NCBI GenBank assembly: GCA_044239745.1
Contig: JBIIAV010000001.1
Span: 18,884 to 82,883 of the forward strand
From: Rickettsiales bacterium
GTDB lineage: Bacteria; Pseudomonadota; Alphaproteobacteria; Rickettsiales; UBA3002
DNA length: 64,000 bases
Direction of reading: 5' to 3'
Positions within the stretch are counted from its first letter, which is position 1; every line of letters begins with the position of its first letter. This document shows, piece after piece, positions 1 to 64,000 of the stretch. The notes under the pieces are model-generated. The model ran no database searches and had not been told where the DNA came from. It worked only from the letters and a program-made list of their open reading frames with translations. The position numbers and the translations under genes were made by a program.

Positions 1-1
1 A

Positions 2-655
2 AAGGCGGGCGACCGCATCCTTACCATCGATGGTAAGGCCATGCGCAGCTTCAACGATATTCCCGAAACCTTGATGACCAACCTTTACACGCCGGTGCAG
101 CTTACGGTACAGCGCAACAGCAAGACCATCACCCTCGCCATCACCCCCATCGCCTATGCCGAGAAGGACATCACCGGCAATATCGAGAAACGCCCGCTCA
201 TCGGCATCCGCAGCCAGAAAGTGACCCGTAAGGACGTGACATTGCTGCCGGCTATTTGGCTCGCGACGGAAAAGACCTACAGCCTCTGCGCAGCCAACCT
301 GAAGGCATTGGGGCAGATCATCGTCGGCGATCGCAGCGTGCGCAACCTCACCGGCACGCTCGGCATTGCCAAACTTTCGGGCGATATCACCCAGCAGGGC
401 GACTCCTCGCGCGATACGGCGCTGACGCTTTTGTGGTTCATTGCCATGCTGTCGGCCGGTATCGGGCTGGTGAATCTTTTCCCGCTGCCCATGCTCGATG
501 GCGGGCATCTCGTGTTCTATGCGCTTGAGGCCATCCGCGGCCGCCCCGTTTCCGAGCGCTATCAGGAATACAGCTACCGCGTGGGATTCTCCCTCATCAT
601 CGCGCTGATGGCGTTCACCCTCTTTAATGATGCCCGCAAGATATTCTTCTCATAA
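2..655 (+). CDS. rseP: RIP metalloprotease RseP (M50 site-2 protease), C-terminal part; 5' end outside the window
   Basis: The frame of the 41..655 ORF stays open to the window edge (KAGDRILTIDGKAMRSF, PDZ-like). It ends with the M50 C-terminal membrane segment (LVNLFPLPMLDGGHLVFYALEAIRG). It lies directly upstream of bamA, the usual proteobacterial synteny. Confidence 0.85.
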   Translation, partial: KAGDRILTIDGKAMRSFNDIPETLMTNLYTPVQLTVQRNSKTITLAITPIAYAEKDITGNIEKRPLIGIRSQKVTRKDVTLLPAIWLATEKTYSLCAANLKALGQIIVGDRSVRNLTGTLGIAKLSGDITQQGDSSRDTALTLLWFIAMLSAGIGLVNLFPLPMLDGGHLVFYALEAIRGRPVSERYQEYSYRVGFSLIIALMAFTLFNDARKIFFS

Positions 656-728
656 TTCCCTGATTTGATTCTGACTAATTCATGAAAATGACTTGCTTAG
701 CGGGGCTTTTTATCGCTAGTGAGAGAAC

Positions 729-2999
729 ATGTATTACGTTGCCCGATTATTACTGCTGCTTTTGCTGTGCTATGCCGGTGCATTGCCTGCCGTTGCGCAG
801 ACAGGGGAAACGGTGCGCGAGATCCGCATCGAAGGCAACCAGCGTATCGAGGCGGACGCGGTAAAGACCTATCTCGGCATCACCACCGGCACCGCCCCAT
901 CGAGCTATGACCTCGATATCGGCCTCAAGAAACTTTACGAGACCGGATTTTTCGCCGATATCAGCGTCGCGCAGAATGCCGGCGTGCTGACCGTTCAGGT
1001 GGTCGAGAATCCCAGCGTCAACGAGGTCATCTTCGAGGGCAACACGCAGGTCGATAAGGAGGACCTCGAAAAAGAGATCACGCTCAGGGCCCGCTCCATA
1101 TACACCCGCACCAAGGTACAAAACGACCTTAAGCGCCTGCTCGATGTCTATCGGCGCAATGGCCGCTACTCGGCGGAAATAACCCCGCAGATCGTTCAGC
1201 TTGAACAAAACCGTGTGAATCTCATTTACGCCATTACCGAAGGCCCCAAGGCACTGATCGAGAAAGTATCGTTCATCGGCAACGAGAATTATGCCTCAAG
1301 CACGCTCGAGAAGATCATCAACTCCTCGCAGGAGCGTTGGTACCAGTTCCTTTCCGATTCCGACAAATACGACCCCGACCGCTTGCAATACGACCAAGAG
1401 CTACTGCGCAAGTTCTACTACGAGAACGGCTATGCCGATTTCAAGGTCAAGTCCGCCATCGCTGAATTATCGCCGCAGCGCGATGCATTCTACCTCACCT
1501 TCACCATCGAAGAGGGTGAGCCTTACCGCCTTGGCAATGTTGATGTGGTGACCAAACTGCCCAGCAGCCGCACGCCGGACCTGAGCGCGACCATCACCAC
1601 CGCCAGCGGCGATCTTTACAACGCCAGCGAAATCGAAAGCAGCGTCACCCAGATGACGGATAAGCTGGGTGATGCCGGCTTTGCGTTCGTTTCCATCAAT
1701 CCCGATATCAAGCGCCGCGCCGGCAAGGAAAAGATCATCGACCTTACCTACAATATCGAGGAAGGCCCGAAGGTCTATGTCGAGCGTATCAACATTTTCG
1801 GCAACCTGCGTACACTGGACGAAGTCATCCGCCGCGAATTCAAGCTCTCGGAGGGGGATGCCTATTCCGCTAGCAAATTGAAGCGTACCGAACAGCGCCT
1901 TAACAACCTTGGCTACTTCGAGAAGGTGACCGTCGACCGCAAGCCAGGCAGCACCGAGGATCGCAGCCAGCTGGATGTGGAGGTGAAAGAGAAATCAACC
2001 GGCGAGATCAGCTTCGGTGCCGGATTGTCAACCTCCGACGGGCCAATCGCTGATTTTGGCATCCGCGAACGCAACTTCCTCGGCCACGGTCAGGATCTGC
2101 GCACCAAAGTGCAAGTGGGCGGCAAGCGTCAGCAATACGACCTTGGCTTCACCGAGCCCTATTTCCTTGGTCGCGAGCTAGAAGCGGGCTTCGATCTGTA
2201 TAAAACACGGCAGGATTATCAGGATAATTCGTCGTTCGACCGCGAATCGCTCGGCGTTGTCCTGCGCACCGGCTATAACTTAAGCGAACATCTGAAACAT
2301 CAGATCCGCTACACCTTCGAGCAAAGCCAGATCAGCAATGTTGATAGCAATGCCTCGCTCTTCATCAAGAAGCAAGAGGGCAAGAGCAACGTCTCGATGA
2401 TCGGGCAATCGTTCCTGTACGATTATCGCGACAATAAATTCAGCCCCACCAGCGGCTATTTCCTGCGGCTGAACCAAGATGTCGCTGGCTTAGGCGGCGA
2501 TAACCAGTTCCTTCGTCATGAGCTGCAGGGGGAATATTACATACCGGTCGCCAAGAAATGGACCTTGGTGAACAGCGGTTCAGCGGGCAGCATCGTCGGT
2601 ATCGGCAAGGATGTGCCGATCAACCAGCGCTTCTTCATCGGTGGCAAGGAAATCCGAGGCTTTGCGAATGCCGGCCTTGGCCCACGTGATGTTGCGACTG
2701 CGGATGCGCTGGGTGGCAACAACTACTATGCCGGCACCGCGGAACTGCGCTTCCCGCTTGGACTTCCCGATGATCTCGGCGTTTCCGGCGCGACCTTTGT
2801 CGATGCGGGAAGTTTATGGGGTTTGGACGATTCTGGCGCAGGAATTAACGACAAAAACAGCCTCCGCGCCTCCGCGGGCTTTGGGGTGGCTTGGGCATCG
2901 CCATTCGGCCCGATCCGGCTGGATTTCGCCCGTGCCTTCCTAAAAGAGGACTTCGACGAGACCGAACTGATACGCTTCAATTTCGGCACGCGCTTCTAG
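729..2999 (+). CDS. bamA: Outer membrane protein assembly factor BamA
   Basis: 756-aa ORF with a signal peptide (LLCYAGALPAVAQ), POTRA-type repeats (IRIEGNQRIE, VIFEGN, VSFIGN, INIFGN) and a C-terminal barrel ending IRFNFGTRF. It sits in the rseP-bamA-skp-lpxD order. Confidence 0.95.
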   Translation: MYYVARLLLLLLLCYAGALPAVAQTGETVREIRIEGNQRIEADAVKTYLGITTGTAPSSYDLDIGLKKLYETGFFADISVAQNAGVLTVQVVENPSVNEVIFEGNTQVDKEDLEKEITLRARSIYTRTKVQNDLKRLLDVYRRNGRYSAEITPQIVQLEQNRVNLIYAITEGPKALIEKVSFIGNENYASSTLEKIINSSQERWYQFLSDSDKYDPDRLQYDQELLRKFYYENGYADFKVKSAIAELSPQRDAFYLTFTIEEGEPYRLGNVDVVTKLPSSRTPDLSATITTASGDLYNASEIESSVTQMTDKLGDAGFAFVSINPDIKRRAGKEKIIDLTYNIEEGPKVYVERINIFGNLRTLDEVIRREFKLSEGDAYSASKLKRTEQRLNNLGYFEKVTVDRKPGSTEDRSQLDVEVKEKSTGEISFGAGLSTSDGPIADFGIRERNFLGHGQDLRTKVQVGGKRQQYDLGFTEPYFLGRELEAGFDLYKTRQDYQDNSSFDRESLGVVLRTGYNLSEHLKHQIRYTFEQSQISNVDSNASLFIKKQEGKSNVSMIGQSFLYDYRDNKFSPTSGYFLRLNQDVAGLGGDNQFLRHELQGEYYIPVAKKWTLVNSGSAGSIVGIGKDVPINQRFFIGGKEIRGFANAGLGPRDVATADALGGNNYYAGTAELRFPLGLPDDLGVSGATFVDAGSLWGLDDSGAGINDKNSLRASAGFGVAWASPFGPIRLDFARAFLKEDFDETELIRFNFGTRF

Positions 3000-3124
3000 G
3001 CGGGAAACCTCACCATCTATTTCAAAATGTTTCCATATTCCGGCCACGTGTTACTGGACAGGCCACTTAAAATGATGCAGATTGCCGACGCTTTTTAGTT
3101 TCACTTCCATTAGGGCTTATCGTT

Positions 3125-3649
3125 ATGAAAAAATTACTCATTACCGCTTTGGCATCGCTCACCTTGTTGGCGGGCGCTGCCCACGCTGAAACTTCTGTCG
3201 GCACGGTCAATATCGCAAAGATCATGCGTGACTCGAAGGCCGCTGTTTCCGTTCGTACGCAGTTGCAGGCGAAACAAAAATCCTTCCAAGCAGAGCTGGA
3301 CGCCAAGGAAAAAGCCTTGCTCGGCGAGGATCAATCGCTGGTGAAGCAGAAAGACTCCACCGATAAGGCCGCTTTCGACAAGAAAGTAAAGGATTTCCGT
3401 GAGAAAGCCGCTGGCGAACAGCGCGCCGTTCAAGCCAAAAAGGCCGCACTCGATAAATCCTTCGCCGGCGCACTCGATGACATCCAAAAGAACGTGCTCG
3501 ATATCGTGAAGCAAGTAGCGGCGGAAAAGAAAATGGAAATGGTCGTGTCCTCGGCTCAGGTGCTGTATGCCGAGCCTGCGCTTGACGTAACGGACGAAGT
3601 GCTGAAGCGTCTCGATGCTAAGCTGCCGACCGTTACCGTTAAATTCTAG
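3125..3649 (+). CDS. skp: OmpH/Skp family periplasmic chaperone
   Basis: 174 aa with a signal peptide (LTLLAGAAHA) and a Lys/Gln/Ala-rich coiled-coil body typical of Skp/OmpH. It lies between bamA and lpxD. Confidence 0.85.
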   Translation: MKKLLITALASLTLLAGAAHAETSVGTVNIAKIMRDSKAAVSVRTQLQAKQKSFQAELDAKEKALLGEDQSLVKQKDSTDKAAFDKKVKDFREKAAGEQRAVQAKKAALDKSFAGALDDIQKNVLDIVKQVAAEKKMEMVVSSAQVLYAEPALDVTDEVLKRLDAKLPTVTVKF

Positions 3650-3670
3650 GCACACCCCGCGTTCACCCTC

Positions 3671-4699
3671 ATGGTCGATCGTCGTTTCTTTCGTAATCAC
3701 GGTCCGTTCACGGTTGGGCATATCGCCACGACCGTCGGGTTGTCGTTACCGGATACGGCGGATGCCGAACGGGTGATGCAGGACGTTGTGCCACTGGATC
3801 GGGCGACGGCTCAGGACATCAGCTTTTTCGACAATCCGAAATATCTGGAACAGTTCACTGCGTCTGCCGCCGGTGCATGCTTCCTGCGGCCGAAATACGC
3901 GAGCATGGCACCAGCCACGATGGTCGCCCTCATCACCGAGGACCCCTACCGTTGCTATGCGCTGGCGGCACAGCAGTTTTATCCGCAATCGCGCCCCACT
4001 GCGGCAATCGCGCCGACCGCGCATATCGACCCCAGCGCCGCGCTTGGCAAAGGCGTTGCCATCGGCCATGGCGCAGTGATCGGTGCCGGTGTCACGATCG
4101 GTGATTACAGCTCCATCGGTGCGAATACGGTGGTCAGCGACCATGTCGTCATCGGCAACGATTGCGATATCGGGCCTGTCAGCACCATCTCGCACAGCAT
4201 GATCGGCGACCGCGTGATCATCCATCGCGGGGTGCATATCGGCCAAGATGGTTTTGGATTCGCGCTTGGCCGCGAAGGGCATGTCAAGGTGCCTCAGCTC
4301 GGCCGTGTGATGATCGGTAATGATGTCGAGATCGGCTCCGGCACGACGATCGATCGCGGCACCGGCCCCGACACCGCCATCGGCGACGGCACCAAGATCG
4401 ACAACCTCGTCCAGATCGGCCATAACGTTCAGATCGGTCGGCGGGCGATCATCGTCGCCCAGTGCGGCATCTCCGGCTCCACCCGCATCGGCGACGGCAC
4501 CGTCATCGGCGGACAGACAGGCATCGCCGGCCACTTGAAGATCGGTGCGGGTGTTAAAATCGCTGCCAAATCCGGCGTGATGAACGATATTCCCAATGGC
4601 AGTTCCTATGGTGGTGCGCCTGCTATTCCCGTGGTCGATTGGCACCGCCAGACCATCGCTATTTCCCGTCTCACCAAATCGAAACGAGGCTCCGTATGA
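3671..4699 (+). CDS. lpxD: UDP-3-O-acylglucosamine N-acyltransferase LpxD
   Basis: 342 aa with long left-handed beta-helix hexapeptide repeats (IGDRVIIHRGVHIGQDGFGF, IGNDVEIGSGTTIDRG). Its stop overlaps the fabZ start (ATGA at 4696-4699). Confidence 0.93.
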   Translation: MVDRRFFRNHGPFTVGHIATTVGLSLPDTADAERVMQDVVPLDRATAQDISFFDNPKYLEQFTASAAGACFLRPKYASMAPATMVALITEDPYRCYALAAQQFYPQSRPTAAIAPTAHIDPSAALGKGVAIGHGAVIGAGVTIGDYSSIGANTVVSDHVVIGNDCDIGPVSTISHSMIGDRVIIHRGVHIGQDGFGFALGREGHVKVPQLGRVMIGNDVEIGSGTTIDRGTGPDTAIGDGTKIDNLVQIGHNVQIGRRAIIVAQCGISGSTRIGDGTVIGGQTGIAGHLKIGAGVKIAAKSGVMNDIPNGSSYGGAPAIPVVDWHRQTIAISRLTKSKRGSV

Positions 4700-5175
4700 G
4701 TGAAGTATTCTCCATCAATCCCGATCTTAAATCCTATGATGTCATGGGCATTCAGTCGCTGATCCCTCACCGCTATCCATTCCTGATGATCGATCGGGTC
4801 GTCAACATCGTGCCGGCGCAATCCATCGTCGGCATCAAGAACGTCACGTGTAACGAGCCGTTCTTCCAAGGACATTTCCCCAGCCATCCGGTGATGCCGG
4901 GCGTCCTCATCGTCGAGGCCATGGCGCAGACTTCGGCAGTATTGGTGATGCACACGCTGGGCGGTACGGCACACGGTAAGGTCGTCTATTTCATGTCGGT
5001 GGAGGGCTCGAAATTCCGTAAACCCGTGGTTCCCGGAGATGTACTGCACATCCACTGCGAAGCACAAAAAAGCCGTGGCAATGTGTGGCGCTTCTCCGGT
5101 GTCGCTAAGGTGGATGGCGTGAAGGTCGCCGATGCCGTCTACACTGCCATGATCATGGATGAAAAGGGCGCATAA
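4696..5175 (+). CDS. fabZ: 3-hydroxyacyl-ACP dehydratase FabZ
   Basis: Carries the motifs LIPHRYPFLMIDRV and FFQGHFPSHPVMPGVL. I take the start at ATG 4696 (MSEVFS...) rather than track start 4639, which would overlap lpxD by 61 nt. Confidence 0.93.
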   Translation: MSEVFSINPDLKSYDVMGIQSLIPHRYPFLMIDRVVNIVPAQSIVGIKNVTCNEPFFQGHFPSHPVMPGVLIVEAMAQTSAVLVMHTLGGTAHGKVVYFMSVEGSKFRKPVVPGDVLHIHCEAQKSRGNVWRFSGVAKVDGVKVADAVYTAMIMDEKGA

Positions 5176-5987
5176 TGAGCACGAACATACACCCTACCGC
5201 CATTGTCGATCCGCGCGCAAAACTCGGCACGGATGTTTCGATCGGCCCCTACTGTATCGTCGGTGAGGACGTCTCGCTGGGCGACCGCGTACAACTTCTC
5301 AGCCACGTCGTCGTCGGCGGCACGACCCATATCGGCGAGGAAACGGAGATATTCCCGTTCGCTTCCATCGGCCTGCGCCCACAGGACAAAAAATTCAAGG
5401 GTGAAGCGTCCCAGCTTATCGTCGGTAAGCGCAACGTCATCCGCGAGCATGTCACCATGAACCCCGGCACCGAAGGCGGCGGCCTCATCACCCGCGTCGG
5501 CGACGATTGCCTGTTCATGACTGCGTCGCACGTGGCGCATGATTGTATCGTCGGCAATCAGGTCATCCTTGCCAACAATGCCACGCTGGCTGGCCATGTC
5601 ACCGTGCATGACGGTGTCATCATCGGCGGCTTGGCGGCCATTCACCAGTTCGTGCGCTTGGGCGCTTATTCCTTCGTGGGCGGCATGTGCGGTGTCGCCA
5701 AGGATCTCATTCCCTACGGCATGGTCGTGGGTGAACGCGCTTCGCTCGAAGGGCTCAACCTTGTCGGCCTGAAGCGCCGCAACGTCTCGCGCGAGCAGAT
5801 CAGCGCCTTGCGTGATATGTATAAAAAACTCTTCTTCGGTGAAGGCACCTTTGCCGAGCGCGCTGCCGCGATTTCGGCAAGCGCCCTACCCCCGGAAGCA
5901 CAAGCCGTGCTTGATTTCGTCACCAGCGATTCCTCGCGCTCGTTCTGCACCCCGACGGCCGAGAAGCATTCTCGGGAAGCGGCATGA
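5175..5987 (+). CDS. lpxA: Acyl-ACP--UDP-N-acetylglucosamine O-acyltransferase LpxA
   Basis: 270-aa hexapeptide-repeat acyltransferase (IHPTAIVDPRAKLG...) with a TAATG junction to fabZ. It follows the lpxD-fabZ-lpxA order. Confidence 0.93.
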   Translation: MSTNIHPTAIVDPRAKLGTDVSIGPYCIVGEDVSLGDRVQLLSHVVVGGTTHIGEETEIFPFASIGLRPQDKKFKGEASQLIVGKRNVIREHVTMNPGTEGGGLITRVGDDCLFMTASHVAHDCIVGNQVILANNATLAGHVTVHDGVIIGGLAAIHQFVRLGAYSFVGGMCGVAKDLIPYGMVVGERASLEGLNLVGLKRRNVSREQISALRDMYKKLFFGEGTFAERAAAISASALPPEAQAVLDFVTSDSSRSFCTPTAEKHSREAA

Positions 5988-6841
5988 ATGCGGTCGCAAA
6001 AACGGCGGTAGCATTGCCGAGTTTGGGCATTATTGCAGGCGGCGGAGAGCTGCCACGTGTCCTGATTCAGGCCTGCCACGAAACAGGGCGTCCGTTCTTC
6101 GTTCTCGCGTTGCAGGACACTGCCGATGAGGCGACCGTTGCCGCCGCCGGTGAGCACCACGCATGGATCCGTTTCGGCGCAATCGGCAAAGCCCTCGATA
6201 TTTTGCACAAAAACAATGTCACGGAAATTGTAATGGCAGGCCGCGTGACCCGCCCAAAAATCTCTTCCATCCGCCCCGATATGAAGGGGGCGAAGCTGCT
6301 TGCACGCATCAGCGCCCAGCTTCTCAGCGGCGATAACGAGCTACTCAGCAGTATCGTCGCGTTCTTGGAAGAGGAAGGATTCCGCGTCACCGGAGCTGAG
6401 GAGATCGTGCACGAATTATTGGCGCCCGAAGGGATGGTCGGCAGCATCTACCCCGATAAGCGCGCCCAAAGCGATATCGAGACTGGCGCACGCATTGCCC
6501 GTGCCATCGGTGCGCTCGATGTCGGTCAGGCGGCCATCGTCCATAACGGCATCGTGCTTGGGGTCGAGGCCGTCGAGGGAACAGACGGGCTCATCGCCCG
6601 CTGCGCCGCCCTTAAATCCGAAGAAAAAGGCGGCGTACTGGTGAAGGTGAAAAAGCCGCAACAGGAACGCCGCGTCGATCTACCGACCATCGGGGTATCG
6701 ACCATCGAACACATTGCCCAGTGCGGGTTTTCTGGTGTCGCGGTCGAGGCGGGCGCCTCGTTGATATTGAACCGTCGCGAAGTGGCGCGCCGCGCCGATG
6801 CGCTCGGCGTGTTCGTCGTCGGCTTCAGCATCCTCGAATAA
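5984..6841 (+). CDS. lpxI: UDP-2,3-diacylglucosamine diphosphatase LpxI (DUF1009 family)
   Basis: 285 aa with an N-terminal LGIIAGGGELPRVL motif. It has an ATGA overlap with lpxA and lies between lpxA and lpxB, as in alphaproteobacteria that use LpxI instead of LpxH. Confidence 0.85.
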   Translation: MNAVAKTAVALPSLGIIAGGGELPRVLIQACHETGRPFFVLALQDTADEATVAAAGEHHAWIRFGAIGKALDILHKNNVTEIVMAGRVTRPKISSIRPDMKGAKLLARISAQLLSGDNELLSSIVAFLEEEGFRVTGAEEIVHELLAPEGMVGSIYPDKRAQSDIETGARIARAIGALDVGQAAIVHNGIVLGVEAVEGTDGLIARCAALKSEEKGGVLVKVKKPQQERRVDLPTIGVSTIEHIAQCGFSGVAVEAGASLILNRREVARRADALGVFVVGFSILE

Positions 6842-6845
6842 CACC

Positions 6846-8006
6846 ATGTCGCGCCCCGCCACGATCGCATGGATTGCAGGTGAGACATCGGGCGACCAAT
6901 TGGGCGGCTGGCTGATGGCGGCGCTGCGCAAAAAGCACGACGCATTGCGCTTCATCGGTGTCGGTGGCCCGATGATGGAAGCGCAAGGCCTACAAAGCAT
7001 CTTCCCCATCCGCGATATCGCGCTGATCGGCATGGCCGAGGTACTGCCGCATGTATTCACCATCAAGCGCCGCATCCGCGAAACGGTGGCGCTGATCGAG
7101 CGCGAGAAACCCGACATCGTAGTCAGCATCGATTCGCCAGGATTCGTGCTGCGCGTCATCAAACAATTGCGCGCGCGTGGCAATGTGCGGCCGAAACTGG
7201 TGCATTATGTCGCGCCGACCGTTTGGGCATACCGCCCCGAACGGGCGAAGCTGATGGCGGAGCGTTTCGATTTTCTACTTTGCCTGCTGCCGTTCGAGCC
7301 GCCTTATTTCGATGCGGTGCCACTACCCAACCGCTTCATTGGCCATGAAGTTGCATGGTGGTGGAAATCGCGTGGCGACGGGGCAGCGTTTCGTCAGGCA
7401 CACGGCATTGCGGCCGATGCACCGCTGCTCGCGGTCTTTCCGGGGAGCCGTCAGGGCGAGATCACGCGGCTGTGGCCCGCCTTCCAAGACAGCATCACCC
7501 GCCTGAAATCGAAAGTGCCGCAGCTACAGGTCGTGATTCAGGTTCAGCCCAGCTTGATGGAGCGCATGCGCAACGAAACGCATGCGTGGCCGGTTGCCCC
7601 TTTCATCATCGCCAACACCGAGGATAAAAAGGGGCTGTTCGCCGCGGCCACGGCCGCTATCGCCAAATCCGGCACCATTGGTCTCGAATGTGCGCTCGCC
7701 GGCTTGCCGAGCATCATCGCCTATCGGGCGAGCGCGCTCACGGCGTATCTGCTGCGGCGCATGATCAAGATACCTTATGCCAACCTAGCGAATTTGTTGG
7801 CCAACCGGCTCATCATTCCGGAATTACTGCAAGAGGATTGCACCGGCGAGAAGATCGCGGCCGTCGTGCTGCCGCTTTTGACCGACCCAAAAGCGCGCGA
7901 GGAGCAATGCACCGCACTTGCCGATATTGCTGCGCAGCTTGGCACCCGCGACGCCCAATCGCCAAGCGAGAAAGCGGCGGATATCATCCTTGGTATGCTA
8001 CACTGA
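6846..8006 (+). CDS. lpxB: Lipid-A-disaccharide synthase LpxB
   Basis: N-terminal IAGETSGDQLGG motif. I take the start at ATG 6846 (MSRPATIAWIAGE) rather than track start 6798. The 3' end overlaps the recG 3' end by 9 nt (convergent). Confidence 0.92.
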   Translation: MSRPATIAWIAGETSGDQLGGWLMAALRKKHDALRFIGVGGPMMEAQGLQSIFPIRDIALIGMAEVLPHVFTIKRRIRETVALIEREKPDIVVSIDSPGFVLRVIKQLRARGNVRPKLVHYVAPTVWAYRPERAKLMAERFDFLLCLLPFEPPYFDAVPLPNRFIGHEVAWWWKSRGDGAAFRQAHGIAADAPLLAVFPGSRQGEITRLWPAFQDSITRLKSKVPQLQVVIQVQPSLMERMRNETHAWPVAPFIIANTEDKKGLFAAATAAIAKSGTIGLECALAGLPSIIAYRASALTAYLLRRMIKIPYANLANLLANRLIIPELLQEDCTGEKIAAVVLPLLTDPKAREEQCTALADIAAQLGTRDAQSPSEKAADIILGMLH

Positions 8007-10145
8007 TTTAAGCTGGGCGATGGCCGCATCGTATTCGAACAGCGCCAACAAAAGCCGCAAGGCCTTGCCCCGTTCGCTCACGAGATCGGGATCGCGATGC
8101 AAGATGAGTTTGGCGTCATCATGCGCCGTGCGCAGCAGCGGCAAGTGGTGATTCATATCCGCTAAAATGAAATCGGGCATGCCCGTCTGCCGTGTTCCCA
8201 GCATGTCGCCTGCCCCGCGCAGCCGAAGGTCTTCCTCGGCGATGACGAATCCGTCGTTCGTTTCGCGCAGGATATTCAAGCGCGCTTTGGCTGTTTGCGA
8301 AGGCGTATCGTGATAGAGCAACACGCAGCGCGAGGGTTTATCGCTACGCCCGACACGGCCGCGCAATTGGTGCAACTGCGCCAGCCCGAAACGTTCGGCA
8401 TGCTCGATCACCATCACCGTGGCTTGCGGCACATTCACGCCTACTTCCACCACCGTGGTCGCCACCAATAGCTGGATGTCGCCGTGCGCGAAGGCGTCCA
8501 TCACGCGCTCGCGTTCGGCAAGCTTCATACGGCCATGCACCAGCCCGACCTTATCCGGAAATAGCGCGTTCAATTCGGCAAAGCGCTCCTCCGCTGCGGC
8601 GAGATCGACCGTGAAGATGGTCTTTTCCTCCTCGCTCTGTGCCTCGATCAGCGGGCATATCCAATAGGCCTTCTCACCGGTACTCAGCACACGGCCGAGC
8701 CCCTCGACCACCTCGTTCGCCCGCGCGAAGGGCACCGCCCGCGTGTCGATCTCCTTACGTCCCGGTGGGCGCTCCGTCAGGCTCGAGATTTCCATATCGC
8801 CATAAAGCGTCATGCCGAGGCTGCGCGGAATGGGCGTTGCGGTCATTTGCAGCAGGTGCGGTTGATTGCCTTTGCGCGCTAGCTTCATACGTTGTCCGAC
8901 GCCGAAACGATGCTGCTCATCGATCACCATCAAGGCGAGCTGCTTGAAGGCGACCTGCTCTTGGAACAGGGCGTGGGTGCCCACCAGCAGGTCGATCTCG
9001 CCGGCGGCTACTTTCTCGCGCATGGCTTCCTGCGCGCTTTTGCGCATCTTTCCCGAGAGGAACCCCAAGCGGAAGCCCGATGCTTTCGCCAGCGGCTCCA
9101 ATGTCTCGATATGTTGGCGCGCCAGAAGGTCCGTCGGTGCCATGAGGCACGCCTGATGACCGGCGGCCACGACCTGCGCCAACGCACCGAAGGCGACGAT
9201 GGTCTTGCCGCTACCGACATCGCCTTGCAGCAACCGCACCATGCGCTGGCCGGATGCCATATCGCGCATGATATCGCCCAGCACCGCCTCCTGCCCTTTG
9301 GTCAGCGTGAAGCCGACCGCCGCCTTCCAGCGTTTTTCAACACTCGGCTGATGGGTGATGGCATAGGATTGCTGACGTTGCACCAATCGCCGCGCCAAAC
9401 TCAGCGCCAATTGATTGGCCAGTAATTCGTCGTAGGCCAAGCGGCTACGCGCGGGGCTGCTGGGCAGTATATCCTCCATCTGCAGCGGGCGATGCAACCG
9501 CACCAAACTGTCGCTCAAACCCATGAACCCTTGCTGCTGGATGAAGGCTGAATCGAGCCATTCCGGTAATGGCCGCATCTGGTTCAACGCCTGATCCATG
9601 GCCTTGGCCAATGTCCGCTGCGAGATACCGGCTGTCAGTGGATAGGTGGGAGCAAGCCGCAGCACTTGCGCTGCTTTATCCGTCGGCACGGCGATATCCG
9701 GATGCGATATGGTGGGCTGTCCGTCGAGCATCTCTACCTGTCCGGCGATGATGCGCCATGTGCCCACCGGCATGCTGCGCAGCAGATAATTATCCTTAAC
9801 GTGGAAATAGGTGAGCAGCAGCAGGCCCGTCGCGTCGCGCGCAACGATGCGATAGGGAATCTTGCGGCGGATGCGCGGCGGCGGCACATGCTCGACGATC
9901 TCGACCTCGAGCGTGGCGTATTGCCCCGCCACCACATCGCGCAGCGGTGTTACGATGCGGCGATCGACGCTATCGACCGGTATATGGAACAACAGGTCGC
10001 GCAGCACCGGCGGGCGCAGCGTCACCGCCTCCACCTCACGGGTGGGGCGCAACAGGCGTGCGAAGGCTTCGGTGGTGGCAGGGCCAATATATTTAAGGCG
10101 GGTGACCGGCGCGAACCAAGGCGAGAGCTGTACTGGCACGCTCAT
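7998..10145 (-). CDS. recG: ATP-dependent DNA helicase RecG
   Basis: 715 aa with an N-terminal wedge region plus SF2 helicase motifs ([37 protein letters not shown]). Confidence 0.95.
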   Translation of the reverse strand: MSVPVQLSPWFAPVTRLKYIGPATTEAFARLLRPTREVEAVTLRPPVLRDLLFHIPVDSVDRRIVTPLRDVVAGQYATLEVEIVEHVPPPRIRRKIPYRIVARDATGLLLLTYFHVKDNYLLRSMPVGTWRIIAGQVEMLDGQPTISHPDIAVPTDKAAQVLRLAPTYPLTAGISQRTLAKAMDQALNQMRPLPEWLDSAFIQQQGFMGLSDSLVRLHRPLQMEDILPSSPARSRLAYDELLANQLALSLARRLVQRQQSYAITHQPSVEKRWKAAVGFTLTKGQEAVLGDIMRDMASGQRMVRLLQGDVGSGKTIVAFGALAQVVAAGHQACLMAPTDLLARQHIETLEPLAKASGFRLGFLSGKMRKSAQEAMREKVAAGEIDLLVGTHALFQEQVAFKQLALMVIDEQHRFGVGQRMKLARKGNQPHLLQMTATPIPRSLGMTLYGDMEISSLTERPPGRKEIDTRAVPFARANEVVEGLGRVLSTGEKAYWICPLIEAQSEEEKTIFTVDLAAAEERFAELNALFPDKVGLVHGRMKLAERERVMDAFAHGDIQLLVATTVVEVGVNVPQATVMVIEHAERFGLAQLHQLRGRVGRSDKPSRCVLLYHDTPSQTAKARLNILRETNDGFVIAEEDLRLRGAGDMLGTRQTGMPDFILADMNHHLPLLRTAHDDAKLILHRDPDLVSERGKALRLLLALFEYDAAIAQLKSV

Positions 10146-10151
10146 ATGCGG

Positions 10152-11093
10152 TTACACGGCATGCAGCTCGACAAGGGCGTTACGCTCGTTGCTGTCGAGA
10201 TCGCTGATCGCTTTCGTGCAGCGCTCCAGCACTTCGTTGGCGGAGTGATCGTCGAGCATGTCGAAGCCGATGCAGGTCGAGATGGAAAAATCGGCCTTGC
10301 CACCGAACAGGATGCGGTGCCCGCGGATCTTCCAGCGCAGACGGTTGAGCACAACGCGGCTGGATTCACGGCTGATATCGAACAAAAGCAACCCCAGCGT
10401 ACTATCGGAGAGCGCGAAGATCATGTCGTCGGCACGGAAGGCCGAACGGCAGCAGTTGGCCGCATGTTTCAACAGTTCGGCGCACGCCTCCTTGCCATAA
10501 CGCGCAACGCTTTTTTCATAACGGTCGAGCCGCAATACGGCGAAGACGACACTCATTTTGCTATCGGCGAGATAATGTTGCAGCAGCGGCAGGAAAGCCT
10601 CGACCGTTTTATGGTTGGGCAGCCCCGTGGCAGGATCGAGTTCCTTGCGCCCTTCAAGGTTCAAGGCGATGAAGCTACTGAGCTTGGTGGTGGCCAAACG
10701 CTCGTGCTCACTTGGGATGACGATCTGGAAGCAGGCGTTCTTGCCCTGCGACATCAGCCGCGACAGGGTGCAATTCACTGCAATCTCATGCCCCAGCCGG
10801 TGGCGCAACCGCACCGAACGAATCCGCGAAAAGATATCGCCGAAATCAGGGGCGCTGTCGTCGTACTCCAAGTCGTCGGCGATGGAGGCCGCCTCGCGCT
10901 GCCCCAGTATGGTTTCCAAGCGTCGCTGGCTCAGTCCGCCCTGTTCGTAACCAAGCAAGGCCTCAAGCGAAGCATTCACACCACTGATAACTAATGATTT
11001 TTCTTCGTTATTTTGAACCACGAGCAAAACGGCTTCGCCCTTGCGTGCTTCCAAGGTGCTGACTTTGGGAAGATCCGCTTCTTCGGTGTTCAT
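10152..11093 (-). CDS. PAS-like / degenerate GGDEF domain protein (A-site lost, RxxD I-site retained)
   Basis: 313 aa. The N-terminal half is PAS-like (VISGVNASLEALLGYEQGGLSQRRLETIL). The C-terminal domain starts DPATGLPNHK but reads RADDMIFALSDSTLGLLLF where RxxD-x5-GG(D/E)EF is expected. Its stop is 6 nt upstream of the recG start. Confidence 0.75.
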   Translation of the reverse strand: MNTEEADLPKVSTLEARKGEAVLLVVQNNEEKSLVISGVNASLEALLGYEQGGLSQRRLETILGQREAASIADDLEYDDSAPDFGDIFSRIRSVRLRHRLGHEIAVNCTLSRLMSQGKNACFQIVIPSEHERLATTKLSSFIALNLEGRKELDPATGLPNHKTVEAFLPLLQHYLADSKMSVVFAVLRLDRYEKSVARYGKEACAELLKHAANCCRSAFRADDMIFALSDSTLGLLLFDISRESSRVVLNRLRWKIRGHRILFGGKADFSISTCIGFDMLDDHSANEVLERCTKAISDLDSNERNALVELHAV

Positions 11094-11160
11094 GGCTGCT
11101 CCGCACTTGCGAATTGTATGAACACCACTATGTTGCAGTCTTCACAACTGAGTCAAGCAT

Positions 11161-11445
11161 ATGCTCACGCAAACCGACCTGAACCGACCATTACCGCGCG
11201 AGCTGTGGCTCAAGCGCCTGACCTACCGCAGCTGGCACCGCGGCTGTAAGGAGACCGACCTCGTTTTGGGTACCTATTGCGCCACGCATATCGACACGCT
11301 CGACGAGGCGGCGCTCGCCGTATTCGAAGCGTTCTTGGACGAGGACGACGCCGAGATATGGAGCTGGCTGACCGAGAAGACTCCCTGCCCGCACGCCCAT
11401 TACCAACCCCTGCTATCGGCGCTGCGCTCCCAGAAAATCAACTAA
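11161..11445 (+). CDS. sdhE: FAD assembly factor SdhE (SdhAF2/DUF339)
   Basis: 94 aa with the RLTYRSWHRGCKETDLVLG motif. It sits immediately upstream of mfd and divergent from the recG operon. Confidence 0.85.
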   Translation: MLTQTDLNRPLPRELWLKRLTYRSWHRGCKETDLVLGTYCATHIDTLDEAALAVFEAFLDEDDAEIWSWLTEKTPCPHAHYQPLLSALRSQKIN

Positions 11446-11447
11446 CC

Positions 11448-14400
11448 ATGCCGTTATCGCCATCGCTTATCCAAGGCCTGAGGACAGGCAACGCTTCGGT
11501 CGTGATCGAGGCACCCTTTGCCGCGCATGCCTATGTGCTGTGCGAAGTGGCGCGCGCGAGCGGCCGCCCCGTTGTGCATGTGTTCTCGCAGGATAAGGAG
11601 ATGGCCGAGGCCGCGGCGATGTGCGCATTCTTGGCGCCGGATATCGAGCTACTGACGCTTCCGGCGTGGGACACACTACCATACGACCGCGTCAGCCCCA
11701 GCGCCGCCATTACTTCGGCGCGCATTCATGCCCTCAGCCGCTTGGCCACCATGGAAGGCGATGCTCCCGCCATCATTTTGACCACCGTCAACGCCATCAC
11801 CCAGCGCTTGCCGCCGCGCCATGTGTTCAGTAAAGCCTATTTCACCATCAAAAAATCCACCCAACTATCGCGTGACGCGCTTTTCCAGTTCCTGCAGAAT
11901 AATGGCTACCAACGGGTGGGCAAAGTGATGGAAGCGGGGGAATACGCTGTGCGCGGCTCCCTGATCGATTTATTTCCCTCCGGCCATGGCGAGGCGGTGC
12001 GCATCGATTTGTTCGGCGATGAGGTCGAGTCCCTACGCCGATTCGACCCGCTGACGCAGATCAGCGATGCCGCGGTCGATGCGCTGGAACTGCGCCCCGT
12101 CAGCGAATTGCTGCTGCAAGAAGATACCATCGCGCGTTTTCGCACCCGCTATCTCGAACTGTTCGGTGCCGTCACGCGTGACGACCCGCTGTACGAATCC
12201 ATCAGCGCCGGACGCACCTATGCCGGTATGGAGCATTGGCTTCCCCTCTTCTACGAGTATCTTGATACGCTTGCCGATTATTGTCCGCGTGCGATCTGGA
12301 GCAGCGACCACCGTCTGGAAGCCCTCATCAACGAGCGTCACGAAGCGATCAGTGATTATTATGGTGCGCGGCGCGTCCATCAAAGCAAGGATAGCGGCGC
12401 CTACAATCCCATACCGCCGGAACGTTTCTTCCTCGACTATACGGGTGTCCTATCGATGTGGCGCGGCCATCCGCGGATGACGCTCACCCCGTTCGCCTCC
12501 GAGGGCGCACACGCAACCCAGCTTCGCCTCAGCCCGCAGCTTTTCAATCGCCGCCACGAGGAGCATCTCCATGCGCGCGATGTCATTCTCGATTACATCC
12601 AGAAAGCATCGCTGCCCGTTATCCTTGCGGCCAACTCCACCGGCAGTGCCGATCGTATCCACAAGATGCTCGGCTTCACGGAATCGCTCAGCATTGCCGA
12701 GCATCTCGCGCAGGCCTTGCCGCGCGCCCATTCCATCACGGTCCTTCCCATCGAACAAGGCTTCACCTGCGACACCTTCATCCTACTCACCGAGCAGGAC
12801 ATGTTCGGCGAGCGCATCATCCGCACGCAAAAGCGCAAACGCAAATCGGAAGCCTTCTTGGCCGAGGCCGCAAGCTTCATCGAGGGCGAACTGATCGTGC
12901 ATCGCGAGCATGGCATCGGACGCTTCGAGGGGCTTCTCACGGTCGAGGTGAATGATACGCGCCATGATTGCCTCAAGCTCATTTACGATGGCGGCGACAA
13001 ATTATTCCTGCCGGTCGAGAACATCGATCTGGTCAGCCGCTACGGCGCTTCGGAGGAAACAATCGCGCTCGATAAACTCGGCGGCGTGGCATGGCAGCGG
13101 CGCAAGTCGTCGCTCAAGAAACGTCTCAAAATGGCGGCCGAGGCGCTCATCAAGGTAGCCGCCGCACGCGCGGCCACCCCCGCAACGGTACTTGCCGCCG
13201 ATGCAGGGCTTTACGACGAATTCGTCGCCCGCTTCCCTTATAGCGAGACGGAGGATCAGCTCGCCGCCATCGAGGATGTACGAGGCGATCTGGCCGCCGG
13301 TCACGCCATGGATCGCCTGATTTGCGGCGACGTTGGCTTCGGTAAGACCGAAGTGGCGCTGCGTGCCGCATTCATTGCCGCCAGCGCCGGCATACAGGTC
13401 GCGCTCATCGCACCGACCACGCTATTGGCGCGCCAGCATTATCACACGTTCAGCGCTCGCTACCGCGATCTTCCCATTTCGGTGCGCATGCTCTCGCGCC
13501 TGACCTCGGCGAAAGATGCTGCCGAAATCAAAACGCTGCTGCCTGAGGGCAAAGTCGATATCGTCATCGGCACCCACGCGCTGCTTGCCGGCGGCGTTCA
13601 GTTCAAGGACCTTGGGCTGTTGATCGTCGATGAGGAGCAGCATTTCGGCGTCGCCCAGAAGGAGAAGCTCAAGCAGCTCAAGACCAACATCCATGTGCTG
13701 ACGCTCTCGGCGACGCCCATTCCGCGCACGTTGCAGCTTTCGCTTTCGGGCGTGCGCGAGCTTTCGCTCATCACCACCCCGCCGGTTGATCGCCTCGCGG
13801 TGCGCACCTACGTCATGCCCTACGACCCCGTGGTGCTGCGCGAGGCCATCTTGCGCGAATACCATCGCGGCGGAAAGATATTCGTCGTCACGCCGCGGGT
13901 GAAATACATGGCGGAGCTTCAGCAAAAAATTGCTGAATTGGTGCCCGAAGTGAAGATCGTGGCGGCGCATGGGCAAATGGGAGCGGTGGCGCTCGATAAG
14001 ACCATGAACGCGTTTTACGACGGCAAGTACGACGTGCTCATCTCTACGTCCATCATCGAATCGGGTATTGATATCCCGACCGCCAACACCATGATCATCG
14101 ACCGTGCGGATATGTTCGGCCTCAGCCAACTTTACCAGTTACGCGGGCGGGTCGGTCGCAGCAAAACCCGCGCCTACGCCTACCTCACCCTGCCGCACGG
14201 AAAAAAACTCAACCGCGAGGCCGAGCGCCGTCTTGAGGTCATGCAACAGCTCGATACACTCGGCGCGGGGTTCCAGCTTGCCAGCCACGATATGGACATT
14301 CGTGGCTTTGGGAATTTGCTCGGCGAAGAGCAATCCGGCCATGTGAAGGAGGTCGGCATTGAGCTCTATCAAGCGATGCTGGAGGAAGCCATCGCCGATA

Positions 14401-14921
14401 TGAAACGCCGGCGCGACACGCGCAGCGGTTCGGAAGATGAAGTTCCAGATAGCTGGAGCCCACAGATCAATCTCGGCATGTCGGTGCTGATTCCGGAATC
14501 CTATGTCGAGGATCTGCCGCTGCGCCTATCGCTCTATCGTCGCGCCGCTTCCTTGAGCAGCGCCACCGAGCTTGAAGGCTTCGCCGCTGAGCTGGTCGAT
14601 CGTTTCGGCCAAAGCCCGATCGAGGTCGAGCATTTGATTGCGACCTTGCACATCAAAATCCTATGCAAAAAAGCTGGCATCGCGCGGCTGGATGCGGGTC
14701 CCAAAGGAGTGGTGCTGGCGCTGCGTAACAACAAGTTCGCCAACCCGCCCGCGTTGCTCGACCATATCGCCAAGCACGCAGGGCGCATCAAACTGCGTGC
14801 CGATCAGACCCTGTTCATCGCTGCCGAGACCCACAACGACGCGCAACGCCTCGACGCTGCCCGCAGTATCGCACTCGAAATTATGCACCTACTGCCCGAA
14901 GCGGTGCCGCAAGCGGCGTAA
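11448..14921 (+). CDS. mfd: Transcription-repair coupling factor Mfd
   Basis: The start is at ATG 11448 ([10 protein letters not shown]), 2 nt after the sdhE stop; track start 11277 overlaps sdhE out of frame. It has a CarD/TRCF domain ([18 protein letters not shown]) and helicase motifs ([31 protein letters not shown]). Confidence 0.95.
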
Positions 14922-15642
14922 CGCGGCCATCGGCAAGTGCGGGAAGCTGTAGCTGAGGCATGGGCTTCTCTTCTTTTTGGCCAAGGAAAAACCCTGCAAC
15001 GCCCAGCGGCAAGGCGCATGTCAATGCGTGAACACCAGCCAATCCCGCCGCGCCCATTGCCGTGCTCATGCCTGACGCCGCACCTGCAGCACCAAGGGAA
15101 CCAAGCGCGAAGGCTATATCGATGAGCGTTGCACTTCCGACGAGTCCCCCGAAGAACATCGCACCCATGCTGATGGCGGGAATGATCGCCGGAAGGGCAA
15201 TGAGAATACTGGTGCTAAGCGCCGCCCAACGAATGACCGAGCCCCAACGAAACTCACCCTGCCGCGTGCGCTTATCGAGGTAATTCGCCCACAGCATGCC
15301 GCCGACGGCCAAGCCACCGGAAATAGCGGCCGTGGCTAAGCCACCCGCCGCGATGCTCGGCCCGATGATGGGAATTTGCCTCAGCAGACCTGCCGCCGAA
15401 GCCGCCAAGTTGCTCCCTGGGCCAGAAGTGCAAAATGAAATGGCATTCGCCCCCGCCACGGCCACATTGGGACTCGCGACCACCATCGGAGCCACCACCG
15501 GCGCCAAGGCAAGACCAGCCGTGGCAACGCCGCCCACAGCCAGCGTTTTCAGCGCGGCATGCTCCCACGGCTTGTGCTGCACTCCGTCATGGCCTGTTGA
15601 ATGCTCATTCGGTTTCATATGGCCGCCATTATGATGCGCCAA
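14881..15642 (-). CDS. Hypothetical multi-pass membrane protein with His-rich N-terminus
   Basis: 253-aa ORF (TTG at 15642; first ATG at 15618, MKPNEHS). The N-terminus is His-rich (HHNGGH..H..H..H..H) and is followed by several Gly/Ala-rich hydrophobic helices. I recognise no family. The 3' end overlaps the mfd 3' end by 41 nt. Confidence 0.55.
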   Translation of the reverse strand: MAHHNGGHMKPNEHSTGHDGVQHKPWEHAALKTLAVGGVATAGLALAPVVAPMVVASPNVAVAGANAISFCTSGPGSNLAASAAGLLRQIPIIGPSIAAGGLATAAISGGLAVGGMLWANYLDKRTRQGEFRWGSVIRWAALSTSILIALPAIIPAISMGAMFFGGLVGSATLIDIAFALGSLGAAGAASGMSTAMGAAGLAGVHALTCALPLGVAGFFLGQKEEKPMPQLQLPALADGRVTPLAAPLRAVGA

Positions 15643-15728
15643 ATCGCCCGCGTGTATGAAGCTTTTATGACAATAAAACCCCGCGGAAACCCTTGCACCG
15701 GAACAAATAATCGCTATAAAAGCACCCC

Positions 15729-17720
15729 ATGTCCGATTTATTCAAAGCCGCCAAAGCCAAGCCCGTCGCCTCCCAATATTCCGCCGATTCCATCGAGGTA
15801 TTGGAGGGGCTGGAGCCCGTACGCCGTCGTCCGGGCATGTATATCGGCGGCTCGGATGAAAGCGCCATGCACCACCTCATCAACGAGGTGTTCGACAACG
15901 CGATGGACGAAGCCGTCGCCGGCCATGCCAGCTTTATTACCGTCGATTTGCAGCCCAATAATCGCATTACCATCACGGATAATGGTCGCGGCATTCCGGT
16001 CGATCCGCACCCCAAATTCCCCAAAAAATCGGCGCTCGAGGTCATCCTCACCACGCTGCATGCCGGCGGTAAGTTCAACGATAAGGTCTACCACACCGCC
16101 GGCGGGTTGCATGGCGTCGGCATTTCGGTGGTGAACGCATTGTCGGACGACATGCGCGTCGAGGTCGCGCGCGAGCAGCAGCTTTACGCGCAGGATTACG
16201 CACGCGGCACACCGCTTGGCAAATTGCAAAAGCTCGGCGCGGTTAAAAACCGTCGCGGCACCAGCGTCATGTTCCACCCCGACGCCGAGATATTCGGTGC
16301 GAAAGCCAAGTTCCGCCCCGAGAAGGTCTACAAGCTCATTCGCTCCAAGGCCTATTTGTTCCGCGGTGTCGAGATCCGCTGGAATTGTGCGCCGGAACTC
16401 ATCGGCGAAGGCAGTAAGGTTCCCGCGCAGGAGATCATCCACTTCCCCAACGGCCTGCATGATTGCCTGTTGCAAGAGCTTGGCGACAAGCCCCTGATCG
16501 GCAACCCCTTCTATGGCGACGCCGACCTTGCCGACGGTAAAGGGCGTGTCGAATGGGCGATCGCGTGGCCGAATGACGACGAGGAAGGCCACCAGTCGCT
16601 GTTTTGCAATACCATTCCCAACCCCGAAGGTGGCACCCACGAGCAAGGCCTGCGCGCCGCACTCACCAAGGGGTTGCGCAACCTCGGCGAGATGACCAAG
16701 AACAAGCGCGCCGCAAGCATCATGGCGGACGATGTGATGCAAGGCGCCATCGTTATCCTGTCGCTGTTCATCAAGGACCCGCAATTTCAAAGCCAGACCA
16801 AAAGCAAACTGGTGACGACCGACGCCACCCGCCTTGTCGAAGCGGCGCTGCGCGACCCGTTCGATCATTTCCTCTCGGGCGATCTGGAGCAAGGCACGGC
16901 GCTGCTCAATTACATCATCTTCAAGGCCGAGGAACGCCTGCGCCGCCGCAGCGAGAAGAACGTCAAACGCCAGAATGTCACCTCGCGCCTGCGCCTTCCT
17001 GGTAAGCTCGCCGATTGCACCCGCAGCATTCCCCAAGGCACGGAATTGTTTCTGGTGGAAGGTGATTCGGCTGGTGGCTCGGCCAAACAAGCGCGTGAGC
17101 GCGAGACCCAAGCGGTACTGCCGCTGCGCGGCAAGATCCTCAACGTCGCCAGCGCCACCATGGAAAAGATCCGTGGCAACCAAGAGATATCCGACCTGAT
17201 GCAGGCGCTTGGCGTCAGCACCGGTAGCCAGTTCGATATCGCCGCGCTGCGTTACGAGAAAGTCGTCATCATGACGGATGCGGACGTCGACGGCGCGCAT
17301 ATCGCATCGCTGCTGATGACCTTCTTCTATCAGGAGATGCCGAAACTCATCAGCCACGGCCATCTCTACCTCGCGCAGCCGCCGCTTTTCCGCATCACTG
17401 CGGGCAACCAGACCTACTACGCACAGACCGATAAAGAAAAAGACAAGCTTGTTGCGCAACTGGCCGTGAAGCATAAGAGCCGTATCGAGATCGGGCGCTT
17501 TAAAGGGCTGGGCGAGATGACAGCACAGCAACTGAAAGAAACGACGATGGACCCGAAAAAGCGCACCTTACTGAAGGTCGCCATCGCCCACGAGGACATT
17601 GACGACACCGCTGAGCGCGTGAATCAGCTGATGGGCAAAAAGCCGGAGCTGCGCTTCAAGTTCATTCGCGAACAAACGGAATTGTACGGCGATAAATTCC
17701 GCGAAGCACTCGATGTTTAG
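15729..17720 (+). CDS. parE: DNA topoisomerase IV subunit B
   Basis: 663 aa with a GHKL ATPase (RRRPGMYIGG, LHGVGISVVNALS) and TOPRIM (LVEGDSAGGSAKQARERETQAVLPLRGKILNV, IMTDADVDGAHI). The length fits ParE rather than the about 800-aa alphaproteobacterial GyrB. Confidence 0.88.
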   Translation: MSDLFKAAKAKPVASQYSADSIEVLEGLEPVRRRPGMYIGGSDESAMHHLINEVFDNAMDEAVAGHASFITVDLQPNNRITITDNGRGIPVDPHPKFPKKSALEVILTTLHAGGKFNDKVYHTAGGLHGVGISVVNALSDDMRVEVAREQQLYAQDYARGTPLGKLQKLGAVKNRRGTSVMFHPDAEIFGAKAKFRPEKVYKLIRSKAYLFRGVEIRWNCAPELIGEGSKVPAQEIIHFPNGLHDCLLQELGDKPLIGNPFYGDADLADGKGRVEWAIAWPNDDEEGHQSLFCNTIPNPEGGTHEQGLRAALTKGLRNLGEMTKNKRAASIMADDVMQGAIVILSLFIKDPQFQSQTKSKLVTTDATRLVEAALRDPFDHFLSGDLEQGTALLNYIIFKAEERLRRRSEKNVKRQNVTSRLRLPGKLADCTRSIPQGTELFLVEGDSAGGSAKQARERETQAVLPLRGKILNVASATMEKIRGNQEISDLMQALGVSTGSQFDIAALRYEKVVIMTDADVDGAHIASLLMTFFYQEMPKLISHGHLYLAQPPLFRITAGNQTYYAQTDKEKDKLVAQLAVKHKSRIEIGRFKGLGEMTAQQLKETTMDPKKRTLLKVAIAHEDIDDTAERVNQLMGKKPELRFKFIREQTELYGDKFREALDV

Positions 17721-18757
17721 TCGTTCGGTTTTTTCTTCGCCATCGGCGTGAGGTTCGCGGCGATGCGCTTCACGGATTGATGATCCGATTCACTCAGCGG
17801 CAACAGCCCTTTCATGGCCAAATAGCCGTCCTCGCCGGTTGCCGCATCCGAGGAAAGCTCGACCGCGAATTCACGCAAGCCCCCCACTTTCTGTGCATGC
17901 GCATTCTTCACATAGACAAACAAGCTGCGTGCCACATGGTAGCGCCCACTTTCGATGGCATCGTAATCGGGCATCACTCCATCCACACTGTTGGCCTTCA
18001 CCAGCGCCATGTTGGACTCAAGGAAGCTATAGCCGAACACACCGAGCGCGTTGGGGTTATTGATGAGTTTTTGAACGATGAGATTATCGTCCTCGCCCGC
18101 TTCGACGAACACGCCGTCCTCGCGCATGGCAAGGCATTGCTGCTTTAATTTCTTCTCGTCGCCCACCAGCTTTTTTATTTCAGGAACGAGTTTGCAACCT
18201 TCGGCCATCACCAGTTCGGTGAAGGCGTCGCGCGTACCAGAGCTTGGTGGCGGGCCGTAAATCTCGATCGCCGCGTCCGGTAGCGCGGGGTCGATCTCGT
18301 TCCAGCGCTTATAGAAATTGGCCACCATGGCGCCGTTTTGGGGCACTTCCCGCGCCAATGCTAAAAATAGAATGCGGCGCGTTAACGCGTAGGAAGTGCT
18401 GCTACGCGCGTTGGCGAGCACGATACCGTCATAGCCGAGCTTCAATTCGGTAATGTCCGCAATACCATTTTTGGCACATAATTCGATTTCCGAATCCTTG
18501 ATGTGACGCGACGCATTGACCATATCGGGATAATCATCGCCCACACCACTACAGAACACCTTGATGCCACCGCCGGTGCCAGTCGCCTCGACGATGGGGG
18601 TACGGAATTTTCCGCCACGACCGAATTGTTCCGCCGCCGCCGCCACGAATGGGAACACCGTCGAAGATCCGACGATACGGATCTGTTCGCGCGCCGATGC
18701 CATGGCAGGCAGCGCCATGCCCAACACCAACATCGCTTGTATCCAACGCTTAGCCAT
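17717..18757 (-). CDS. PstS-family periplasmic phosphate/oxyanion-binding protein (orphan, no pstCAB)
   Basis: Signal peptide MAKRWIQAMLVLGMALPAMASA, followed by IRIVGSSTVFPF and ATGTGGGIK motifs typical of PstS-type binding proteins. I prefer ATG 18757 over TTG 18772. The start overlaps the upstream ORF stop by 8 nt, and the stop overlaps the parE stop. Confidence 0.75.
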   Translation of the reverse strand: MAKRWIQAMLVLGMALPAMASAREQIRIVGSSTVFPFVAAAAEQFGRGGKFRTPIVEATGTGGGIKVFCSGVGDDYPDMVNASRHIKDSEIELCAKNGIADITELKLGYDGIVLANARSSTSYALTRRILFLALAREVPQNGAMVANFYKRWNEIDPALPDAAIEIYGPPPSSGTRDAFTELVMAEGCKLVPEIKKLVGDEKKLKQQCLAMREDGVFVEAGEDDNLIVQKLINNPNALGVFGYSFLESNMALVKANSVDGVMPDYDAIESGRYHVARSLFVYVKNAHAQKVGGLREFAVELSSDAATGEDGYLAMKGLLPLSESDHQSVKRIAANLTPMAKKKPND

Positions 18758-19412
18758 TGAGTAATTTCTCAACCTCTTCGGGGGATAGTTCGGTCGTCGC
18801 TTCGCTAGGTGCAGCAGCGCTAATGGTAGTAGCGGGCAGTACCGCGTCCGCCATTTTCAGTAATCGCTCGCTGTCGGACATCGTCGGTGCCGCTTCGAAT
18901 ATCGGGTCGGGCACGGGCGGTGCAACAGACGCAGCCGCCGGTGCTGGGGCGGGTGGAGCGCTTGTAGCAGCAGTCTTACTGTGTTCCTCGATGATCTGGG
19001 TCACCATCTCCGGCGGCAGGATCCGCGCGCGCATCGATGTCTGGCGTTGCAGGTCTGCAATCATCATTGGTTTGAAGGCGGCTTGCTTGGCCGCGGCATC
19101 GAGCTGCGGGATCTCGGCGATGACCTGCTTCTTCCGTTCCGTCTGCTTGGAAGGCAAGGTCACTTTTTCAGGATTGGTGGGGATGGCCGACATTTTCTTG
19201 GCCTCGATGGCGATGCCTTCCGTCGGCAAGTCGCGCACGATCTTGTGGGGCTTGCTCACCCCCGAAACCTTGACCGCCATCAGCGCGCTTTCGGCGATCA
19301 CGGCGATGAAATCGACCGGCGTACTATAGACACGGTAGCGTACCTTATCCGTATCCGCCACGTTGGCGCGCCGTACCGTGATCTGCTCGATCCCCTGATT
19401 GCGCGACTTCAT
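18750..19412 (-). CDS. Hypothetical protein (Pro/Ala-rich linker, no TM)
   Basis: 220-aa ORF with a SAPPAPAPAAASVAPPVPDP tract. I recognise no family. Its start codon abuts the stop of the upstream PAS-like gene (0-nt gap) and its stop overlaps the PstS-like start, which supports translation. Confidence 0.5.
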   Translation of the reverse strand: MKSRNQGIEQITVRRANVADTDKVRYRVYSTPVDFIAVIAESALMAVKVSGVSKPHKIVRDLPTEGIAIEAKKMSAIPTNPEKVTLPSKQTERKKQVIAEIPQLDAAAKQAAFKPMMIADLQRQTSMRARILPPEMVTQIIEEHSKTAATSAPPAPAPAAASVAPPVPDPIFEAAPTMSDSERLLKMADAVLPATTISAAAPSEATTELSPEEVEKLLNG

Positions 19413-19886
19413 TTAGTAGGCCTTCCATTTCATGCCGCCCAGAAGGAAGCGCACGTCTGTTTCTCCCGCCATGCCAAGCGGTAATACGCAGGAACGGTAT
19501 TTGATAAGCATCCCGCGCGCGTTGGTGAAAGTGCTTTCGTCCTGCTGCGGACGGGCGGTGCGAATGGCGGTACGGAATGTTTGCATCAGGGATACGGGAT
19601 GCGGATAGACAAGCGTATCGGTGATTTCCTTGCCGGTGAAATCGTCGCCGTAGGCCTGCATCAACTCCGAACCGAGATAGCTATAGGCAAGGCGTTCGCC
19701 CGCAATATTCACCAAAAAGCAATGATCCCAGATGTTGGCCAGATCGTCGATGTTGATCTCGCTTTCCAGCGGCATCGGGCGCCCAGCGCACAGACTGTTC
19801 CAGTACTGTTCCAACTGTTCGTTGATGCGATGGTGGATCACCGATGTTGTCATGATTGGCCTCATTTGTGCCAATATAGCAGCCAC
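19413..19886 (-). CDS. PAS-like protein (resembles alphaproteobacterial PF07310/PAS_5 family)
   Basis: About 150 aa, including LEQYWNSLCAGRPMPLESEINIDDLANIWDHCFLVNI and GMLIKYRSCVLPL. The start is ambiguous: GTG 19886, ATG 19865 or ATG 19853. It begins 9-40 nt after the folC stop on the same strand. Confidence 0.55.
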   Translation of the reverse strand: MAAILAQMRPIMTTSVIHHRINEQLEQYWNSLCAGRPMPLESEINIDDLANIWDHCFLVNIAGERLAYSYLGSELMQAYGDDFTGKEITDTLVYPHPVSLMQTFRTAIRTARPQQDESTFTNARGMLIKYRSCVLPLGMAGETDVRFLLGGMKWKAY

Positions 19887-19894
19887 TTGCTCTA

Positions 19895-21181
19895 TTAGCT
19901 ATGATTTTTGAGCACATCCCCCGCTAGGAAAAGCGAGCCCGCGATCAAGAGTGTTCCAGCTGTGTTGTTACCGCATCGGTCGGCGAATGCGGACAGCGTT
20001 TCAACATACTCGGCGTTTTCAATGCCGGCAGCGCGGGCACATTGCGCCAGCGTCGCGGGGTCGTAGGCATCCTGCTGCGCGATGGGTACCCCGACGAACG
20101 CGGATAGATAGGGCGCCAAGGGTTGCAAGAACGCCTGCGCGTCCTTGCGGCGCATCATGCCGCACAGTAACGTCACCGGCGCGCGCTGTTGCGACAGCCA
20201 ATCGGCAAGCACCCGCGCGGCGCTTGGGTTGTGCCCACCATCGAGCATGACATCGCCGCGTTGCCCCCATGCCTCAACAAGCGGGCCATACTTCAGTTGC
20301 TGCAAGCGCGCCGGCCAGCGTGCGGATCGCACGCCGTTGCGCATCGCCTCTTCGCTAACCGGCAACGATGGCAAAAGTGCCCGTACCACTACCGAGGCCA
20401 GCGCTGCATTATGCTGTTGGTGCGAACCGGCGAGCGCCGGTAGCGGCAATTCCCAGCGGTCGCTCGCCTGCGTCACGCTCAAGGCTCCATCCGCCACCGC
20501 GTACGACCACTCACGGCCATGCGCTGTGCATTGCGTGTGCCGTTCATGCGCAACGGCATCGAGCACCGCAAGTGCATCGGCAGGCTGTTTGCCGACGATG
20601 CATGGGCGCGCATGCTTGATGATGCCAGCTTTCTCGCCGGCGATCTTTGCGATGGTGCCGCCGAGGAATTCCATATGGTCGTAATCGATCGGGGTGATGA
20701 TGGTGGCAAGCGGTGCGGCGATAACATTCGTCGCATCGAGTCTTCCGCCCATGCCGGTCTCTAGCAGCAGCACATCCGCCGCTGTGTTGGCGAAGGCAAG
20801 GAATGCCAGCGCCGTCGTCGCTTCGAAGAAGGTGACGGGGATTTTTTGCGCGGGGGCATGCACCCGCTGCAGGTGCTGCCATAGCGTGGCGTCGTCGATA
20901 TCGTTTCCGGCGAGGGTGATACGCTCGTTGAAGTGCACCAAATGCGGCGAGGTATAGCGATGCACGCGATATCCCGCTTCGGTATAGATGGCCTGCAGGA
21001 AGGCAAGCGTCGAACCTTTGCCGTTCGTTCCCGCCGCATGGATGACCGATGGCAATTGCGTGTGCGGGTTTCCAAGCGCTTCGAGCAATTGCATCATGCG
21101 CTCGAGCGACAGGTCGATCCCTGGTAACGAAGGGTGGTTCAACTCCTCGAGCAACCGCGCGATATCAGGGTTCAGGTGCAT
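19895..21181 (-). CDS. folC: Bifunctional folylpolyglutamate synthase / dihydrofolate synthase
   Basis: Mur-ligase-type P-loop (AGTNGKGST). I take the start at ATG 21181 (MHLNPDIARLLEEL), which overlaps the folP stop by 10 nt; the track extension to 21349 lies out of frame inside folP. Confidence 0.9.
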   Translation of the reverse strand: MHLNPDIARLLEELNHPSLPGIDLSLERMMQLLEALGNPHTQLPSVIHAAGTNGKGSTLAFLQAIYTEAGYRVHRYTSPHLVHFNERITLAGNDIDDATLWQHLQRVHAPAQKIPVTFFEATTALAFLAFANTAADVLLLETGMGGRLDATNVIAAPLATIITPIDYDHMEFLGGTIAKIAGEKAGIIKHARPCIVGKQPADALAVLDAVAHERHTQCTAHGREWSYAVADGALSVTQASDRWELPLPALAGSHQQHNAALASVVVRALLPSLPVSEEAMRNGVRSARWPARLQQLKYGPLVEAWGQRGDVMLDGGHNPSAARVLADWLSQQRAPVTLLCGMMRRKDAQAFLQPLAPYLSAFVGVPIAQQDAYDPATLAQCARAAGIENAEYVETLSAFADRCGNNTAGTLLIAGSLFLAGDVLKNHS

Positions 21182-21960
21182 ATCTTCTCGAAAAGCGCGG
21201 TATGACGCGCCACCGCGTGCACACGCACATAGTCGATGCCACTGGCCGCCAATTGCGCCGACCATGCAAGCGTCAGATCGTCGCGCTGCGCACTTGCGGC
21301 ATCGGTGAATAAGGTGAGGAATGATTTTCGTGAATGGCCGAACAGCCACCTTCCGCCGCTTTGCTTCAAGGCCGCCGCTTCGGTCATCAGCTTCAACGAT
21401 TGCATCGCCGTTTTACCGAAGCCGATGCCGGCATCATAGATGAGGCGTTCCGGCGCGATGCCACGCGATGCCGCCTGCGTCGTGATATCGCGTTTCCAAT
21501 CCAATAGCGTGCGCACCACGTCGCAATCATGTGGCAAGGTCGTGTTTGGGTCGGCGGGGAGGCTGAGTGCATGCATCACCACCACGTCGCAATCATGCTC
21601 GGCCAATATCTCGGCCATGGCGTGATCCCTCAGGCCGCCGACATCGTTGATGATATCCACCCCCAGCGCCAATGCGCGGCCGGCGGTTTGGGCGTAGCGC
21701 GTATCGACACTCAGGCGCACAGATTCTCGCCAATCGCAGCGATGTAGTGCCGTGAGCACCGGCTGAAGGCGCTGCCATTCGGCTTCGGCCGTAAGCGGGG
21801 CTGCATGCGGGCGGGTGGATTCCGCACCGATATCCACGATATCCGCACCCGCTTTCATTACATCATGGGCATGGGCGAATGCATATTCGGCCAGCTTTCC
21901 ATCACCGGAGAATGAATCCGGCGTGACATTCACCACCCCCATCAAGGCTGGGCGCTTCAT
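21172..21960 (-). CDS. folP: Dihydropteroate synthase
   Basis: The start is at ATG 21960 (MKRPALMGVVNVTPDSFSGDG, the classic DHPS N-terminus) with an ATGA overlap to the folK stop. Also carries DIINDVGG and GIGFGK motifs. Confidence 0.93.
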   Translation of the reverse strand: MKRPALMGVVNVTPDSFSGDGKLAEYAFAHAHDVMKAGADIVDIGAESTRPHAAPLTAEAEWQRLQPVLTALHRCDWRESVRLSVDTRYAQTAGRALALGVDIINDVGGLRDHAMAEILAEHDCDVVVMHALSLPADPNTTLPHDCDVVRTLLDWKRDITTQAASRGIAPERLIYDAGIGFGKTAMQSLKLMTEAAALKQSGGRWLFGHSRKSFLTLFTDAASAQRDDLTLAWSAQLAASGIDYVRVHAVARHTALFEKICT

Positions 21961-22424
21961 GATGGCAACGCCGCTAACAGCTCCCGCGCTGTTTTCCGGT
22001 ACACAGGATGCGTCCATTCGGGGGCGATCTCGACCAACGGCTCCAGCACGAAACGCCGGCTGTCCATTTGCGGGTGCGGCAGCGTCAGCGTCTCCTCCAC
22101 CACCACGCGGTCGTCGTAGGCGATGATATCGATATCGATCTCGCGCGGGGCCCAGCGCGCCTCGGGGTTGCGCCCCAACTCCGCCTCGATATGCTTGATG
22201 CAGGCGAGCAGGTCGAGGGGCTGCAAATGCGTGCGCACCGCGATCACCTGATTGAGGTACGGTATATTCCACGATGCCGGCGCGCCTTCAGGCATCAAGG
22301 CCAGCGTTTCGTAGATGGAGGAAGTGTGCGTCACCTCGACATCGAAGGCGGCAAGCACACTGCGCGCTTGAGCTAGATACATCTCGCGGTTGCCAAGGTT
22401 ACTGCCCAACGCAAGGAATATCAT
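21957..22424 (-). CDS. folK: 2-amino-4-hydroxy-6-hydroxymethyldihydropteridine diphosphokinase (HPPK)
   Basis: 155 aa. Carries MIFLALGSNLGNR, WAPREIDIDII and TLPHPQMDSRRFVLEPL motifs. Confidence 0.92.
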   Translation of the reverse strand: MIFLALGSNLGNREMYLAQARSVLAAFDVEVTHTSSIYETLALMPEGAPASWNIPYLNQVIAVRTHLQPLDLLACIKHIEAELGRNPEARWAPREIDIDIIAYDDRVVVEETLTLPHPQMDSRRFVLEPLVEIAPEWTHPVYRKTARELLAALPS

Positions 22425-22431
22425 GCCTGCC

Positions 22432-22842
22432 TCAGTCGAAGGTCGCGACGGTCGATCCCGCCGGAAGGTCGCAATGGGTGAAGCAGGCGCCGCCGGTCAA
22501 TCCGGGCACCGGTGCCGCCACCTTGTTGAGGCGCAACCACAGCTTGATATGCGAACCGCCGCGCGAATCCAGCTCGTGGCGCAAGTGGCGGTGCAGCTCC
22601 GCGCCCATGAATTCCACCAGCTTGAACTCGCGCGAGGCGATGAAATCGCTCAGCAGCTTGCATAGCTGGCCGTAATCGAAGAAGTCGGCCTCATCATCGA
22701 GCGCGCAGGAGGGGCTTTCCGGAAAATAGAGGCGGAAGCACACCTCGATCGGCTGGGGCTTGGCGCGCTCGCCGTTATAAAAGCCGATATGCGCCGGCAC
22801 CTGCAGGCTATTGACCGATAACATATGGGCGTAATGGGGCAT
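22432..22842 (-). CDS. folB: Dihydroneopterin aldolase family protein
   Basis: 136 aa that align to the DHNA pattern with the catalytic positions kept (GERA Glu, DYG Tyr, LVEF Glu, LNKVAAPVPG Lys). First gene of the folB-folK-folP-folC run. Confidence 0.75.
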   Translation of the reverse strand: MPHYAHMLSVNSLQVPAHIGFYNGERAKPQPIEVCFRLYFPESPSCALDDEADFFDYGQLCKLLSDFIASREFKLVEFMGAELHRHLRHELDSRGGSHIKLWLRLNKVAAPVPGLTGGACFTHCDLPAGSTVATFD

Positions 22843-22896
22843 GGCGATCCTCTAAAAACTAGTGTCATGGCCGAAAATTCAGGCTAAAGCAAGCGG

Positions 22897-23760
22897 ATGA
22901 ATAAAAAAATGACCTGCATCAACGGAAGCTTCTTTCCCAGCGCCGAAGCACGCATTCCCGTGACGGATCGCGGCTTTCGCTTCGGCGATGGCGTATTCGA
23001 GACCATCGCCGTGGTCGGGGGCGTCGCCTATCAATGGGAATTCCACCGTGAGCGCTGCTTACAGGGCTTGCGCGCCCTGCGTATCACCCCGCCCACCTTC
23101 GATTGGCCAACGATGCTTGCGCAATGCCTGACCCAGAACCACGCGAGCGATGGATTCCTGCGCATCGCCATATCGCGCGGCTGCGGCAGCCAAGGCTACA
23201 TGCCCGATTCAGGTATCGCTGCTACATGGGTCATCGAACATCTCGATGCCATGCCACCAACCCTCGACCCCATCACGCTTTACCGCAGCACGATCGAACG
23301 CCCGTCGCTTGCGGCATTGCCGGTCAACCACAAGCTGGCGCAAGGGGTCGGCAGCACACTAGCGCTGCTCGAAGCACGCGACCATGGCTGCCACGAAGCC
23401 TTGATGCTGAATGCAAATGGCCATGTGTGCGAGGCGGCAAGCGCTAATATCTTCTGGATCCGCGGCCACCAGCTTTATACCCCCGCATTGTCGACTGGCT
23501 GCGTCAACGGCAGCACCCGCGCCGCCATCATGCGCCTTGCCCCATGTATTGAAGCGACCGCAACGCTCGAGGAATTTTGCACCGCAGAGGCGGTGTTCCT
23601 CAGCAATGTGCGTCTGGGTGTGGCGGCGATGTCGTCGCTTCTGCCGAATGACGTTCATTTCTCGACCACGCACCCACAACTTTTGGAAATCGCTTCACGG
23701 CTGAAGGAAGATCGCGCCGCTTACACCAGCCAGCAGCGCAGCGCATGGGCAGCGGCATGA
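22897..23760 (+). CDS. pabC: Aminodeoxychorismate lyase (class IV aminotransferase fold)
   Basis: 287 aa with a fold-type IV PLP enzyme N-terminus (DRGFRFGDGVFETI). Its stop overlaps the pabB start (ATGA at 23757-23760). It is divergent from the fol operon. Confidence 0.72.
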   Translation: MNKKMTCINGSFFPSAEARIPVTDRGFRFGDGVFETIAVVGGVAYQWEFHRERCLQGLRALRITPPTFDWPTMLAQCLTQNHASDGFLRIAISRGCGSQGYMPDSGIAATWVIEHLDAMPPTLDPITLYRSTIERPSLAALPVNHKLAQGVGSTLALLEARDHGCHEALMLNANGHVCEAASANIFWIRGHQLYTPALSTGCVNGSTRAAIMRLAPCIEATATLEEFCTAEAVFLSNVRLGVAAMSSLLPNDVHFSTTHPQLLEIASRLKEDRAAYTSQQRSAWAAA

Positions 23761-25046
23761 GCGATTGGAAATATGTCCGTCGCCTGCCATGGCGCGACCC
23801 GCTCGCCTTTTCGCAGCCCTTCGCGAACGGCGATATGGCATTGCTTTATTCCGGCATGACCGAAGCCTTCACCGGCAGCACCAGCTATCTTTTCGTCGAA
23901 GCCATCGAAGCGCGCAGCGGCAGCGATTGGCGTAACCTGCCGGCCCTCGCCCCTACTTGCGATATCCCGTTACCGGTCTGGGTCGGCTATCTGGGATATG
24001 GCATGCGCGACGATGACTTGCGCAGCAGCTCAAGCCCGATCGACCTGCCGGATTTCCAGCTCGTGCGCTACGCCCATCTCTTTTGTTTCGATCATGAAGC
24101 GCAGCATATCGATGTCTATGCCCACCCTGCGCATGCGCCACTGGATATCGACAAATCGTCGTCAACCGCATCGCCAGCCGCACTTTCACGCATCGCGCAA
24201 CTTTCTTCCAACTTCAGCCGCTCGGATTACGGCGCGCTCGTCGAGCAGACGGTAGCGCGCATCCATGCCGGCGATTTTTACCAAGCCAATATCACCCGCA
24301 AATTCTTCGGCCAATTCGAGAGTGCGCCCGATAGCTGGCAGCTATTCACGCGGCTGACCGCTGCAAGCCCCGCCCCTTACAGCGCCTATATCCGCCATGG
24401 CGGGCTTGCTATCGTTTCCTCCAGCCCCGAATGTTTTCTCACCCTGCAGGCGGATGGGACGCTCATCACCCGCCCGATCAAAGGCTCTGCTCGGCGTAGC
24501 GACGATGCCGCCGAGGACACGGCCATAAAGGAACAGCTAAGAACCAGCACCAAGAACCATGCCGAGAATCTGATGATCGTTGACCTGATGCGCAACGATC
24601 TCGCCCGTGTCAGCGAAACCGGCAGCGTTGCGGTCGTCGAGCAATCCGTGCTTTATTCCTATCGCACCATTCACCACCTCATTTCCACCATTCGCGCGCG
24701 CAAAAAGCCGGAAATAACGGCCTACGAAGCGGTGCGCGCCTGTTTCCCCGCCGGATCGATGACCGGCGCACCGAAAATTGCCGCCATGCACTGGTGTACC
24801 CCCCGCGAAGGTCTCGAGCGCGGCGTCTATAGCGGCGTCATCGGTTGGTTCGGGCATGGCCAGCGCTGCGATCTCTCGGTCGTCATCCGCACCTTGATCG
24901 TGGCGGGCGATCGCTTCGAGTTCCAAGTCGGCGGCGGCATCGTCGCGGATTCCACGGCCGACGATGAATGGCGCGAGACCCTGACCAAGGCGCGCGGCAT
25001 CCTATCCGCCCTTGGGTTGGACGAAACCGATATCGCTAACATTTGA
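23757..25046 (+). CDS. pabB: Aminodeoxychorismate synthase component I
   Basis: Chorismate-binding enzyme motifs SSSPECFL, TRPIKGSARR, GSMTGAPK and GVYSGVIGW. The start is at ATG 23757 (MSDWKY). No glutamine amidotransferase (pabA) is adjacent. Confidence 0.82.
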   Translation: MSDWKYVRRLPWRDPLAFSQPFANGDMALLYSGMTEAFTGSTSYLFVEAIEARSGSDWRNLPALAPTCDIPLPVWVGYLGYGMRDDDLRSSSSPIDLPDFQLVRYAHLFCFDHEAQHIDVYAHPAHAPLDIDKSSSTASPAALSRIAQLSSNFSRSDYGALVEQTVARIHAGDFYQANITRKFFGQFESAPDSWQLFTRLTAASPAPYSAYIRHGGLAIVSSSPECFLTLQADGTLITRPIKGSARRSDDAAEDTAIKEQLRTSTKNHAENLMIVDLMRNDLARVSETGSVAVVEQSVLYSYRTIHHLISTIRARKKPEITAYEAVRACFPAGSMTGAPKIAAMHWCTPREGLERGVYSGVIGWFGHGQRCDLSVVIRTLIVAGDRFEFQVGGGIVADSTADDEWRETLTKARGILSALGLDETDIANI

Positions 25047-25100
25047 TATGATTTTACCGATGGATTTTATCGGGATTTAAGATAGAATTGGCCTGCATTG

Positions 25101-25400
25101 ATGGTTCAAAAGCCCTACAGTTTTCAAGCGACTATCGCGCTTTACCGTGGCCACACGCTGTGGCACTACGTCAGCCTGCCTGCCGATATAGCCGAAAAAA
25201 TCCGCAACCATTGCATTGCGCGCCACCTCAACGGTGAGCATGTGCCAGTGGAAGTGACGATCGATCGTGTGTCGTGGCGCACCAAACTGTTCGAGGATAA
25301 AAAATCCAAATCCTACATGCTGCCGCTGAAGGCGCATGGCAACGACAGCACCCTGCGCATCGGTGAATCGTTGGACGTCAAACTACGCATGACGGTATAA
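25101..25400 (+). CDS. DUF1905 domain protein
   Basis: About 100 aa. The pattern WHYVSLPADIAEKIR...VPVEVTIDRVSWRTKLFEDKKSKSYMLPLKA fits DUF1905. The start is ATG 25101 (track start 25098 is TTG). Its stop directly abuts the dnaE stop. Confidence 0.6.
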   Translation: MVQKPYSFQATIALYRGHTLWHYVSLPADIAEKIRNHCIARHLNGEHVPVEVTIDRVSWRTKLFEDKKSKSYMLPLKAHGNDSTLRIGESLDVKLRMTV

Positions 25401-28400
25401 TCACGCCGCTTCAGCGGTCACGCCACGCAAATGCTGCATCTGCATGATCTTCGCCGTCGCAATCGGGTAATGCCCGTTCAACGCCAGCTTGACCACGCCG
25501 CTGGGAAGCGTCACCAGTAATTCCACCTTCGCGCCACGCTCCTGCGGTGCCCCGATCATTTCTTTCAGCGCGTTCAGGTCCTCCACCGTATCGACCTTGA
25601 CGGTGAGCGCTTGGGTGCGCACCCCCTGCGCGGCCTGATCGAGGGGTTCGATACGCGTGACAAGCAGCCGCTGGCCGCGTTCGCCGATGCGCACATCCAC
25701 GCCAAACAACAGGGCTGTGCCAGCCTTCAATAAGGCGTGATGCTGGTTCAAAAGCGCTTCATCGAAAACGGCAACCTCATACTGGCCATACGCATCGGAT
25801 AAGGTAAGGAATGCCGAACGCCCACGCGGCGAGCTACGAATTTTATTAGCGGTGAGAATGCCCGCCAGCTTAAGTGATTGGCGATCTGAAAGCGATTGCG
25901 TCGTCCGCGTCGAGGGCGAAACACCGAGCTTCTTGAAGACAGGGGCGTAAGGCTCTAGCGGGTGGGCGGAAAGATAGAACCCGATGGCGGCGCATTCATG
26001 GTTCAGTTTCTCGATGACCGGCCATTCGGCGATGTCCTTCAGTGGCCGCCGGTTCATATCCTGTGCCATGGCCTCGCCGAACAAGCTCACCTGCGCGCTG
26101 CCACGCTCTTGCGTCGCGCTCTGGGCGGAGGCGATCAGCGCGTCGAGCGATTCGAGCAATTGCCGGCGGTTGCCCACCAGCGCATCGAACGCCCCCGCCA
26201 TCACCAGATGTTCCAGCTGACGGCGGTTCATCACGCTCGCATCCACCCGATTGGCGAAATCATAGATGTCCTTGAAGGGGCCATTACGTTCACGTTCGGC
26301 CACGATCTGCTCCATGGCCGCCGCGCCGACATTCTTGATGGCCGCGAGCGCATAACGAATGGCGTGTTTTCCGTCTGCCGTTTTCTCGACCGAGAATTGC
26401 GCATGCGAATGATTCATATCCGGCGGCAGCACTTCGATCCCGAATTTCTTCGCCTCGGCCACGAATTGGCTCAACTTATCGGTCGAGCCGCTTTCGTAGG
26501 TCATCGAGGCGGCAAGGAACTGCGTGGTGTAGTTCGCCTTCAGGTACGCCGTTTGATACGCGATCACGGCATAGGCCGCCGCGTGTGATTTGTTGAAGCC
26601 ATAGCCCGCGAACTTCGCCACCAGATCGAAGATATGCGAGGCTTGCGCCTCCGGCACGTTATTGCGGCGCGCCCCTTCGGTGAACAAGGCGCGTTGCGCG
26701 TCCATCTCGGCCTTGATCTTCTTACCCATCGCGCGGCGCAGAAGGTCCGCACCGCCGAGCGTGTAGCCCGCAAGTATCTGAGCGATTTTCTGTACTTGTT
26801 CCTGATAGATGATGACGCCGTAAGTCTCCTTCAACACCGGCTCCAGCAGCGAGTGCAGGTAGTCCGGTCGGGCGCGGCCGTGCTTCACGTCGATGTAGTT
26901 GGGAATATTGTCCATCGGGCCGGGGCGATAGAGCGCGCCAAGCGCGATGAGATCCTCGATGGCGTCCGGTCGCAGGTTCTTGAGCGCCTCGCGCATGCCG
27001 GCGGATTCGAACTGGAACACGCCGAGCGTATCGCCGCGGCTGAGCATGGCGTAGGTCTTGGGGTCGCTTTCCGGAAGCGTCAGCAGGTCGATCGCCACAC
27101 CTTCCGCCGCCAGCATATCGACCGCTTTTTGAAGGATGGAAAGCGTGCGCAATCCCAAGAAGTCGAACTTCACGAGACCGGCCGCTTCCGCCCATTTCAT
27201 CGAATATTGTACGACGAGCATGTCGGATTTGGGGTCGCGGTAGAGTGGCACCAGATCGACCAACGGCCGATCCCCGATGACAAGCCCCGCCGCATGGGTC
27301 GAGGCATGGCGATACAATCCCTCGAGCTTGAGCGAAAACTCTGCCAAGCGGCTGGCGTTCTCGTCCTCCTCGATCGCCTGACGCAGCATCGGTTCTTGGT
27401 CGATGGCTTCCTTCAGGGTCACCGGTGCGGCGGGATTATTGGGCACCAACTTACAGATGCGGTCGACCTGACTGTAAGGCAATTGCAGCACCCGCCCGAC
27501 ATCGCGCAGCACCGCGCGCGCCTGCAATTTACCGAACGTAATGATCTGCGCCACGCGGTCGTCACCATATTTCTTGCTGACATATTCGATGACGCGTTCG
27601 CGGCCGTCCTGACAGAAATCGATATCGAAATCCGGCATCGAGACGCGTTCGGGGTTCAAGAACCGCTCGAAGATGAGCCCAAACCGTAGCGGATCAAGGT
27701 CGGTGATGAGTAGCGCCCACGCCACGATGGAGCCGGCCCCCGAACCCCGACCCGGCCCGACGGGGATGCCTTGCTCTTTTGCCCATGAGATGAAATCCGA
27801 GACGATGAGGAAGTAGCCGGGGAACTTCATGGTGATGATGACGTCGAGCTCAAAATCCAAACGCTCGCGATACGGTTTGGCGACCGCCTCTTTTTCTTCC
27901 GCGCTCATGCCTTCGGTGAATACCAGCTTGGCCAGCCGTGCCTCCAGCCCTTCTTTGGCCTTCAGTATCAGCGCGTCCGACTCGCTGAGCACCGCACCGG
28001 TGGCATCCGTCATACGGAATCCCGGCAGGATCGGCGAGCGCGACGGCGCCCAGATATGGCAACGCCGCGCAATGTTCAGCGTGTTCTCGATCGCTTCGGG
28101 AATATCGCGGAACAGTAGCTTCATTTCCTCGGTGTTCTTGAAGCAATGCTGTGCGTTCATACGCGGGCGGTTGGTCTCGGTGACGTAGCGTCCATCGGCT
28201 ACGCACAGCAATGCGTCATGCGCCTCGACCATCCCTTTATCGGCGAAATAGATGTTATTGGTCGCGACAAGCGGCAGGTTTCTTTCAAGCGCGATATCGA
28301 TCTGCGCTCGCTCGATCTGCTTTTCCTCGGGCAGGCCATGGCGCATCAGTTCAACGTAAAGTCGGTCGCCGAACATATCCTGCAACTGCGTCAGCATTTG

Positions 28401-28871
28401 TTCCGCTTCGGCCTTGCGATTGGCCAAAAGCAAGCGGCCGAAACCGCCATGCGTCGCCCCCGTCAGGGCGATCAGCCCAGCGCTGTGGGCGGCGATGGTC
28501 TCGTAATCCAACAGCGGCGGCGTGGCTAGCGCAGGGTGGGTGTAGGCCTTGCTCGAAAGTTGTAGCAGATTGGCATAGCCTTGCTCGTCCTTGGCGTAGA
28601 CAAGCAGTGCATCGGGAATCATTTTCTGGTTGCCGACGGATTGGCGCTCGAGCGTGCTGGGAACGACCGAAAGCGTGATGCCCAGAATCGGCTGGATGCC
28701 CTCCTTGACCGCGTATTCCGAGAATTCCAGCGAACCGAACAGGTTGTCGTGGTCGCACAGGCCGAGGGCGGGCATCTGGGCGGCTTTGGCCAAGGCCACC
28801 AACTTCGATATCTTGATGGCGCCCTTGAGCAGCGAATAGGCACTGTGGCTGCGCAGGTGAACGAAGCTCAT
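25401..28871 (-). CDS. dnaE: DNA polymerase III subunit alpha
   Basis: 1156 aa with an N-terminal PHP domain (FVHLRSHSAYSLLKGA) and a pol IIIalpha core (PDFDIDF, GLVKFDFLGL, FNKSHAAAYA). The start overlaps the lolD stop (ATGA). Confidence 0.96.
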   Translation of the reverse strand: MSFVHLRSHSAYSLLKGAIKISKLVALAKAAQMPALGLCDHDNLFGSLEFSEYAVKEGIQPILGITLSVVPSTLERQSVGNQKMIPDALLVYAKDEQGYANLLQLSSKAYTHPALATPPLLDYETIAAHSAGLIALTGATHGGFGRLLLANRKAEAEQMLTQLQDMFGDRLYVELMRHGLPEEKQIERAQIDIALERNLPLVATNNIYFADKGMVEAHDALLCVADGRYVTETNRPRMNAQHCFKNTEEMKLLFRDIPEAIENTLNIARRCHIWAPSRSPILPGFRMTDATGAVLSESDALILKAKEGLEARLAKLVFTEGMSAEEKEAVAKPYRERLDFELDVIITMKFPGYFLIVSDFISWAKEQGIPVGPGRGSGAGSIVAWALLITDLDPLRFGLIFERFLNPERVSMPDFDIDFCQDGRERVIEYVSKKYGDDRVAQIITFGKLQARAVLRDVGRVLQLPYSQVDRICKLVPNNPAAPVTLKEAIDQEPMLRQAIEEDENASRLAEFSLKLEGLYRHASTHAAGLVIGDRPLVDLVPLYRDPKSDMLVVQYSMKWAEAAGLVKFDFLGLRTLSILQKAVDMLAAEGVAIDLLTLPESDPKTYAMLSRGDTLGVFQFESAGMREALKNLRPDAIEDLIALGALYRPGPMDNIPNYIDVKHGRARPDYLHSLLEPVLKETYGVIIYQEQVQKIAQILAGYTLGGADLLRRAMGKKIKAEMDAQRALFTEGARRNNVPEAQASHIFDLVAKFAGYGFNKSHAAAYAVIAYQTAYLKANYTTQFLAASMTYESGSTDKLSQFVAEAKKFGIEVLPPDMNHSHAQFSVEKTADGKHAIRYALAAIKNVGAAAMEQIVAERERNGPFKDIYDFANRVDASVMNRRQLEHLVMAGAFDALVGNRRQLLESLDALIASAQSATQERGSAQVSLFGEAMAQDMNRRPLKDIAEWPVIEKLNHECAAIGFYLSAHPLEPYAPVFKKLGVSPSTRTTQSLSDRQSLKLAGILTANKIRSSPRGRSAFLTLSDAYGQYEVAVFDEALLNQHHALLKAGTALLFGVDVRIGERGQRLLVTRIEPLDQAAQGVRTQALTVKVDTVEDLNALKEMIGAPQERGAKVELLVTLPSGVVKLALNGHYPIATAKIMQMQHLRGVTAEAA

Positions 28872-29551
28872 ACCGCGATCGCTTCCACACGGCCGTCGCG
28901 CAGGGTGATAGCGCGGTGTAGCCGGCCGGCCAGCTCCATATTGTGGGTTGCCACCAGTGCGGCCACCCCCTCCTCGCGCGCTACCTCGAGCAGCAGGTTC
29001 GTTACCGTCGTGCAGGTGGTGGGGTCGAGGTTACCGGTCGGTTCGTCGGCAAGGATCAGCGGCGGCTTATTCGCCAAGGCGCGGGCAATGGCAACGCGCT
29101 GCTGCTCGCCACCGGAAAGCTGCGAGGGCAAATGGTGCCCGCGATCAGCAAGCCCGAGCCGTTCCAAAAGCAATGCCGCCCGCGTGCGGGCAACGCTCAT
29201 GCTCGCCCCTGCGATCCGCTGCGGCAGCATCACGTTCTCGGCGGCGGTCAGCTCCGGCAGCAAGTTATGGAACTGATAAATGAACCCGATATGGCGATTG
29301 CGCAATTGGGTGCGCAAGGCATCGCTGGCGCTGCTGGCGTCCACCCCCGCGATGTGGATGCTGCCGCTTTGCGGGCTATCGAGCAGCCCTGCGATATGTA
29401 GCAATGTCGATTTACCGGAACCCGAAGGCCCCACAAGCGCAACGGATTCACCGGAAATCAGCGTAAGATTCGCCTCCCGCAACACCGGCACCGCGCCTGC
29501 CGCGCTTTGATAGATGCGTGAAACACCCTGCAACTCAAGCACGTTACTCAT
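28868..29551 (-). CDS. lolD: Lipoprotein-releasing ABC transporter ATP-binding protein LolD
   Basis: Walker A GPSGSGKSTLL, signature LSGGEQQRVAIARAL and Walker B LILADEPTGNLD. The start is at ATG 29551 (MSNVLELQGV), overlapping the lolC stop by 8 nt. Confidence 0.9.
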   Translation of the reverse strand: MSNVLELQGVSRIYQSAAGAVPVLREANLTLISGESVALVGPSGSGKSTLLHIAGLLDSPQSGSIHIAGVDASSASDALRTQLRNRHIGFIYQFHNLLPELTAAENVMLPQRIAGASMSVARTRAALLLERLGLADRGHHLPSQLSGGEQQRVAIARALANKPPLILADEPTGNLDPTTCTTVTNLLLEVAREEGVAALVATHNMELAGRLHRAITLRDGRVEAIAV

Positions 29552-30806
29552 AGCGCAATGCCTCCGCAGGGTCGAGCCGCGCCGCGCGCCGCGCCGGATA
29601 GATCGTCGCCACCAGCGACAGCGCCAAAGCCAGCAGCACGATGACGGCGACCTCTTTTGGGTCGGTCTTGGTCGGTAAGGTCGAGAGGAAATAGATATTC
29701 TCAATCAGGATCTCTTGGCCAAGCGCGCGTTCCAACCATTGATGAATGGTCTCCAGATAGGTGGCAAGCACAAGCCCCAGCGCCACACCCGCCGTGGTGC
29801 CCACCACCCCGATCCACATGCCCGCCGCGATGAAAATGCGCATCACGCTGAGGCGGCTTGCGCCCATCGTGCGCAGCACGGCAATGTCTCGGCCTTTTTC
29901 CTTCACCAACATCACCAAGCTGGAAATGATGTTGAATGCCGCAACCAGAATGATGAGTCCAAGGATGATGACCATGACATTGCGCTGCACGGTAAGCGCG
30001 GCGAAAATGCTAGCGTTGGTCTGTTGCCAATCGTAGACCCGCGCTTGCGCGCCCAGCTGTTCGCGCAGCTGCGTGGCTATGCGCGGCGCATCGTTCACAT
30101 CCTTCATCATCACTTCAAGGTTGCTCACCGCATCATCATCCGCCGTGGCAAGTAGGAAATAATTCTGCGCTTCGGCAAAGGGCATCAGCACAAGGCCGGA
30201 GTCGAACTCATGCATGCCGAGTTTGACGGTGCCGACCACCGGATAGGACTTCATGCGCGGGATGAACCCTGCGATGGTGGCGCGGCCTTGCGGCGAGATC
30301 AGCGTGACGGAATCACCGATGGCGACGCGCAGGTTCTTGGCAAGGCGCTCGCCCAGCACCACGCCCACCTCGTCGCGAATACCGTCGAGCGAGCCGCTGG
30401 TCACGTGCGTGGTAATCAATGGTCGTTTTTCCAGCGCTGCCCACGGCGTTGCCATGGCCTGCGCGCCGATGGCGACCCCATGCGCGGTGACCATCACTTG
30501 CCCTGTCACTTTCGGCGTCACACTCGCGACCCCTTCCAGCCCCGAAATCGCATCGACGACAGGGCGATAGCCCGAGAAGGATTGCGCGTTGCTATACACG
30601 GTCACGTGGCCGTCGAGCCCGATGAAGCGCGAGGTCATTTCTTCGCGGATGCCGTTCATCAGCGAGGTCACGAGGATGAGCGTCGCCACGCCAAGGGCGA
30701 TGCCGATGATGGCGAACCACGTGGTGATGGAAATGAAACCCTCCGCCCGCCGCGCCCTTAGGTAGCGCCATGCCAGCATACGCTCGACTGCGGAGAACAG
30801 GACCAT
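29544..30806 (-). CDS. lolC: Lipoprotein-releasing ABC transporter permease LolC/LolE
   Basis: 420 aa with the MacB/FtsX-type topology: N-terminal TM, large periplasmic domain and C-terminal FtsX helices. It sits between proS and lolD, with a TGATG junction to proS. Confidence 0.88.
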   Translation of the reverse strand: MVLFSAVERMLAWRYLRARRAEGFISITTWFAIIGIALGVATLILVTSLMNGIREEMTSRFIGLDGHVTVYSNAQSFSGYRPVVDAISGLEGVASVTPKVTGQVMVTAHGVAIGAQAMATPWAALEKRPLITTHVTSGSLDGIRDEVGVVLGERLAKNLRVAIGDSVTLISPQGRATIAGFIPRMKSYPVVGTVKLGMHEFDSGLVLMPFAEAQNYFLLATADDDAVSNLEVMMKDVNDAPRIATQLREQLGAQARVYDWQQTNASIFAALTVQRNVMVIILGLIILVAAFNIISSLVMLVKEKGRDIAVLRTMGASRLSVMRIFIAAGMWIGVVGTTAGVALGLVLATYLETIHQWLERALGQEILIENIYFLSTLPTKTDPKEVAVIVLLALALSLVATIYPARRAARLDPAEALRYE

Positions 30807-32119
30807 CAGGCCGCCAATGCCTTGGCACGATGTGCCACCACTTTTTCAAGCGCGGCTTCCAGTGGCATTTCCGATTTTTCGCCGGTGCGGCGGTATTTCA
30901 TTTCGATCGTGCCGGCGGCGGCACCTTTGGGCCCCACCGTCAATTGCCATGGCAGGCCGATCAGATCCATCGTCGCGAATTTCTCGCCGCCGCGTTTGTC
31001 CGTATCGTCGTACAGCGGGTTCAGACCCTTGGATTTCAAAGCACCATAAAGCTGTTCGCACAAGGCATCGCAGGCCGCATCGCCGCTGCGCAGGTTGATG
31101 ATGCCGACATCGAACGGCGCGACCGATTCCGGCCAGATGATGCCGTGCTGGTCGTGACTGGCCTCGATGATCGCTGCGACAAGCCGCGAAACGCCGATGC
31201 CGTAGCAGCCCATGTGCGGGGTCAGCGCCGCACCATCGGAACCGCTGACGGTGACGCCCATGGCTTGGGTGTATTTTTGCCCGAGATAGAACACATGCCC
31301 CACCTCGATGCCGCGCGCTGTGCGCAAGCGTTCCGGCGGCACGGGGCAGCTTTCCGGTTTGTGCTGCTCGTCCGCGGCGGCATAAAGCGCGCGCATCTGT
31401 TCGCCGGTCAGCGTCAGCTTTCCTTCGCGGATATCGTCGAACGCCGCGTCGTAATAGATCGCGCTTTCGCCCGTTTCGGCGATGACTTGGAACTCGTGGC
31501 TGAGGTTGCCGCCGATGGCGCCGCTATCAGCACTGACAGCCAGCGTCAGAAGCCCAAGCCGCTTGAAGATGCGGTGATAGGTATCGTACATATTGGCGTA
31601 TTCACGCTTGGCGTCCTCGATATCGTTATGGAAGGAATAAGCGTCCTTCATCAGGAATTCGCGGCCACGCATGACGCCAAAACGCGGGCGCACTTCGTCG
31701 CGGAATTTCCATTGAATTTGGTAAAGGTTCAGCGGCAGCTGCTTGTAGCTTTTGACGAAGCTGCGGAAGTTACTGACGATCATTTCCTCGTTGGTCGGGC
31801 TGTAAAGTAGTTCGCGTTCCGCACGGTCGTTGAAGCGGAGCATTTCCTTGCCCAGCGCATCGTAGCGGCCGGACTCCTTCCACAAGTCGGTCGGCTGCAA
31901 GGTCGGCATCAGCAGTTGCACGCAACCGGCCTTGTCCAGCTCCTCGGCCACGATGCGTTCGATATTGCGCAGCACCGCCAACCCCAGCGGCAGCCATGTG
32001 TAAATGCCCGCCGCTTCTTGGCGGACCATGCCGGCGCGCAGCATCGTGCGGTGCGAGACGATCTGCGCTTCCTTCGGGTCTTCTTTCAATAGGGGAAGAA
32101 AATACTGACTGACGCGCAT
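30806..32119 (-). CDS. proS: Proline--tRNA ligase (short, alphaproteobacterial/eukaryote-like type)
   Basis: The start is at ATG 32119 ([30 protein letters not shown]). It carries class II motifs ([27 protein letters not shown]) and is about 437 aa. Confidence 0.93.
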
Positions 32120-32206
32120 GTGAGGCTCCGGCGAATGATGGAGATGCACTATGGCGCGCGCACCATAAAATGCAATGCTTTGCGCCAGCTTATCGACAGA
32201 TAAAGC

Positions 32207-32674
32207 TTACGGCAACCACGGCAGTTTCGCGGAGGTTTTTTGCACCCGCTTGGCAGGCGTCACGGCGTGGCGCCCTGCTTGCCAGCTCGATCCAGAATTC
32301 CAGCCCTTTGCCTGCATGCACGGCTCGATGATACGCATGCGCAGGCGGTCGACCTCGGCGTTCTTCCTGAAATCCGGCTCGACGCGAATGGTCTGGCCGC
32401 CGTAATAGCGGCCACCGAAACCGGTGCCGAAGGTGGTGTGGGCATAGCCGCCGTAATCGTAAAGCGTCGGCGGGTAGACAGTGTCCGCCTCCAATTCGCA
32501 TGCGCTGCGGCTGGCGCCGAATGCGGCTTGTTGATCGGCATAATAGGCAAGGCATTTATCGTATTCCGCCGTCGCCTCGACCCCGAACGAACGGCAATAC
32601 TGTACATTCGCCGGCGTGCAGCCCATGACAAGCAGCAGCGACACTAACGTCAGGCTGGCCAAACCATGTTTCAT
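32207..32674 (-). CDS. Hypothetical Cys/Gly/Tyr-rich lipoprotein
   Basis: The start is taken at the ATG of MKHGLASLTLVSLLLVMGC (lipobox LVMGC), overlapping the stop of the upstream DUF1467 gene (ATGA). The mature part has five further Cys and GGY/GFGG repeats. I recognise no family. Confidence 0.55.
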   Translation of the reverse strand: MKHGLASLTLVSLLLVMGCTPANVQYCRSFGVEATAEYDKCLAYYADQQAAFGASRSACELEADTVYPPTLYDYGGYAHTTFGTGFGGRYYGGQTIRVEPDFRKNAEVDRLRMRIIEPCMQAKGWNSGSSWQAGRHAVTPAKRVQKTSAKLPWLP

Positions 32675-33240
32675 TTCGCCTCCGTTTTGGGGGCGCAATC
32701 GGCGCCATAAGTCGCTTGATTTTTAATTGGCCATCCATTCAGCGATGTGCTTCCGTCCATCCCCACGCGAAGCTTGCCGATACTGGCATTGCTCTCGCTC
32801 AGGTCGACATTGAACTTATCCGTATTGATGTAATTCTTGGTGGGGATATCGAGGGGTATGTCGACATGGTCGATCGCGTCGAAAGCGGAGCCCCCATCAA
32901 GATTCGCGGGCGCCACTTTTTTATCGCCGGTGCCGTAACCATCGCGCGTGCTGACGGTGTCATCCGCGCGGTGCAATGCGAGGGGCTCGCAGCCGCCGCC
33001 GACGTGATAGATACCCTCCTCGGCGCGGGCACTGTTTGAAACCAAATAAATGAGCAGCGTGGGCAAAAAGGCCAGCAGCGTGGTGAGCAGGAATTTGCGC
33101 TTCAGCCGCGGGTTTTGGGGCGCGGATGGCGCATGGCCGGCCATCGGGCTGGGCGATGGGTCGGCACGGTGGGGCAGCACCATGAAAAGCACCAGCCACC
33201 AGCACACGGCATAGGCAACAATGAATTGGGCGATCGTCAT
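32671..33240 (-). CDS. DUF1467-like membrane protein with an extra C-terminal periplasmic domain
   Basis: The N-terminus MTIAQFIVAYAVCWWLVLFMVLPH, followed by a second TM, matches the small alphaproteobacterial DUF1467 proteins. It continues for about 110 further residues, 189 aa in total. Confidence 0.6.
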   Translation of the reverse strand: MTIAQFIVAYAVCWWLVLFMVLPHRADPSPSPMAGHAPSAPQNPRLKRKFLLTTLLAFLPTLLIYLVSNSARAEEGIYHVGGGCEPLALHRADDTVSTRDGYGTGDKKVAPANLDGGSAFDAIDHVDIPLDIPTKNYINTDKFNVDLSESNASIGKLRVGMDGSTSLNGWPIKNQATYGADCAPKTEAK

Positions 33241-33344
33241 GCCACCTTTCTAGCATGTTTTAGGCCAAATGTAACAAAAGCTTCACAAACGCCCATGGCG
33301 ATTATGCTAAAATGTGAGGGTAAAAACAGGGGTAGACCCACATT

Positions 33345-34301
33345 ATGAGCAGTATTGAAACCACCGAGCTGAAGCTCAAGACCACACCCACCGGCGGGGT
33401 CGAGGCTTCGCACAGCCCCTACTACCGCCGTCTTCTTTCGGCCGGTTACAAGGGGTTCTTGCAAGGCACCATCGGTGGCGCTTCGCTTTACGGCACGTTC
33501 GGGCTTGTCATCGGCGGCTTGGTCGCTGCCCCCATCATCGCGTTCACGCCTGTCGGCTGGGCAGCGTTGGCCGTGGTGCCTGCCATGGCGGGGCTCGGCG
33601 TCGTCAAAGGCGCTTCCACCTTCGGCCAGATCGGCTCGGTTGCTGCCATCACCGCCGAATCATCCGACCTTTCCGAGCAGCGTCGCTACCTGCTCGACCG
33701 CTATTATGACCTGCCCGAAGGCCCGGAAGGCGACCGCGAGGCGGCAGCCATCCAACAAGAACTCATCAAGCGCGGCAGCGACGCACAAAAACAACCTCCG
33801 CATTTCTTCCACTGGAAATCGGTAGCGGTATGTGCGCTGCTTGGTGCGGGTCTTGCGCTTGCATTCCTCTCGCCGCTGGGTCTTGGCCTCATGGCCGGCG
33901 AAGCCGCCATCCAAGCAACGGCACTGAAACTCGGCATCAGCACCTTGGTATCGCAAGGCGCATTGACCGCCGGTGGTATGGCGCTGGGTGCGCTGGCAGG
34001 CGGCCTGACGGGCGCCACCATCGGTATCGACCGTTATTACATTCGCAAATGGTTCGACCACACGCAAGATATAGTCCATTCCAGCAGCCACAAGGAATCG
34101 GCGCTGATCGAGCGCGCGCAACAGGTCGAGCGCCTGAAGGCAGCATCGAAGGTCGATGAAAAAACCAAATCACAAATGTTCGCGTCGCCACTTGGCTTCA
34201 CCGGTGCGGAGGGCGCCGAGAAACCAACGCACCACATCAGCCAAGCCCGACGCGAGGGGCTTGCTGCGATTCAAAAAGCGATGGAAGCGCCCACGGTTTA
34301 A
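33345..34301 (+). CDS. Hypothetical Gly/Ala-rich membrane protein
   Basis: 318-aa ORF with two clusters of Gly/Ala-rich helices separated by a charged segment (DRYYDLPEGPEGDREAAAIQQELIKRG) and a charged C-terminal tail. I recognise no family. Its stop is 1 nt from the corC stop. Confidence 0.55.
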   Translation: MSSIETTELKLKTTPTGGVEASHSPYYRRLLSAGYKGFLQGTIGGASLYGTFGLVIGGLVAAPIIAFTPVGWAALAVVPAMAGLGVVKGASTFGQIGSVAAITAESSDLSEQRRYLLDRYYDLPEGPEGDREAAAIQQELIKRGSDAQKQPPHFFHWKSVAVCALLGAGLALAFLSPLGLGLMAGEAAIQATALKLGISTLVSQGALTAGGMALGALAGGLTGATIGIDRYYIRKWFDHTQDIVHSSSHKESALIERAQQVERLKAASKVDEKTKSQMFASPLGFTGAEGAEKPTHHISQARREGLAAIQKAMEAPTV

Positions 34302-34302
34302 T

Positions 34303-35199
34303 TCACGCGCTGCGCGTGAGGCGCACTAGGCGAATGCGCCGCGGGTCGGCGGCCAGAATTTCCGCCTTCAGGTTTCCCTTCAGTTTCATCACTTCGCCGC
34401 GTACGGGTACGCGACCGAGATTACTGAAGATCAATCCGCCCAGCGTGTCGATATCCTCGGCGATCGCGTCGTCGCACAGCGATTCGCCAAGCGCCTTCTC
34501 CAATTGCTCGATGGTGGTGCGGGCGTCCGTTTCCACCACATGGTCGCCGAGCCAACGCATCATGGCTTCGGCCTCATGGCCGTCATGTTCGTCCTGAATC
34601 TCGCCGACGAGTTCCTCGAATAAATCTTCCATCGTCACCATGCCGTCGGTGCCGCCGAACTCATCAACGACGATGGCGATATGGCAGCCGGAGACGCGCA
34701 TCTTCATCAGCAGATCCACGATGCGCATGCTGGGCGGAATGAAAAGGATCTCGCGCAGGACACGGCGGATATCGAATGTCTCGCCTGCTGTCAGGTGCGG
34801 AAAGAGATCCTTCACGTGGATGAAGCCCTCGATCGCGTCGAGCGATTCGTCGTACACCGGAATGCGCGTGTGGCCGATGGTGATGACGTGCTGTTTCAAT
34901 TCCTCTAGCTTCACGCCACGCTCCACCGCCATGATATCGCTGCGGGGCACCATGATGTCGCGCACCGTCAGCTCGCCGAAATGGATCATGTTCTTGAGGA
35001 TGGATTTTTCTTCGGCGCTGATGTTATTGCCACCGTTCTCATCATCAAGGGCTTCCTCGATCATGTCCTTAAGGGTGCCTTCGCCGCGCAGGCCCGCCTT
35101 CTCGCGGAACCAACGCACCGCAAGGCCGATGCGCGATGTGGATTCGTAGGCGGAGTTGGGTTTACTATCGCCCTCGGGGGCTGAAGCTGGCTGATTCAT
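34303..35199 (-). CDS. corC: CBS-pair / CorC_HlyC domain protein (CorC/TlyC family)
   Basis: 298 aa with a CBS pair (VRDIMVPRSDI...) followed by the transporter-associated domain (DEFGGTDGMVTMEDLFEELVGEIQDEHD). Last gene of the conserved miaB-phoH-ybeY-corC run. Confidence 0.88.
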   Translation of the reverse strand: MNQPASAPEGDSKPNSAYESTSRIGLAVRWFREKAGLRGEGTLKDMIEEALDDENGGNNISAEEKSILKNMIHFGELTVRDIMVPRSDIMAVERGVKLEELKQHVITIGHTRIPVYDESLDAIEGFIHVKDLFPHLTAGETFDIRRVLREILFIPPSMRIVDLLMKMRVSGCHIAIVVDEFGGTDGMVTMEDLFEELVGEIQDEHDGHEAEAMMRWLGDHVVETDARTTIEQLEKALGESLCDDAIAEDIDTLGGLIFSNLGRVPVRGEVMKLKGNLKAEILAADPRRIRLVRLTRSA

Positions 35200-35208
35200 A
35201 CCGTTGAT

Positions 35209-35661
35209 TTAAGCAGATTCGTAGGGATTCGCAATACCCATCCGCGCGAGGATTGAAATTTCACGCGATTCCATGGCTTTTGCGTCACGCTCGCGCTCAT
35301 GATCGAAGCCCAGCAGGTGCAAAACGCCATGAATAGTAAGATGCGTCAGATGGTGTTTCAGCGGCTTTCCCTGCTCCTTGGCTTCGCGGGCAATGGTGTC
35401 ATAGGCCAGCACCACATCACCAAGTTGGCGCACCCCCTCCTCCACCGCATCGTCGGGGAAGCTCAGCACATTCGTCGGCTTAGGTTTGTTGCGATACGTG
35501 CCGTTGAGCTTCGCGATGGCCTTATCGTCCGTCAGCACCACCGCCACGGCACCAAGCCGGATGCGCTGCTGCGCAAGCGCCGCTTCCACCGCGCGCTTCA
35601 CGGTCGGGGCCAGCCCCTCCCAGCGCGCATCGTGGCGGTGCAGCGTGATCTCGATCATCAC
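35209..35661 (-). CDS. ybeY: rRNA maturation endoribonuclease YbeY
   Basis: About 150 aa with the zinc motif HLTIHGVLHLLGFDH. The start is GTG 35661 or ATG 35658, both overlapping the phoH stop. Confidence 0.93.
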   Translation of the reverse strand: MMIEITLHRHDARWEGLAPTVKRAVEAALAQQRIRLGAVAVVLTDDKAIAKLNGTYRNKPKPTNVLSFPDDAVEEGVRQLGDVVLAYDTIAREAKEQGKPLKHHLTHLTIHGVLHLLGFDHERERDAKAMESREISILARMGIANPYESA

Positions 35662-36698
35662 TCGGTCTGCGCGTCACGCTCTTCGGCGTATTGCTTTTTC
35701 TTGGCGTCCCAATCGTCGTAGGCCTTGATGATCTTGGCCGCCAGCGGGTGACGTACCACGTCGCCATCACTGAAGCGCACCACCTCGATGCCAGGAATGG
35801 TCTCGACCTTGGGGATGCAATCGGTCAGGCCGGATTTGATGTCCTTAGGCAAATCGATCTGCGATTGGTCGCCGGTGATGATCATGCGCGAGCGTTCGCC
35901 CATGCGAGTGAGGAACATCTTCATTTGGGTGCGAGTGGTATTCTGTGCCTCATCGAGGATCACGAAGGCATTGCTGAACGTGCGGCCGCGCATAAAGGCC
36001 AGCGGTGCCAGTTCGATCTCGCCCGATTCGATGCATTCCTGCACACGATCGGCCGGCATCATATCGAACAGCGCATCGTAAAGCGGACGCATATAGGGGT
36101 CGAGCTTGTCTTTCATATCGCCGGGCAGGAACCCAAGCTTCTCGCCCGCTTCCACCGCCGGGCGGCTGAGGATGATGCGTTCCACCTTCTTGTTGAGGAA
36201 CATATAGACCGCCATCGCCACCGCGATGTAGGTCTTACCGGTACCCGCGGGCCCGAGCGCGAACACCAGCTCGTTATCATACAGCGCGCGGATATAATTC
36301 GCCTGCACATGGCTGTAGGGCGTGATGGTCTTGCGCATGGTGCGAATGTAAACATCCGTATCGGTGGTCTCAAGGCCGTGACGATTCTTGGGCTTTTTAT
36401 CGTTCACTGGCGGCATCATGCGAATGGCGGCATCGAAATCCGTATCGGTGATCTCGACACCGTTCTTGATCTGCTCGTACAGCGATTGCAGCAATATCTC
36501 CGTCGCGTCGATATCGCGCTTCAATCCAGTGATGGAGAGCATGTTACCGCGCGCCACCAGCTCCACGTTCAAGGCTTGCTCCAGCCGCTGAAGATGCGAA
36601 TCGCGCTCGCCGTACAGCAGCGGCAAATGCTGGTTATGCTCGAAGAATACGTTGATGGTCTGTGTTTCGCGGACGGCTTTCTTATCGGGCTTACTCAT
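35658..36698 (-). CDS. phoH: PhoH-like ATPase (YbeZ)
   Basis: P-loop GPAGTGKTY and ILDEAQN motifs. I take ATG 36698 (MSKPDKK) with a GGGAG RBS; track start 36704 is GTG. Confidence 0.92.
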   Translation of the reverse strand: MSKPDKKAVRETQTINVFFEHNQHLPLLYGERDSHLQRLEQALNVELVARGNMLSITGLKRDIDATEILLQSLYEQIKNGVEITDTDFDAAIRMMPPVNDKKPKNRHGLETTDTDVYIRTMRKTITPYSHVQANYIRALYDNELVFALGPAGTGKTYIAVAMAVYMFLNKKVERIILSRPAVEAGEKLGFLPGDMKDKLDPYMRPLYDALFDMMPADRVQECIESGEIELAPLAFMRGRTFSNAFVILDEAQNTTRTQMKMFLTRMGERSRMIITGDQSQIDLPKDIKSGLTDCIPKVETIPGIEVVRFSDGDVVRHPLAAKIIKAYDDWDAKKKQYAEERDAQTE

Positions 36699-36753
36699 GC
36701 ACACTCCCAGTCATGGTCGCAGGTTGGCTTCGACGCTATCGGGGGTGCGAACG

Positions 36754-38109
36754 CTAGCTTGCAAACGCCTGTTTGTGGCCAACTATCTCACCCTTCAGGC
36801 TCAATTCGTAGGCTTCGGCAATGGCCACGTCAACCATCTGGCCAATCGTGTGCACAGCATTCTCCAGCACCACCGATTGCATCCACGGTGTCTTGCCGAT
36901 GGCTTGGCCAGCCTTCTTTCCCAGCCGATCCATCAGCACCGGCTGCACCGTGTGCAGCTTGCTTTGATTGAAGCGCAACTGCTGCGCGCTGATGGTCTTC
37001 ATCAGGCGGTGCATGCGTTCTTCCTTCACCGCTTCTTCCACTTGCGCGGGCTTATCGGCAGCGGGTGTACCGGGGCGTGGGCTGTATTTGAACGTGTAGG
37101 ACGCGGCATAGCCGACCGTTTCCACCAGCTTTAAGGTGTCCTCGAAATCGGCGTCGGTTTCATCCGGAAAGCCGACGATGAAATCCGACGAGAACGCCAT
37201 GTCCGGCCGTGCGGCGCGCAATTGCTCGACAATGGCGATATAATCCGCGGCCGTATGTTTGCGGTTCATCGCCTTCAAGATACGGTCGGAGCCGGATTGG
37301 ATCGGCAAATGCAGCATCGGCATCAATGCTGGTATTTCGCCGTGCGCGCGGATCAACGCAGGGCTCATATCCCGCGGGTGCGAGGTGGTGTAACGGATGC
37401 GTTTCACCCCGTCCAACATCGCGATGCGTTCGATCAGCGATGCAAGATCGGCCACGCCGCCTTGTTCCGTGGCGCCGTGATAGGCGTTCACGTTCTGGCC
37501 AAGCAACGTGATTTCCGTGGCGCCTTGCGCCAGATGCGCCCGCACCTCGCGCAGGATGGCCGCGACCGGCCGCGAGAATTCCGCCCCGCGCGTATAAGGC
37601 ACCACACAGAAAGTGCAGAATTTATCGCAGCCCTCTTGGATGGAAACGAAGGCCGAGACGCCCTGCGGCTGCAATGTTTCCGGCAGGAGATCGAACTTTT
37701 GTTCCTCGACGAATTCAAGATTGACCACGCTTTGTTTAGTACGCTCGGTCTGCTCGATCAGCGCTGGTAAGGTGTGATAGCTTTGCGGCCCCACCACCAT
37801 ATCGACATACGGCGCGCGGGCGATGATCTCCTCGCCTTCGGCTTGCGCCACGCATCCCGCCACCGCAATGAGCATGCGTTTGCCGCGTTCGGCCTGCGCC
37901 AGCTTCTCCAGTCGCGCACGGCCAAGGTCGGAATACATTTTCTCCGCCGCTTTCTCGCGGATATGGCAGGTGTTCAAGATGACCAGATCGGCATCATCGG
38001 GGGTTTCCGTCACCGCGTAATCCAGCGGCGCCAACACGTCGGCCATGCGTGTCGTATCGTAGACATTCATCTGGCAGCCATAGGTCTTGATGTAGAGTTT
38101 TTTGCTCAT
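36754..38109 (-). CDS. miaB: tRNA-2-methylthio-N6-dimethylallyladenosine synthase MiaB
   Basis: The start is at ATG 38109 (MSKKLYIKTYGCQMNVYD). It has the radical-SAM CxxxCxxC motif (CDKFCTFCVVP) and a C-terminal TRAM domain. Confidence 0.94.
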   Translation of the reverse strand: MSKKLYIKTYGCQMNVYDTTRMADVLAPLDYAVTETPDDADLVILNTCHIREKAAEKMYSDLGRARLEKLAQAERGKRMLIAVAGCVAQAEGEEIIARAPYVDMVVGPQSYHTLPALIEQTERTKQSVVNLEFVEEQKFDLLPETLQPQGVSAFVSIQEGCDKFCTFCVVPYTRGAEFSRPVAAILREVRAHLAQGATEITLLGQNVNAYHGATEQGGVADLASLIERIAMLDGVKRIRYTTSHPRDMSPALIRAHGEIPALMPMLHLPIQSGSDRILKAMNRKHTAADYIAIVEQLRAARPDMAFSSDFIVGFPDETDADFEDTLKLVETVGYAASYTFKYSPRPGTPAADKPAQVEEAVKEERMHRLMKTISAQQLRFNQSKLHTVQPVLMDRLGKKAGQAIGKTPWMQSVVLENAVHTIGQMVDVAIAEAYELSLKGEIVGHKQAFAS

Positions 38110-38123
38110 GATTTTTAAATCTG

Positions 38124-38140
38124 GGGGGCGTCTCGCCCCC
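38124..38140 (-). other. GC-rich hairpin (7-bp stem GGGGGCG/CGCCCCC, 3-nt loop) 14 nt upstream of the miaB start
   Basis: Read directly from ctGGGGGGCGtctCGCCCCCgct. On the minus-strand RNA it is followed by AGAUUUAAAAAUCAUG. It is either a weak terminator for the upstream dehydratase gene or a 5'-UTR structure of miaB, which has no obvious SD. Confidence 0.3.
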
Positions 38141-38208
38141 GCTACCGCTCCCCCTCGTTCGGCTTTCGGCCTCCGGCTCGCGCGGGCCATCCGCGCTACG
38201 CAAGTCTA

Positions 38209-38538
38209 CTAGTCGTTCCGCCCGATAGCGTCAATCTTTGCGGCGAGGATGAAATCGTTGCGCGACAGACCGCCGACGCTATGGGTCGCCACGATAAGCT
38301 CGACATACCCCCAGCCGAAATGCACGTCGGGGTGGTGGTCTTGCGCCTCGGCAATGACACCGACGGCATTCACGAACGCCAGTGCTTGCGCAAAATTCTT
38401 GAATTCCCAGCGTTTCTCGATGCGATCGGGGTAGAACACCCAATTATCCAGCTCCCCGAGCAGCACGATCGCCTGTTCGGAAGTCAGTTTCCCCTCGCCT
38501 TTTTTACAAGGGATGCAGGATTCGTTGCTAAGGCTCAT
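38209..38538 (-). CDS. phhB: 4a-hydroxytetrahydrobiopterin (pterin-4a-carbinolamine) dehydratase
   Basis: The start is at ATG 38538 (MSLSNESCIPCKKGEGKLT) with an AAGGA RBS. The PCD/DCoH core reads FKNFAQALAFVNAVGVIAEAQDHHPD; 109 aa. The track extension to 38676 is unsupported. Confidence 0.85.
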   Translation of the reverse strand: MSLSNESCIPCKKGEGKLTSEQAIVLLGELDNWVFYPDRIEKRWEFKNFAQALAFVNAVGVIAEAQDHHPDVHFGWGYVELIVATHSVGGLSRNDFILAAKIDAIGRND

Positions 38539-38584
38539 GGGAGATTCCTTTACTTCGTGAGGACACAAGGCTAGCAGATTTCTT

Positions 38585-39199
38585 ATGATGACCCAACCCA
38601 TTCTTGCATACGATTGCGCCTGCGAGGGCGCCAGTATCGCCCTCATGCATTCCGGCGAGCGTTTTACCCATCGCATCGAACAGTCGCAGCAAGCGGGGGA
38701 GCTGGTCGCAAGTATTGATGCATTGTTGCAGCAGCACGGCGTGGCTTATACCGATCTTGCCTGCATCGTCACCACCGTCGGCCCCGGTAGCTTCACTGGT
38801 GTGCGCATCGGGCTAGCGGCGCTCCATGGTTTTGCGTTGGTCGCCCAAGTTCCCATCAAACTCGTCACCACACTGGCGGCAGCGGCATGGCAGGTCGCGG
38901 CCACACCTGCATCGCCGGAGGCATTCTATGTCGCGCTCCGTGCCGGCAAAGGCGAGGTCTATGCCCAAGCCTTCCGTGTCGACGGCCAGCAACCGCAGCC
39001 TACGGGCGATATCTTCCTCGCGCCGGAAAGCAAGGCCGACTGGGACATGCCCTGCTTAACCCATGCGCCGGATGCGGCATTGCTATGCACCATCGCCGAG
39101 TACTTACCAAGCGCATCGCTGGCACAGGCCGTTCCCGTTTATATCCGTCCGCCGGATGCAAAAACACCGGCCGCACCATCGTGGCTTGCCGCGAATTAA
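38585..39199 (+). CDS. tsaB: tRNA t6A biosynthesis protein TsaB (YeaZ)
   Basis: 204 aa including ILAYDCACEGASIAL and VTTVGPGSFTGVRIGLA, the ASKHA-fold TsaB signature. Confidence 0.85.
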   Translation: MMTQPILAYDCACEGASIALMHSGERFTHRIEQSQQAGELVASIDALLQQHGVAYTDLACIVTTVGPGSFTGVRIGLAALHGFALVAQVPIKLVTTLAAAAWQVAATPASPEAFYVALRAGKGEVYAQAFRVDGQQPQPTGDIFLAPESKADWDMPCLTHAPDAALLCTIAEYLPSASLAQAVPVYIRPPDAKTPAAPSWLAAN

Positions 39200-39260
39200 A
39201 CTTTCGCCGTCGTCGCATGCGTGCTAAACAAAATTCGCCGCGACATCTTCGGAGGAAATC

Positions 39261-39845
39261 ATGAAAAAATTCATTCTCTGCGCCCTTGCATTCGCCCTCA
39301 CTGCCTGCCAACAGGCTCCCACCTCCTACACGCCGGAGCCATTCGCCTTCGAGTCCTCCGCTGTCGCACCGTGGCGCATCAATGTCGCCGAGATCCGTAT
39401 CGTCGAAGGCTACCAATCCAGCTTGCGCAAACCCAATGTCGAACAGGATTTCCCCGTGCCACCCGCCCATGCGGTGAAAAAATGGGTGGCAAGCCGATTG
39501 AAGGCCACCGGCACGCGAGGGGTGATGGAGATCACCATCCGTGACGCCTCCGTTACCGAGACCGCACTGCCGAAGACCGAAGGCATCACCGGCTTTTTCA
39601 CCGACGATCAGGACGCCCGCTACGACGCAAGGCTGGTCGTGACCATGCGCATCTTCAGTGGCGTGCAGGGCATTTCCGATGCGACCGGCGACGTGGAAGT
39701 GACCCGCAGCCGCAGCATCAACGAGAAGGCCACCGTCTTCGAGCGTTCGCAGCTCTATCACCAGATGACCCGTGACATGATGCTAAGCTTCGATAGCGAG
39801 GCCGAGAAGCGCCTACGCCAGTATTTCTCCGCATTCCTCAACTAG
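39261..39845 (+). CDS. Hypothetical lipoprotein
   Basis: A strong GGAGGA RBS precedes the ATG. It has a lipobox signal peptide (MKKFILCALAFALTAC) and is 194 aa. I recognise no family. Its stop is 1 nt before the TauE-family start. Confidence 0.6.
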   Translation: MKKFILCALAFALTACQQAPTSYTPEPFAFESSAVAPWRINVAEIRIVEGYQSSLRKPNVEQDFPVPPAHAVKKWVASRLKATGTRGVMEITIRDASVTETALPKTEGITGFFTDDQDARYDARLVVTMRIFSGVQGISDATGDVEVTRSRSINEKATVFERSQLYHQMTRDMMLSFDSEAEKRLRQYFSAFLN

Positions 39846-39846
39846 C

Positions 39847-40770
39847 ATGCATCTCTATCTGCCCATCGCCGAGCTTTCCGCCAACGCATTGCACCTCATT
39901 CTTCTGGGTGGCGCGGCGGGCTTGCTTTCGGGGCTGTTCGGCATCGGTGGCGGCTTCATTCTCACGCCCATGCTCATTTTCATCGGCATTCCGCCCGCCA
40001 TTGCAGTGGCGACCGGCACCAACATGATCGTGGCGTCCTCGTTCTCGGGGTTCTTGTCGCATCTCAAACATAAGCGCGTCGATATCCAGATGGGCTCCTA
40101 CCTCATCGTCGGCGGGTTGATGGGGGTCTGTGTCGGTGTCTGGTCATTCGCCGTGTTCCAGCGCGTCGGACAGATCGATCTCATGATCACCCTGCTTTAC
40201 ATCTCGCTGCTGGCTTCCGTCAGCGTTCTCATGCTGCGCGAGGCGCGCCACATGTTGCTGGCACGCCGCGCCGGTAAGGAGCATCAGCACCACACCTCCC
40301 TCGAGCTGCCTTCATGGATGATCCGATTGCCATGGCAGGTGACATTCACCCGTTCGCAAGTGACGCACAGCGTACTGTTACCCATCGGTATCGGCCTGAT
40401 ATCGGGCCTGTTGGTCGGCCTGCTTGGGGTTGGTGGCGGCTTCATCATGCTGCCGATGATGCTGTATGTGCTGCGCATGCCCATGCATGTCACCATTGGC
40501 ACCTCACTGTTCCAGATCATCTTCATCACCGCCGCCGCCACGCTGCTGCACACCATCACCACCCACGCGGTCGATATCGTGCTGGCGGGGCTGTTACTCA
40601 TGGGCTCGGTCATCGGCGCGCAATATGGCGCCCGCCTCAGTCACCGCATCGCCAATTATCTGTTGCGCTTCCTCATGGCGTTCCTGCTGTTGGTGGTGGC
40701 AGGCAAATTAGCCTACGGTCTTTTCGTCACGCCGTCGGAAATCTTCACCCTAGTGACCAACACGCCATGA
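39847..40770 (+). CDS. TauE/SafE (TSUP) family anion exporter
   Basis: 307 aa with repeated GLFGIGGGFILTPML / GLLGVGGGFIMLPMM half-domains typical of TSUP/TauE permeases. Confidence 0.85.
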   Translation: MHLYLPIAELSANALHLILLGGAAGLLSGLFGIGGGFILTPMLIFIGIPPAIAVATGTNMIVASSFSGFLSHLKHKRVDIQMGSYLIVGGLMGVCVGVWSFAVFQRVGQIDLMITLLYISLLASVSVLMLREARHMLLARRAGKEHQHHTSLELPSWMIRLPWQVTFTRSQVTHSVLLPIGIGLISGLLVGLLGVGGGFIMLPMMLYVLRMPMHVTIGTSLFQIIFITAAATLLHTITTHAVDIVLAGLLLMGSVIGAQYGARLSHRIANYLLRFLMAFLLLVVAGKLAYGLFVTPSEIFTLVTNTP

Positions 40771-41516
40771 AGCATCGCCCCTATATCGGCCTGTTGGTCG
40801 CCTGCCTTTCGATGCCGTGCGGGGCACAGAACCCGCCGACTTCCGTATCGCTCACCAACCCCATGGTGGCCGATATCTCGCAGACCGCCATCGAGATCCG
40901 TTCCGATTTCAACGGTACCCAGCTCCTCATTTTCGGGGCGCGCAATGTCGCGGGCGATCTCGTCATCGCCGTGCGCGGCCCAAGCGTCGATAGCACCTTG
41001 CGCCGGAAGGATCGTATCGCCGGTATGTGGATGCATGTCGACCAACGCAAATACGACGACCTGCCGATCTTCTACGCCATCACCTCGACCAAACCCCTCA
41101 ACCAGATCGCGCCACCTTCCGTGCTGCAATCGCTGGGGCTTGGCGAGCGCCGCATCATCGAGGCCAGCAACACCAGCCCCAACGAACAGTTCGATACCGC
41201 GCTGGCGGCATGGATGGCGCATAAACGTTGGTGGCAAATGGGTTTCAACCCCATCACCTATTTCGGTGAAAGCCTCTTCAAAGTGCGCCTCGACCTGCCC
41301 GATACCCTGCCCAGCGGCCAATACACGGCCGAGGCCTATCTGTTCAGCCGCGGCAAGCTCATCAGCCTGCAGACCATTCCGTTTCAAAGCTACAAAACAG
41401 GGTTCGATGCCCGCGTGGCCGACACCGCCAAGCATGACGGCTTGCTATACGGGCTTGTCGCCATCGCGATGGCGCTGTTCGGCGGGTGGCTCTCCCACCG
41501 CATCTTTCACCGGTGA
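40767..41516 (+). CDS. Conserved alphaproteobacterial membrane-anchored protein (TIGR02186-like)
   Basis: The start is at ATG 40767 (MKHRPYIGLLVACLSMPCGA signal), overlapping the TauE stop (ATGA). It is about 249 aa with a single C-terminal TM (LLYGLVAIAMALFGGWL). The track ORF start 40314 is an out-of-frame run through the TauE gene. Confidence 0.55.
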   Translation: MKHRPYIGLLVACLSMPCGAQNPPTSVSLTNPMVADISQTAIEIRSDFNGTQLLIFGARNVAGDLVIAVRGPSVDSTLRRKDRIAGMWMHVDQRKYDDLPIFYAITSTKPLNQIAPPSVLQSLGLGERRIIEASNTSPNEQFDTALAAWMAHKRWWQMGFNPITYFGESLFKVRLDLPDTLPSGQYTAEAYLFSRGKLISLQTIPFQSYKTGFDARVADTAKHDGLLYGLVAIAMALFGGWLSHRIFHR

Positions 41517-42098
41517 TGGCCGCCATTTACCCTTGAGATAAAAGAATCCGCGCTTGCAGTGGTTCCAATACCAACCCGTCGGCCGCAAGTTCAGCACCAC
41601 CGTGTCGGCGATGTAGTCGTGCCAACCACGCCGCTGCTTGTTGAACATCGCCCAGATGATGCCGAGCATCAGCGGTGCGCAGGCCGGAATATAGGCAAAA
41701 AAGCGAAGTACGAAGCGTTGCCAGCTCACCGGCGCGTGGGTGGTGGTACGCACGATCTTGATGCCGATGAGCCATTTGCCTGGCGTGGTGGCGAACGCCG
41801 CTTGGCAACCGACGATCGCGACCCCAAAAAAGGAAAGCTGTATCAGCAGCCGCTCCAACCACTGCGTGATGAACTGCGCCTGTTCGTCCACGCTGGTGGC
41901 GCTTGCCATTTGACCAAGGAAATCGTTGGCGATCTGTGGAAAATAGCGCTGATCCATCCAATAAAAAAAGTCAAAAAACAAAACAAACAAAACCAACAGA
42001 TCCAACGCCGCCGCCAGCGAGCGCGTAAAGATATCGGCATAAATATTCGGCTCTTTGATTCTTGGTTTCAGTCCAAATGGTACCAACAAATTTCTCAT
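41445..42098 (-). CDS. RDD family membrane protein
   Basis: The start is at ATG 42098 (MRNLLVPFG), overlapping the bioD stop (ATGA). It has the RDD-type pattern (FTRSLAAALDLLVLF ... RRGWHDYIADTVV) and three hydrophobic helices. The 3' end overlaps the TIGR02186-like gene by 72 nt (convergent). Confidence 0.65.
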   Translation of the reverse strand: MRNLLVPFGLKPRIKEPNIYADIFTRSLAAALDLLVLFVLFFDFFYWMDQRYFPQIANDFLGQMASATSVDEQAQFITQWLERLLIQLSFFGVAIVGCQAAFATTPGKWLIGIKIVRTTTHAPVSWQRFVLRFFAYIPACAPLMLGIIWAMFNKQRRGWHDYIADTVVLNLRPTGWYWNHCKRGFFYLKGKWRPSPVKDAVGEPPAEQRHRDGDKPV

Positions 42099-42754
42099 AA
42101 CTGGCTCTCCAAAACGTGGATGGCGGTAGCCTCCTTCCACGAAGTCACTCGTGGCTGAAAGACGATATGCATATCGGCAATGAACGGCGCAAGGCCGGCT
42201 TGCGCTTCTTGCCACGCGACACTACTTTCCGCGCTTTCGTTCATCACCAGCGCACGCACACGAATGCCACGCGCGCGCACCACCGATAGCGCCGTCAACG
42301 TATGGCTGATCGTGCCGAGGTAACTGCCGACGACCAGAATGACCGGCAGGCCGAGCGCCACCATCCAATCCAAGGTCGTGTCGCGGTCGTTCAGCGGCAC
42401 CATCACGCCGCCGACGCCTTCCACCAGCGTTCGCGGCGTATGCCGTATCTGTTCGTTCGTCCAATCGGTCAGGCTTCCCATATCCAGCGTTTTTTGTTCC
42501 AGCGCTGCCGCACGATGGGGCGACAACGGCGCAGCAAAGCGCCACGGCGAAATTTTCGCCACCTCACCTGTCATACCGCTAGCCACGATGATCTGTGCCG
42601 TGTCGCTGGTGGCATCCGCCGCATCCCAGCCCGAAATTACAGGCTTCAATCCGCGCATCACGGCACCGCGTTGGCGCGCCGCATGCAGCAAGGCACAGGT
42701 GGTGAATGTTTTACCCACACCCGTGCCGGTCGCTGCGATGAAATAGGCTGTCAT
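42095..42754 (-). CDS. bioD: Dethiobiotin synthase
   Basis: 219 aa with the N-terminal P-loop FIAATGTGVGKT. It has an ATGA overlap with the bioC stop. Confidence 0.9.
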   Translation of the reverse strand: MTAYFIAATGTGVGKTFTTCALLHAARQRGAVMRGLKPVISGWDAADATSDTAQIIVASGMTGEVAKISPWRFAAPLSPHRAAALEQKTLDMGSLTDWTNEQIRHTPRTLVEGVGGVMVPLNDRDTTLDWMVALGLPVILVVGSYLGTISHTLTALSVVRARGIRVRALVMNESAESSVAWQEAQAGLAPFIADMHIVFQPRVTSWKEATAIHVLESQL

Positions 42755-43524
42755 GCCGGTTTATGGACCACAAAAAAATGATGCTCCCACGTCGCGGGGA
42801 TGCCTTGGGCAGTGCGCTTGGCCTCGTAAGCGCGCAGCATCACTGCCCAGCGTTTCGGGGCAATATGCCGGCGCGAATTCTTGAAATTATTGCCAGCACC
42901 GATGCCGCGCATCGAATCAAGCAATGCCATCACGTTGGGGTAATGCTCCGTCACCAACCGCTGCTGCGCGAAGCTGATGGTGAAGCCGCTGTCGCGCCAC
43001 GCCTGCTTCGACGCCTCGAATCCGCGCATGGGCAACAAGCCCAGCGGTAGCTCCGCAGCCTGCGCTGCCGCGCGCAGCTCGCACAGGCTTTGGGTGCCAA
43101 GGCTTGCCACCACGGCCATGCCGCCGCTTTTCAGCACCCGCGCCAGCTCAGCGAAGGCCTGCGTTTGATTTTCCACCCATTGATAGCATAGTGAGCTGAC
43201 CGCCGCATCGACCGCCGCATCGGCCAACGGCAGGCATGCTGCATCCGCCGTGATGGCGGTGCAGCGAGTTGCGGCAATCTCGCTCATGCCCTGCGCGATA
43301 TCGATGCCGATGATGTTCCATTGCGGGCGTGAGGCTTGCGCCATAGCCGCGAAATAGCCGGTACCACAGCCGATATCGGCAATGCGTGCGCTGGGCGCGA
43401 AGAACATGCGTGCCGCATCCAGCACACGCAGCGTTTCGGTATGCTGGAATTGCGCGCGCGCATCGTAATGCGCGGCGGCATCGCTGAAGTTACGTTGCAG
43501 ACGTTGTGTCGCCACCCGCATCAT
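42751..43524 (-). CDS. bioC: Malonyl-ACP O-methyltransferase
   Basis: 257 aa with the class I SAM-methyltransferase motif IADIGCGTGYF. It sits between the esterase gene and bioD, with ATGA overlaps on both sides. Confidence 0.82.
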   Translation of the reverse strand: MMRVATQRLQRNFSDAAAHYDARAQFQHTETLRVLDAARMFFAPSARIADIGCGTGYFAAMAQASRPQWNIIGIDIAQGMSEIAATRCTAITADAACLPLADAAVDAAVSSLCYQWVENQTQAFAELARVLKSGGMAVVASLGTQSLCELRAAAQAAELPLGLLPMRGFEASKQAWRDSGFTISFAQQRLVTEHYPNVMALLDSMRGIGAGNNFKNSRRHIAPKRWAVMLRAYEAKRTAQGIPATWEHHFFVVHKPA

Positions 43525-44207
43525 GCCACTCCGTGTAAAGCGCGGTGTTCGTGCATTTCACGGCGTAACCGTACTGCATCGTGCGCGTGCGGCGCATGGC
43601 CGACCTGCGCCCAACTGTTCAGCTGGGCACGCGGCAAGTGGCGCGCCAGATATTCGCTCTGCGCATGCGGTACGATGACATCGTTCATGCCGTGAATGAT
43701 AAGGGTTGGCGGCGCAGATGCAAGCCCCACCATGTCCAACCGGTAATGCGCCAGATCCTCCAGCCACGGCAGCCAGCGGCCGATATCCTCGACCTGCGGG
43801 TGATAGCCCAGCAGCCCCATCACCTGCTTGAAGGCACCATCCCCCTTGGCGATCAGGCCGTGAAAGCGGCTTTTGGTGCGCGCGGGGTCATGCATGTAGC
43901 TTTCCTTGAACAAGCGGTACGTCTCGGCACCCATGCCTTCGAGATCACTACCGCTGCTGACGAATTGCACCGGCGCAGCAATCACGGTGAGATGCTTGGG
44001 TGCCAAGGCACCGGCGGCAATCGCCCGTAGCGCCAATTGCCCGCCAAGCGACCATGCCACAGCGTGGCGGGGCTTTAGTTTTCTTAGCGCCTCGATTGCC
44101 GCATCGGGGCTCGCATAATCACTATAATCGAACAGCACCGCATCATCCGCCAGCGGGGCCAGCGCGTCGGTCGGTTGTGTCCAACCGCTGAGCAGTAAGG
44201 TCGTCAT
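43521..44207 (-). CDS. Pimeloyl-ACP methyl ester esterase candidate (alpha/beta hydrolase, BioG/BioH functional slot)
   Basis: 228 aa with an N-terminal LLLSGWTQPTDA, the nucleophile elbow AWSLGG and a C-terminal GHAPH. Its position between bioF and bioC, with ATGA overlaps on both sides, points to the esterase role. Confidence 0.65.
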   Translation of the reverse strand: MTTLLLSGWTQPTDALAPLADDAVLFDYSDYASPDAAIEALRKLKPRHAVAWSLGGQLALRAIAAGALAPKHLTVIAAPVQFVSSGSDLEGMGAETYRLFKESYMHDPARTKSRFHGLIAKGDGAFKQVMGLLGYHPQVEDIGRWLPWLEDLAHYRLDMVGLASAPPTLIIHGMNDVIVPHAQSEYLARHLPRAQLNSWAQVGHAPHAHDAVRLRREMHEHRALHGVA

Positions 44208-45325
44208 TGCAGGTTACGCAGCGCTTGGATCAACTGCTCCACCTGCGCGTCGGTATGTTCGGCGCTGAAGGCAAGCCGCAAGCGCGCGGTGTGCATCGGC
44301 ACCGTCGGCGGGCGAATCGCCATGGCCAGCAGCCCCTGTTGTTTCAAGGTTTCGGAAGCATTCAGCGCCGCTTCCGCCGTACCGCACATGAACGGCACAA
44401 TGGCGCTTTGCGCCATGGGCAGGCCAAGCGCCTGCGTCACGCGCTGTGCCAGTGCACGCGCACGCGCACCGCGCTGCGGCTCCGCCTGCATCACCGTGAG
44501 TGCGGCAAGCGCACTGGCGCACGAAGCCGGCGCAAGCCCTGTGGAGAACACAAAACTACGCGCGTGACTGACCAAAAAATCGATAAGGGCACGGCTTCCG
44601 ACCACATAACCGCCGTAACCGCCCACCGCTTTGCTGAGGGTGCCCATCCAGATATCCATTGCGGCGGCGGGGGGCACGATGCCAAGGCCGTGCGCATCGT
44701 CGGCCATGGTCCATGCGTCGTATTTCTCGGCCAGCGTCGCGATATCGGCCAGCGGCGCCACGTCGCCCTCCATGCTGAAAACATGGTCGGTCACGATCAG
44801 CGCGTTAGGCGATTCCTCGCGGTGCTCCTTCAGCAATGCCTCGAGATGCGCCATATCGTTATGGGCGAAGCGGATGAGGCGCGCGCCGGAAAGCTGCGCC
44901 GCATCGATGATGCAGGCATGCACCCATTTATCGGCGAAGATCACATCCCCCTTGCCCAGCAGCGCGGGAATGACCCCAAGATTGGTAAGGTAACCGCTGC
45001 CGAACACCAGCGCCGCCGGTGCGGATTTCATGGCCGCAAGCGCGGCTTCGAGCGGTGCATAATAGGGGTGGTTGCCGGTGATGAGCCGCGAAGCGCCTGC
45101 CCCAGCCCCGCCCTGCGCCAAGGCCTTCTCGCCCGCGACGACGACGGCGGGATGGTTGCGCAAGCCCAAATAATCGTTGCAGGCAAAGGAGATATAGCGC
45201 TGCCCGTCCTGCACCAGCGTGACCGCGGAATCCGCCGTCCGTGCGCTCACCCGCAAGGTGCGCCGAAGCTGCTGCCCCTCGGCACGCGCGATGGCGGCCG
45301 AACAATGTTCATCAAGATGTGCCAT
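44204..45325 (-). CDS. bioF: 8-amino-7-oxononanoate synthase
   Basis: The start is at ATG 45325 (MAHLDEH) with an AAGGA RBS. It is an alpha-oxoamine synthase PLP enzyme (SFACNDYLGL, GTLSKAVG Lys). Confidence 0.9.
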   Translation of the reverse strand: MAHLDEHCSAAIARAEGQQLRRTLRVSARTADSAVTLVQDGQRYISFACNDYLGLRNHPAVVVAGEKALAQGGAGAGASRLITGNHPYYAPLEAALAAMKSAPAALVFGSGYLTNLGVIPALLGKGDVIFADKWVHACIIDAAQLSGARLIRFAHNDMAHLEALLKEHREESPNALIVTDHVFSMEGDVAPLADIATLAEKYDAWTMADDAHGLGIVPPAAAMDIWMGTLSKAVGGYGGYVVGSRALIDFLVSHARSFVFSTGLAPASCASALAALTVMQAEPQRGARARALAQRVTQALGLPMAQSAIVPFMCGTAEAALNASETLKQQGLLAMAIRPPTVPMHTARLRLAFSAEHTDAQVEQLIQALRNLQ

Positions 45326-45388
45326 TTTTCCTTGGCAAGTCCTAGCATTCGCGGCTAAATCTCGCAACCACCAACCAACGAGCATGTT

Positions 45389-46366
45389 ATGAGCACACCC
45401 CGCCACCTATGGACCCACGACGAAGCGATGGCGCTGCACGCCCTGCCCTTGAACGAACTGCTGTTCAAAGCGGCTACCGTTCACCGCGCGCATTTCGACC
45501 CGTCGGAAGTGCAGATCTCGCAGCTTTGCTCCATCAAAACCGGTGGCTGCCCCGAGGATTGCAATTACTGCTCGCAATCCGCCCATTTCGAGACCCCCGT
45601 CAAGGCCACCAAGCTGATGGATGTGGACGCCGTGCTGGCCGATGCACGCGCCGCCAAGGCCGCCGGTGCCAGCCGTTTCTGCATGGGCGCGGCATGGCGC
45701 AACCCCAAGCCGCGGGATATGGAAAAAGTAACGACCATGATCGCGCAGGTGAAGGCCATGGGGCTCGAGACCTGCGCCACGCTGGGCATGCTCACGGCTG
45801 AACAGGCGCAGCAGCTCAAGGCGGCAGGGCTGGATTATTACAACCACAACCTCGACACTTCCGAGGAATATTACAAAGAGATCATCACCACCCGCACCTA
45901 TGCCGACCGGCTCGACACCCTTGCCAACGTGCGCGATGCAGGCATGAAAACCTGCTGCGGCGGCATCCTCGGCATGGGCGAGACCGCGGCCGACCGCGTC
46001 AGTATGCTGGTCACCCTCGCCAATTTGCCCACCCACCCCGAATCGGTGCCCATGAACCTGCTGATTCCGGCGGACGGCACGCCGCTGGCCGGCAACCCGC
46101 GCATCGATGCGATCGATTTCGTCCGCAGCGTCGCCGTCGCCCGCATCCTGATGCCCACTTCCATGGTACGCCTTTCCGCAGGGCGCGAGGGTATGAGCGA
46201 CGAATTGCAAGCCCTGTGCTTCTTCGCGGGCGCCAATTCCATCTTCATCGGCGAAAAGCTGCTCACCGCCGCCAACCCCGATGTGGATGCGGATAAAGCC
46301 CTGTTCGCCAAGCTCGGCCTCAAGCCGATGGCACTTGTTGGCACGGAATCTGCACAAGCGGCATAA
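45389..46366 (+). CDS. bioB: Biotin synthase
   Basis: 325 aa with the radical-SAM motif [11 protein letters not shown] and a YNHNLDT motif. It is divergent from bioF across a 63-bp intergenic region. Confidence 0.95.
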
Positions 46367-46413
46367 GCAGCATAACGATACATATATCCGTCAGGGGCTT
46401 TTTATATGAGGCA

Positions 46414-46425
46414 ATTTCTAGAAAT
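46414..46425. promoter_or_regulatory. 12-bp perfect palindrome ATTTCTAGAAAT upstream of bioA (candidate operator)
   Basis: It lies in the 113-bp bioB-bioA spacer, about 55 nt upstream of the bioA ATG. A second small stem-loop CGTAGC-AGC-GCTACG (46447..46461) sits just before the bioA RBS. Confidence 0.25.
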
Positions 46426-46479
46426 GGCCGCCCGCAGAATCTTGAGCGTAGCAGCGCTACGTGAGATTCGAGGACGGGC

Positions 46480-47757
46480 ATGACACCGAAATTGACCATA
46501 GAAAAAGCCCCTCCGTGGCTTACCGAAGGGTTTGCGCATATCTGGTTGCCCTACACCCAGATGCAGACCACGGCGATGCCCGAAGCGGTCGTCGGTGCGC
46601 AGGGCTGCCGCCTGAAACTGGCGGATGGGCGCGAACTGATCGACGGTACCGCGAGTTGGTGGAGCATGTGCCACGGCTATCAGCACCCGCATATTGTCGC
46701 CGCCATCCAAAAACAAGCGGGCGCGTTAAGCCATGTCATGTTCGGCGGGTTGGCGCATGAGCCGGCCTACCGCCTTGCCACCCGCCTTTGCAAAACGGCT
46801 GGCATGGGTATGCAGCGCGCCTTCTTCGCCGAATCCGGCTCGGTCGCGGTCGAGGTCGCCCTTAAAATGGCGCTGCAATACTGGCGCAACAAGGGCGAGC
46901 CCAAACGTAATAAATTCATCTGCTTCAGCAACGGCTACCACGGCGATACCGTCGGCGCGATGAGCGTTTCGGCGCGCAGCCACTTCAACGCTGCATACGA
47001 CAGCCTTACGTTACGCAACTACACGCTCGATATCCCGACGGACGAATACAGCTTCGCCGAATTCTCTGATACCATCGCCGCCATCAAGGGTAATGTCGCC
47101 GCGCTCATCATCGAACCGCTGGTGCAGGCCGCCGGTGGGTTCCGCATCCATTCGGCCGATATCCTGTCCGAGATCCGCCGTGTCTGCCGCGAGCACGGCA
47201 TCCTCTTCATCGCGGATGAGATCGCCACCGGCTTTGCCCGCACCGGCAGCATGTTCGCCTGCCATGAAGCTTCCATCGAACCGGATATCCTCTGTGTCGG
47301 TAAGGCGCTCAGCGGTGGGCACATGCCACTTGCCGCCACCCTCACCAGCGCCGCTGTGTACGAGGCGTTCCTTGGCACCGAATACGAAAAAGCATTGATG
47401 CATGGCCCCACCTTCATGGCGCACCCCATTGCCTGCGCTGCGGCCAACGCCTCGCTCGACCTATTCGAACGCGAACCGCGCATGGCGCAAGTCGAAGCGC
47501 TGGAACAAAAATTATGGGAAGGCCTAAGACCCTTTAAACAAAAAAGCGATGTGGTGGATGTGCGCATCAAGGGCGCTATCGGCGTCATCGAGATGCAGTC
47601 GGACGCCGAGAATAACCAGCGCTTGCGTCAGGAATTCATTGCACGTGGTGTGTGGTTGCGCCCGTTCGGGCATGCGCTTTATCTCATGCCGTCGCTCACC
47701 ATCAGCGATACCGAATTGGAAACGATATTTGAAGCGATCGACGCCGTACTAGGCTAG
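46480..47757 (+). CDS. bioA: Adenosylmethionine-8-amino-7-oxononanoate aminotransferase
   Basis: 425-aa class III aminotransferase (WLPYTQM, FADEIATGFARTG, CVGKALSGG). A GAGGA RBS precedes ATG 46480. Confidence 0.93.
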   Translation: MTPKLTIEKAPPWLTEGFAHIWLPYTQMQTTAMPEAVVGAQGCRLKLADGRELIDGTASWWSMCHGYQHPHIVAAIQKQAGALSHVMFGGLAHEPAYRLATRLCKTAGMGMQRAFFAESGSVAVEVALKMALQYWRNKGEPKRNKFICFSNGYHGDTVGAMSVSARSHFNAAYDSLTLRNYTLDIPTDEYSFAEFSDTIAAIKGNVAALIIEPLVQAAGGFRIHSADILSEIRRVCREHGILFIADEIATGFARTGSMFACHEASIEPDILCVGKALSGGHMPLAATLTSAAVYEAFLGTEYEKALMHGPTFMAHPIACAAANASLDLFEREPRMAQVEALEQKLWEGLRPFKQKSDVVDVRIKGAIGVIEMQSDAENNQRLRQEFIARGVWLRPFGHALYLMPSLTISDTELETIFEAIDAVLG

Positions 47758-47762
47758 CCGCG

Positions 47763-49595
47763 TTAGGCGCCCAGTTCCTTGATGTAGCCAGCGATCACAT
47801 CCAGCCCCGCTTGCCAGAAATCCGGCTTGCTGGCATCGAGCCCGAAGGGTTTCAGCAGCTCCTTGTGGCGCAAGCTGCCACCGGCCTTCAGCATCGCCAT
47901 GTATTTCTTGGCGAAAGCATCGCTGCGGCCGGCCTTTTTCTCCTTGAGGTAAACGCCGTAAAGCGAATTCACCAAGCAATCGCCGAAGGCATAGGCATAG
48001 ACATAGAACGGCGAGTGGATGAAATGCGGAATATACATCCAGTAGCTGCTATATTCGGGGTGCAGCGTGATGGCGGGCCCGAGCGATTCGCGGCTCACCT
48101 GCATCCATATCTCGCCGATGCGCGCGACCGAAAGCTCGCCCAAGCGGCGTTCGTCGTGCACCATGCGCTCGAACTCGCAGAAAGCGATCTGCCGCACCAC
48201 GGTGTTGAGCATGTCCTCGATCTTTCCAGCGATGAGCAATTGCCGGCGTTTCTTATCGCTCTCGCGATTCAGTAGCGCTTGGAAGGTCAGCATCTCACCG
48301 AAGACACTTGCCGTTTCCGCAAGCGTCAAGGGGGTGTCGGCCATCAGCGCGCCCTGACCGGCCGAGAGCACTTGGTGCACGCCGTGCCCCAGTTCATGCG
48401 CCAAGGTCATCACGTCGCGCGTCTTGCCGAGGTAGTTAAGTAGCAAGTACGGGTGCGCCGAAGGCACCGTCGGGTGGGCGAAAGCGCCGGTCGCTTTGCC
48501 GGCGCGCACGGGCACATCGATCCAATCGTTATCGAAGAATTTCTGGCCGACCTTCGCCAATTCTGGCGAGAATGCATGGTACGCCTCGCGCACGATCTTC
48601 ACGCCATCCGGCCAAGCGATGCGGGCATCGCTCGCGGCAGGCAGTGGGGCATTGCGATCCCAATAGTCGAGCGCCTTCACCCCGAATTGCTTTGCCTTCC
48701 ACGCATAGTAGCGGTGCGAAAGCTGTTTGTAGTTTTTCTTCACGGTCGCAATCAGCGCCTCGACCACCGCATCCTCGACCTGATTGCTGACATTGCGGCT
48801 GCTGATGGGTTTCGCGAAATGGCGTTTTTCGTCCTCGATATGTTTCGCCTTGGCCAGCGTATTGGTAATGAGGGCGAACAACGGCGCATTGGCCGCGAAC
48901 ACGCGGGCGATCTCTTTGGCGGCGGCTTTGCGCTTCTTGGTGTCCTTACCCGAAAGTAGGTCGAGCGCTTCCGGCTCGCTCATTTTCTTGCCGTCGACCG
49001 TGAACTCCAGCCGCGAGATGGATTCGTCGAACAAGCGCTGCCACGCCCCCATGGTCACCGAGGTTTCGTGGATATATTGCTCCAGCTCGTCGCTCAGTTG
49101 GTAGGGCTTGTAGCTACGCACCACATCAAGCCACAGCTTATAATGCACGAGCTTCTTCGATTGCGCGTAACGCTTGGCAAGCACCGCGTCGCTCAGCGTG
49201 TTCAGCTCCAGCGTGAAGAACACTAACTGCGACGAAATCACCGTCAGCTGCTCCTGCGCATTTTGGTAGAATTGCGTGTTGGCAGGGGCGCTCATGTCGC
49301 TGGCATAAAGCAACTGGGCATAGCTTCCCACTTTGCCGGCCACATCCTGCATCACTTCGTATTGGCTCACGGCCAGCGCCAGCGCGTTGCCATCGAGCGC
49401 GGCAAGCTTACCGGCATAGGCCTTGCTGAAATCCGCCGCTTTCTTCGCCAGCGCCTTGAGGTCACGCGCGACCGCAGGGTCGTTCGGTGCGCGGTAAAGG
49501 TCGCTTAAATCCCAAACAGGCAAGGCGCTCGCTTTTTTAGCGGCCGGTTTTTTCGTCGTTGTTTTCTTTACAGGCTTGCGCGTTGCCATCATCAC
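47763..49595 (-). CDS. pepF: M3-family oligoendopeptidase (PepF type)
   Basis: About 608 aa with the zinc motif HELGHGVH. The start region MMMATRK (GTG/ATG/ATG at 49595/49592/49589) overlaps the upstream ORF stop. Confidence 0.88.
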   Translation of the reverse strand: MMMATRKPVKKTTTKKPAAKKASALPVWDLSDLYRAPNDPAVARDLKALAKKAADFSKAYAGKLAALDGNALALAVSQYEVMQDVAGKVGSYAQLLYASDMSAPANTQFYQNAQEQLTVISSQLVFFTLELNTLSDAVLAKRYAQSKKLVHYKLWLDVVRSYKPYQLSDELEQYIHETSVTMGAWQRLFDESISRLEFTVDGKKMSEPEALDLLSGKDTKKRKAAAKEIARVFAANAPLFALITNTLAKAKHIEDEKRHFAKPISSRNVSNQVEDAVVEALIATVKKNYKQLSHRYYAWKAKQFGVKALDYWDRNAPLPAASDARIAWPDGVKIVREAYHAFSPELAKVGQKFFDNDWIDVPVRAGKATGAFAHPTVPSAHPYLLLNYLGKTRDVMTLAHELGHGVHQVLSAGQGALMADTPLTLAETASVFGEMLTFQALLNRESDKKRRQLLIAGKIEDMLNTVVRQIAFCEFERMVHDERRLGELSVARIGEIWMQVSRESLGPAITLHPEYSSYWMYIPHFIHSPFYVYAYAFGDCLVNSLYGVYLKEKKAGRSDAFAKKYMAMLKAGGSLRHKELLKPFGLDASKPDFWQAGLDVIAGYIKELGA

Positions 49596-51052
49596 CCCCG
49601 TACACCATGATCGGGCACCGCAATCGGCGCGGCCTTCGGTTTATCGACCGGCGGCAAGGCCGGCACCAAATGCGGCGTCTTGGCCGGCGCAGCTGCGGCC
49701 GAAGGTTCGCCTGCGCGCTTGGATTCAAGCGCATGCTTCAAGAAGAGCGCGAACAATTCCTCGAAGGTCGTTTGGCCGATCTTGAAGGAGCCGCCACGCG
49801 CGCGCTCCACCGCGATATTGATATCTTTCCATGCTTGCTCAGGCGCGCCGGTCACCTGCTGCAATGCTGCAAGCACCAACGGCTCGGAGGTGGCATCGAG
49901 CAGGCCGAATTTACGTAATTCGCCCAGCACGAACGGTGCATTGGTGAGGGCGATATTGGCGCTTCCAACCGGCAGTACATCCGCGGCGTTGGCCGTAAAA
50001 TTACCGGTCGCATTGAAGCTCGCGTCCTTGGTGGTGATGGAGAATTTCTTGAGCGCCATCGCCAATTCCTGTGTTTGTACCTGCGCGATCGATTGCGGCG
50101 TTTTGGAAAGCATGCCCTCGTAACTACCCTCGATATCGACCATCACCGGCAGGTATGGCGCCGCCGTATTGGCCGAAGTGACCGGCCCCAAAGTGAACGA
50201 TCCCGCCAGCGCATTCAATTTCTTTTCGTTCAGTTGGTTGCTCCAGCGTCCGCTGATCTGGGCGATGCGCATAGCACCTTCGGGGGCTTCCTTCGGCGTC
50301 AGCACGATATCGTGGAAGAAGATGCTCGCTTCGCCGATGCCGCTACCATCCGCCGCCATGCTGCTACGCACGCCGCCGTCCTTTGCCATATCGATCTGCA
50401 ACGATTGATAGACGGGAACCAATGTCGGAGTCGCCTCCTCCTCGCCGGTGGCTTGCTGTTCGTGCAAATAGGTCAGCAGCATTTGCGTCGGCGATTGGTA
50501 GTGAATATCGGTCGTGCGCACATCGCCGATTTTTTTGTGGTCGATGGTCACGCTCAGCGGCATATCGCTGGTCACATTCAGCAGTGATTTTTGCGGTGCG
50601 TCCTCGGCGGCCAGATCGATCGGGTCCGGCGCCACGATACGCAGCGACGAGAAATCCATCGACTGGGCATAGATCGCAATCGTCGGTGTCGTCACCAATA
50701 AGGCATCGACCACGGGCTTACCATCCACCACCGCTGGTTTGCGGTTCAGCGGCTTGATCGACAGGATCGGATTATGCATCACCACATGTTTGCTCGCGAA
50801 GCTGCCCACCACCTCGAGATCACCATAAGTGAGGTTGATGTCGCGGCCTTGGGTGCGCCCTTTTTCCTGCATGTCCTCGATGAAACCATCGATCTGCTGT
50901 TTCACCAGCGCCTTATCGAGCCCCGCGCGCGAAGCGATGAAGCCGACGACCGCGATGCCCAAGAACACCAGTGCCAACGGCAAGAAAAGCCCGCGCTTCT
51001 TTTTCTTGAGCAGGGTGTCGACAACGGGTGGCGTGGCATCGTTCATGGTCAT
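49592..51052 (-). CDS. Hypothetical membrane-anchored periplasmic protein (possibly DUF2125/YdgA-like)
   Basis: 486-aa ORF with a single N-terminal TM (LFLPLALVFLGIAVVGFIA) and a C-terminal Pro/Ala-rich tail. It lies between fdx and pepF on the same strand. The family assignment is tentative. Confidence 0.5.
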   Translation of the reverse strand: MTMNDATPPVVDTLLKKKKRGLFLPLALVFLGIAVVGFIASRAGLDKALVKQQIDGFIEDMQEKGRTQGRDINLTYGDLEVVGSFASKHVVMHNPILSIKPLNRKPAVVDGKPVVDALLVTTPTIAIYAQSMDFSSLRIVAPDPIDLAAEDAPQKSLLNVTSDMPLSVTIDHKKIGDVRTTDIHYQSPTQMLLTYLHEQQATGEEEATPTLVPVYQSLQIDMAKDGGVRSSMAADGSGIGEASIFFHDIVLTPKEAPEGAMRIAQISGRWSNQLNEKKLNALAGSFTLGPVTSANTAAPYLPVMVDIEGSYEGMLSKTPQSIAQVQTQELAMALKKFSITTKDASFNATGNFTANAADVLPVGSANIALTNAPFVLGELRKFGLLDATSEPLVLAALQQVTGAPEQAWKDINIAVERARGGSFKIGQTTFEELFALFLKHALESKRAGEPSAAAAPAKTPHLVPALPPVDKPKAAPIAVPDHGVRG

Positions 51053-51069
51053 CTCGTTACGATTGGGGA

Positions 51070-51408
51070 TTATTTCTTATCGACCTGCATGTTGCGGGTC
51101 GCGGCAGGTAGGCTCACTTTCAGGCCTTCCAAGCTGTCATTCATCATGATCTGGCAGCCAAGGCGCGAGGTGTGCGTGAGGCCGAAGGCAAGGTCGAGCA
51201 TGTCTTCCTCGTCGTCGGTGGCTTTCGGCAACTGTTTGTAGAACGCCTCATCCACAATGACATGGCAGGTCGAGCAGGCAAGCGAACCCTCGCAAGCGCC
51301 TTCCAGCGCGACATGGTTCTTGTGCGCCACCTCAAGCAACGAGATGCCATTGGGTGCATCCACGGTTTTTTCGCTTCCATCGGCAAGTACGAACGTAATC
51401 TTTGGCAT
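51070..51408 (-). CDS. fdx: ISC-type [2Fe-2S] ferredoxin (adrenodoxin-like)
   Basis: 112 aa with the cluster ligands in [12 protein letters not shown] ... LGCQ. It lies directly downstream of hscA. Confidence 0.9.
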
Positions 51409-51434
51409 AGTGACTCTATCGTTAGCGTTAATCG

Positions 51435-53288
51435 TTATCCATTTACTTCATCCACATTCCGCCCCGCCAGTGCCTTCGCGATCGCCGCGTTCATGCGGCG
51501 TTCAGCGAATGGGCCCACCATCGCATTCAACTGCTGCGCCTCGTGGTCGATGCGTTCGCGGTTGCTGCCGGCGATGGCCTCCTCAAGGCGTTTGATCTGG
51601 CCATCGATCATGGCCTCCTCACCTGCCTTGAGTAACGCCGCATCCGCCGCGATCGCGGAACGGACATCGCCGATGACACGATTGGCGTCCACCCGCGCCT
51701 CGATCACCAGCCGTTCGCTGATATCGCTGCGCGCATGCTCCATACTTTCGGCAACCATACGTTCGATTTCCTCGAAGGCAAGGCCATACGAGGGTTTGAC
51801 TTCGACCTGCTGCTCGATACCGCTGGTCAGTTCCTTTGCCGCCACAGTCAGCAAGCCGTCGGCATCGATGGTGAAGCTGACGCTGACGCGCGCCGCGCCC
51901 GCCACCATCGGCGGAATGCCGCGCAGGTGGAACTTCGCTAGCGACCGGCAATCGTCGGCCTTCTCGCGCTCGCCTTGCAGCACATGGATGATCATGGCCG
52001 TCTGGCCGTCCTGATAGGTGGTGAATTCCTGCGCCACCGCCGCCGGAATCGGCGTGTTGCGATAGATCACCTTCTCGACGATGCCGCCCATCGTTTCGAG
52101 CCCGAGCGACAACGGAATGACATCGAGCAATAACGTGTCCGACCCCTTGGTCAGCGCTTCGGCCTGAAGCGCCGCGCCCATCGCCACCACCAGATCGGGG
52201 TCGATGCTATCCAGTGGCGCGCGGTTGAAGAACGCGCCGACCGATTTCTTGACCAGCGGAATGCGCGTCGACCCACCGACCAGCACCACACCGGCCACCG
52301 CATGCGGCGTTAGCTCGGCGTCGCGCAGCGCACCATCACAGCACGCCATCGTGCGCGCGATCAGCGGTTCCATCATGCGCTCCAGCATCGGCACATCCAG
52401 CGCAAAGCGCGTGTCCTCCCAGTCGATCTCGGTCGTGTTCGTCGCACTCAGCGCTTCCTTTGCCGTGCGGCAGCGTGCGAGCAGTTCGCCCAGCGCCGCG
52501 GGGGCAAGCGTATGTTTCGCCACGCCTGCCTTCTCGATGACTTTTTCCGCGATGGCATGGTCGATATCGTCGCCGCCCAGCTGGGTGTCGCCCGCCGTCG
52601 CCAGCACTTGGAACACCCCCGCCTCCAGTTTCAGGATCGAGATATCGAAGGTGCCACCACCGAAATCATAGATGGCAAAGATGCCCTGCGCCTGGCTTTC
52701 CAAGCCATAGGCCAGCGCCGCTGCTGTCGGCTCGTTCAAAAGGCGCAGCACCTCAAGGCCTGCCAAGCGTGCGGCGTCCTTGGTCGCGGCGCGGGCGGCG
52801 TCGTCGAAATAGGCCGGCACGGTGATGACCGCGCGCTTCACGTCGCGCCCCAGCGCCTCTGCTGCCATGTCACGCAGATGCTTCAAGATATCGGCCGAGA
52901 TCTCGACCGGTGTAAGGGTGCGGGCGCCCACATTCAGGCGCACCATGCCGTCCTTCATCGCGTCGATATCGTAGGCAAGCTGCCCCGCCACCTCGCCGAT
53001 ATCGGCAGCGGCGCGCCCCATCAAGCGTTTGATGGAGGCAATGACGCCCGCTTCGCCTTCACCATAGGCGCGGCGCGCCTCGTGGCCGACGACCACGCTT
53101 TTGCCGACATACTGCACCATGGACGGGATAATCGCGCGGCCATGCGCATCGTGGATGGCTTCCGGTTCGCCGTTGCTCGCGACCGCGACCACGCTGTGCG
53201 TGGTGCCAAGGTCGATCCCGATCGCCGCCGTATCGGCGTGCGGCAGCGGCGTCTCGCCGGGCTCATAAATTTGTAACAGGTTAACCAT
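51435..53288 (-). CDS. hscA: Fe-S cluster assembly chaperone HscA (Hsp70 family)
   Basis: 617-aa Hsp70 fold ([33 protein letters not shown]). The start overlaps the hscB stop by 8 nt. Confidence 0.92.
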
Positions 53289-53796
53289 GGCGCGCCTTCA
53301 ATCGGTAGATGAGCATATGGGCTTCTTCCATCGCTTTGCCAAGGTACTGAAGACGGATTGTTTCGTGCGTCGCGGTGGCGTAATCGCTTGTGGCAAAGGC
53401 GGCCTCGAGTGCGGCGCTATTGGCCGCGACCATCGCCCGTATCTCGCCGACAAGGGCGGCCAGTGCCGCGCCGTCATCCCCGCTATCAAAGATGCGTTCG
53501 CGCAAGTCCATCATCTCGGCCAGCACGGCGGCGGGCGCGCGGCCATCCTCGGCCAGCGCATCGATGCCTTGCAGCTCGAGCAAATGTTGGGCGCGCGTCA
53601 GCGGGTTTTTGAGGGTTTCGTAAGCATCGTTCACCAATTGCGAACGGCTGATGGCAGCCACGCGCTCGGCTTCGGGCTTGCCGACGAAGCGATCGGGGTG
53701 GCAGGCGCGCTGCGCCGTGAAGTAGGCCTGCTCCAACGCCTTGAGATCGAGCGTAAAGCGCGGCGGCAGGCCGAGTATATCGAATAACGTTTGCAT
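53281..53796 (-). CDS. hscB: Fe-S cluster co-chaperone HscB
   Basis: 171 aa with a J-domain HPD motif (AQRACHPDRF) and a C-terminal helical HscB domain. It lies upstream of hscA. Confidence 0.88.
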   Translation of the reverse strand: MQTLFDILGLPPRFTLDLKALEQAYFTAQRACHPDRFVGKPEAERVAAISRSQLVNDAYETLKNPLTRAQHLLELQGIDALAEDGRAPAAVLAEMMDLRERIFDSGDDGAALAALVGEIRAMVAANSAALEAAFATSDYATATHETIRLQYLGKAMEEAHMLIYRLKARHG

Positions 53797-53837
53797 GTGC
53801 GCGTATTAGGCCAGAACCGCCGCCCTGTCTAGGCCGA

Positions 53838-54395
53838 TTAAGCCATCACCCGCGTCGGCGCATCCGCATCGTTGTAAAGGGGGTATTGGCGGGAATTGAA
53901 GAGTTGGTAATGCCACCATTCATTGCGGTAGAAATCCCAGCCGGCGGTGGTCATGATACCCATCAACAGCAGGCGGTTACGTTGGGCCTGCGCGTTCACA
54001 TCCAACCGCCCATGGTGCGAGCGTGGGTGAAACGCATCGAACGCCGTGCCCATATCCAGCGGCGTCCAATCCCACTGGCACAGCACCAGATCGACCGCCA
54101 CCCCGCGCGAATGCGGCGAGCCACGGCGCGGGTCGGCCAAGAAATTGGGGTCGGGCGTGTGCTCCCACAATTTCCACTGCACTTCGGTCGGGCGGAAGGC
54201 ATCGTAGATGGTGAAGCGATAGCCCTGCGTGCGCGCCAATTCCACGGCGACGGCAAGTTTCTGCGCGGCCTCGGCATGCAAATAGCAGCGCGCATCGGCA
54301 CGATAGACCGGCGCTCCGGTGAAGTTATCGGCCGTTGCGTATTTCAAGTCGATGCGCACATCGTGCGACGCAGAGCTTATCTCAACTAGTGACAC
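53838..54395 (-). CDS. ddpX: D-alanyl-D-alanine dipeptidase (VanX/DdpX, M15D)
   Basis: 185 aa, including IDLKYATADNFTG, IYDAFRP and SPHSRGVAVDL (Zn ligands). The GTG start at 54395 overlaps the olsA 3' end by 14 nt. Confidence 0.85.
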   Translation of the reverse strand: MSLVEISSASHDVRIDLKYATADNFTGAPVYRADARCYLHAEAAQKLAVAVELARTQGYRFTIYDAFRPTEVQWKLWEHTPDPNFLADPRRGSPHSRGVAVDLVLCQWDWTPLDMGTAFDAFHPRSHHGRLDVNAQAQRNRLLLMGIMTTAGWDFYRNEWWHYQLFNSRQYPLYNDADAPTRVMA

Positions 54396-55182
54396 CGGCA
54401 GCCTCCAGCTGTTGGCGCAAGCCCTCGCGAATGGTGTTCTCGCAGCTTTTGGCCAACGCCTTGCGATCCTCGTGGTTGGCGATGCGCTCGACCGGATAGA
54501 AGTTCACCGCCACGCGCACGCTTGGGAATTTCAGCAACCGCCAGAAATGCGTCACGAAGCTGGCTTCGCCGATCCACGCCACCTGCTCACGCGTGGCTGC
54601 CGAAAGCGCGACATCGCCGATATGGGTATAGGCGATGCTCACCGGCTGTAGCGGCAGATCATGTGCTTCCACCAAATTCAGGAATCCGCTTTTGAACGGC
54701 ATCACGTTAAAGCCGTCGCCCGTCGTACCCTCGGGGAATAGTGCGATCACCTTGCCATTGCTCAGCCGCGCGCCCATTTCGGCCTGCGCGCGCTGCATAT
54801 CCGTCGGCCGGCGCTCGATGAATACGCAATCCGCCAGCACACATAAAAAGCCGATGATCGGCCAGCTACGGATCTCGAGTTTCGGTGTGAATGATAGCGG
54901 TACCACCGAACCCAGCACGAAGATATCGAGGTAGCTGGAATGGTTGGCCACCAACATCAAGGGGCGCTGGGGGTTCACGCTGCCATGCATGCTCAGGCGT
55001 ACGCCCGAAATGCGGCCGATGAGGATGAAAAACACCCGCACCACCCGCGCCCGTATCTTCTCCAGCGCCAAGCCCCATAATATGAGAGTGGGCACAAACA
55101 GAACGGCCGTGACGATAAGGAACAGGGCGCATTTGATGTAGGCGCGCACGGTGGATGTCGAGATGGCGGAAGCAGCGGTCAT
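54382..55182 (-). CDS. olsA: Lyso-ornithine lipid O-acyltransferase (PlsC family)
   Basis: 266 aa with the acyltransferase motifs NHSSYLD and FPEGTT. It lies 4 nt downstream of the OlsB-type gene. Confidence 0.78.
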   Translation of the reverse strand: MTAASAISTSTVRAYIKCALFLIVTAVLFVPTLILWGLALEKIRARVVRVFFILIGRISGVRLSMHGSVNPQRPLMLVANHSSYLDIFVLGSVVPLSFTPKLEIRSWPIIGFLCVLADCVFIERRPTDMQRAQAEMGARLSNGKVIALFPEGTTGDGFNVMPFKSGFLNLVEAHDLPLQPVSIAYTHIGDVALSAATREQVAWIGEASFVTHFWRLLKFPSVRVAVNFYPVERIANHEDRKALAKSCENTIREGLRQQLEAAGVTS

Positions 55183-55186
55183 GGCG

Positions 55187-55972
55187 TCATTCCGGCAGAT
55201 AGCGGTCGGCGTAGCGCGCGTGCAGCAAATCCGTTTTTACAACAATGGAAACATCGCAGGTGTTGAAAGCGTAATCGAGCACGGCGCCGTCGCCCACCAT
55301 GCCGTTGAGGCGCAAATAACCTTTGATCAGCGGCGGCAGCACCGTCAGCGCGGCGCGCGGCACCACCTCTTCTTTGGGCATCAGGTTCATGTTCACGTAA
55401 TGCGCCGGCAGCGCGATCGGGCGAATCTCCTGCGGTGCCATGTGATAATGGTAAAGGTACGATAGCGCGTGAATATGTTCCTTCACGTTCACACCGTGGA
55501 AGCTGGCGCAGCCGAACATGAGCTTGATGTCCTTGGCGACAATGAACGAACCAATGCCCTGCCACAGCATCTGGATAACGGGGCGCGTGCGGTATTGCTG
55601 CTCGACACAGCTGCGCCCAAGCTCCATCAACTCCAAGCCGCTGCGCTTGAGTGGCGCGATATCGTATTCCGTTTCGGTATAGAAGCTACCGACCTTGGGC
55701 ATGTTGGTATGTGTCAGCAAGCGATAGGTGCCGACGACCCGCGCATCCCCAACGCGGTTGTTATCGATCACGATGAGGTGATAGCACGCCTCGTCGAACA
55801 TATCGAAATCGCGCTTTTGCTGTTGCACGGCAAGGTTCGCCACCGCGCCCATCTCCTCGCAGAAGATGCGGTAACGCAGGCGCTGCGCGGCATAGACATC
55901 GGCCTCGTTCTCGGCAAGGCGCAGCGTCAGCGCACCGGCGTGGATAGGCTCAAAGACAGGTTCAAAATCCAT
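55187..55972 (-). CDS. olsB: Ornithine N-acyltransferase (OlsB-type GNAT, COG3176)
   Basis: The start is at ATG 55972 (MDFEPVFEP). The stretch LRLAENEADVYAAQRLRYRIFCEEMGA ... VVGTYRLL is typical of OlsB. The track extension to 56050 (TTG) overlaps fur out of frame. Confidence 0.78.
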   Translation of the reverse strand: MDFEPVFEPIHAGALTLRLAENEADVYAAQRLRYRIFCEEMGAVANLAVQQQKRDFDMFDEACYHLIVIDNNRVGDARVVGTYRLLTHTNMPKVGSFYTETEYDIAPLKRSGLELMELGRSCVEQQYRTRPVIQMLWQGIGSFIVAKDIKLMFGCASFHGVNVKEHIHALSYLYHYHMAPQEIRPIALPAHYVNMNLMPKEEVVPRAALTVLPPLIKGYLRLNGMVGDGAVLDYAFNTCDVSIVVKTDLLHARYADRYLPE

Positions 55973-55982
55973 GGCACCGTAC

Positions 55983-56402
55983 CTAGCTGGTTTTCTCGTC
56001 CAGCGGCAAGCAGAATAGCTCCAGCCGATGGTCGACAAGTTTATATCCAAGCTCCCGTGCGATCTTTTCCTGAAGCAACTCGATTTCCTTATTGGTGAAT
56101 TCCACCACCTTGCCGCTGCGCAGGTCGATCAGGTGGTCGTGGTGCTCTTCGGGCATTTCCTCGTAGCGGGCGCGCCCGTCGCCGAAATCATGGCGCTCGA
56201 TGATATGCGCATCCTCGAACAGTTTCACCGTGCGATAGACCGTCGCGATGCTGATATGCGGGTCGATCTTCGTCGCGCGCTTGAAAAGCGCCTCCACATC
56301 CGGGTGGTCGGCCGAGTCGGAAAGCACCCGTGCGATGACCCGCCGCTGTTCGGTCATCTTCAGGCCTTTTTCGACGCATTTTTTCTCGAGTATGCTTGGC
56401 AT
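55983..56402 (-). CDS. fur: Fur family transcriptional regulator lacking the CxxC structural-zinc motif
   Basis: 139 aa with a winged-helix region (KMTEQRRVIARVL, SIATVYRTVKLFEDAHII) and the regulatory-site motif EEHHDHLIDLRSGKVVEF, where canonical Fur reads HHDHLICxxCG. Its stop is 10 nt upstream of the olsB start. Confidence 0.82.
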   Translation of the reverse strand: MPSILEKKCVEKGLKMTEQRRVIARVLSDSADHPDVEALFKRATKIDPHISIATVYRTVKLFEDAHIIERHDFGDGRARYEEMPEEHHDHLIDLRSGKVVEFTNKEIELLQEKIARELGYKLVDHRLELFCLPLDEKTS

Positions 56403-56519
56403 AAGGGGCGTTCATAGCCCCAGTTGCGGCGTCAAGGCAAGTGTTTCGAGTAAACGCTTCAGCCAACTTGACCCAATGGCAGGAATGGTGTAGTGAAACT
56501 ACAGTAATCAACAATAATA

Positions 56520-56533
56520 TGAACATATGTTCA
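56520..56533. promoter_or_regulatory. 14-bp perfect palindrome TGAACATATGTTCA in the AT-rich fur/mucR divergent intergenic region (candidate operator)
   Basis: The motif was read directly from the sequence. It is embedded in ACAATAATATGAACATATGTTCAATAAAAAATAATCA, about 42 nt upstream of the mucR ATG, in by far the most AT-rich non-coding segment of the window. Confidence 0.35.
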
Positions 56534-56574
56534 ATAAAAAATAATCAGCAACCCTAACTGCAAAGGCAAGCATC

Positions 56575-57096
56575 ATGAGAACCAAGTCCGCCGCCCTATC
56601 GCTCGCGAGCCATTCGGAACCCGCCACTGTCAGCAACGCTTCGCATGAGACCCTCATCGCGGCCGCGTCGCAGATCGTCAGTGCCTATATCGTCAACCGC
56701 CCGAACGAGGCCTTCAACCTCACCGCCCTGACGACGGATGTCTATGCCACCTTGCGCAGCTTGGTGCAAAGCGATGCAAGCCTCGGTGCAAGCAAGCCCA
56801 CCAGCGGCCAAAGCCGTAAGCCGGTGGTCGCGGTCGAAGAATCGGTGCATGCGGATTTCTTGGTGTGCTTGGAAGACGGTAAGCGCGTCAAAATGCTCAA
56901 GCGCCATCTCAAAACGGCGTATGGCATGAGCCCCGACCAATACCGTGCCCGCTGGGATCTACCTGCGACATACCCCATGGTCGCGCCGAACTATGCGAAG
57001 GTGCGCAGCCAACTCGCCAAGCAGATCGGCCTTGGCCGCCGCGCTTTGCCTACCGCTAAGCAGCGCATGAACGCCGCCGCAGCGAATTTGCGCTAG
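56575..57096 (+). CDS. mucR: MucR/Ros family transcriptional regulator
   Basis: 173 aa. The C-terminal domain FLVCLEDGKRVKMLKRHLKTAYGMSPDQYRARWDLPATYPMVAPNYAKVRSQLAKQIGLG is the Ros/MucR DNA-binding fold. Its stop shares a CTAG with the nadC stop. Confidence 0.88.
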   Translation: MRTKSAALSLASHSEPATVSNASHETLIAAASQIVSAYIVNRPNEAFNLTALTTDVYATLRSLVQSDASLGASKPTSGQSRKPVVAVEESVHADFLVCLEDGKRVKMLKRHLKTAYGMSPDQYRARWDLPATYPMVAPNYAKVRSQLAKQIGLGRRALPTAKQRMNAAAANLR

Positions 57097-57950
57097 GCCT
57101 CGTCCAGCCCGATATCGACTGCCACGGCGGAATGGGTGAGCTTGCCCACCGAGATGGAATCGACGCGCGTCTGCGCGATTGCGCGCACGGTCATCAGGTT
57201 CACGTTGCCGCTGGCTTCCGTTCGCACCACCTGCCCTGTGGCCGCTTTGTGCGCGCGCACGGTCGCCACCGCTTCGCGGAGCTGGTCGTTCTCCATATTG
57301 TCGAGCAGCACACTATCCACCTGATCCGTCGCCAACGCTTCACCTAATTGCGTCAACGTATCGCATTCCACCTGAATGGGCACACCGCTTGCGACACTCG
57401 CCTTAGCCGCTTTCACGGCCGCCGTCACGCTGCCTGCCACCGCGATATGGTTATCCTTGATCAGCACCGCATCATGAAGCCCCATGCGGTGATTCGTACC
57501 GCCGCCGCAACGCACGGCGTATTTTTGTGCCGCGCGCATGCCGAGCACGGTCTTGCGCGTATCCAAAATGGTCGCGCCGGTACCCGCCACCGCATCGACA
57601 TATGCCCGCGTCAGCGTCGCCACGCCGGAAAGCTGCTGCACAAGGTTGAGGGCCACACGCTCGCCCGCCAGCAGTGCCCGCGCACTGCCCGAAAGCGTGG
57701 CAAGCACCTCGCCCGTCGCCACACGGCCGCCCTCAGCTGCGGTGATCTTCACCGTCACCGATGGGTCGATCATGGCGAACAGTTCCGGCAGGAACACCAA
57801 CCCGCACACCACCATTTCCTGCCGCGCGCGCATGACAAAACGGGCGGGCTTATCCGCCGGAATCGTCGCATTGCCCGTGATATCGCCGGTGCCGATATCC
57901 TCGGCGATCGCGGCTTTTAATACGGCGGAAATATCGATGGGTGATTGCAT
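57093..57950 (-). CDS. nadC: Nicotinate-nucleotide diphosphorylase (carboxylating)
   Basis: 285 aa of the QPRTase family (ILDTRKTVLGMRAAQKYAVRCGGGTNHRMGLHDAVLIKDNH). Confidence 0.93.
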   Translation of the reverse strand: MQSPIDISAVLKAAIAEDIGTGDITGNATIPADKPARFVMRARQEMVVCGLVFLPELFAMIDPSVTVKITAAEGGRVATGEVLATLSGSARALLAGERVALNLVQQLSGVATLTRAYVDAVAGTGATILDTRKTVLGMRAAQKYAVRCGGGTNHRMGLHDAVLIKDNHIAVAGSVTAAVKAAKASVASGVPIQVECDTLTQLGEALATDQVDSVLLDNMENDQLREAVATVRAHKAATGQVVRTEASGNVNLMTVRAIAQTRVDSISVGKLTHSAVAVDIGLDEA

Positions 57951-58033
57951 GAAGCCGTTTCTCTCATTATCTAAGGTTCTGGATTGCCACGTCGCTGCGT
58001 TGCCCGCAACGACGAATTGCCGTGAGAAATGAA

Positions 58034-59812
58034 ATGACTGCCTACCCCATCACCCATCACAGGCTCGACGTCGCCATCATCGGCGCCGGTGGCGCAGGCT
58101 TGCGCGCCGCCATCGCCGCCAGCGAGGGCGATTTACGCGTCGGCGTCATCAGCAAGGTCGACCCGCGCCGCAGCCACACCATGGCGGCGCAAGGCGGCAT
58201 CAACGCCGCGCTTGGCACCCGCGGGCCGGACGACTGGCGTTGGCACATGTACGACACCGTGCGCGGCTCCGACTGGCTCGGCGATCAGGACGCGATCGCG
58301 CGGCTATGCGAGCAGGCACCGCGCGCCATCAACGAGCTGGCTGATTGGGGCGTGCCCTTCACGCGCGACGATAAAGGCCAGATCTATCAGCGCCCCTACG
58401 GCGGCCAGACCATCGAGTATGGCGGCGACCCTGCCTTCCGTGCCGCCGCCGCCGAGGACCGCACCGGCCAAGCCATCATGCAGGTCATGCTTCGCCGCGC
58501 TATGGGTCGCGCCATCACGTTTTATTCCGAATTCTTCGCGCTCGATCTATTGATGAGCGCGGATGGCGCCTGCACCGGCGTGCTGTGCCTCGAGCTTGCC
58601 ACCGGTGCGCTGCATGCGTTCCATGCGCCGCTTACCATCATCGCCACCGGCGGCTACGGTCAGGTCTATGCCTCCACCACCGCCGCCAATCTTTGCACCG
58701 GCGACGGCAACGCCATGGTGCTGCGCGCCGGCCTGCCGCTTCAGGATATGGAGTTCGTGCAATTCCACCCGACGGGGCTTCATGGTTCGGGCATCCTCAT
58801 CACCGAGGGTGCGCGCGGTGAAGGTGGCTATTTGCGCAATGCACTGGGCGAGCGTTTCCTCACCCACTATGCCCCAAGCAGCATGGAGCTGGCCAGCCGC
58901 GACGTCATCGCCCGCGCGATCGTGCAGGAGATGCGCGCCGGCCGCGGTGCGGGGAAACACAGCGATCATGTCTGGCTAGACCTCACGCATCTGAGCGCGG
59001 ATGTTTTCACTACCAAGCTGCCGTACATCACCTCGCTGTGCGAGACGCTGATGCGGCTTGACCCACGCACCACCATGATTCCCGTCGTGCCCACCGTGCA
59101 TTATTCCATGGGCGGTATTCCCGCCAATGTGCAAAGCCAAGTGCTGCGCATCGCAAGCGATGGCAGCGAATCCACCGTCACAGGCCTCATGGCCATCGGC
59201 GAAGCAGCGAACAATTCCTGCCACGGCGCCAACCGCTTGGGCTGCAACTCGTTGCTCGATCTCGTCGTCTTCGGTAAGGACGCGGGCGATTGGGCGGCGA
59301 CCAACATTAAAGCAGCATCAACCAGTCCAAACACACACAGTGTGTCGCTCGATGCTGCCCTCGCGCGGCTCGATGCCATGCGTCATGCGCCCGTGCGCAG
59401 CAGCGCACGCGATATCCGTCGGCAATTGCAATCCATCATGACACGCTGCGCCCCCATCTATCGCAACGGGGCAGAATTAACGCAAGGCTATGAGGCGCTC
59501 GAGGCGCTGGCTCGCGAGCCGCTGGGCACCGCCGATGCCGATCTGGCATGGAATGTCGACCTCGTCGCCGCACTCGAGACCGATAATTTGCTCGCCCAAG
59601 GCCGCGCCACCATGCTGGCCGCGCTCAAGCGCACCGAGTCACGCGGCGCCCACGCGCGCGAAGATTACCCAACGCGTGATGATGCGAACTGGCTGAAACA
59701 TTCGCTCGTTTGGGTCGATGGTGCGCACGCGCCGCGCCATGCCACCCGCGCGGTCCATCTCACCGCGGGGATGGATGAACCGAGCTTCGCGCCGGAGGTT
59801 CGGGCGTATTAA
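58034..59812 (+). CDS. SdhA/FrdA-type flavoprotein (succinate dehydrogenase flavoprotein-like) located where nadB would be expected
   Basis: About 592 aa from ATG 58034 (GTG 58022 is also possible). It is collinear with SdhA: [27 protein letters not shown] (covalent-FAD His), [66 protein letters not shown] and the C-terminus FAPEVRAY. No sdhB/C/D is adjacent. Confidence 0.85.
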
Positions 59813-59866
59813 AAACGCACGAGTATAACTACATTAAGATTTGCCGGTAAGTATCTGGTAAAAATA

Positions 59867-59890
59867 AAAAATGTTTCACGTGAAACATTT
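59867..59890. terminator. 24-bp perfect palindrome AAAATGTTTCACGTGAAACATTTT between convergent genes (probable bidirectional hairpin terminator)
   Basis: It sits in the 87-bp AT-rich gap between the SdhA-like gene (+) and the nadA-operon tail (-). On the minus-strand transcript the hairpin is followed by UUAUUUUU. The stem is AU-rich, so its strength is uncertain. Coordinates are +/-1. Confidence 0.45.
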
Positions 59891-59899
59891 TGGGGCGGC

Positions 59900-60583
59900 C
59901 TACGGCGTTTGGTAGACCAGCGCCTCGCGCAGCATGCCCACAAATAGCTGCAACGGGCGATCCATTTCATCCGGTATGGGCTGATAGATCGGGATCGTCA
60001 GGCTCATGAATTTGAAGTTGGCGTCCCGCGCTTGGCCATTGAGTTGCATACGCAAAGTGATGGATGCCGGAAAATCGACCGCGAAACGCTGCACGGGTGC
60101 ATCCGCCGCAACGGGCGGGCACACAGCACCCATCGGCACACCACAGCGCACCGTCAGCGCCTGCGCATCGAACAGCAATTGCGGCAGCACATCGGCACTC
60201 ACGAAATAATGTTCGGGCGCGCTACCATCCTTGGCGTAGAGCGCCTCGACATCATGCGGCAACTGCACGCGGTAGCGCCCCTGCCCCGCATCCACCGGCA
60301 CCAGCGTTACCTTCGCGAAGGAAACGGAATAGCTTTCATCACCCGAGACCATCGACAAAGTCGGGCGGTCGATGCCGACCATGAACCGGAACGGGAAACC
60401 CGTGGCATAGACTGCGTCCGCCTTGAAATTAACGTAAGCGTTCTTTTTGCGGAACGCCTCGTTGTGATAGGTGATACTGGCCTTCACCCGCGCCACGTCG
60501 CTGGCCATCAGGCCAAACCAAACGCCCAGCCACACAAGCGCGGCGGCAACCAGCGCCGCCATTATTTTTAACAGCTTACGCAT
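59900..60583 (-). CDS. Hypothetical membrane-anchored protein (DUF2125-like)
   Basis: The start is at ATG 60583 ([24 protein letters not shown]), overlapping the nadA stop by 8 nt; track start 60610 is TTG. An N-terminal TM followed by ...ATGFPFRF... resembles DUF2125 proteins. Confidence 0.55.
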
Positions 60584-61595
60584 GGGGCTTCGCAATCGCG
60601 GTCGAGGCAATGGCTTGCGACATCGCCAGCATGCGATCGAGGGGTTTACGTGCCGCCGCGATCAGCTCCGGCGATAATAACAGCTCCGGCGATTGGTCGC
60701 GCATGCATTGGTAGAGCTTTTCCATCGTGTTCATTTTCATGAACTCGCAATTGTTGCAATTGACGCAGGCGCCGCCATCGAACACGCCGGGCACGGGATA
60801 GAACACACTGCCAGCCGAGCGTTTTTGCATCTGGTGCAAGATACCTGCTTCCGTCAGCACGATGAATTCCTGCGCGGGGCGGCTTTCGGTGAATTTTAAC
60901 AAGCTCGAGGTCGAGCCGATATGGTGCGCATGGGTCAGCAGCGCCTCGGGGCATTCAGGGTGAGCAATGATATGCGCCTTCGGGTGCGCCACTTTCAGCT
61001 TAATGAGTTCGCGCTCGGAAAAACGCTCATGCACCATACAACTGCCATGCCACAGCAGCATATTGCGCCCTGTTTTCTTGTTCAGGTAATCACCCAAGAA
61101 ACGATCCGGCGCGAAGATGATTTTTTGATCCGCCGGCAGCGCATTCAAGATCGCCTCGGCGTTGCTGCTCGTCACGATGATGTCGGACAGCGCCTTGATT
61201 TCCGCCGAGCAATTGATGTAGGTGACCACCAGATGATCGGGATGTTTTTGCTTGAAGGCGCGGAACTGATCTGGCGGGCAGGAAATTTCCAAACTGCACC
61301 CCGCGCTTAAATCCGGCAGCAGCACTTTTTTCGATGGATTTAAAATCTTGGCGCCCTCGGCCATGAATTTCACGCCGCAAAAAACGATGACATCGGCTTT
61401 TGTCTCCGCCGCCTTGCGCGCCAGCTCCAGCGAATCGCCGATGATATCGGCGATGTCTTGAATATCATCCTCCTGATAATAATGCGCAAGGATGACCGCA
61501 TTCATCTCGCGTTTGAAGCGAAGGATCTCCTCCTCGAGATTGCTCGGTATCGCGCTTGGATGCTTGGTTTGCGTGCTGTGGGCGGCGGTTTGCAT
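60576..61595 (-). CDS. nadA: Quinolinate synthase
   Basis: 339-aa NadA fold with three repeated segments ([24 protein letters not shown]) and C-terminal Cys residues (CVNCNNC). Confidence 0.93.
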
Positions 61596-61634
61596 ACATG
61601 CTATCTAATGCACCGCCTGAGAAAAGCAAGGGAA

Positions 61635-61946
61635 TCAGGGAAGTTCGTGCAGCGGCACCCGCGCCAGTTTTGGCGTTGCACTTGATTTCAGCGCCGTTTG
61701 CAATTCCTTCTCCAACTGGGCTTTCACCGGCGCCTCAAGTCGCATGCAGTCTTGGTCGGTCAGTGCGCCATACAGCGCATAAAGCGCCATGCGATTGATG
61801 AATCGCGGATAGGATGCCTTGTAGCGCAGATAGGCTTCCATGTAGCCCATCGCACGCAGCGCTTCGGCGGAATCGACGCCGATGCGCTTACCGTATTTTT
61901 CCATGGCCGGCCCCAGATTCTTCAAGCTGGAAAGCGGCGTACTCAA
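61635..61946 (-). CDS. TfoX C-terminal domain-only protein
   Basis: 103 aa. LKNLGPAMEKYGKRIGVDSAEALRAMGYMEAYLRYK ... ALYALYGAL matches the HhH-type TfoX_C domain. The TTG start at 61946 abuts the upstream gene's stop; using the first ATG (61904) would truncate the domain. Confidence 0.6.
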   Translation of the reverse strand: MSTPLSSLKNLGPAMEKYGKRIGVDSAEALRAMGYMEAYLRYKASYPRFINRMALYALYGALTDQDCMRLEAPVKAQLEKELQTALKSSATPKLARVPLHELP

Positions 61947-62467
61947 CCGACCTCCACAAAAGTGGATGGATTGAATTGCGGTAGTAGCGCCAGTAAATCC
62001 GAGCGCTTCAAGGCGATGCAGCCTTCGGTGCCGACGCCGTCGTCGCGCATCAGGTGCATGAAGATCGCGCTACCGGCACCGGCGACAATCGGTGCGTCCG
62101 CCCCGTCGTTATACCCCAGCGGGATGATGAGATCGTAGACCGAATCTGTACGCCAGAGGGTTTCGTGGCGCGCCGGAAACGGCAAGGTCACATGCTGATT
62201 ATAAAGCGGGTGCGCGGGGTCGTCGCACCAGCCGTCCTGCGGGGTCAGTGCGATCAGCGGCAATTCGGTTTTTGGTGGTTGCATGCGGTCGGGGCGGTAG
62301 TAACTGGCGCGCAGCGCAAAGCGCCCTGTGGGTGTTTTCAGGTCGCCCTCGCGCTTTTCACCCGCCGCCGCGATACCGCCACGCCCGATGCGGCAATCAT
62401 AGCGCATGCCTGCAATTTCGAGGGTCGTCGCATCAATCAGCTTGATTCTTGAGAGGCGCTCCGCCAT
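61943..62467 (-). CDS. L,D-transpeptidase catalytic-domain family protein (YkuD-like, COG3786 type)
   Basis: The start is at ATG 62467 (MAERLSRIKL). The active-site-like stretch GSAIFMHLMRDDGVGTEGCIAL carries the His ... Gly-Cys motif of YkuD domains. There is no signal peptide. Confidence 0.6.
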   Translation of the reverse strand: MAERLSRIKLIDATTLEIAGMRYDCRIGRGGIAAAGEKREGDLKTPTGRFALRASYYRPDRMQPPKTELPLIALTPQDGWCDDPAHPLYNQHVTLPFPARHETLWRTDSVYDLIIPLGYNDGADAPIVAGAGSAIFMHLMRDDGVGTEGCIALKRSDLLALLPQFNPSTFVEVG

Positions 62468-62537
62468 ACCATGTGCACACCAATAAGTTGAACGCACCCA
62501 TTAAACAAGCGAACCCAAATCACAGCAAGGAAAAACC

Positions 62538-63281
62538 ATGCGCCATTTCATGACCGCCCTCACCCTCGTTGCATGCGCCCTTGCCACCCCTGCGTTCGCG
62601 GGCGTCAGCAAGATCAGCAGCCCTGCCGTCACCAAAGGTAAGGCAGAGATCGAATATTTCGGAACGCGCTATAGCGACGGCGGCAAGAAGCTCAACAACA
62701 AACAGAACCATTTGTACGAGATCGAATACGGCCTGACCGATAACTTCAAGGTCGGCGTGGAAGGTAAATCCGAACGCGTCACCAAAAAGGGTCATGAATT
62801 TGTAGGTTATGGCGTGGAAGCACAGTACGAGCTGACCCAGCAAGGCGCGTGGTGGTTGGCCTCGGCGGTGAAGGGCGAATATTTCTGGGGCGCAAGCAAA
62901 GCTAAGCCCGATGAGTTAGAGGTAAAAGCGCTACTCAAGCGCAGCCTCGGCGCGAACGATGTGGTGGCCAATATCGGCCTTGAGAAACAGATCGGCGATA
63001 ACCGCGCCAAAAGCCTTGCGGTCAGCTCGAAATTGCAAGCTGTCCATAACCTTAATCCGCACTTCAATCCGGCGGTAGAGTGGCACGCCGACTACGGCAA
63101 ACTCAACAAACTCGGTGATTCCGATACGGCCGAACATTATGTCGGGCCTGCCATCACCGGTGACCTGTTCAAGCTCGCCGGTGGCGATATCGGCTACACC
63201 GCAGGTTACTACTGGGGCTTGACGGACGACTCGGCCGATAGCGCCGCGCGCCTGCAATTGGGTTATGAAATTAAGTTCTAG
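62538..63281 (+). CDS. Putative outer-membrane beta-barrel protein
   Basis: An AAGGA RBS precedes the start. It has a signal peptide (ALTLVACALATPAFA), alternating amphipathic strands and a C-terminal aromatic residue (LQLGYEIKF). I do not recognise the family. Confidence 0.6.
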   Translation: MRHFMTALTLVACALATPAFAGVSKISSPAVTKGKAEIEYFGTRYSDGGKKLNNKQNHLYEIEYGLTDNFKVGVEGKSERVTKKGHEFVGYGVEAQYELTQQGAWWLASAVKGEYFWGASKAKPDELEVKALLKRSLGANDVVANIGLEKQIGDNRAKSLAVSSKLQAVHNLNPHFNPAVEWHADYGKLNKLGDSDTAEHYVGPAITGDLFKLAGGDIGYTAGYYWGLTDDSADSAARLQLGYEIKF

Positions 63282-63319
63282 GGCTTGCTAATCCGCCGAT
63301 AATTGCGTAAACGCGAAGC

Positions 63320-64000
63320 ATGAACGCGAACACCCCAACCCCGATGCTTGATCGCGCACGGCTTCCCGCCGACACCCGCGACATGAGCATCGACGAACTG
63401 AAACAACTCGCCGATGATCTGCGCCGCGAGACGGTGGATTCCGTTTCGGTCACCGGTGGCCATTTGGGTGCTGGGCTGGGTGTGGTGGAATTGACGGTCG
63501 CGCTGCATCATGTGTTCGACACCCCGCGCGATAAAATCATCTGGGACGTCGGGCATCAGGCCTACCCGCATAAAATCCTCACCGGCCGCCGCGACCGCAT
63601 CCGCACCATTCGTAAGGGCGGCGGGCTTTCCGGTTTCTGCAAGCGCGACGAATCGGAATACGATGCCTTCGGCGCCGGTCACTCCAGCACCAGCATTTCG
63701 GCAGGGCTCGGCATGGCGGTGGCGCGCGATATGGCCGGCGAGAAATTCGAGGTGGTCGCCGTCATCGGCGATGGCGCGATGAGCGCAGGCATGGCCTACG
63801 AAGCGATGAACAACGCCGGCGCACTGGGCACACGGTTGATCGTGATCTTGAACGATAACGACATGTCCATCGCCCCGCCGACCGGCGCGATGAGCGCGTA
63901 TCTTTCACGCCTCATCTCGTCGAAGTCCTATCGTTCGTTGCGCCACATCGGCAAGATGGTGGCGAGCAAATTTCCCGAGCCATTGCAACGCGCCGCCAAA
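63320..64000 (+). CDS. dxs: 1-deoxy-D-xylulose-5-phosphate synthase, N-terminal part; 3' end outside the window
   Basis: My own translation from ATG 63320 gives [91 protein letters not shown]...[15 protein letters not shown], the DXS N-terminus. The frame is open to the window end, so it is absent from the ORF track. Confidence 0.93.

Follow-up and report, generated by a model that had tools for sequence, protein, structure and literature searches.

A flavoprotein gene lying between nadC and nadA in the window (the whole 64-kb stretch of DNA analyzed here) belongs to a large family of orphan SdhA-like proteins, so far without a name. We call this family HYC-type, after His48, Tyr122, and Cys404. 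HYC-type genes stand alone between nadC and nadA in many uncultured Alphaproteobacteria. Judging from sequence, we consider it somewhat probable that this SdhA-derived protein is an SdhE-dependent, covalently flavinylated enzyme that oxidizes L-aspartate and replaces NadB.

The nad locus and its conservation

The initial annotation had described an open reading frame of about 592 residues at 58034..59812, divergent from nadC across 83 bp and convergent with nadA. The frame is real, every motif quoted from it occurs in the translation, and coordinates and profile scores bear out the arrangement. The locus contains the following features:

57093..57950, minus strand: nadC, quinolinate phosphoribosyltransferase (TIGR00078, 291.6 bits, cut-off 198.4)
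57951..58033, no strand: divergent spacer common to nadC and the flavoprotein gene, 83 bp
58034..59812, plus strand: HYC-type SdhA-like flavoprotein, 592 aa (FAD_binding_2 and Succ_DH_flav_C domains)
59868..59891, no strand: perfect 24-nt AT-rich palindrome, AAAATGTTTCACGTGAAACATTTT, between the convergent genes
59900..60583, minus strand: conserved, function-unassigned protein of 227 aa with an N-terminal transmembrane helix
60576..61595, minus strand: nadA, quinolinate synthase, which consumes iminoaspartate (NF006878, 442.9 bits, cut-off 294)

The flavoprotein frame contains an in-frame GTG at 58022 and an ATG at 58034, of which the ATG agrees with the N-terminus of the homologs (MTAYPITHH) and gives 592 residues. 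The gene is transcribed divergently from nadC and converges on nadA and the 227-aa gene. The intervening palindrome is probably a bidirectional terminator; it was missed by a terminator scan that is G+C-biased. The 227-aa gene runs over the nadA stop codon, with an overlap of 8 nt, and in 14 other related loci a homolog of its product sits in the equivalent position. The protein has only 66 database relatives, one with DUF2125, and whether it belongs to the system is uncertain.

The flavoprotein gene occupies what we take to be the slot of nadB in alphaproteobacterial nadABC clusters. Searches of the entire window with tblastn found no second SdhA/NadB homolog and no SdhB, SdhC, or SdhD, in line with the earlier claims that nadB and flanking sdhB, sdhC, and sdhD are missing. 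The companion claim for nadX holds for the approximately 45 of 59 likely window genes scanned with Pfam, none of which is NadX-like. Genes for biotin and folate pathways are present in the window as well. Since the organism makes its own cofactors and has intact nadA and nadC, a source of iminoaspartate is needed.

Whether relatives keep this neighborhood had been raised in the initial annotation. They do so down to 56% identity, in a nad-linked subclade of proteins 56–100% identical to the window protein. In this subclade every one of the 21 assessable loci has nadC as a neighbor, upstream and divergent at 57–167 bp in 20 of them and 3.4 kb off in one more, and nadA lies no more than 1.2 kb downstream in 16 of the 19 loci with enough flanking sequence. 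No conserved operator was established in the nadC/flavoprotein spacer, whose counterpart measures 51–166 bp in relatives. The genes around the nadC-flavoprotein-nadA core vary (DctQM, Ros/MucR, pseudopilins, PEP carboxylase, thrS). Much of the wider region, including FUR and olsA/olsB-like genes, is also syntenic within the subclade, so part of the nad linkage could be inherited gene order. The link is shown for this one subclade only, because the distant HYC members, whose genomes have a G+C content near 40%, are orphans around which no nad genes were found; in one case malate dehydrogenase is encoded about 5 kb away. In all of the approximately 30 HYC loci examined, sdhB, sdhC, and sdhD were absent within 10 kb. 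Nearly all of 77 canonical sdhA loci have the order sdhC-sdhD-sdhA-sdhB, and a few (L027, L045, L066, L072) have sdhB several kb from sdhA.

An SdhA-type protein with altered substrate-site residues

The window protein is of the SdhA type and not of the NadB type, as initially proposed. It passes the NCBIfam model TIGR01812 sdhA_frdA (679 bits, cut-off 567), fails every nadB model, including TIGR00551 (347.7 bits, cut-off 452.75), and among PDB sequences scores highest against SdhA (548–619 bits, with FrdA at about 336 and NadB at about 171). It misses the NCBIfam model TIGR01816 sdhA_forward by 0.65 bit (726.7 bits, cut-off 727.35). Its identity is 52–54% to alpha-type SdhA, 47% to E. coli SdhA, and 32% to NadB. 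A new function cannot be argued from the 52% to alpha-type SdhA by itself, since E. coli SdhA is about as far from that group (54%).

The catalytic residues His245, Thr257, Glu258, Arg289, His356, and Arg401 are all retained, as is the C-terminal R-x-Y tail. The earlier claim that every substrate-site residue is present therefore stands for the catalytic His and Arg residues, but not for dicarboxylate-site Phe119, which is Tyr, or Ser402, which is Cys. The codons concerned, together with the sdhE gene, are as follows:

11161..11445, plus strand: sdhE (Sdh5/SDHAF2 family; PF03937, 83 bits)
58175..58177, plus strand: His48 in the RSHT motif
58397..58399, plus strand: Tyr122, replacing an invariant dicarboxylate-site Phe (E. 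coli SdhA F119, W. succinogenes FrdA F141)
58442..58444, plus strand: Ala137, replacing an invariant Thr (E. coli SdhA T134)
59243..59245, plus strand: Cys404, three residues past substrate-binding Arg401

His48 occupies the 8-alpha-N3-histidyl (covalent) FAD site of SdhA/FrdA. It is kept in 108 of 109 aligned HYC sequences, and NadB has Ser in this column. Phe40 and Arg43, which flank the flavinylated His, are free to vary in HYC proteins. SdhE promotes covalent flavinylation. The sdhE gene, which the initial annotation had correctly located, sits between recG and mfd, and its RGxxE motif reads RGCKE.

The remainder of the signature was read from an alignment of 231 HYC members and 99 authentic proteobacterial SdhA sequences. 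Position 122 is Tyr in all 231 HYC proteins and Phe in all 99 canonical ones, and corresponds to NadB Glu121. Position 137 is Ala in 219 of the 231 and Thr in 100% of canonical sequences. Cys404 is present in 231/231; it aligns with NadB Ser389 and with Ser/Gly402 of SdhA/FrdA. Among 132 sequences, H-Y-C and H-F-S/G forms split cleanly with zero mixed forms; the SdhA proteins of Rickettsia and Wolbachia are H-F-S. A superfamily-wide sample contained Cys in 14 of 16 Tyr-bearing representatives. Some 30 further positions that are invariant in SdhA are relaxed in HYC proteins. When conservation was considered, the 14 substitutions diagnostic for the window clade showed no significant enrichment near catalytic residues (hypergeometric P = 0.16). 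In W. succinogenes FrdA, the Phe position is part of the dicarboxylate site (PMC10739449). In NadB, Glu121 deprotonates the substrate amine, where SDH/FRD have a neutral residue, and Ser389 likewise contacts the amine (PMC10249383).

The HYC family arose from the succinate dehydrogenase flavoprotein of Proteobacteria. The phylogenetic placement suggested in the initial annotation, carried out by neighbor joining, separates the window clade from alpha-type canonical SdhA. The clade is monophyletic (98/100 bootstraps) and lies outside the whole alpha-type group, Pelagibacterales and Rickettsiales sequences included. Its minimum pairwise identity is 50%, versus 64% for the canonical alpha-type group, and the HYC family is more diverse than canonical alpha, beta, and gamma SdhA combined. 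Against the SdhA equivalog model (cut-off 727), HYC proteins score 582–827 bits and authentic SdhA proteins 923–979. Most relatives of the window protein exceed the cut-off, at 739–827 bits, and relatives carry the name SdhA in NCBI and JGI. We found no description of the family in the searchable literature.

Proposed function and alternatives

In this lineage, the HYC flavoprotein would do the job of NadB, oxidizing L-aspartate to iminoaspartate. NadA would then form quinolinate from iminoaspartate and DHAP, and NadC would convert quinolinate to NaMN. FAD would be bound covalently, with SdhE assisting the attachment. In the pocket, Tyr122 and Cys404 are predicted to line the side on which NadB uses Glu121 and Ser389 to hold the alpha-amino group and remove its proton, and they may thereby adapt the succinate site to aspartate. 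The enzyme would function without SdhB, SdhC, or SdhD, and could pass electrons to the acceptors used by NadB, fumarate or O2, or to another partner. The amine-handling chemistry is speculative, because NadB Glu121 is absent and Tyr is a much weaker base. Moreover, the replacements of Phe by Tyr and of Ser by Cys are conservative, and a working succinate dehydrogenase might tolerate both. A true complex II subunit would likewise be expected to retain covalent FAD and the C-terminal tail and to be accompanied by sdhE. The initial annotation had weighed recruitment of an SdhA paralog for aspartate oxidation against separation of the sole sdhA from sdhCDB. The conserved nadC/nadA neighborhood, the absence of sdh partners, the distinct clade, and the fixed signature with its amine-site changes favor the former, although they do not prove it.

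It is unlikely, in our view, that the protein is the ordinary and only succinate dehydrogenase flavoprotein, split from sdhC, sdhD, and sdhB by an ancestral rearrangement, with NadB or another source elsewhere. Its place beside nadC and nadA would then be inherited gene order, functionally meaningless. Such an origin would fit the full SdhA architecture with covalent-FAD His, catalytic residues, and R-x-Y tail, the presence of sdhE, the subfamily and equivalog scores, the SdhA labels of the relatives, the equal divergence of E. coli SdhA, the wider synteny, and the distant sdhB of four canonical loci. It is harder to reconcile with the lack of sdhB within 10 kb in any of about 30 loci of so diverse a family, and with a clade lying outside rather than within the alphaproteobacterial SdhA radiation. 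SdhA-invariant positions, the substrate-site Phe among them, are replaced almost throughout the family, and Phe40 and Arg43 vary beside the flavinylated His. It would also mean that the nadA/nadC cluster lacks the enzyme for its first step.

Somewhat more doubtful is a stand-alone dicarboxylate oxidoreductase unconnected to NAD synthesis. Such a protein might be a soluble fumarate reductase that serves as a redox valve, or might act on malate or another C2-substituted C4 acid. HYC genes are orphans everywhere, the distant members have no nad neighbors and include the one near malate dehydrogenase, and TRAP dicarboxylate transporter genes adjoin nadC in L001 and L085. Soluble SdhA homologs with such roles exist (Osm1, flavocytochrome c3; PMC10238741), but the known soluble fumarate reductases hold FAD non-covalently, whereas HYC proteins retain the His and sdhE is present in the organism. 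The retention of nadC and nadA despite many local rearrangements also argues against this explanation, which does not account for the source of NadA's substrate.

Least probable is a bifunctional flavoprotein that serves complex II through an SdhB encoded elsewhere and also oxidizes aspartate, passing aspartate electrons to the quinone pool. Every checkable SdhA assembly feature (His, C-terminal tail, sdhE) is kept, and the nad linkage and the substitutions on the amine side are present as well. However, conservation is lost beside the flavinylated His, in a stretch that probably faces the iron-sulfur subunit, the SdhB partner is without support, and we know of no precedent for such an enzyme.

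Comparison with known systems

The window protein shares its length and four-domain architecture with SdhA (E. coli, PDB 1NEK; alpha-proteobacterial/mitochondrial type), as well as the RSHT His, the catalytic His/Thr/Glu/Arg/His/Arg set, the R-x-Y tail, and an SdhE gene in the genome. Unlike SdhA, HYC genes never adjoin sdhB, sdhC, or sdhD in the loci examined, and the proteins form a separate clade, relax about 30 invariant positions, and score 150–250 bits lower than authentic SdhA. With NadB (E. coli, PDB 1CHU/1KNR) the window protein shares the superfamily, the catalytic residues, a stand-alone gene, the association with nadA and nadC, and polar residues at the two amine-contact positions. 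However, it carries the covalent-FAD His in place of a Ser of NadB and Tyr in place of catalytic Glu121, is about 50 residues longer, and has an SdhA-type C-terminal domain. Soluble fumarate reductases, such as yeast Osm1 and Shewanella flavocytochrome c3, likewise function without iron-sulfur or membrane subunits (PMC10238741). In contrast to HYC proteins, they bind FAD non-covalently, are far more distant in sequence, and have no link to NAD genes. A takeover of NadB's step in quinolinate synthesis is known for the L-aspartate dehydrogenase NadX, whose gene accompanies nadA and nadC. That NAD(P)-dependent enzyme has a Rossmann fold and is unrelated to NadB, whereas the displacement proposed for HYC proteins would come from NadB's own superfamily.

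The flavoprotein gene and its surroundings

The initial annotation had described an SdhA-type open reading frame in the nadB slot between nadC and nadA. The gene is real, its neighbors are as described, and every motif quoted from it is present in the protein. The features of the locus, together with the distant sdhE gene, are as follows.

Features of the flavoprotein locus and sdhE
11161..11445: sdhE, between recG and mfd, directly upstream of mfd (Pfam Sdh5, 83 bits; RGxxE motif in the form RGCKE)
57093..57950, minus strand: nadC, over its equivalog cut-off
58022 (GTG) or 58034 (ATG)..59812, plus strand: flavoprotein, 592 aa from the ATG at 58034
59868..59891: perfect AT-rich palindrome of 24 nt, AAAATGTTTCACGTGAAACATTTT, located between the flavoprotein gene and the nadA operon, which converge
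59900..60583, minus strand: conserved 227-aa protein with an N-terminal transmembrane helix, a GFPF motif and a C-terminal LFVGMLREA motif
60576..61595, minus strand: nadA, over its equivalog cut-off

The start was placed at ATG 58034, since the N-terminus of close homologs is MTAYPITHH, and residues of the window protein are numbered from this Met. The flavoprotein gene is divergent from nadC, at a distance of 83 bp, and convergent with nadA and the gene for the 227-aa protein. The palindrome is probably a bidirectional terminator; it was missed by the terminator scan, which is G+C-biased. The promoter and terminator scans gave background levels only, and Rfam returned no riboswitch and no match of any kind. 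No common regulatory site was established upstream of nadC/flavoprotein gene and of nadA, where the short spacers align poorly.

A tblastn search of the whole 64-kb window found no SdhB, SdhC or SdhD, in line with their reported absence from the locus, and no second SdhA/NadB homolog. The SdhE flavinylation factor, also annotated initially, is borne out by its Pfam match, and its gene lies far from that of the flavoprotein. The remaining window genes serve housekeeping and cofactor synthesis (bamA, lpx genes, folate, biotin, dnaE, hscAB-fdx). Biotin genes (bioC/H/F/B/A-like, 42751..47757) and folate genes (folC, folK, folB, pabC, pabB-like, 19895..25046) are clustered, and the organism appears self-sufficient in cofactor synthesis.

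The window protein combines an FAD_binding_2 domain with the SdhA/FrdA C-terminal domain (Pfam). Against solved structures it scores 548-619 bits with SdhA, around 336 with FrdA and around 171 with NadB. Among the NCBIfam models it passed the SdhA/FrdA subfamily cut-off, missed the SdhA equivalog threshold marginally, and fell far under the cut-offs of all seven NadB models other than the best one.

Scores of the window protein with NCBIfam models (score in bits; cut-off; outcome)
TIGR01816, sdhA_forward, SdhA equivalog: 726.7; 727.35; below
TIGR01812, SdhA/FrdA subfamily: 679.1; 567.3; passed
TIGR00551, nadB, best NadB model: 347.7; 452.75; below
NF006686, FrdA: 459.6; 854; below
TIGR01176, FrdA: 441.9; 932.7; below

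An active-site signature on the SdhA scaffold

The window protein retains His48, the residue that corresponds to the covalent-FAD site of SdhA (R-S-H-T), together with His245, Thr257, Glu258, Arg289, His356 and Arg401, the counterparts of SdhA His242/Thr254/Glu255/Arg286/His354/Arg399. His48 and these six catalytic residues are 97-100% conserved in the window clade, that is, in relatives 56-100% identical to the window protein. Compared with 78 canonical SdhA sequences (authentic proteobacterial succinate dehydrogenase flavoproteins), the clade is fixed for a different residue at 13-14 positions only. The 14 diagnostic substitutions are not enriched within 4 residues of the catalytic residues (5/14 against 58/270 for a background of conserved positions, P = 0.16), and their active-site clustering was therefore dropped as evidence.

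An exhaustive search among representatives at 50% identity, followed by a profile search built from ten distant ones, revealed a much larger family than the window clade. Across 132 sequences, positions 48, 122 and 404 read either H-Y-C or H-F-S/G, with no mixed forms; Rickettsia and Wolbachia SdhA are H-F-S. We refer to the family as HYC-type, after His48, Tyr122 and Cys404. In an alignment of 330 sequences (231 HYC and 99 canonical), Tyr122 and Cys404 were each found in 231/231 HYC sequences and Ala137 in 219/231. The canonical counterparts are Phe (100%), Thr (100%) and Ser (99%; Gly in E. coli SdhA), and the canonical Phe119, Thr134 and Ser or Gly402 (E. coli numbers) were retained in at most 1 of the 231. 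The window protein, with His48, Tyr122, Ala137 and Cys404 on an SdhA scaffold and no sdh operon, belongs to this family. About 30 positions that are invariant in authentic SdhA are relaxed across the HYC family, among them Phe40 and Arg43, which flank the flavinylated His, and the helix after the AADRTG motif. With the SdhA equivalog model TIGR01816, the seven window-clade relatives tested scored 739-827 bits and distant HYC representatives 431-724, compared to 923-979 for the authentic SdhA of Microvirga, E. coli and Pelagibacter. Taken as a whole, the HYC family lies around or below the 727.35-bit threshold. The distant representatives tested fell below the SdhA and NadB equivalog cut-offs alike.

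In Wolinella succinogenes FrdA, Phe141 is one of four dicarboxylate-site residues (PMC10739449). In NadB, Glu121 replaces the neutral residue of SDH/FRD and has been modeled as the base taking a proton from the substrate ammonium; Ser389 touches both Glu121 and the substrate amine (PMC10249383). NadB Glu121 fell in a gap in a first MAFFT alignment; a pairwise BLAST comparison with FrdA, together with an L-INS-i alignment, placed it in the Phe/Tyr column (R-E-G-G against R-x-F/Y-G-G). Cys404 aligns gap-free with NadB Ser389 (NadB HGANRMASNS). By these alignments, the two amine-contact positions of NadB are two of the three HYC-defining positions, which is suggestive but no proof. The strict coupling of Tyr122 and Cys404 fits two residues in mutual contact. 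Tyrosine is not glutamate, which tempers this reading.

Two further features of the family were observed. Glu141 (58454..58456) stands where the AADRTG motif has its Ala, a residue shared by the canonical SdhA set and by both FrdA and NadB of E. coli; 88% of window-clade sequences carry Glu here (AAEDRTGQ), and some distant HYC members carry Lys, Ser or Asn. Two distant Tyr/Cys-type proteins, P0262 (555 aa) and P0312 (520 aa), are shorter and have Ser and Ala, respectively, in place of the flavinylated His; they resemble intermediates on the way to a NadB-like non-covalent state. Loss of the C-terminal tail was rejected as a mark of complex II independence, as its R-x-Y is kept by 91% of HYC proteins. 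SdhE and the iron-sulfur subunit bind one and the same SdhA face (PMC5773532), so conservation at the SdhB interface would be ambiguous.

Phylogeny and gene context of the relatives

A protein search returned at least 120 clusters of relatives at 56-84% identity; the matches listed all stem from uncultured Alphaproteobacteria, and their identity to any canonical SdhA does not exceed 58%. In a neighbor-joining tree the window clade is monophyletic (98/100 bootstraps) and sister to the entire alpha-type canonical group (74/100), with E. coli SdhA outside. The canonical group includes Pelagibacterales and one Rickettsiales MAG. Thus, the window clade is not nested among alphaproteobacterial SdhA. 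It is more diverse internally than the canonical alpha, beta and gamma set, with a mean pairwise identity of 66% (minimum 50%) against 74% (minimum 64%). The window protein is 52% identical to canonical alpha-type SdhA; since E. coli SdhA is about as distant (54%), this value alone proves nothing, and percentage identity was rejected as an argument for a new function. In a further neighbor-joining tree the HYC family is split into two or three groups.

Among the matches listed, a genome scan recovered mainly canonical SdhA and two window-clade loci. The canonical loci, at least 77 with 68-88% identity to Microvirga SdhA, are nearly all arranged sdhC-sdhD-sdhA-sdhB. For the relatives, we inspected flanks of ±10 kb, including loci from a metagenome scan seeded by a clade-specific 70-aa fragment. 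The nad neighborhood, which had been put forward initially as a check on the annotation, is conserved in the window clade. nadC is adjacent at 21/21 assessable loci, lying divergent and 57-167 bp upstream of the flavoprotein gene at 20 loci and 3.4 kb upstream, with a PEP carboxylase gene in between, at one (L086). nadA lies within 1.2 kb downstream at 16 of the 19 loci with enough flank. The NadB-like association with NadA and NadC is thus present by gene neighborhood. Neither sdhB, sdhC nor sdhD was found in any flank, within 10 kb, at about 30 HYC loci, over which the observation of an SdhA-like orphan is reproducible.

The genes around the nadC-flavoprotein-nadA core vary by locus (DctQM, Ros/MucR, pseudopilin genes, thrS). 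FUR and two acyltransferase genes are often kept near it, indicating that the conservation is partly inherited synteny. At L085 (7133..9949) and L001 (7121..9940), dctQ and dctM, encoding a TRAP C4-dicarboxylate transporter, follow nadC, codirectional and overlapping. These genes, and the PEP carboxylase gene at L086, connect the locus with the metabolism of C4-dicarboxylates and oxaloacetate. One locus, L084, comes from a closed 1.86-Mb MAG of Alphaproteobacteria o__UBA998.

The 227-aa gene overlaps the nadA stop codon by 8 nt, and its homologs hold the equivalent slot in 14 further related loci. It has just 66 database relatives, on contigs carrying HYC genes, with DUF2125 in one, and received no family assignment. 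The N-terminal charge pattern suggests that its soluble domain would be periplasmic. For both reasons, we do not claim it as a partner of the flavoprotein, whether membrane anchor or electron acceptor. Three short metagenome contigs (L105..L107; JGI 3300042486, 3300044624 and 3300042695) carry the order TfoX_C-nadA-227aa-flavoprotein. Their 227-aa protein is 97% identical to that of the window and the overlapping part of the flavoprotein gene is identical, indicating that the window organism or a very close one occurs in public metagenomes. No long contig of that organism was found in the collections searched.

Seven loci of distant HYC members, from genomes of about 40% G+C, had neither sdh nor nad genes within 10 kb. 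One lineage has fabF, a glycosyltransferase gene, suhB and obg as neighbors; a second has a peptidase S9 and a dioxygenase-like gene. Here too the flavoprotein gene is an orphan, so orphan status is a property of the whole family, and nad linkage has been observed only in the 56-100% subclade. An unlinked sdhA is unusual. An unlinked nadB is normal: in E. coli, none of nadA, nadB and nadC is linked to another. The weak matches of the metagenome scan included two genuine NadB genes (L103 and L104, around 9725..11266; 48% identity to E. coli NadB), in unrelated genomes of about 62% G+C. The absence of nadA and nadC within 10 kb of them likewise indicates that nadB is often unlinked.

Proposed function and comparison with known enzymes

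We consider it somewhat probable that the window protein derives from SdhA and serves as the enzyme providing NadA with iminoaspartate, carrying FAD attached covalently with the help of SdhE and functioning without SdhB, SdhC or SdhD. Its Tyr/Cys pair would take over the handling of the substrate amine that falls to Glu and Ser in NadB. The initial annotation had offered two readings, a paralog of SdhA recruited in NadB's place or the only sdhA of the organism, unlinked from sdhCDB. The former is strengthened by the nad linkage, the signature and the orphan status, and is unproven. The latter, an ordinary SdhA separated from its partners, seems unlikely. Less probable still is a soluble dicarboxylate oxidoreductase with no role in NAD synthesis, and least probable is a bifunctional complex II subunit.

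Extending the proposed iminoaspartate supply to the whole family is more tentative. HYC-type proteins may form a widespread, unrecognized class of L-aspartate oxidases or dehydrogenases that are covalently flavinylated, depend on SdhE and do without SdhB. Having arisen from SdhA, they would have displaced NadB in many uncultured Alphaproteobacteria, with Tyr/Cys in place of Glu/Ser at the amine. If so, this would be the first L-aspartate-oxidizing enzyme of NAD synthesis on an SdhA scaffold, with a covalent, high-potential FAD and reliance on a complex II assembly factor, SdhE, which would then serve a protein beyond complex II. Such a displacement of one superfamily member by another, within the former's own pathway, would be a clear case of its kind, and it would raise the questions of how Tyr/Cys substitutes for Glu/Ser at the amine site and where the electrons go. 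HYC proteins make up more than 200 sequence clusters at 90% identity among the matches listed, and the named ones are mostly called "succinate dehydrogenase flavoprotein subunit". Were the proposal true, this routine label would make reconstructions of the TCA cycle and the NAD pathway wrong for HYC lineages, inflating apparent TCA-cycle completeness and hiding how NAD synthesis begins when the metabolism of uncultured Alphaproteobacteria is modeled from their genomes. If the protein is an ordinary SdhA instead, the Tyr/Ala/Cys signature of the whole family and its consistent separation from sdhB would still lack an explanation, in an enzyme that has been studied very well.

Full-text literature searches returned no account of SdhA-type enzymes within nad clusters, nor of the HYC signature, and searches on genomes without nadB and on sdhA paralogs returned nothing relevant. 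NadX is the known precedent for replacement of NadB, and has an unrelated fold. The soluble SdhA homologs in a 2023 review of complex II are flavocytochrome c3, Osm1 and NadB only (PMC10238741). Compared with SdhA, the window protein is SdhA-built but is not a clean member, falling under the equivalog cut-off and lacking three invariant residues and sdh neighbors. Compared with NadB, it is NadB-placed but departs from NadB in model scores, in Tyr122 where NadB has Glu121, and in His48, at the SdhA His45 position, where NadB, which binds FAD non-covalently, has Ser45.
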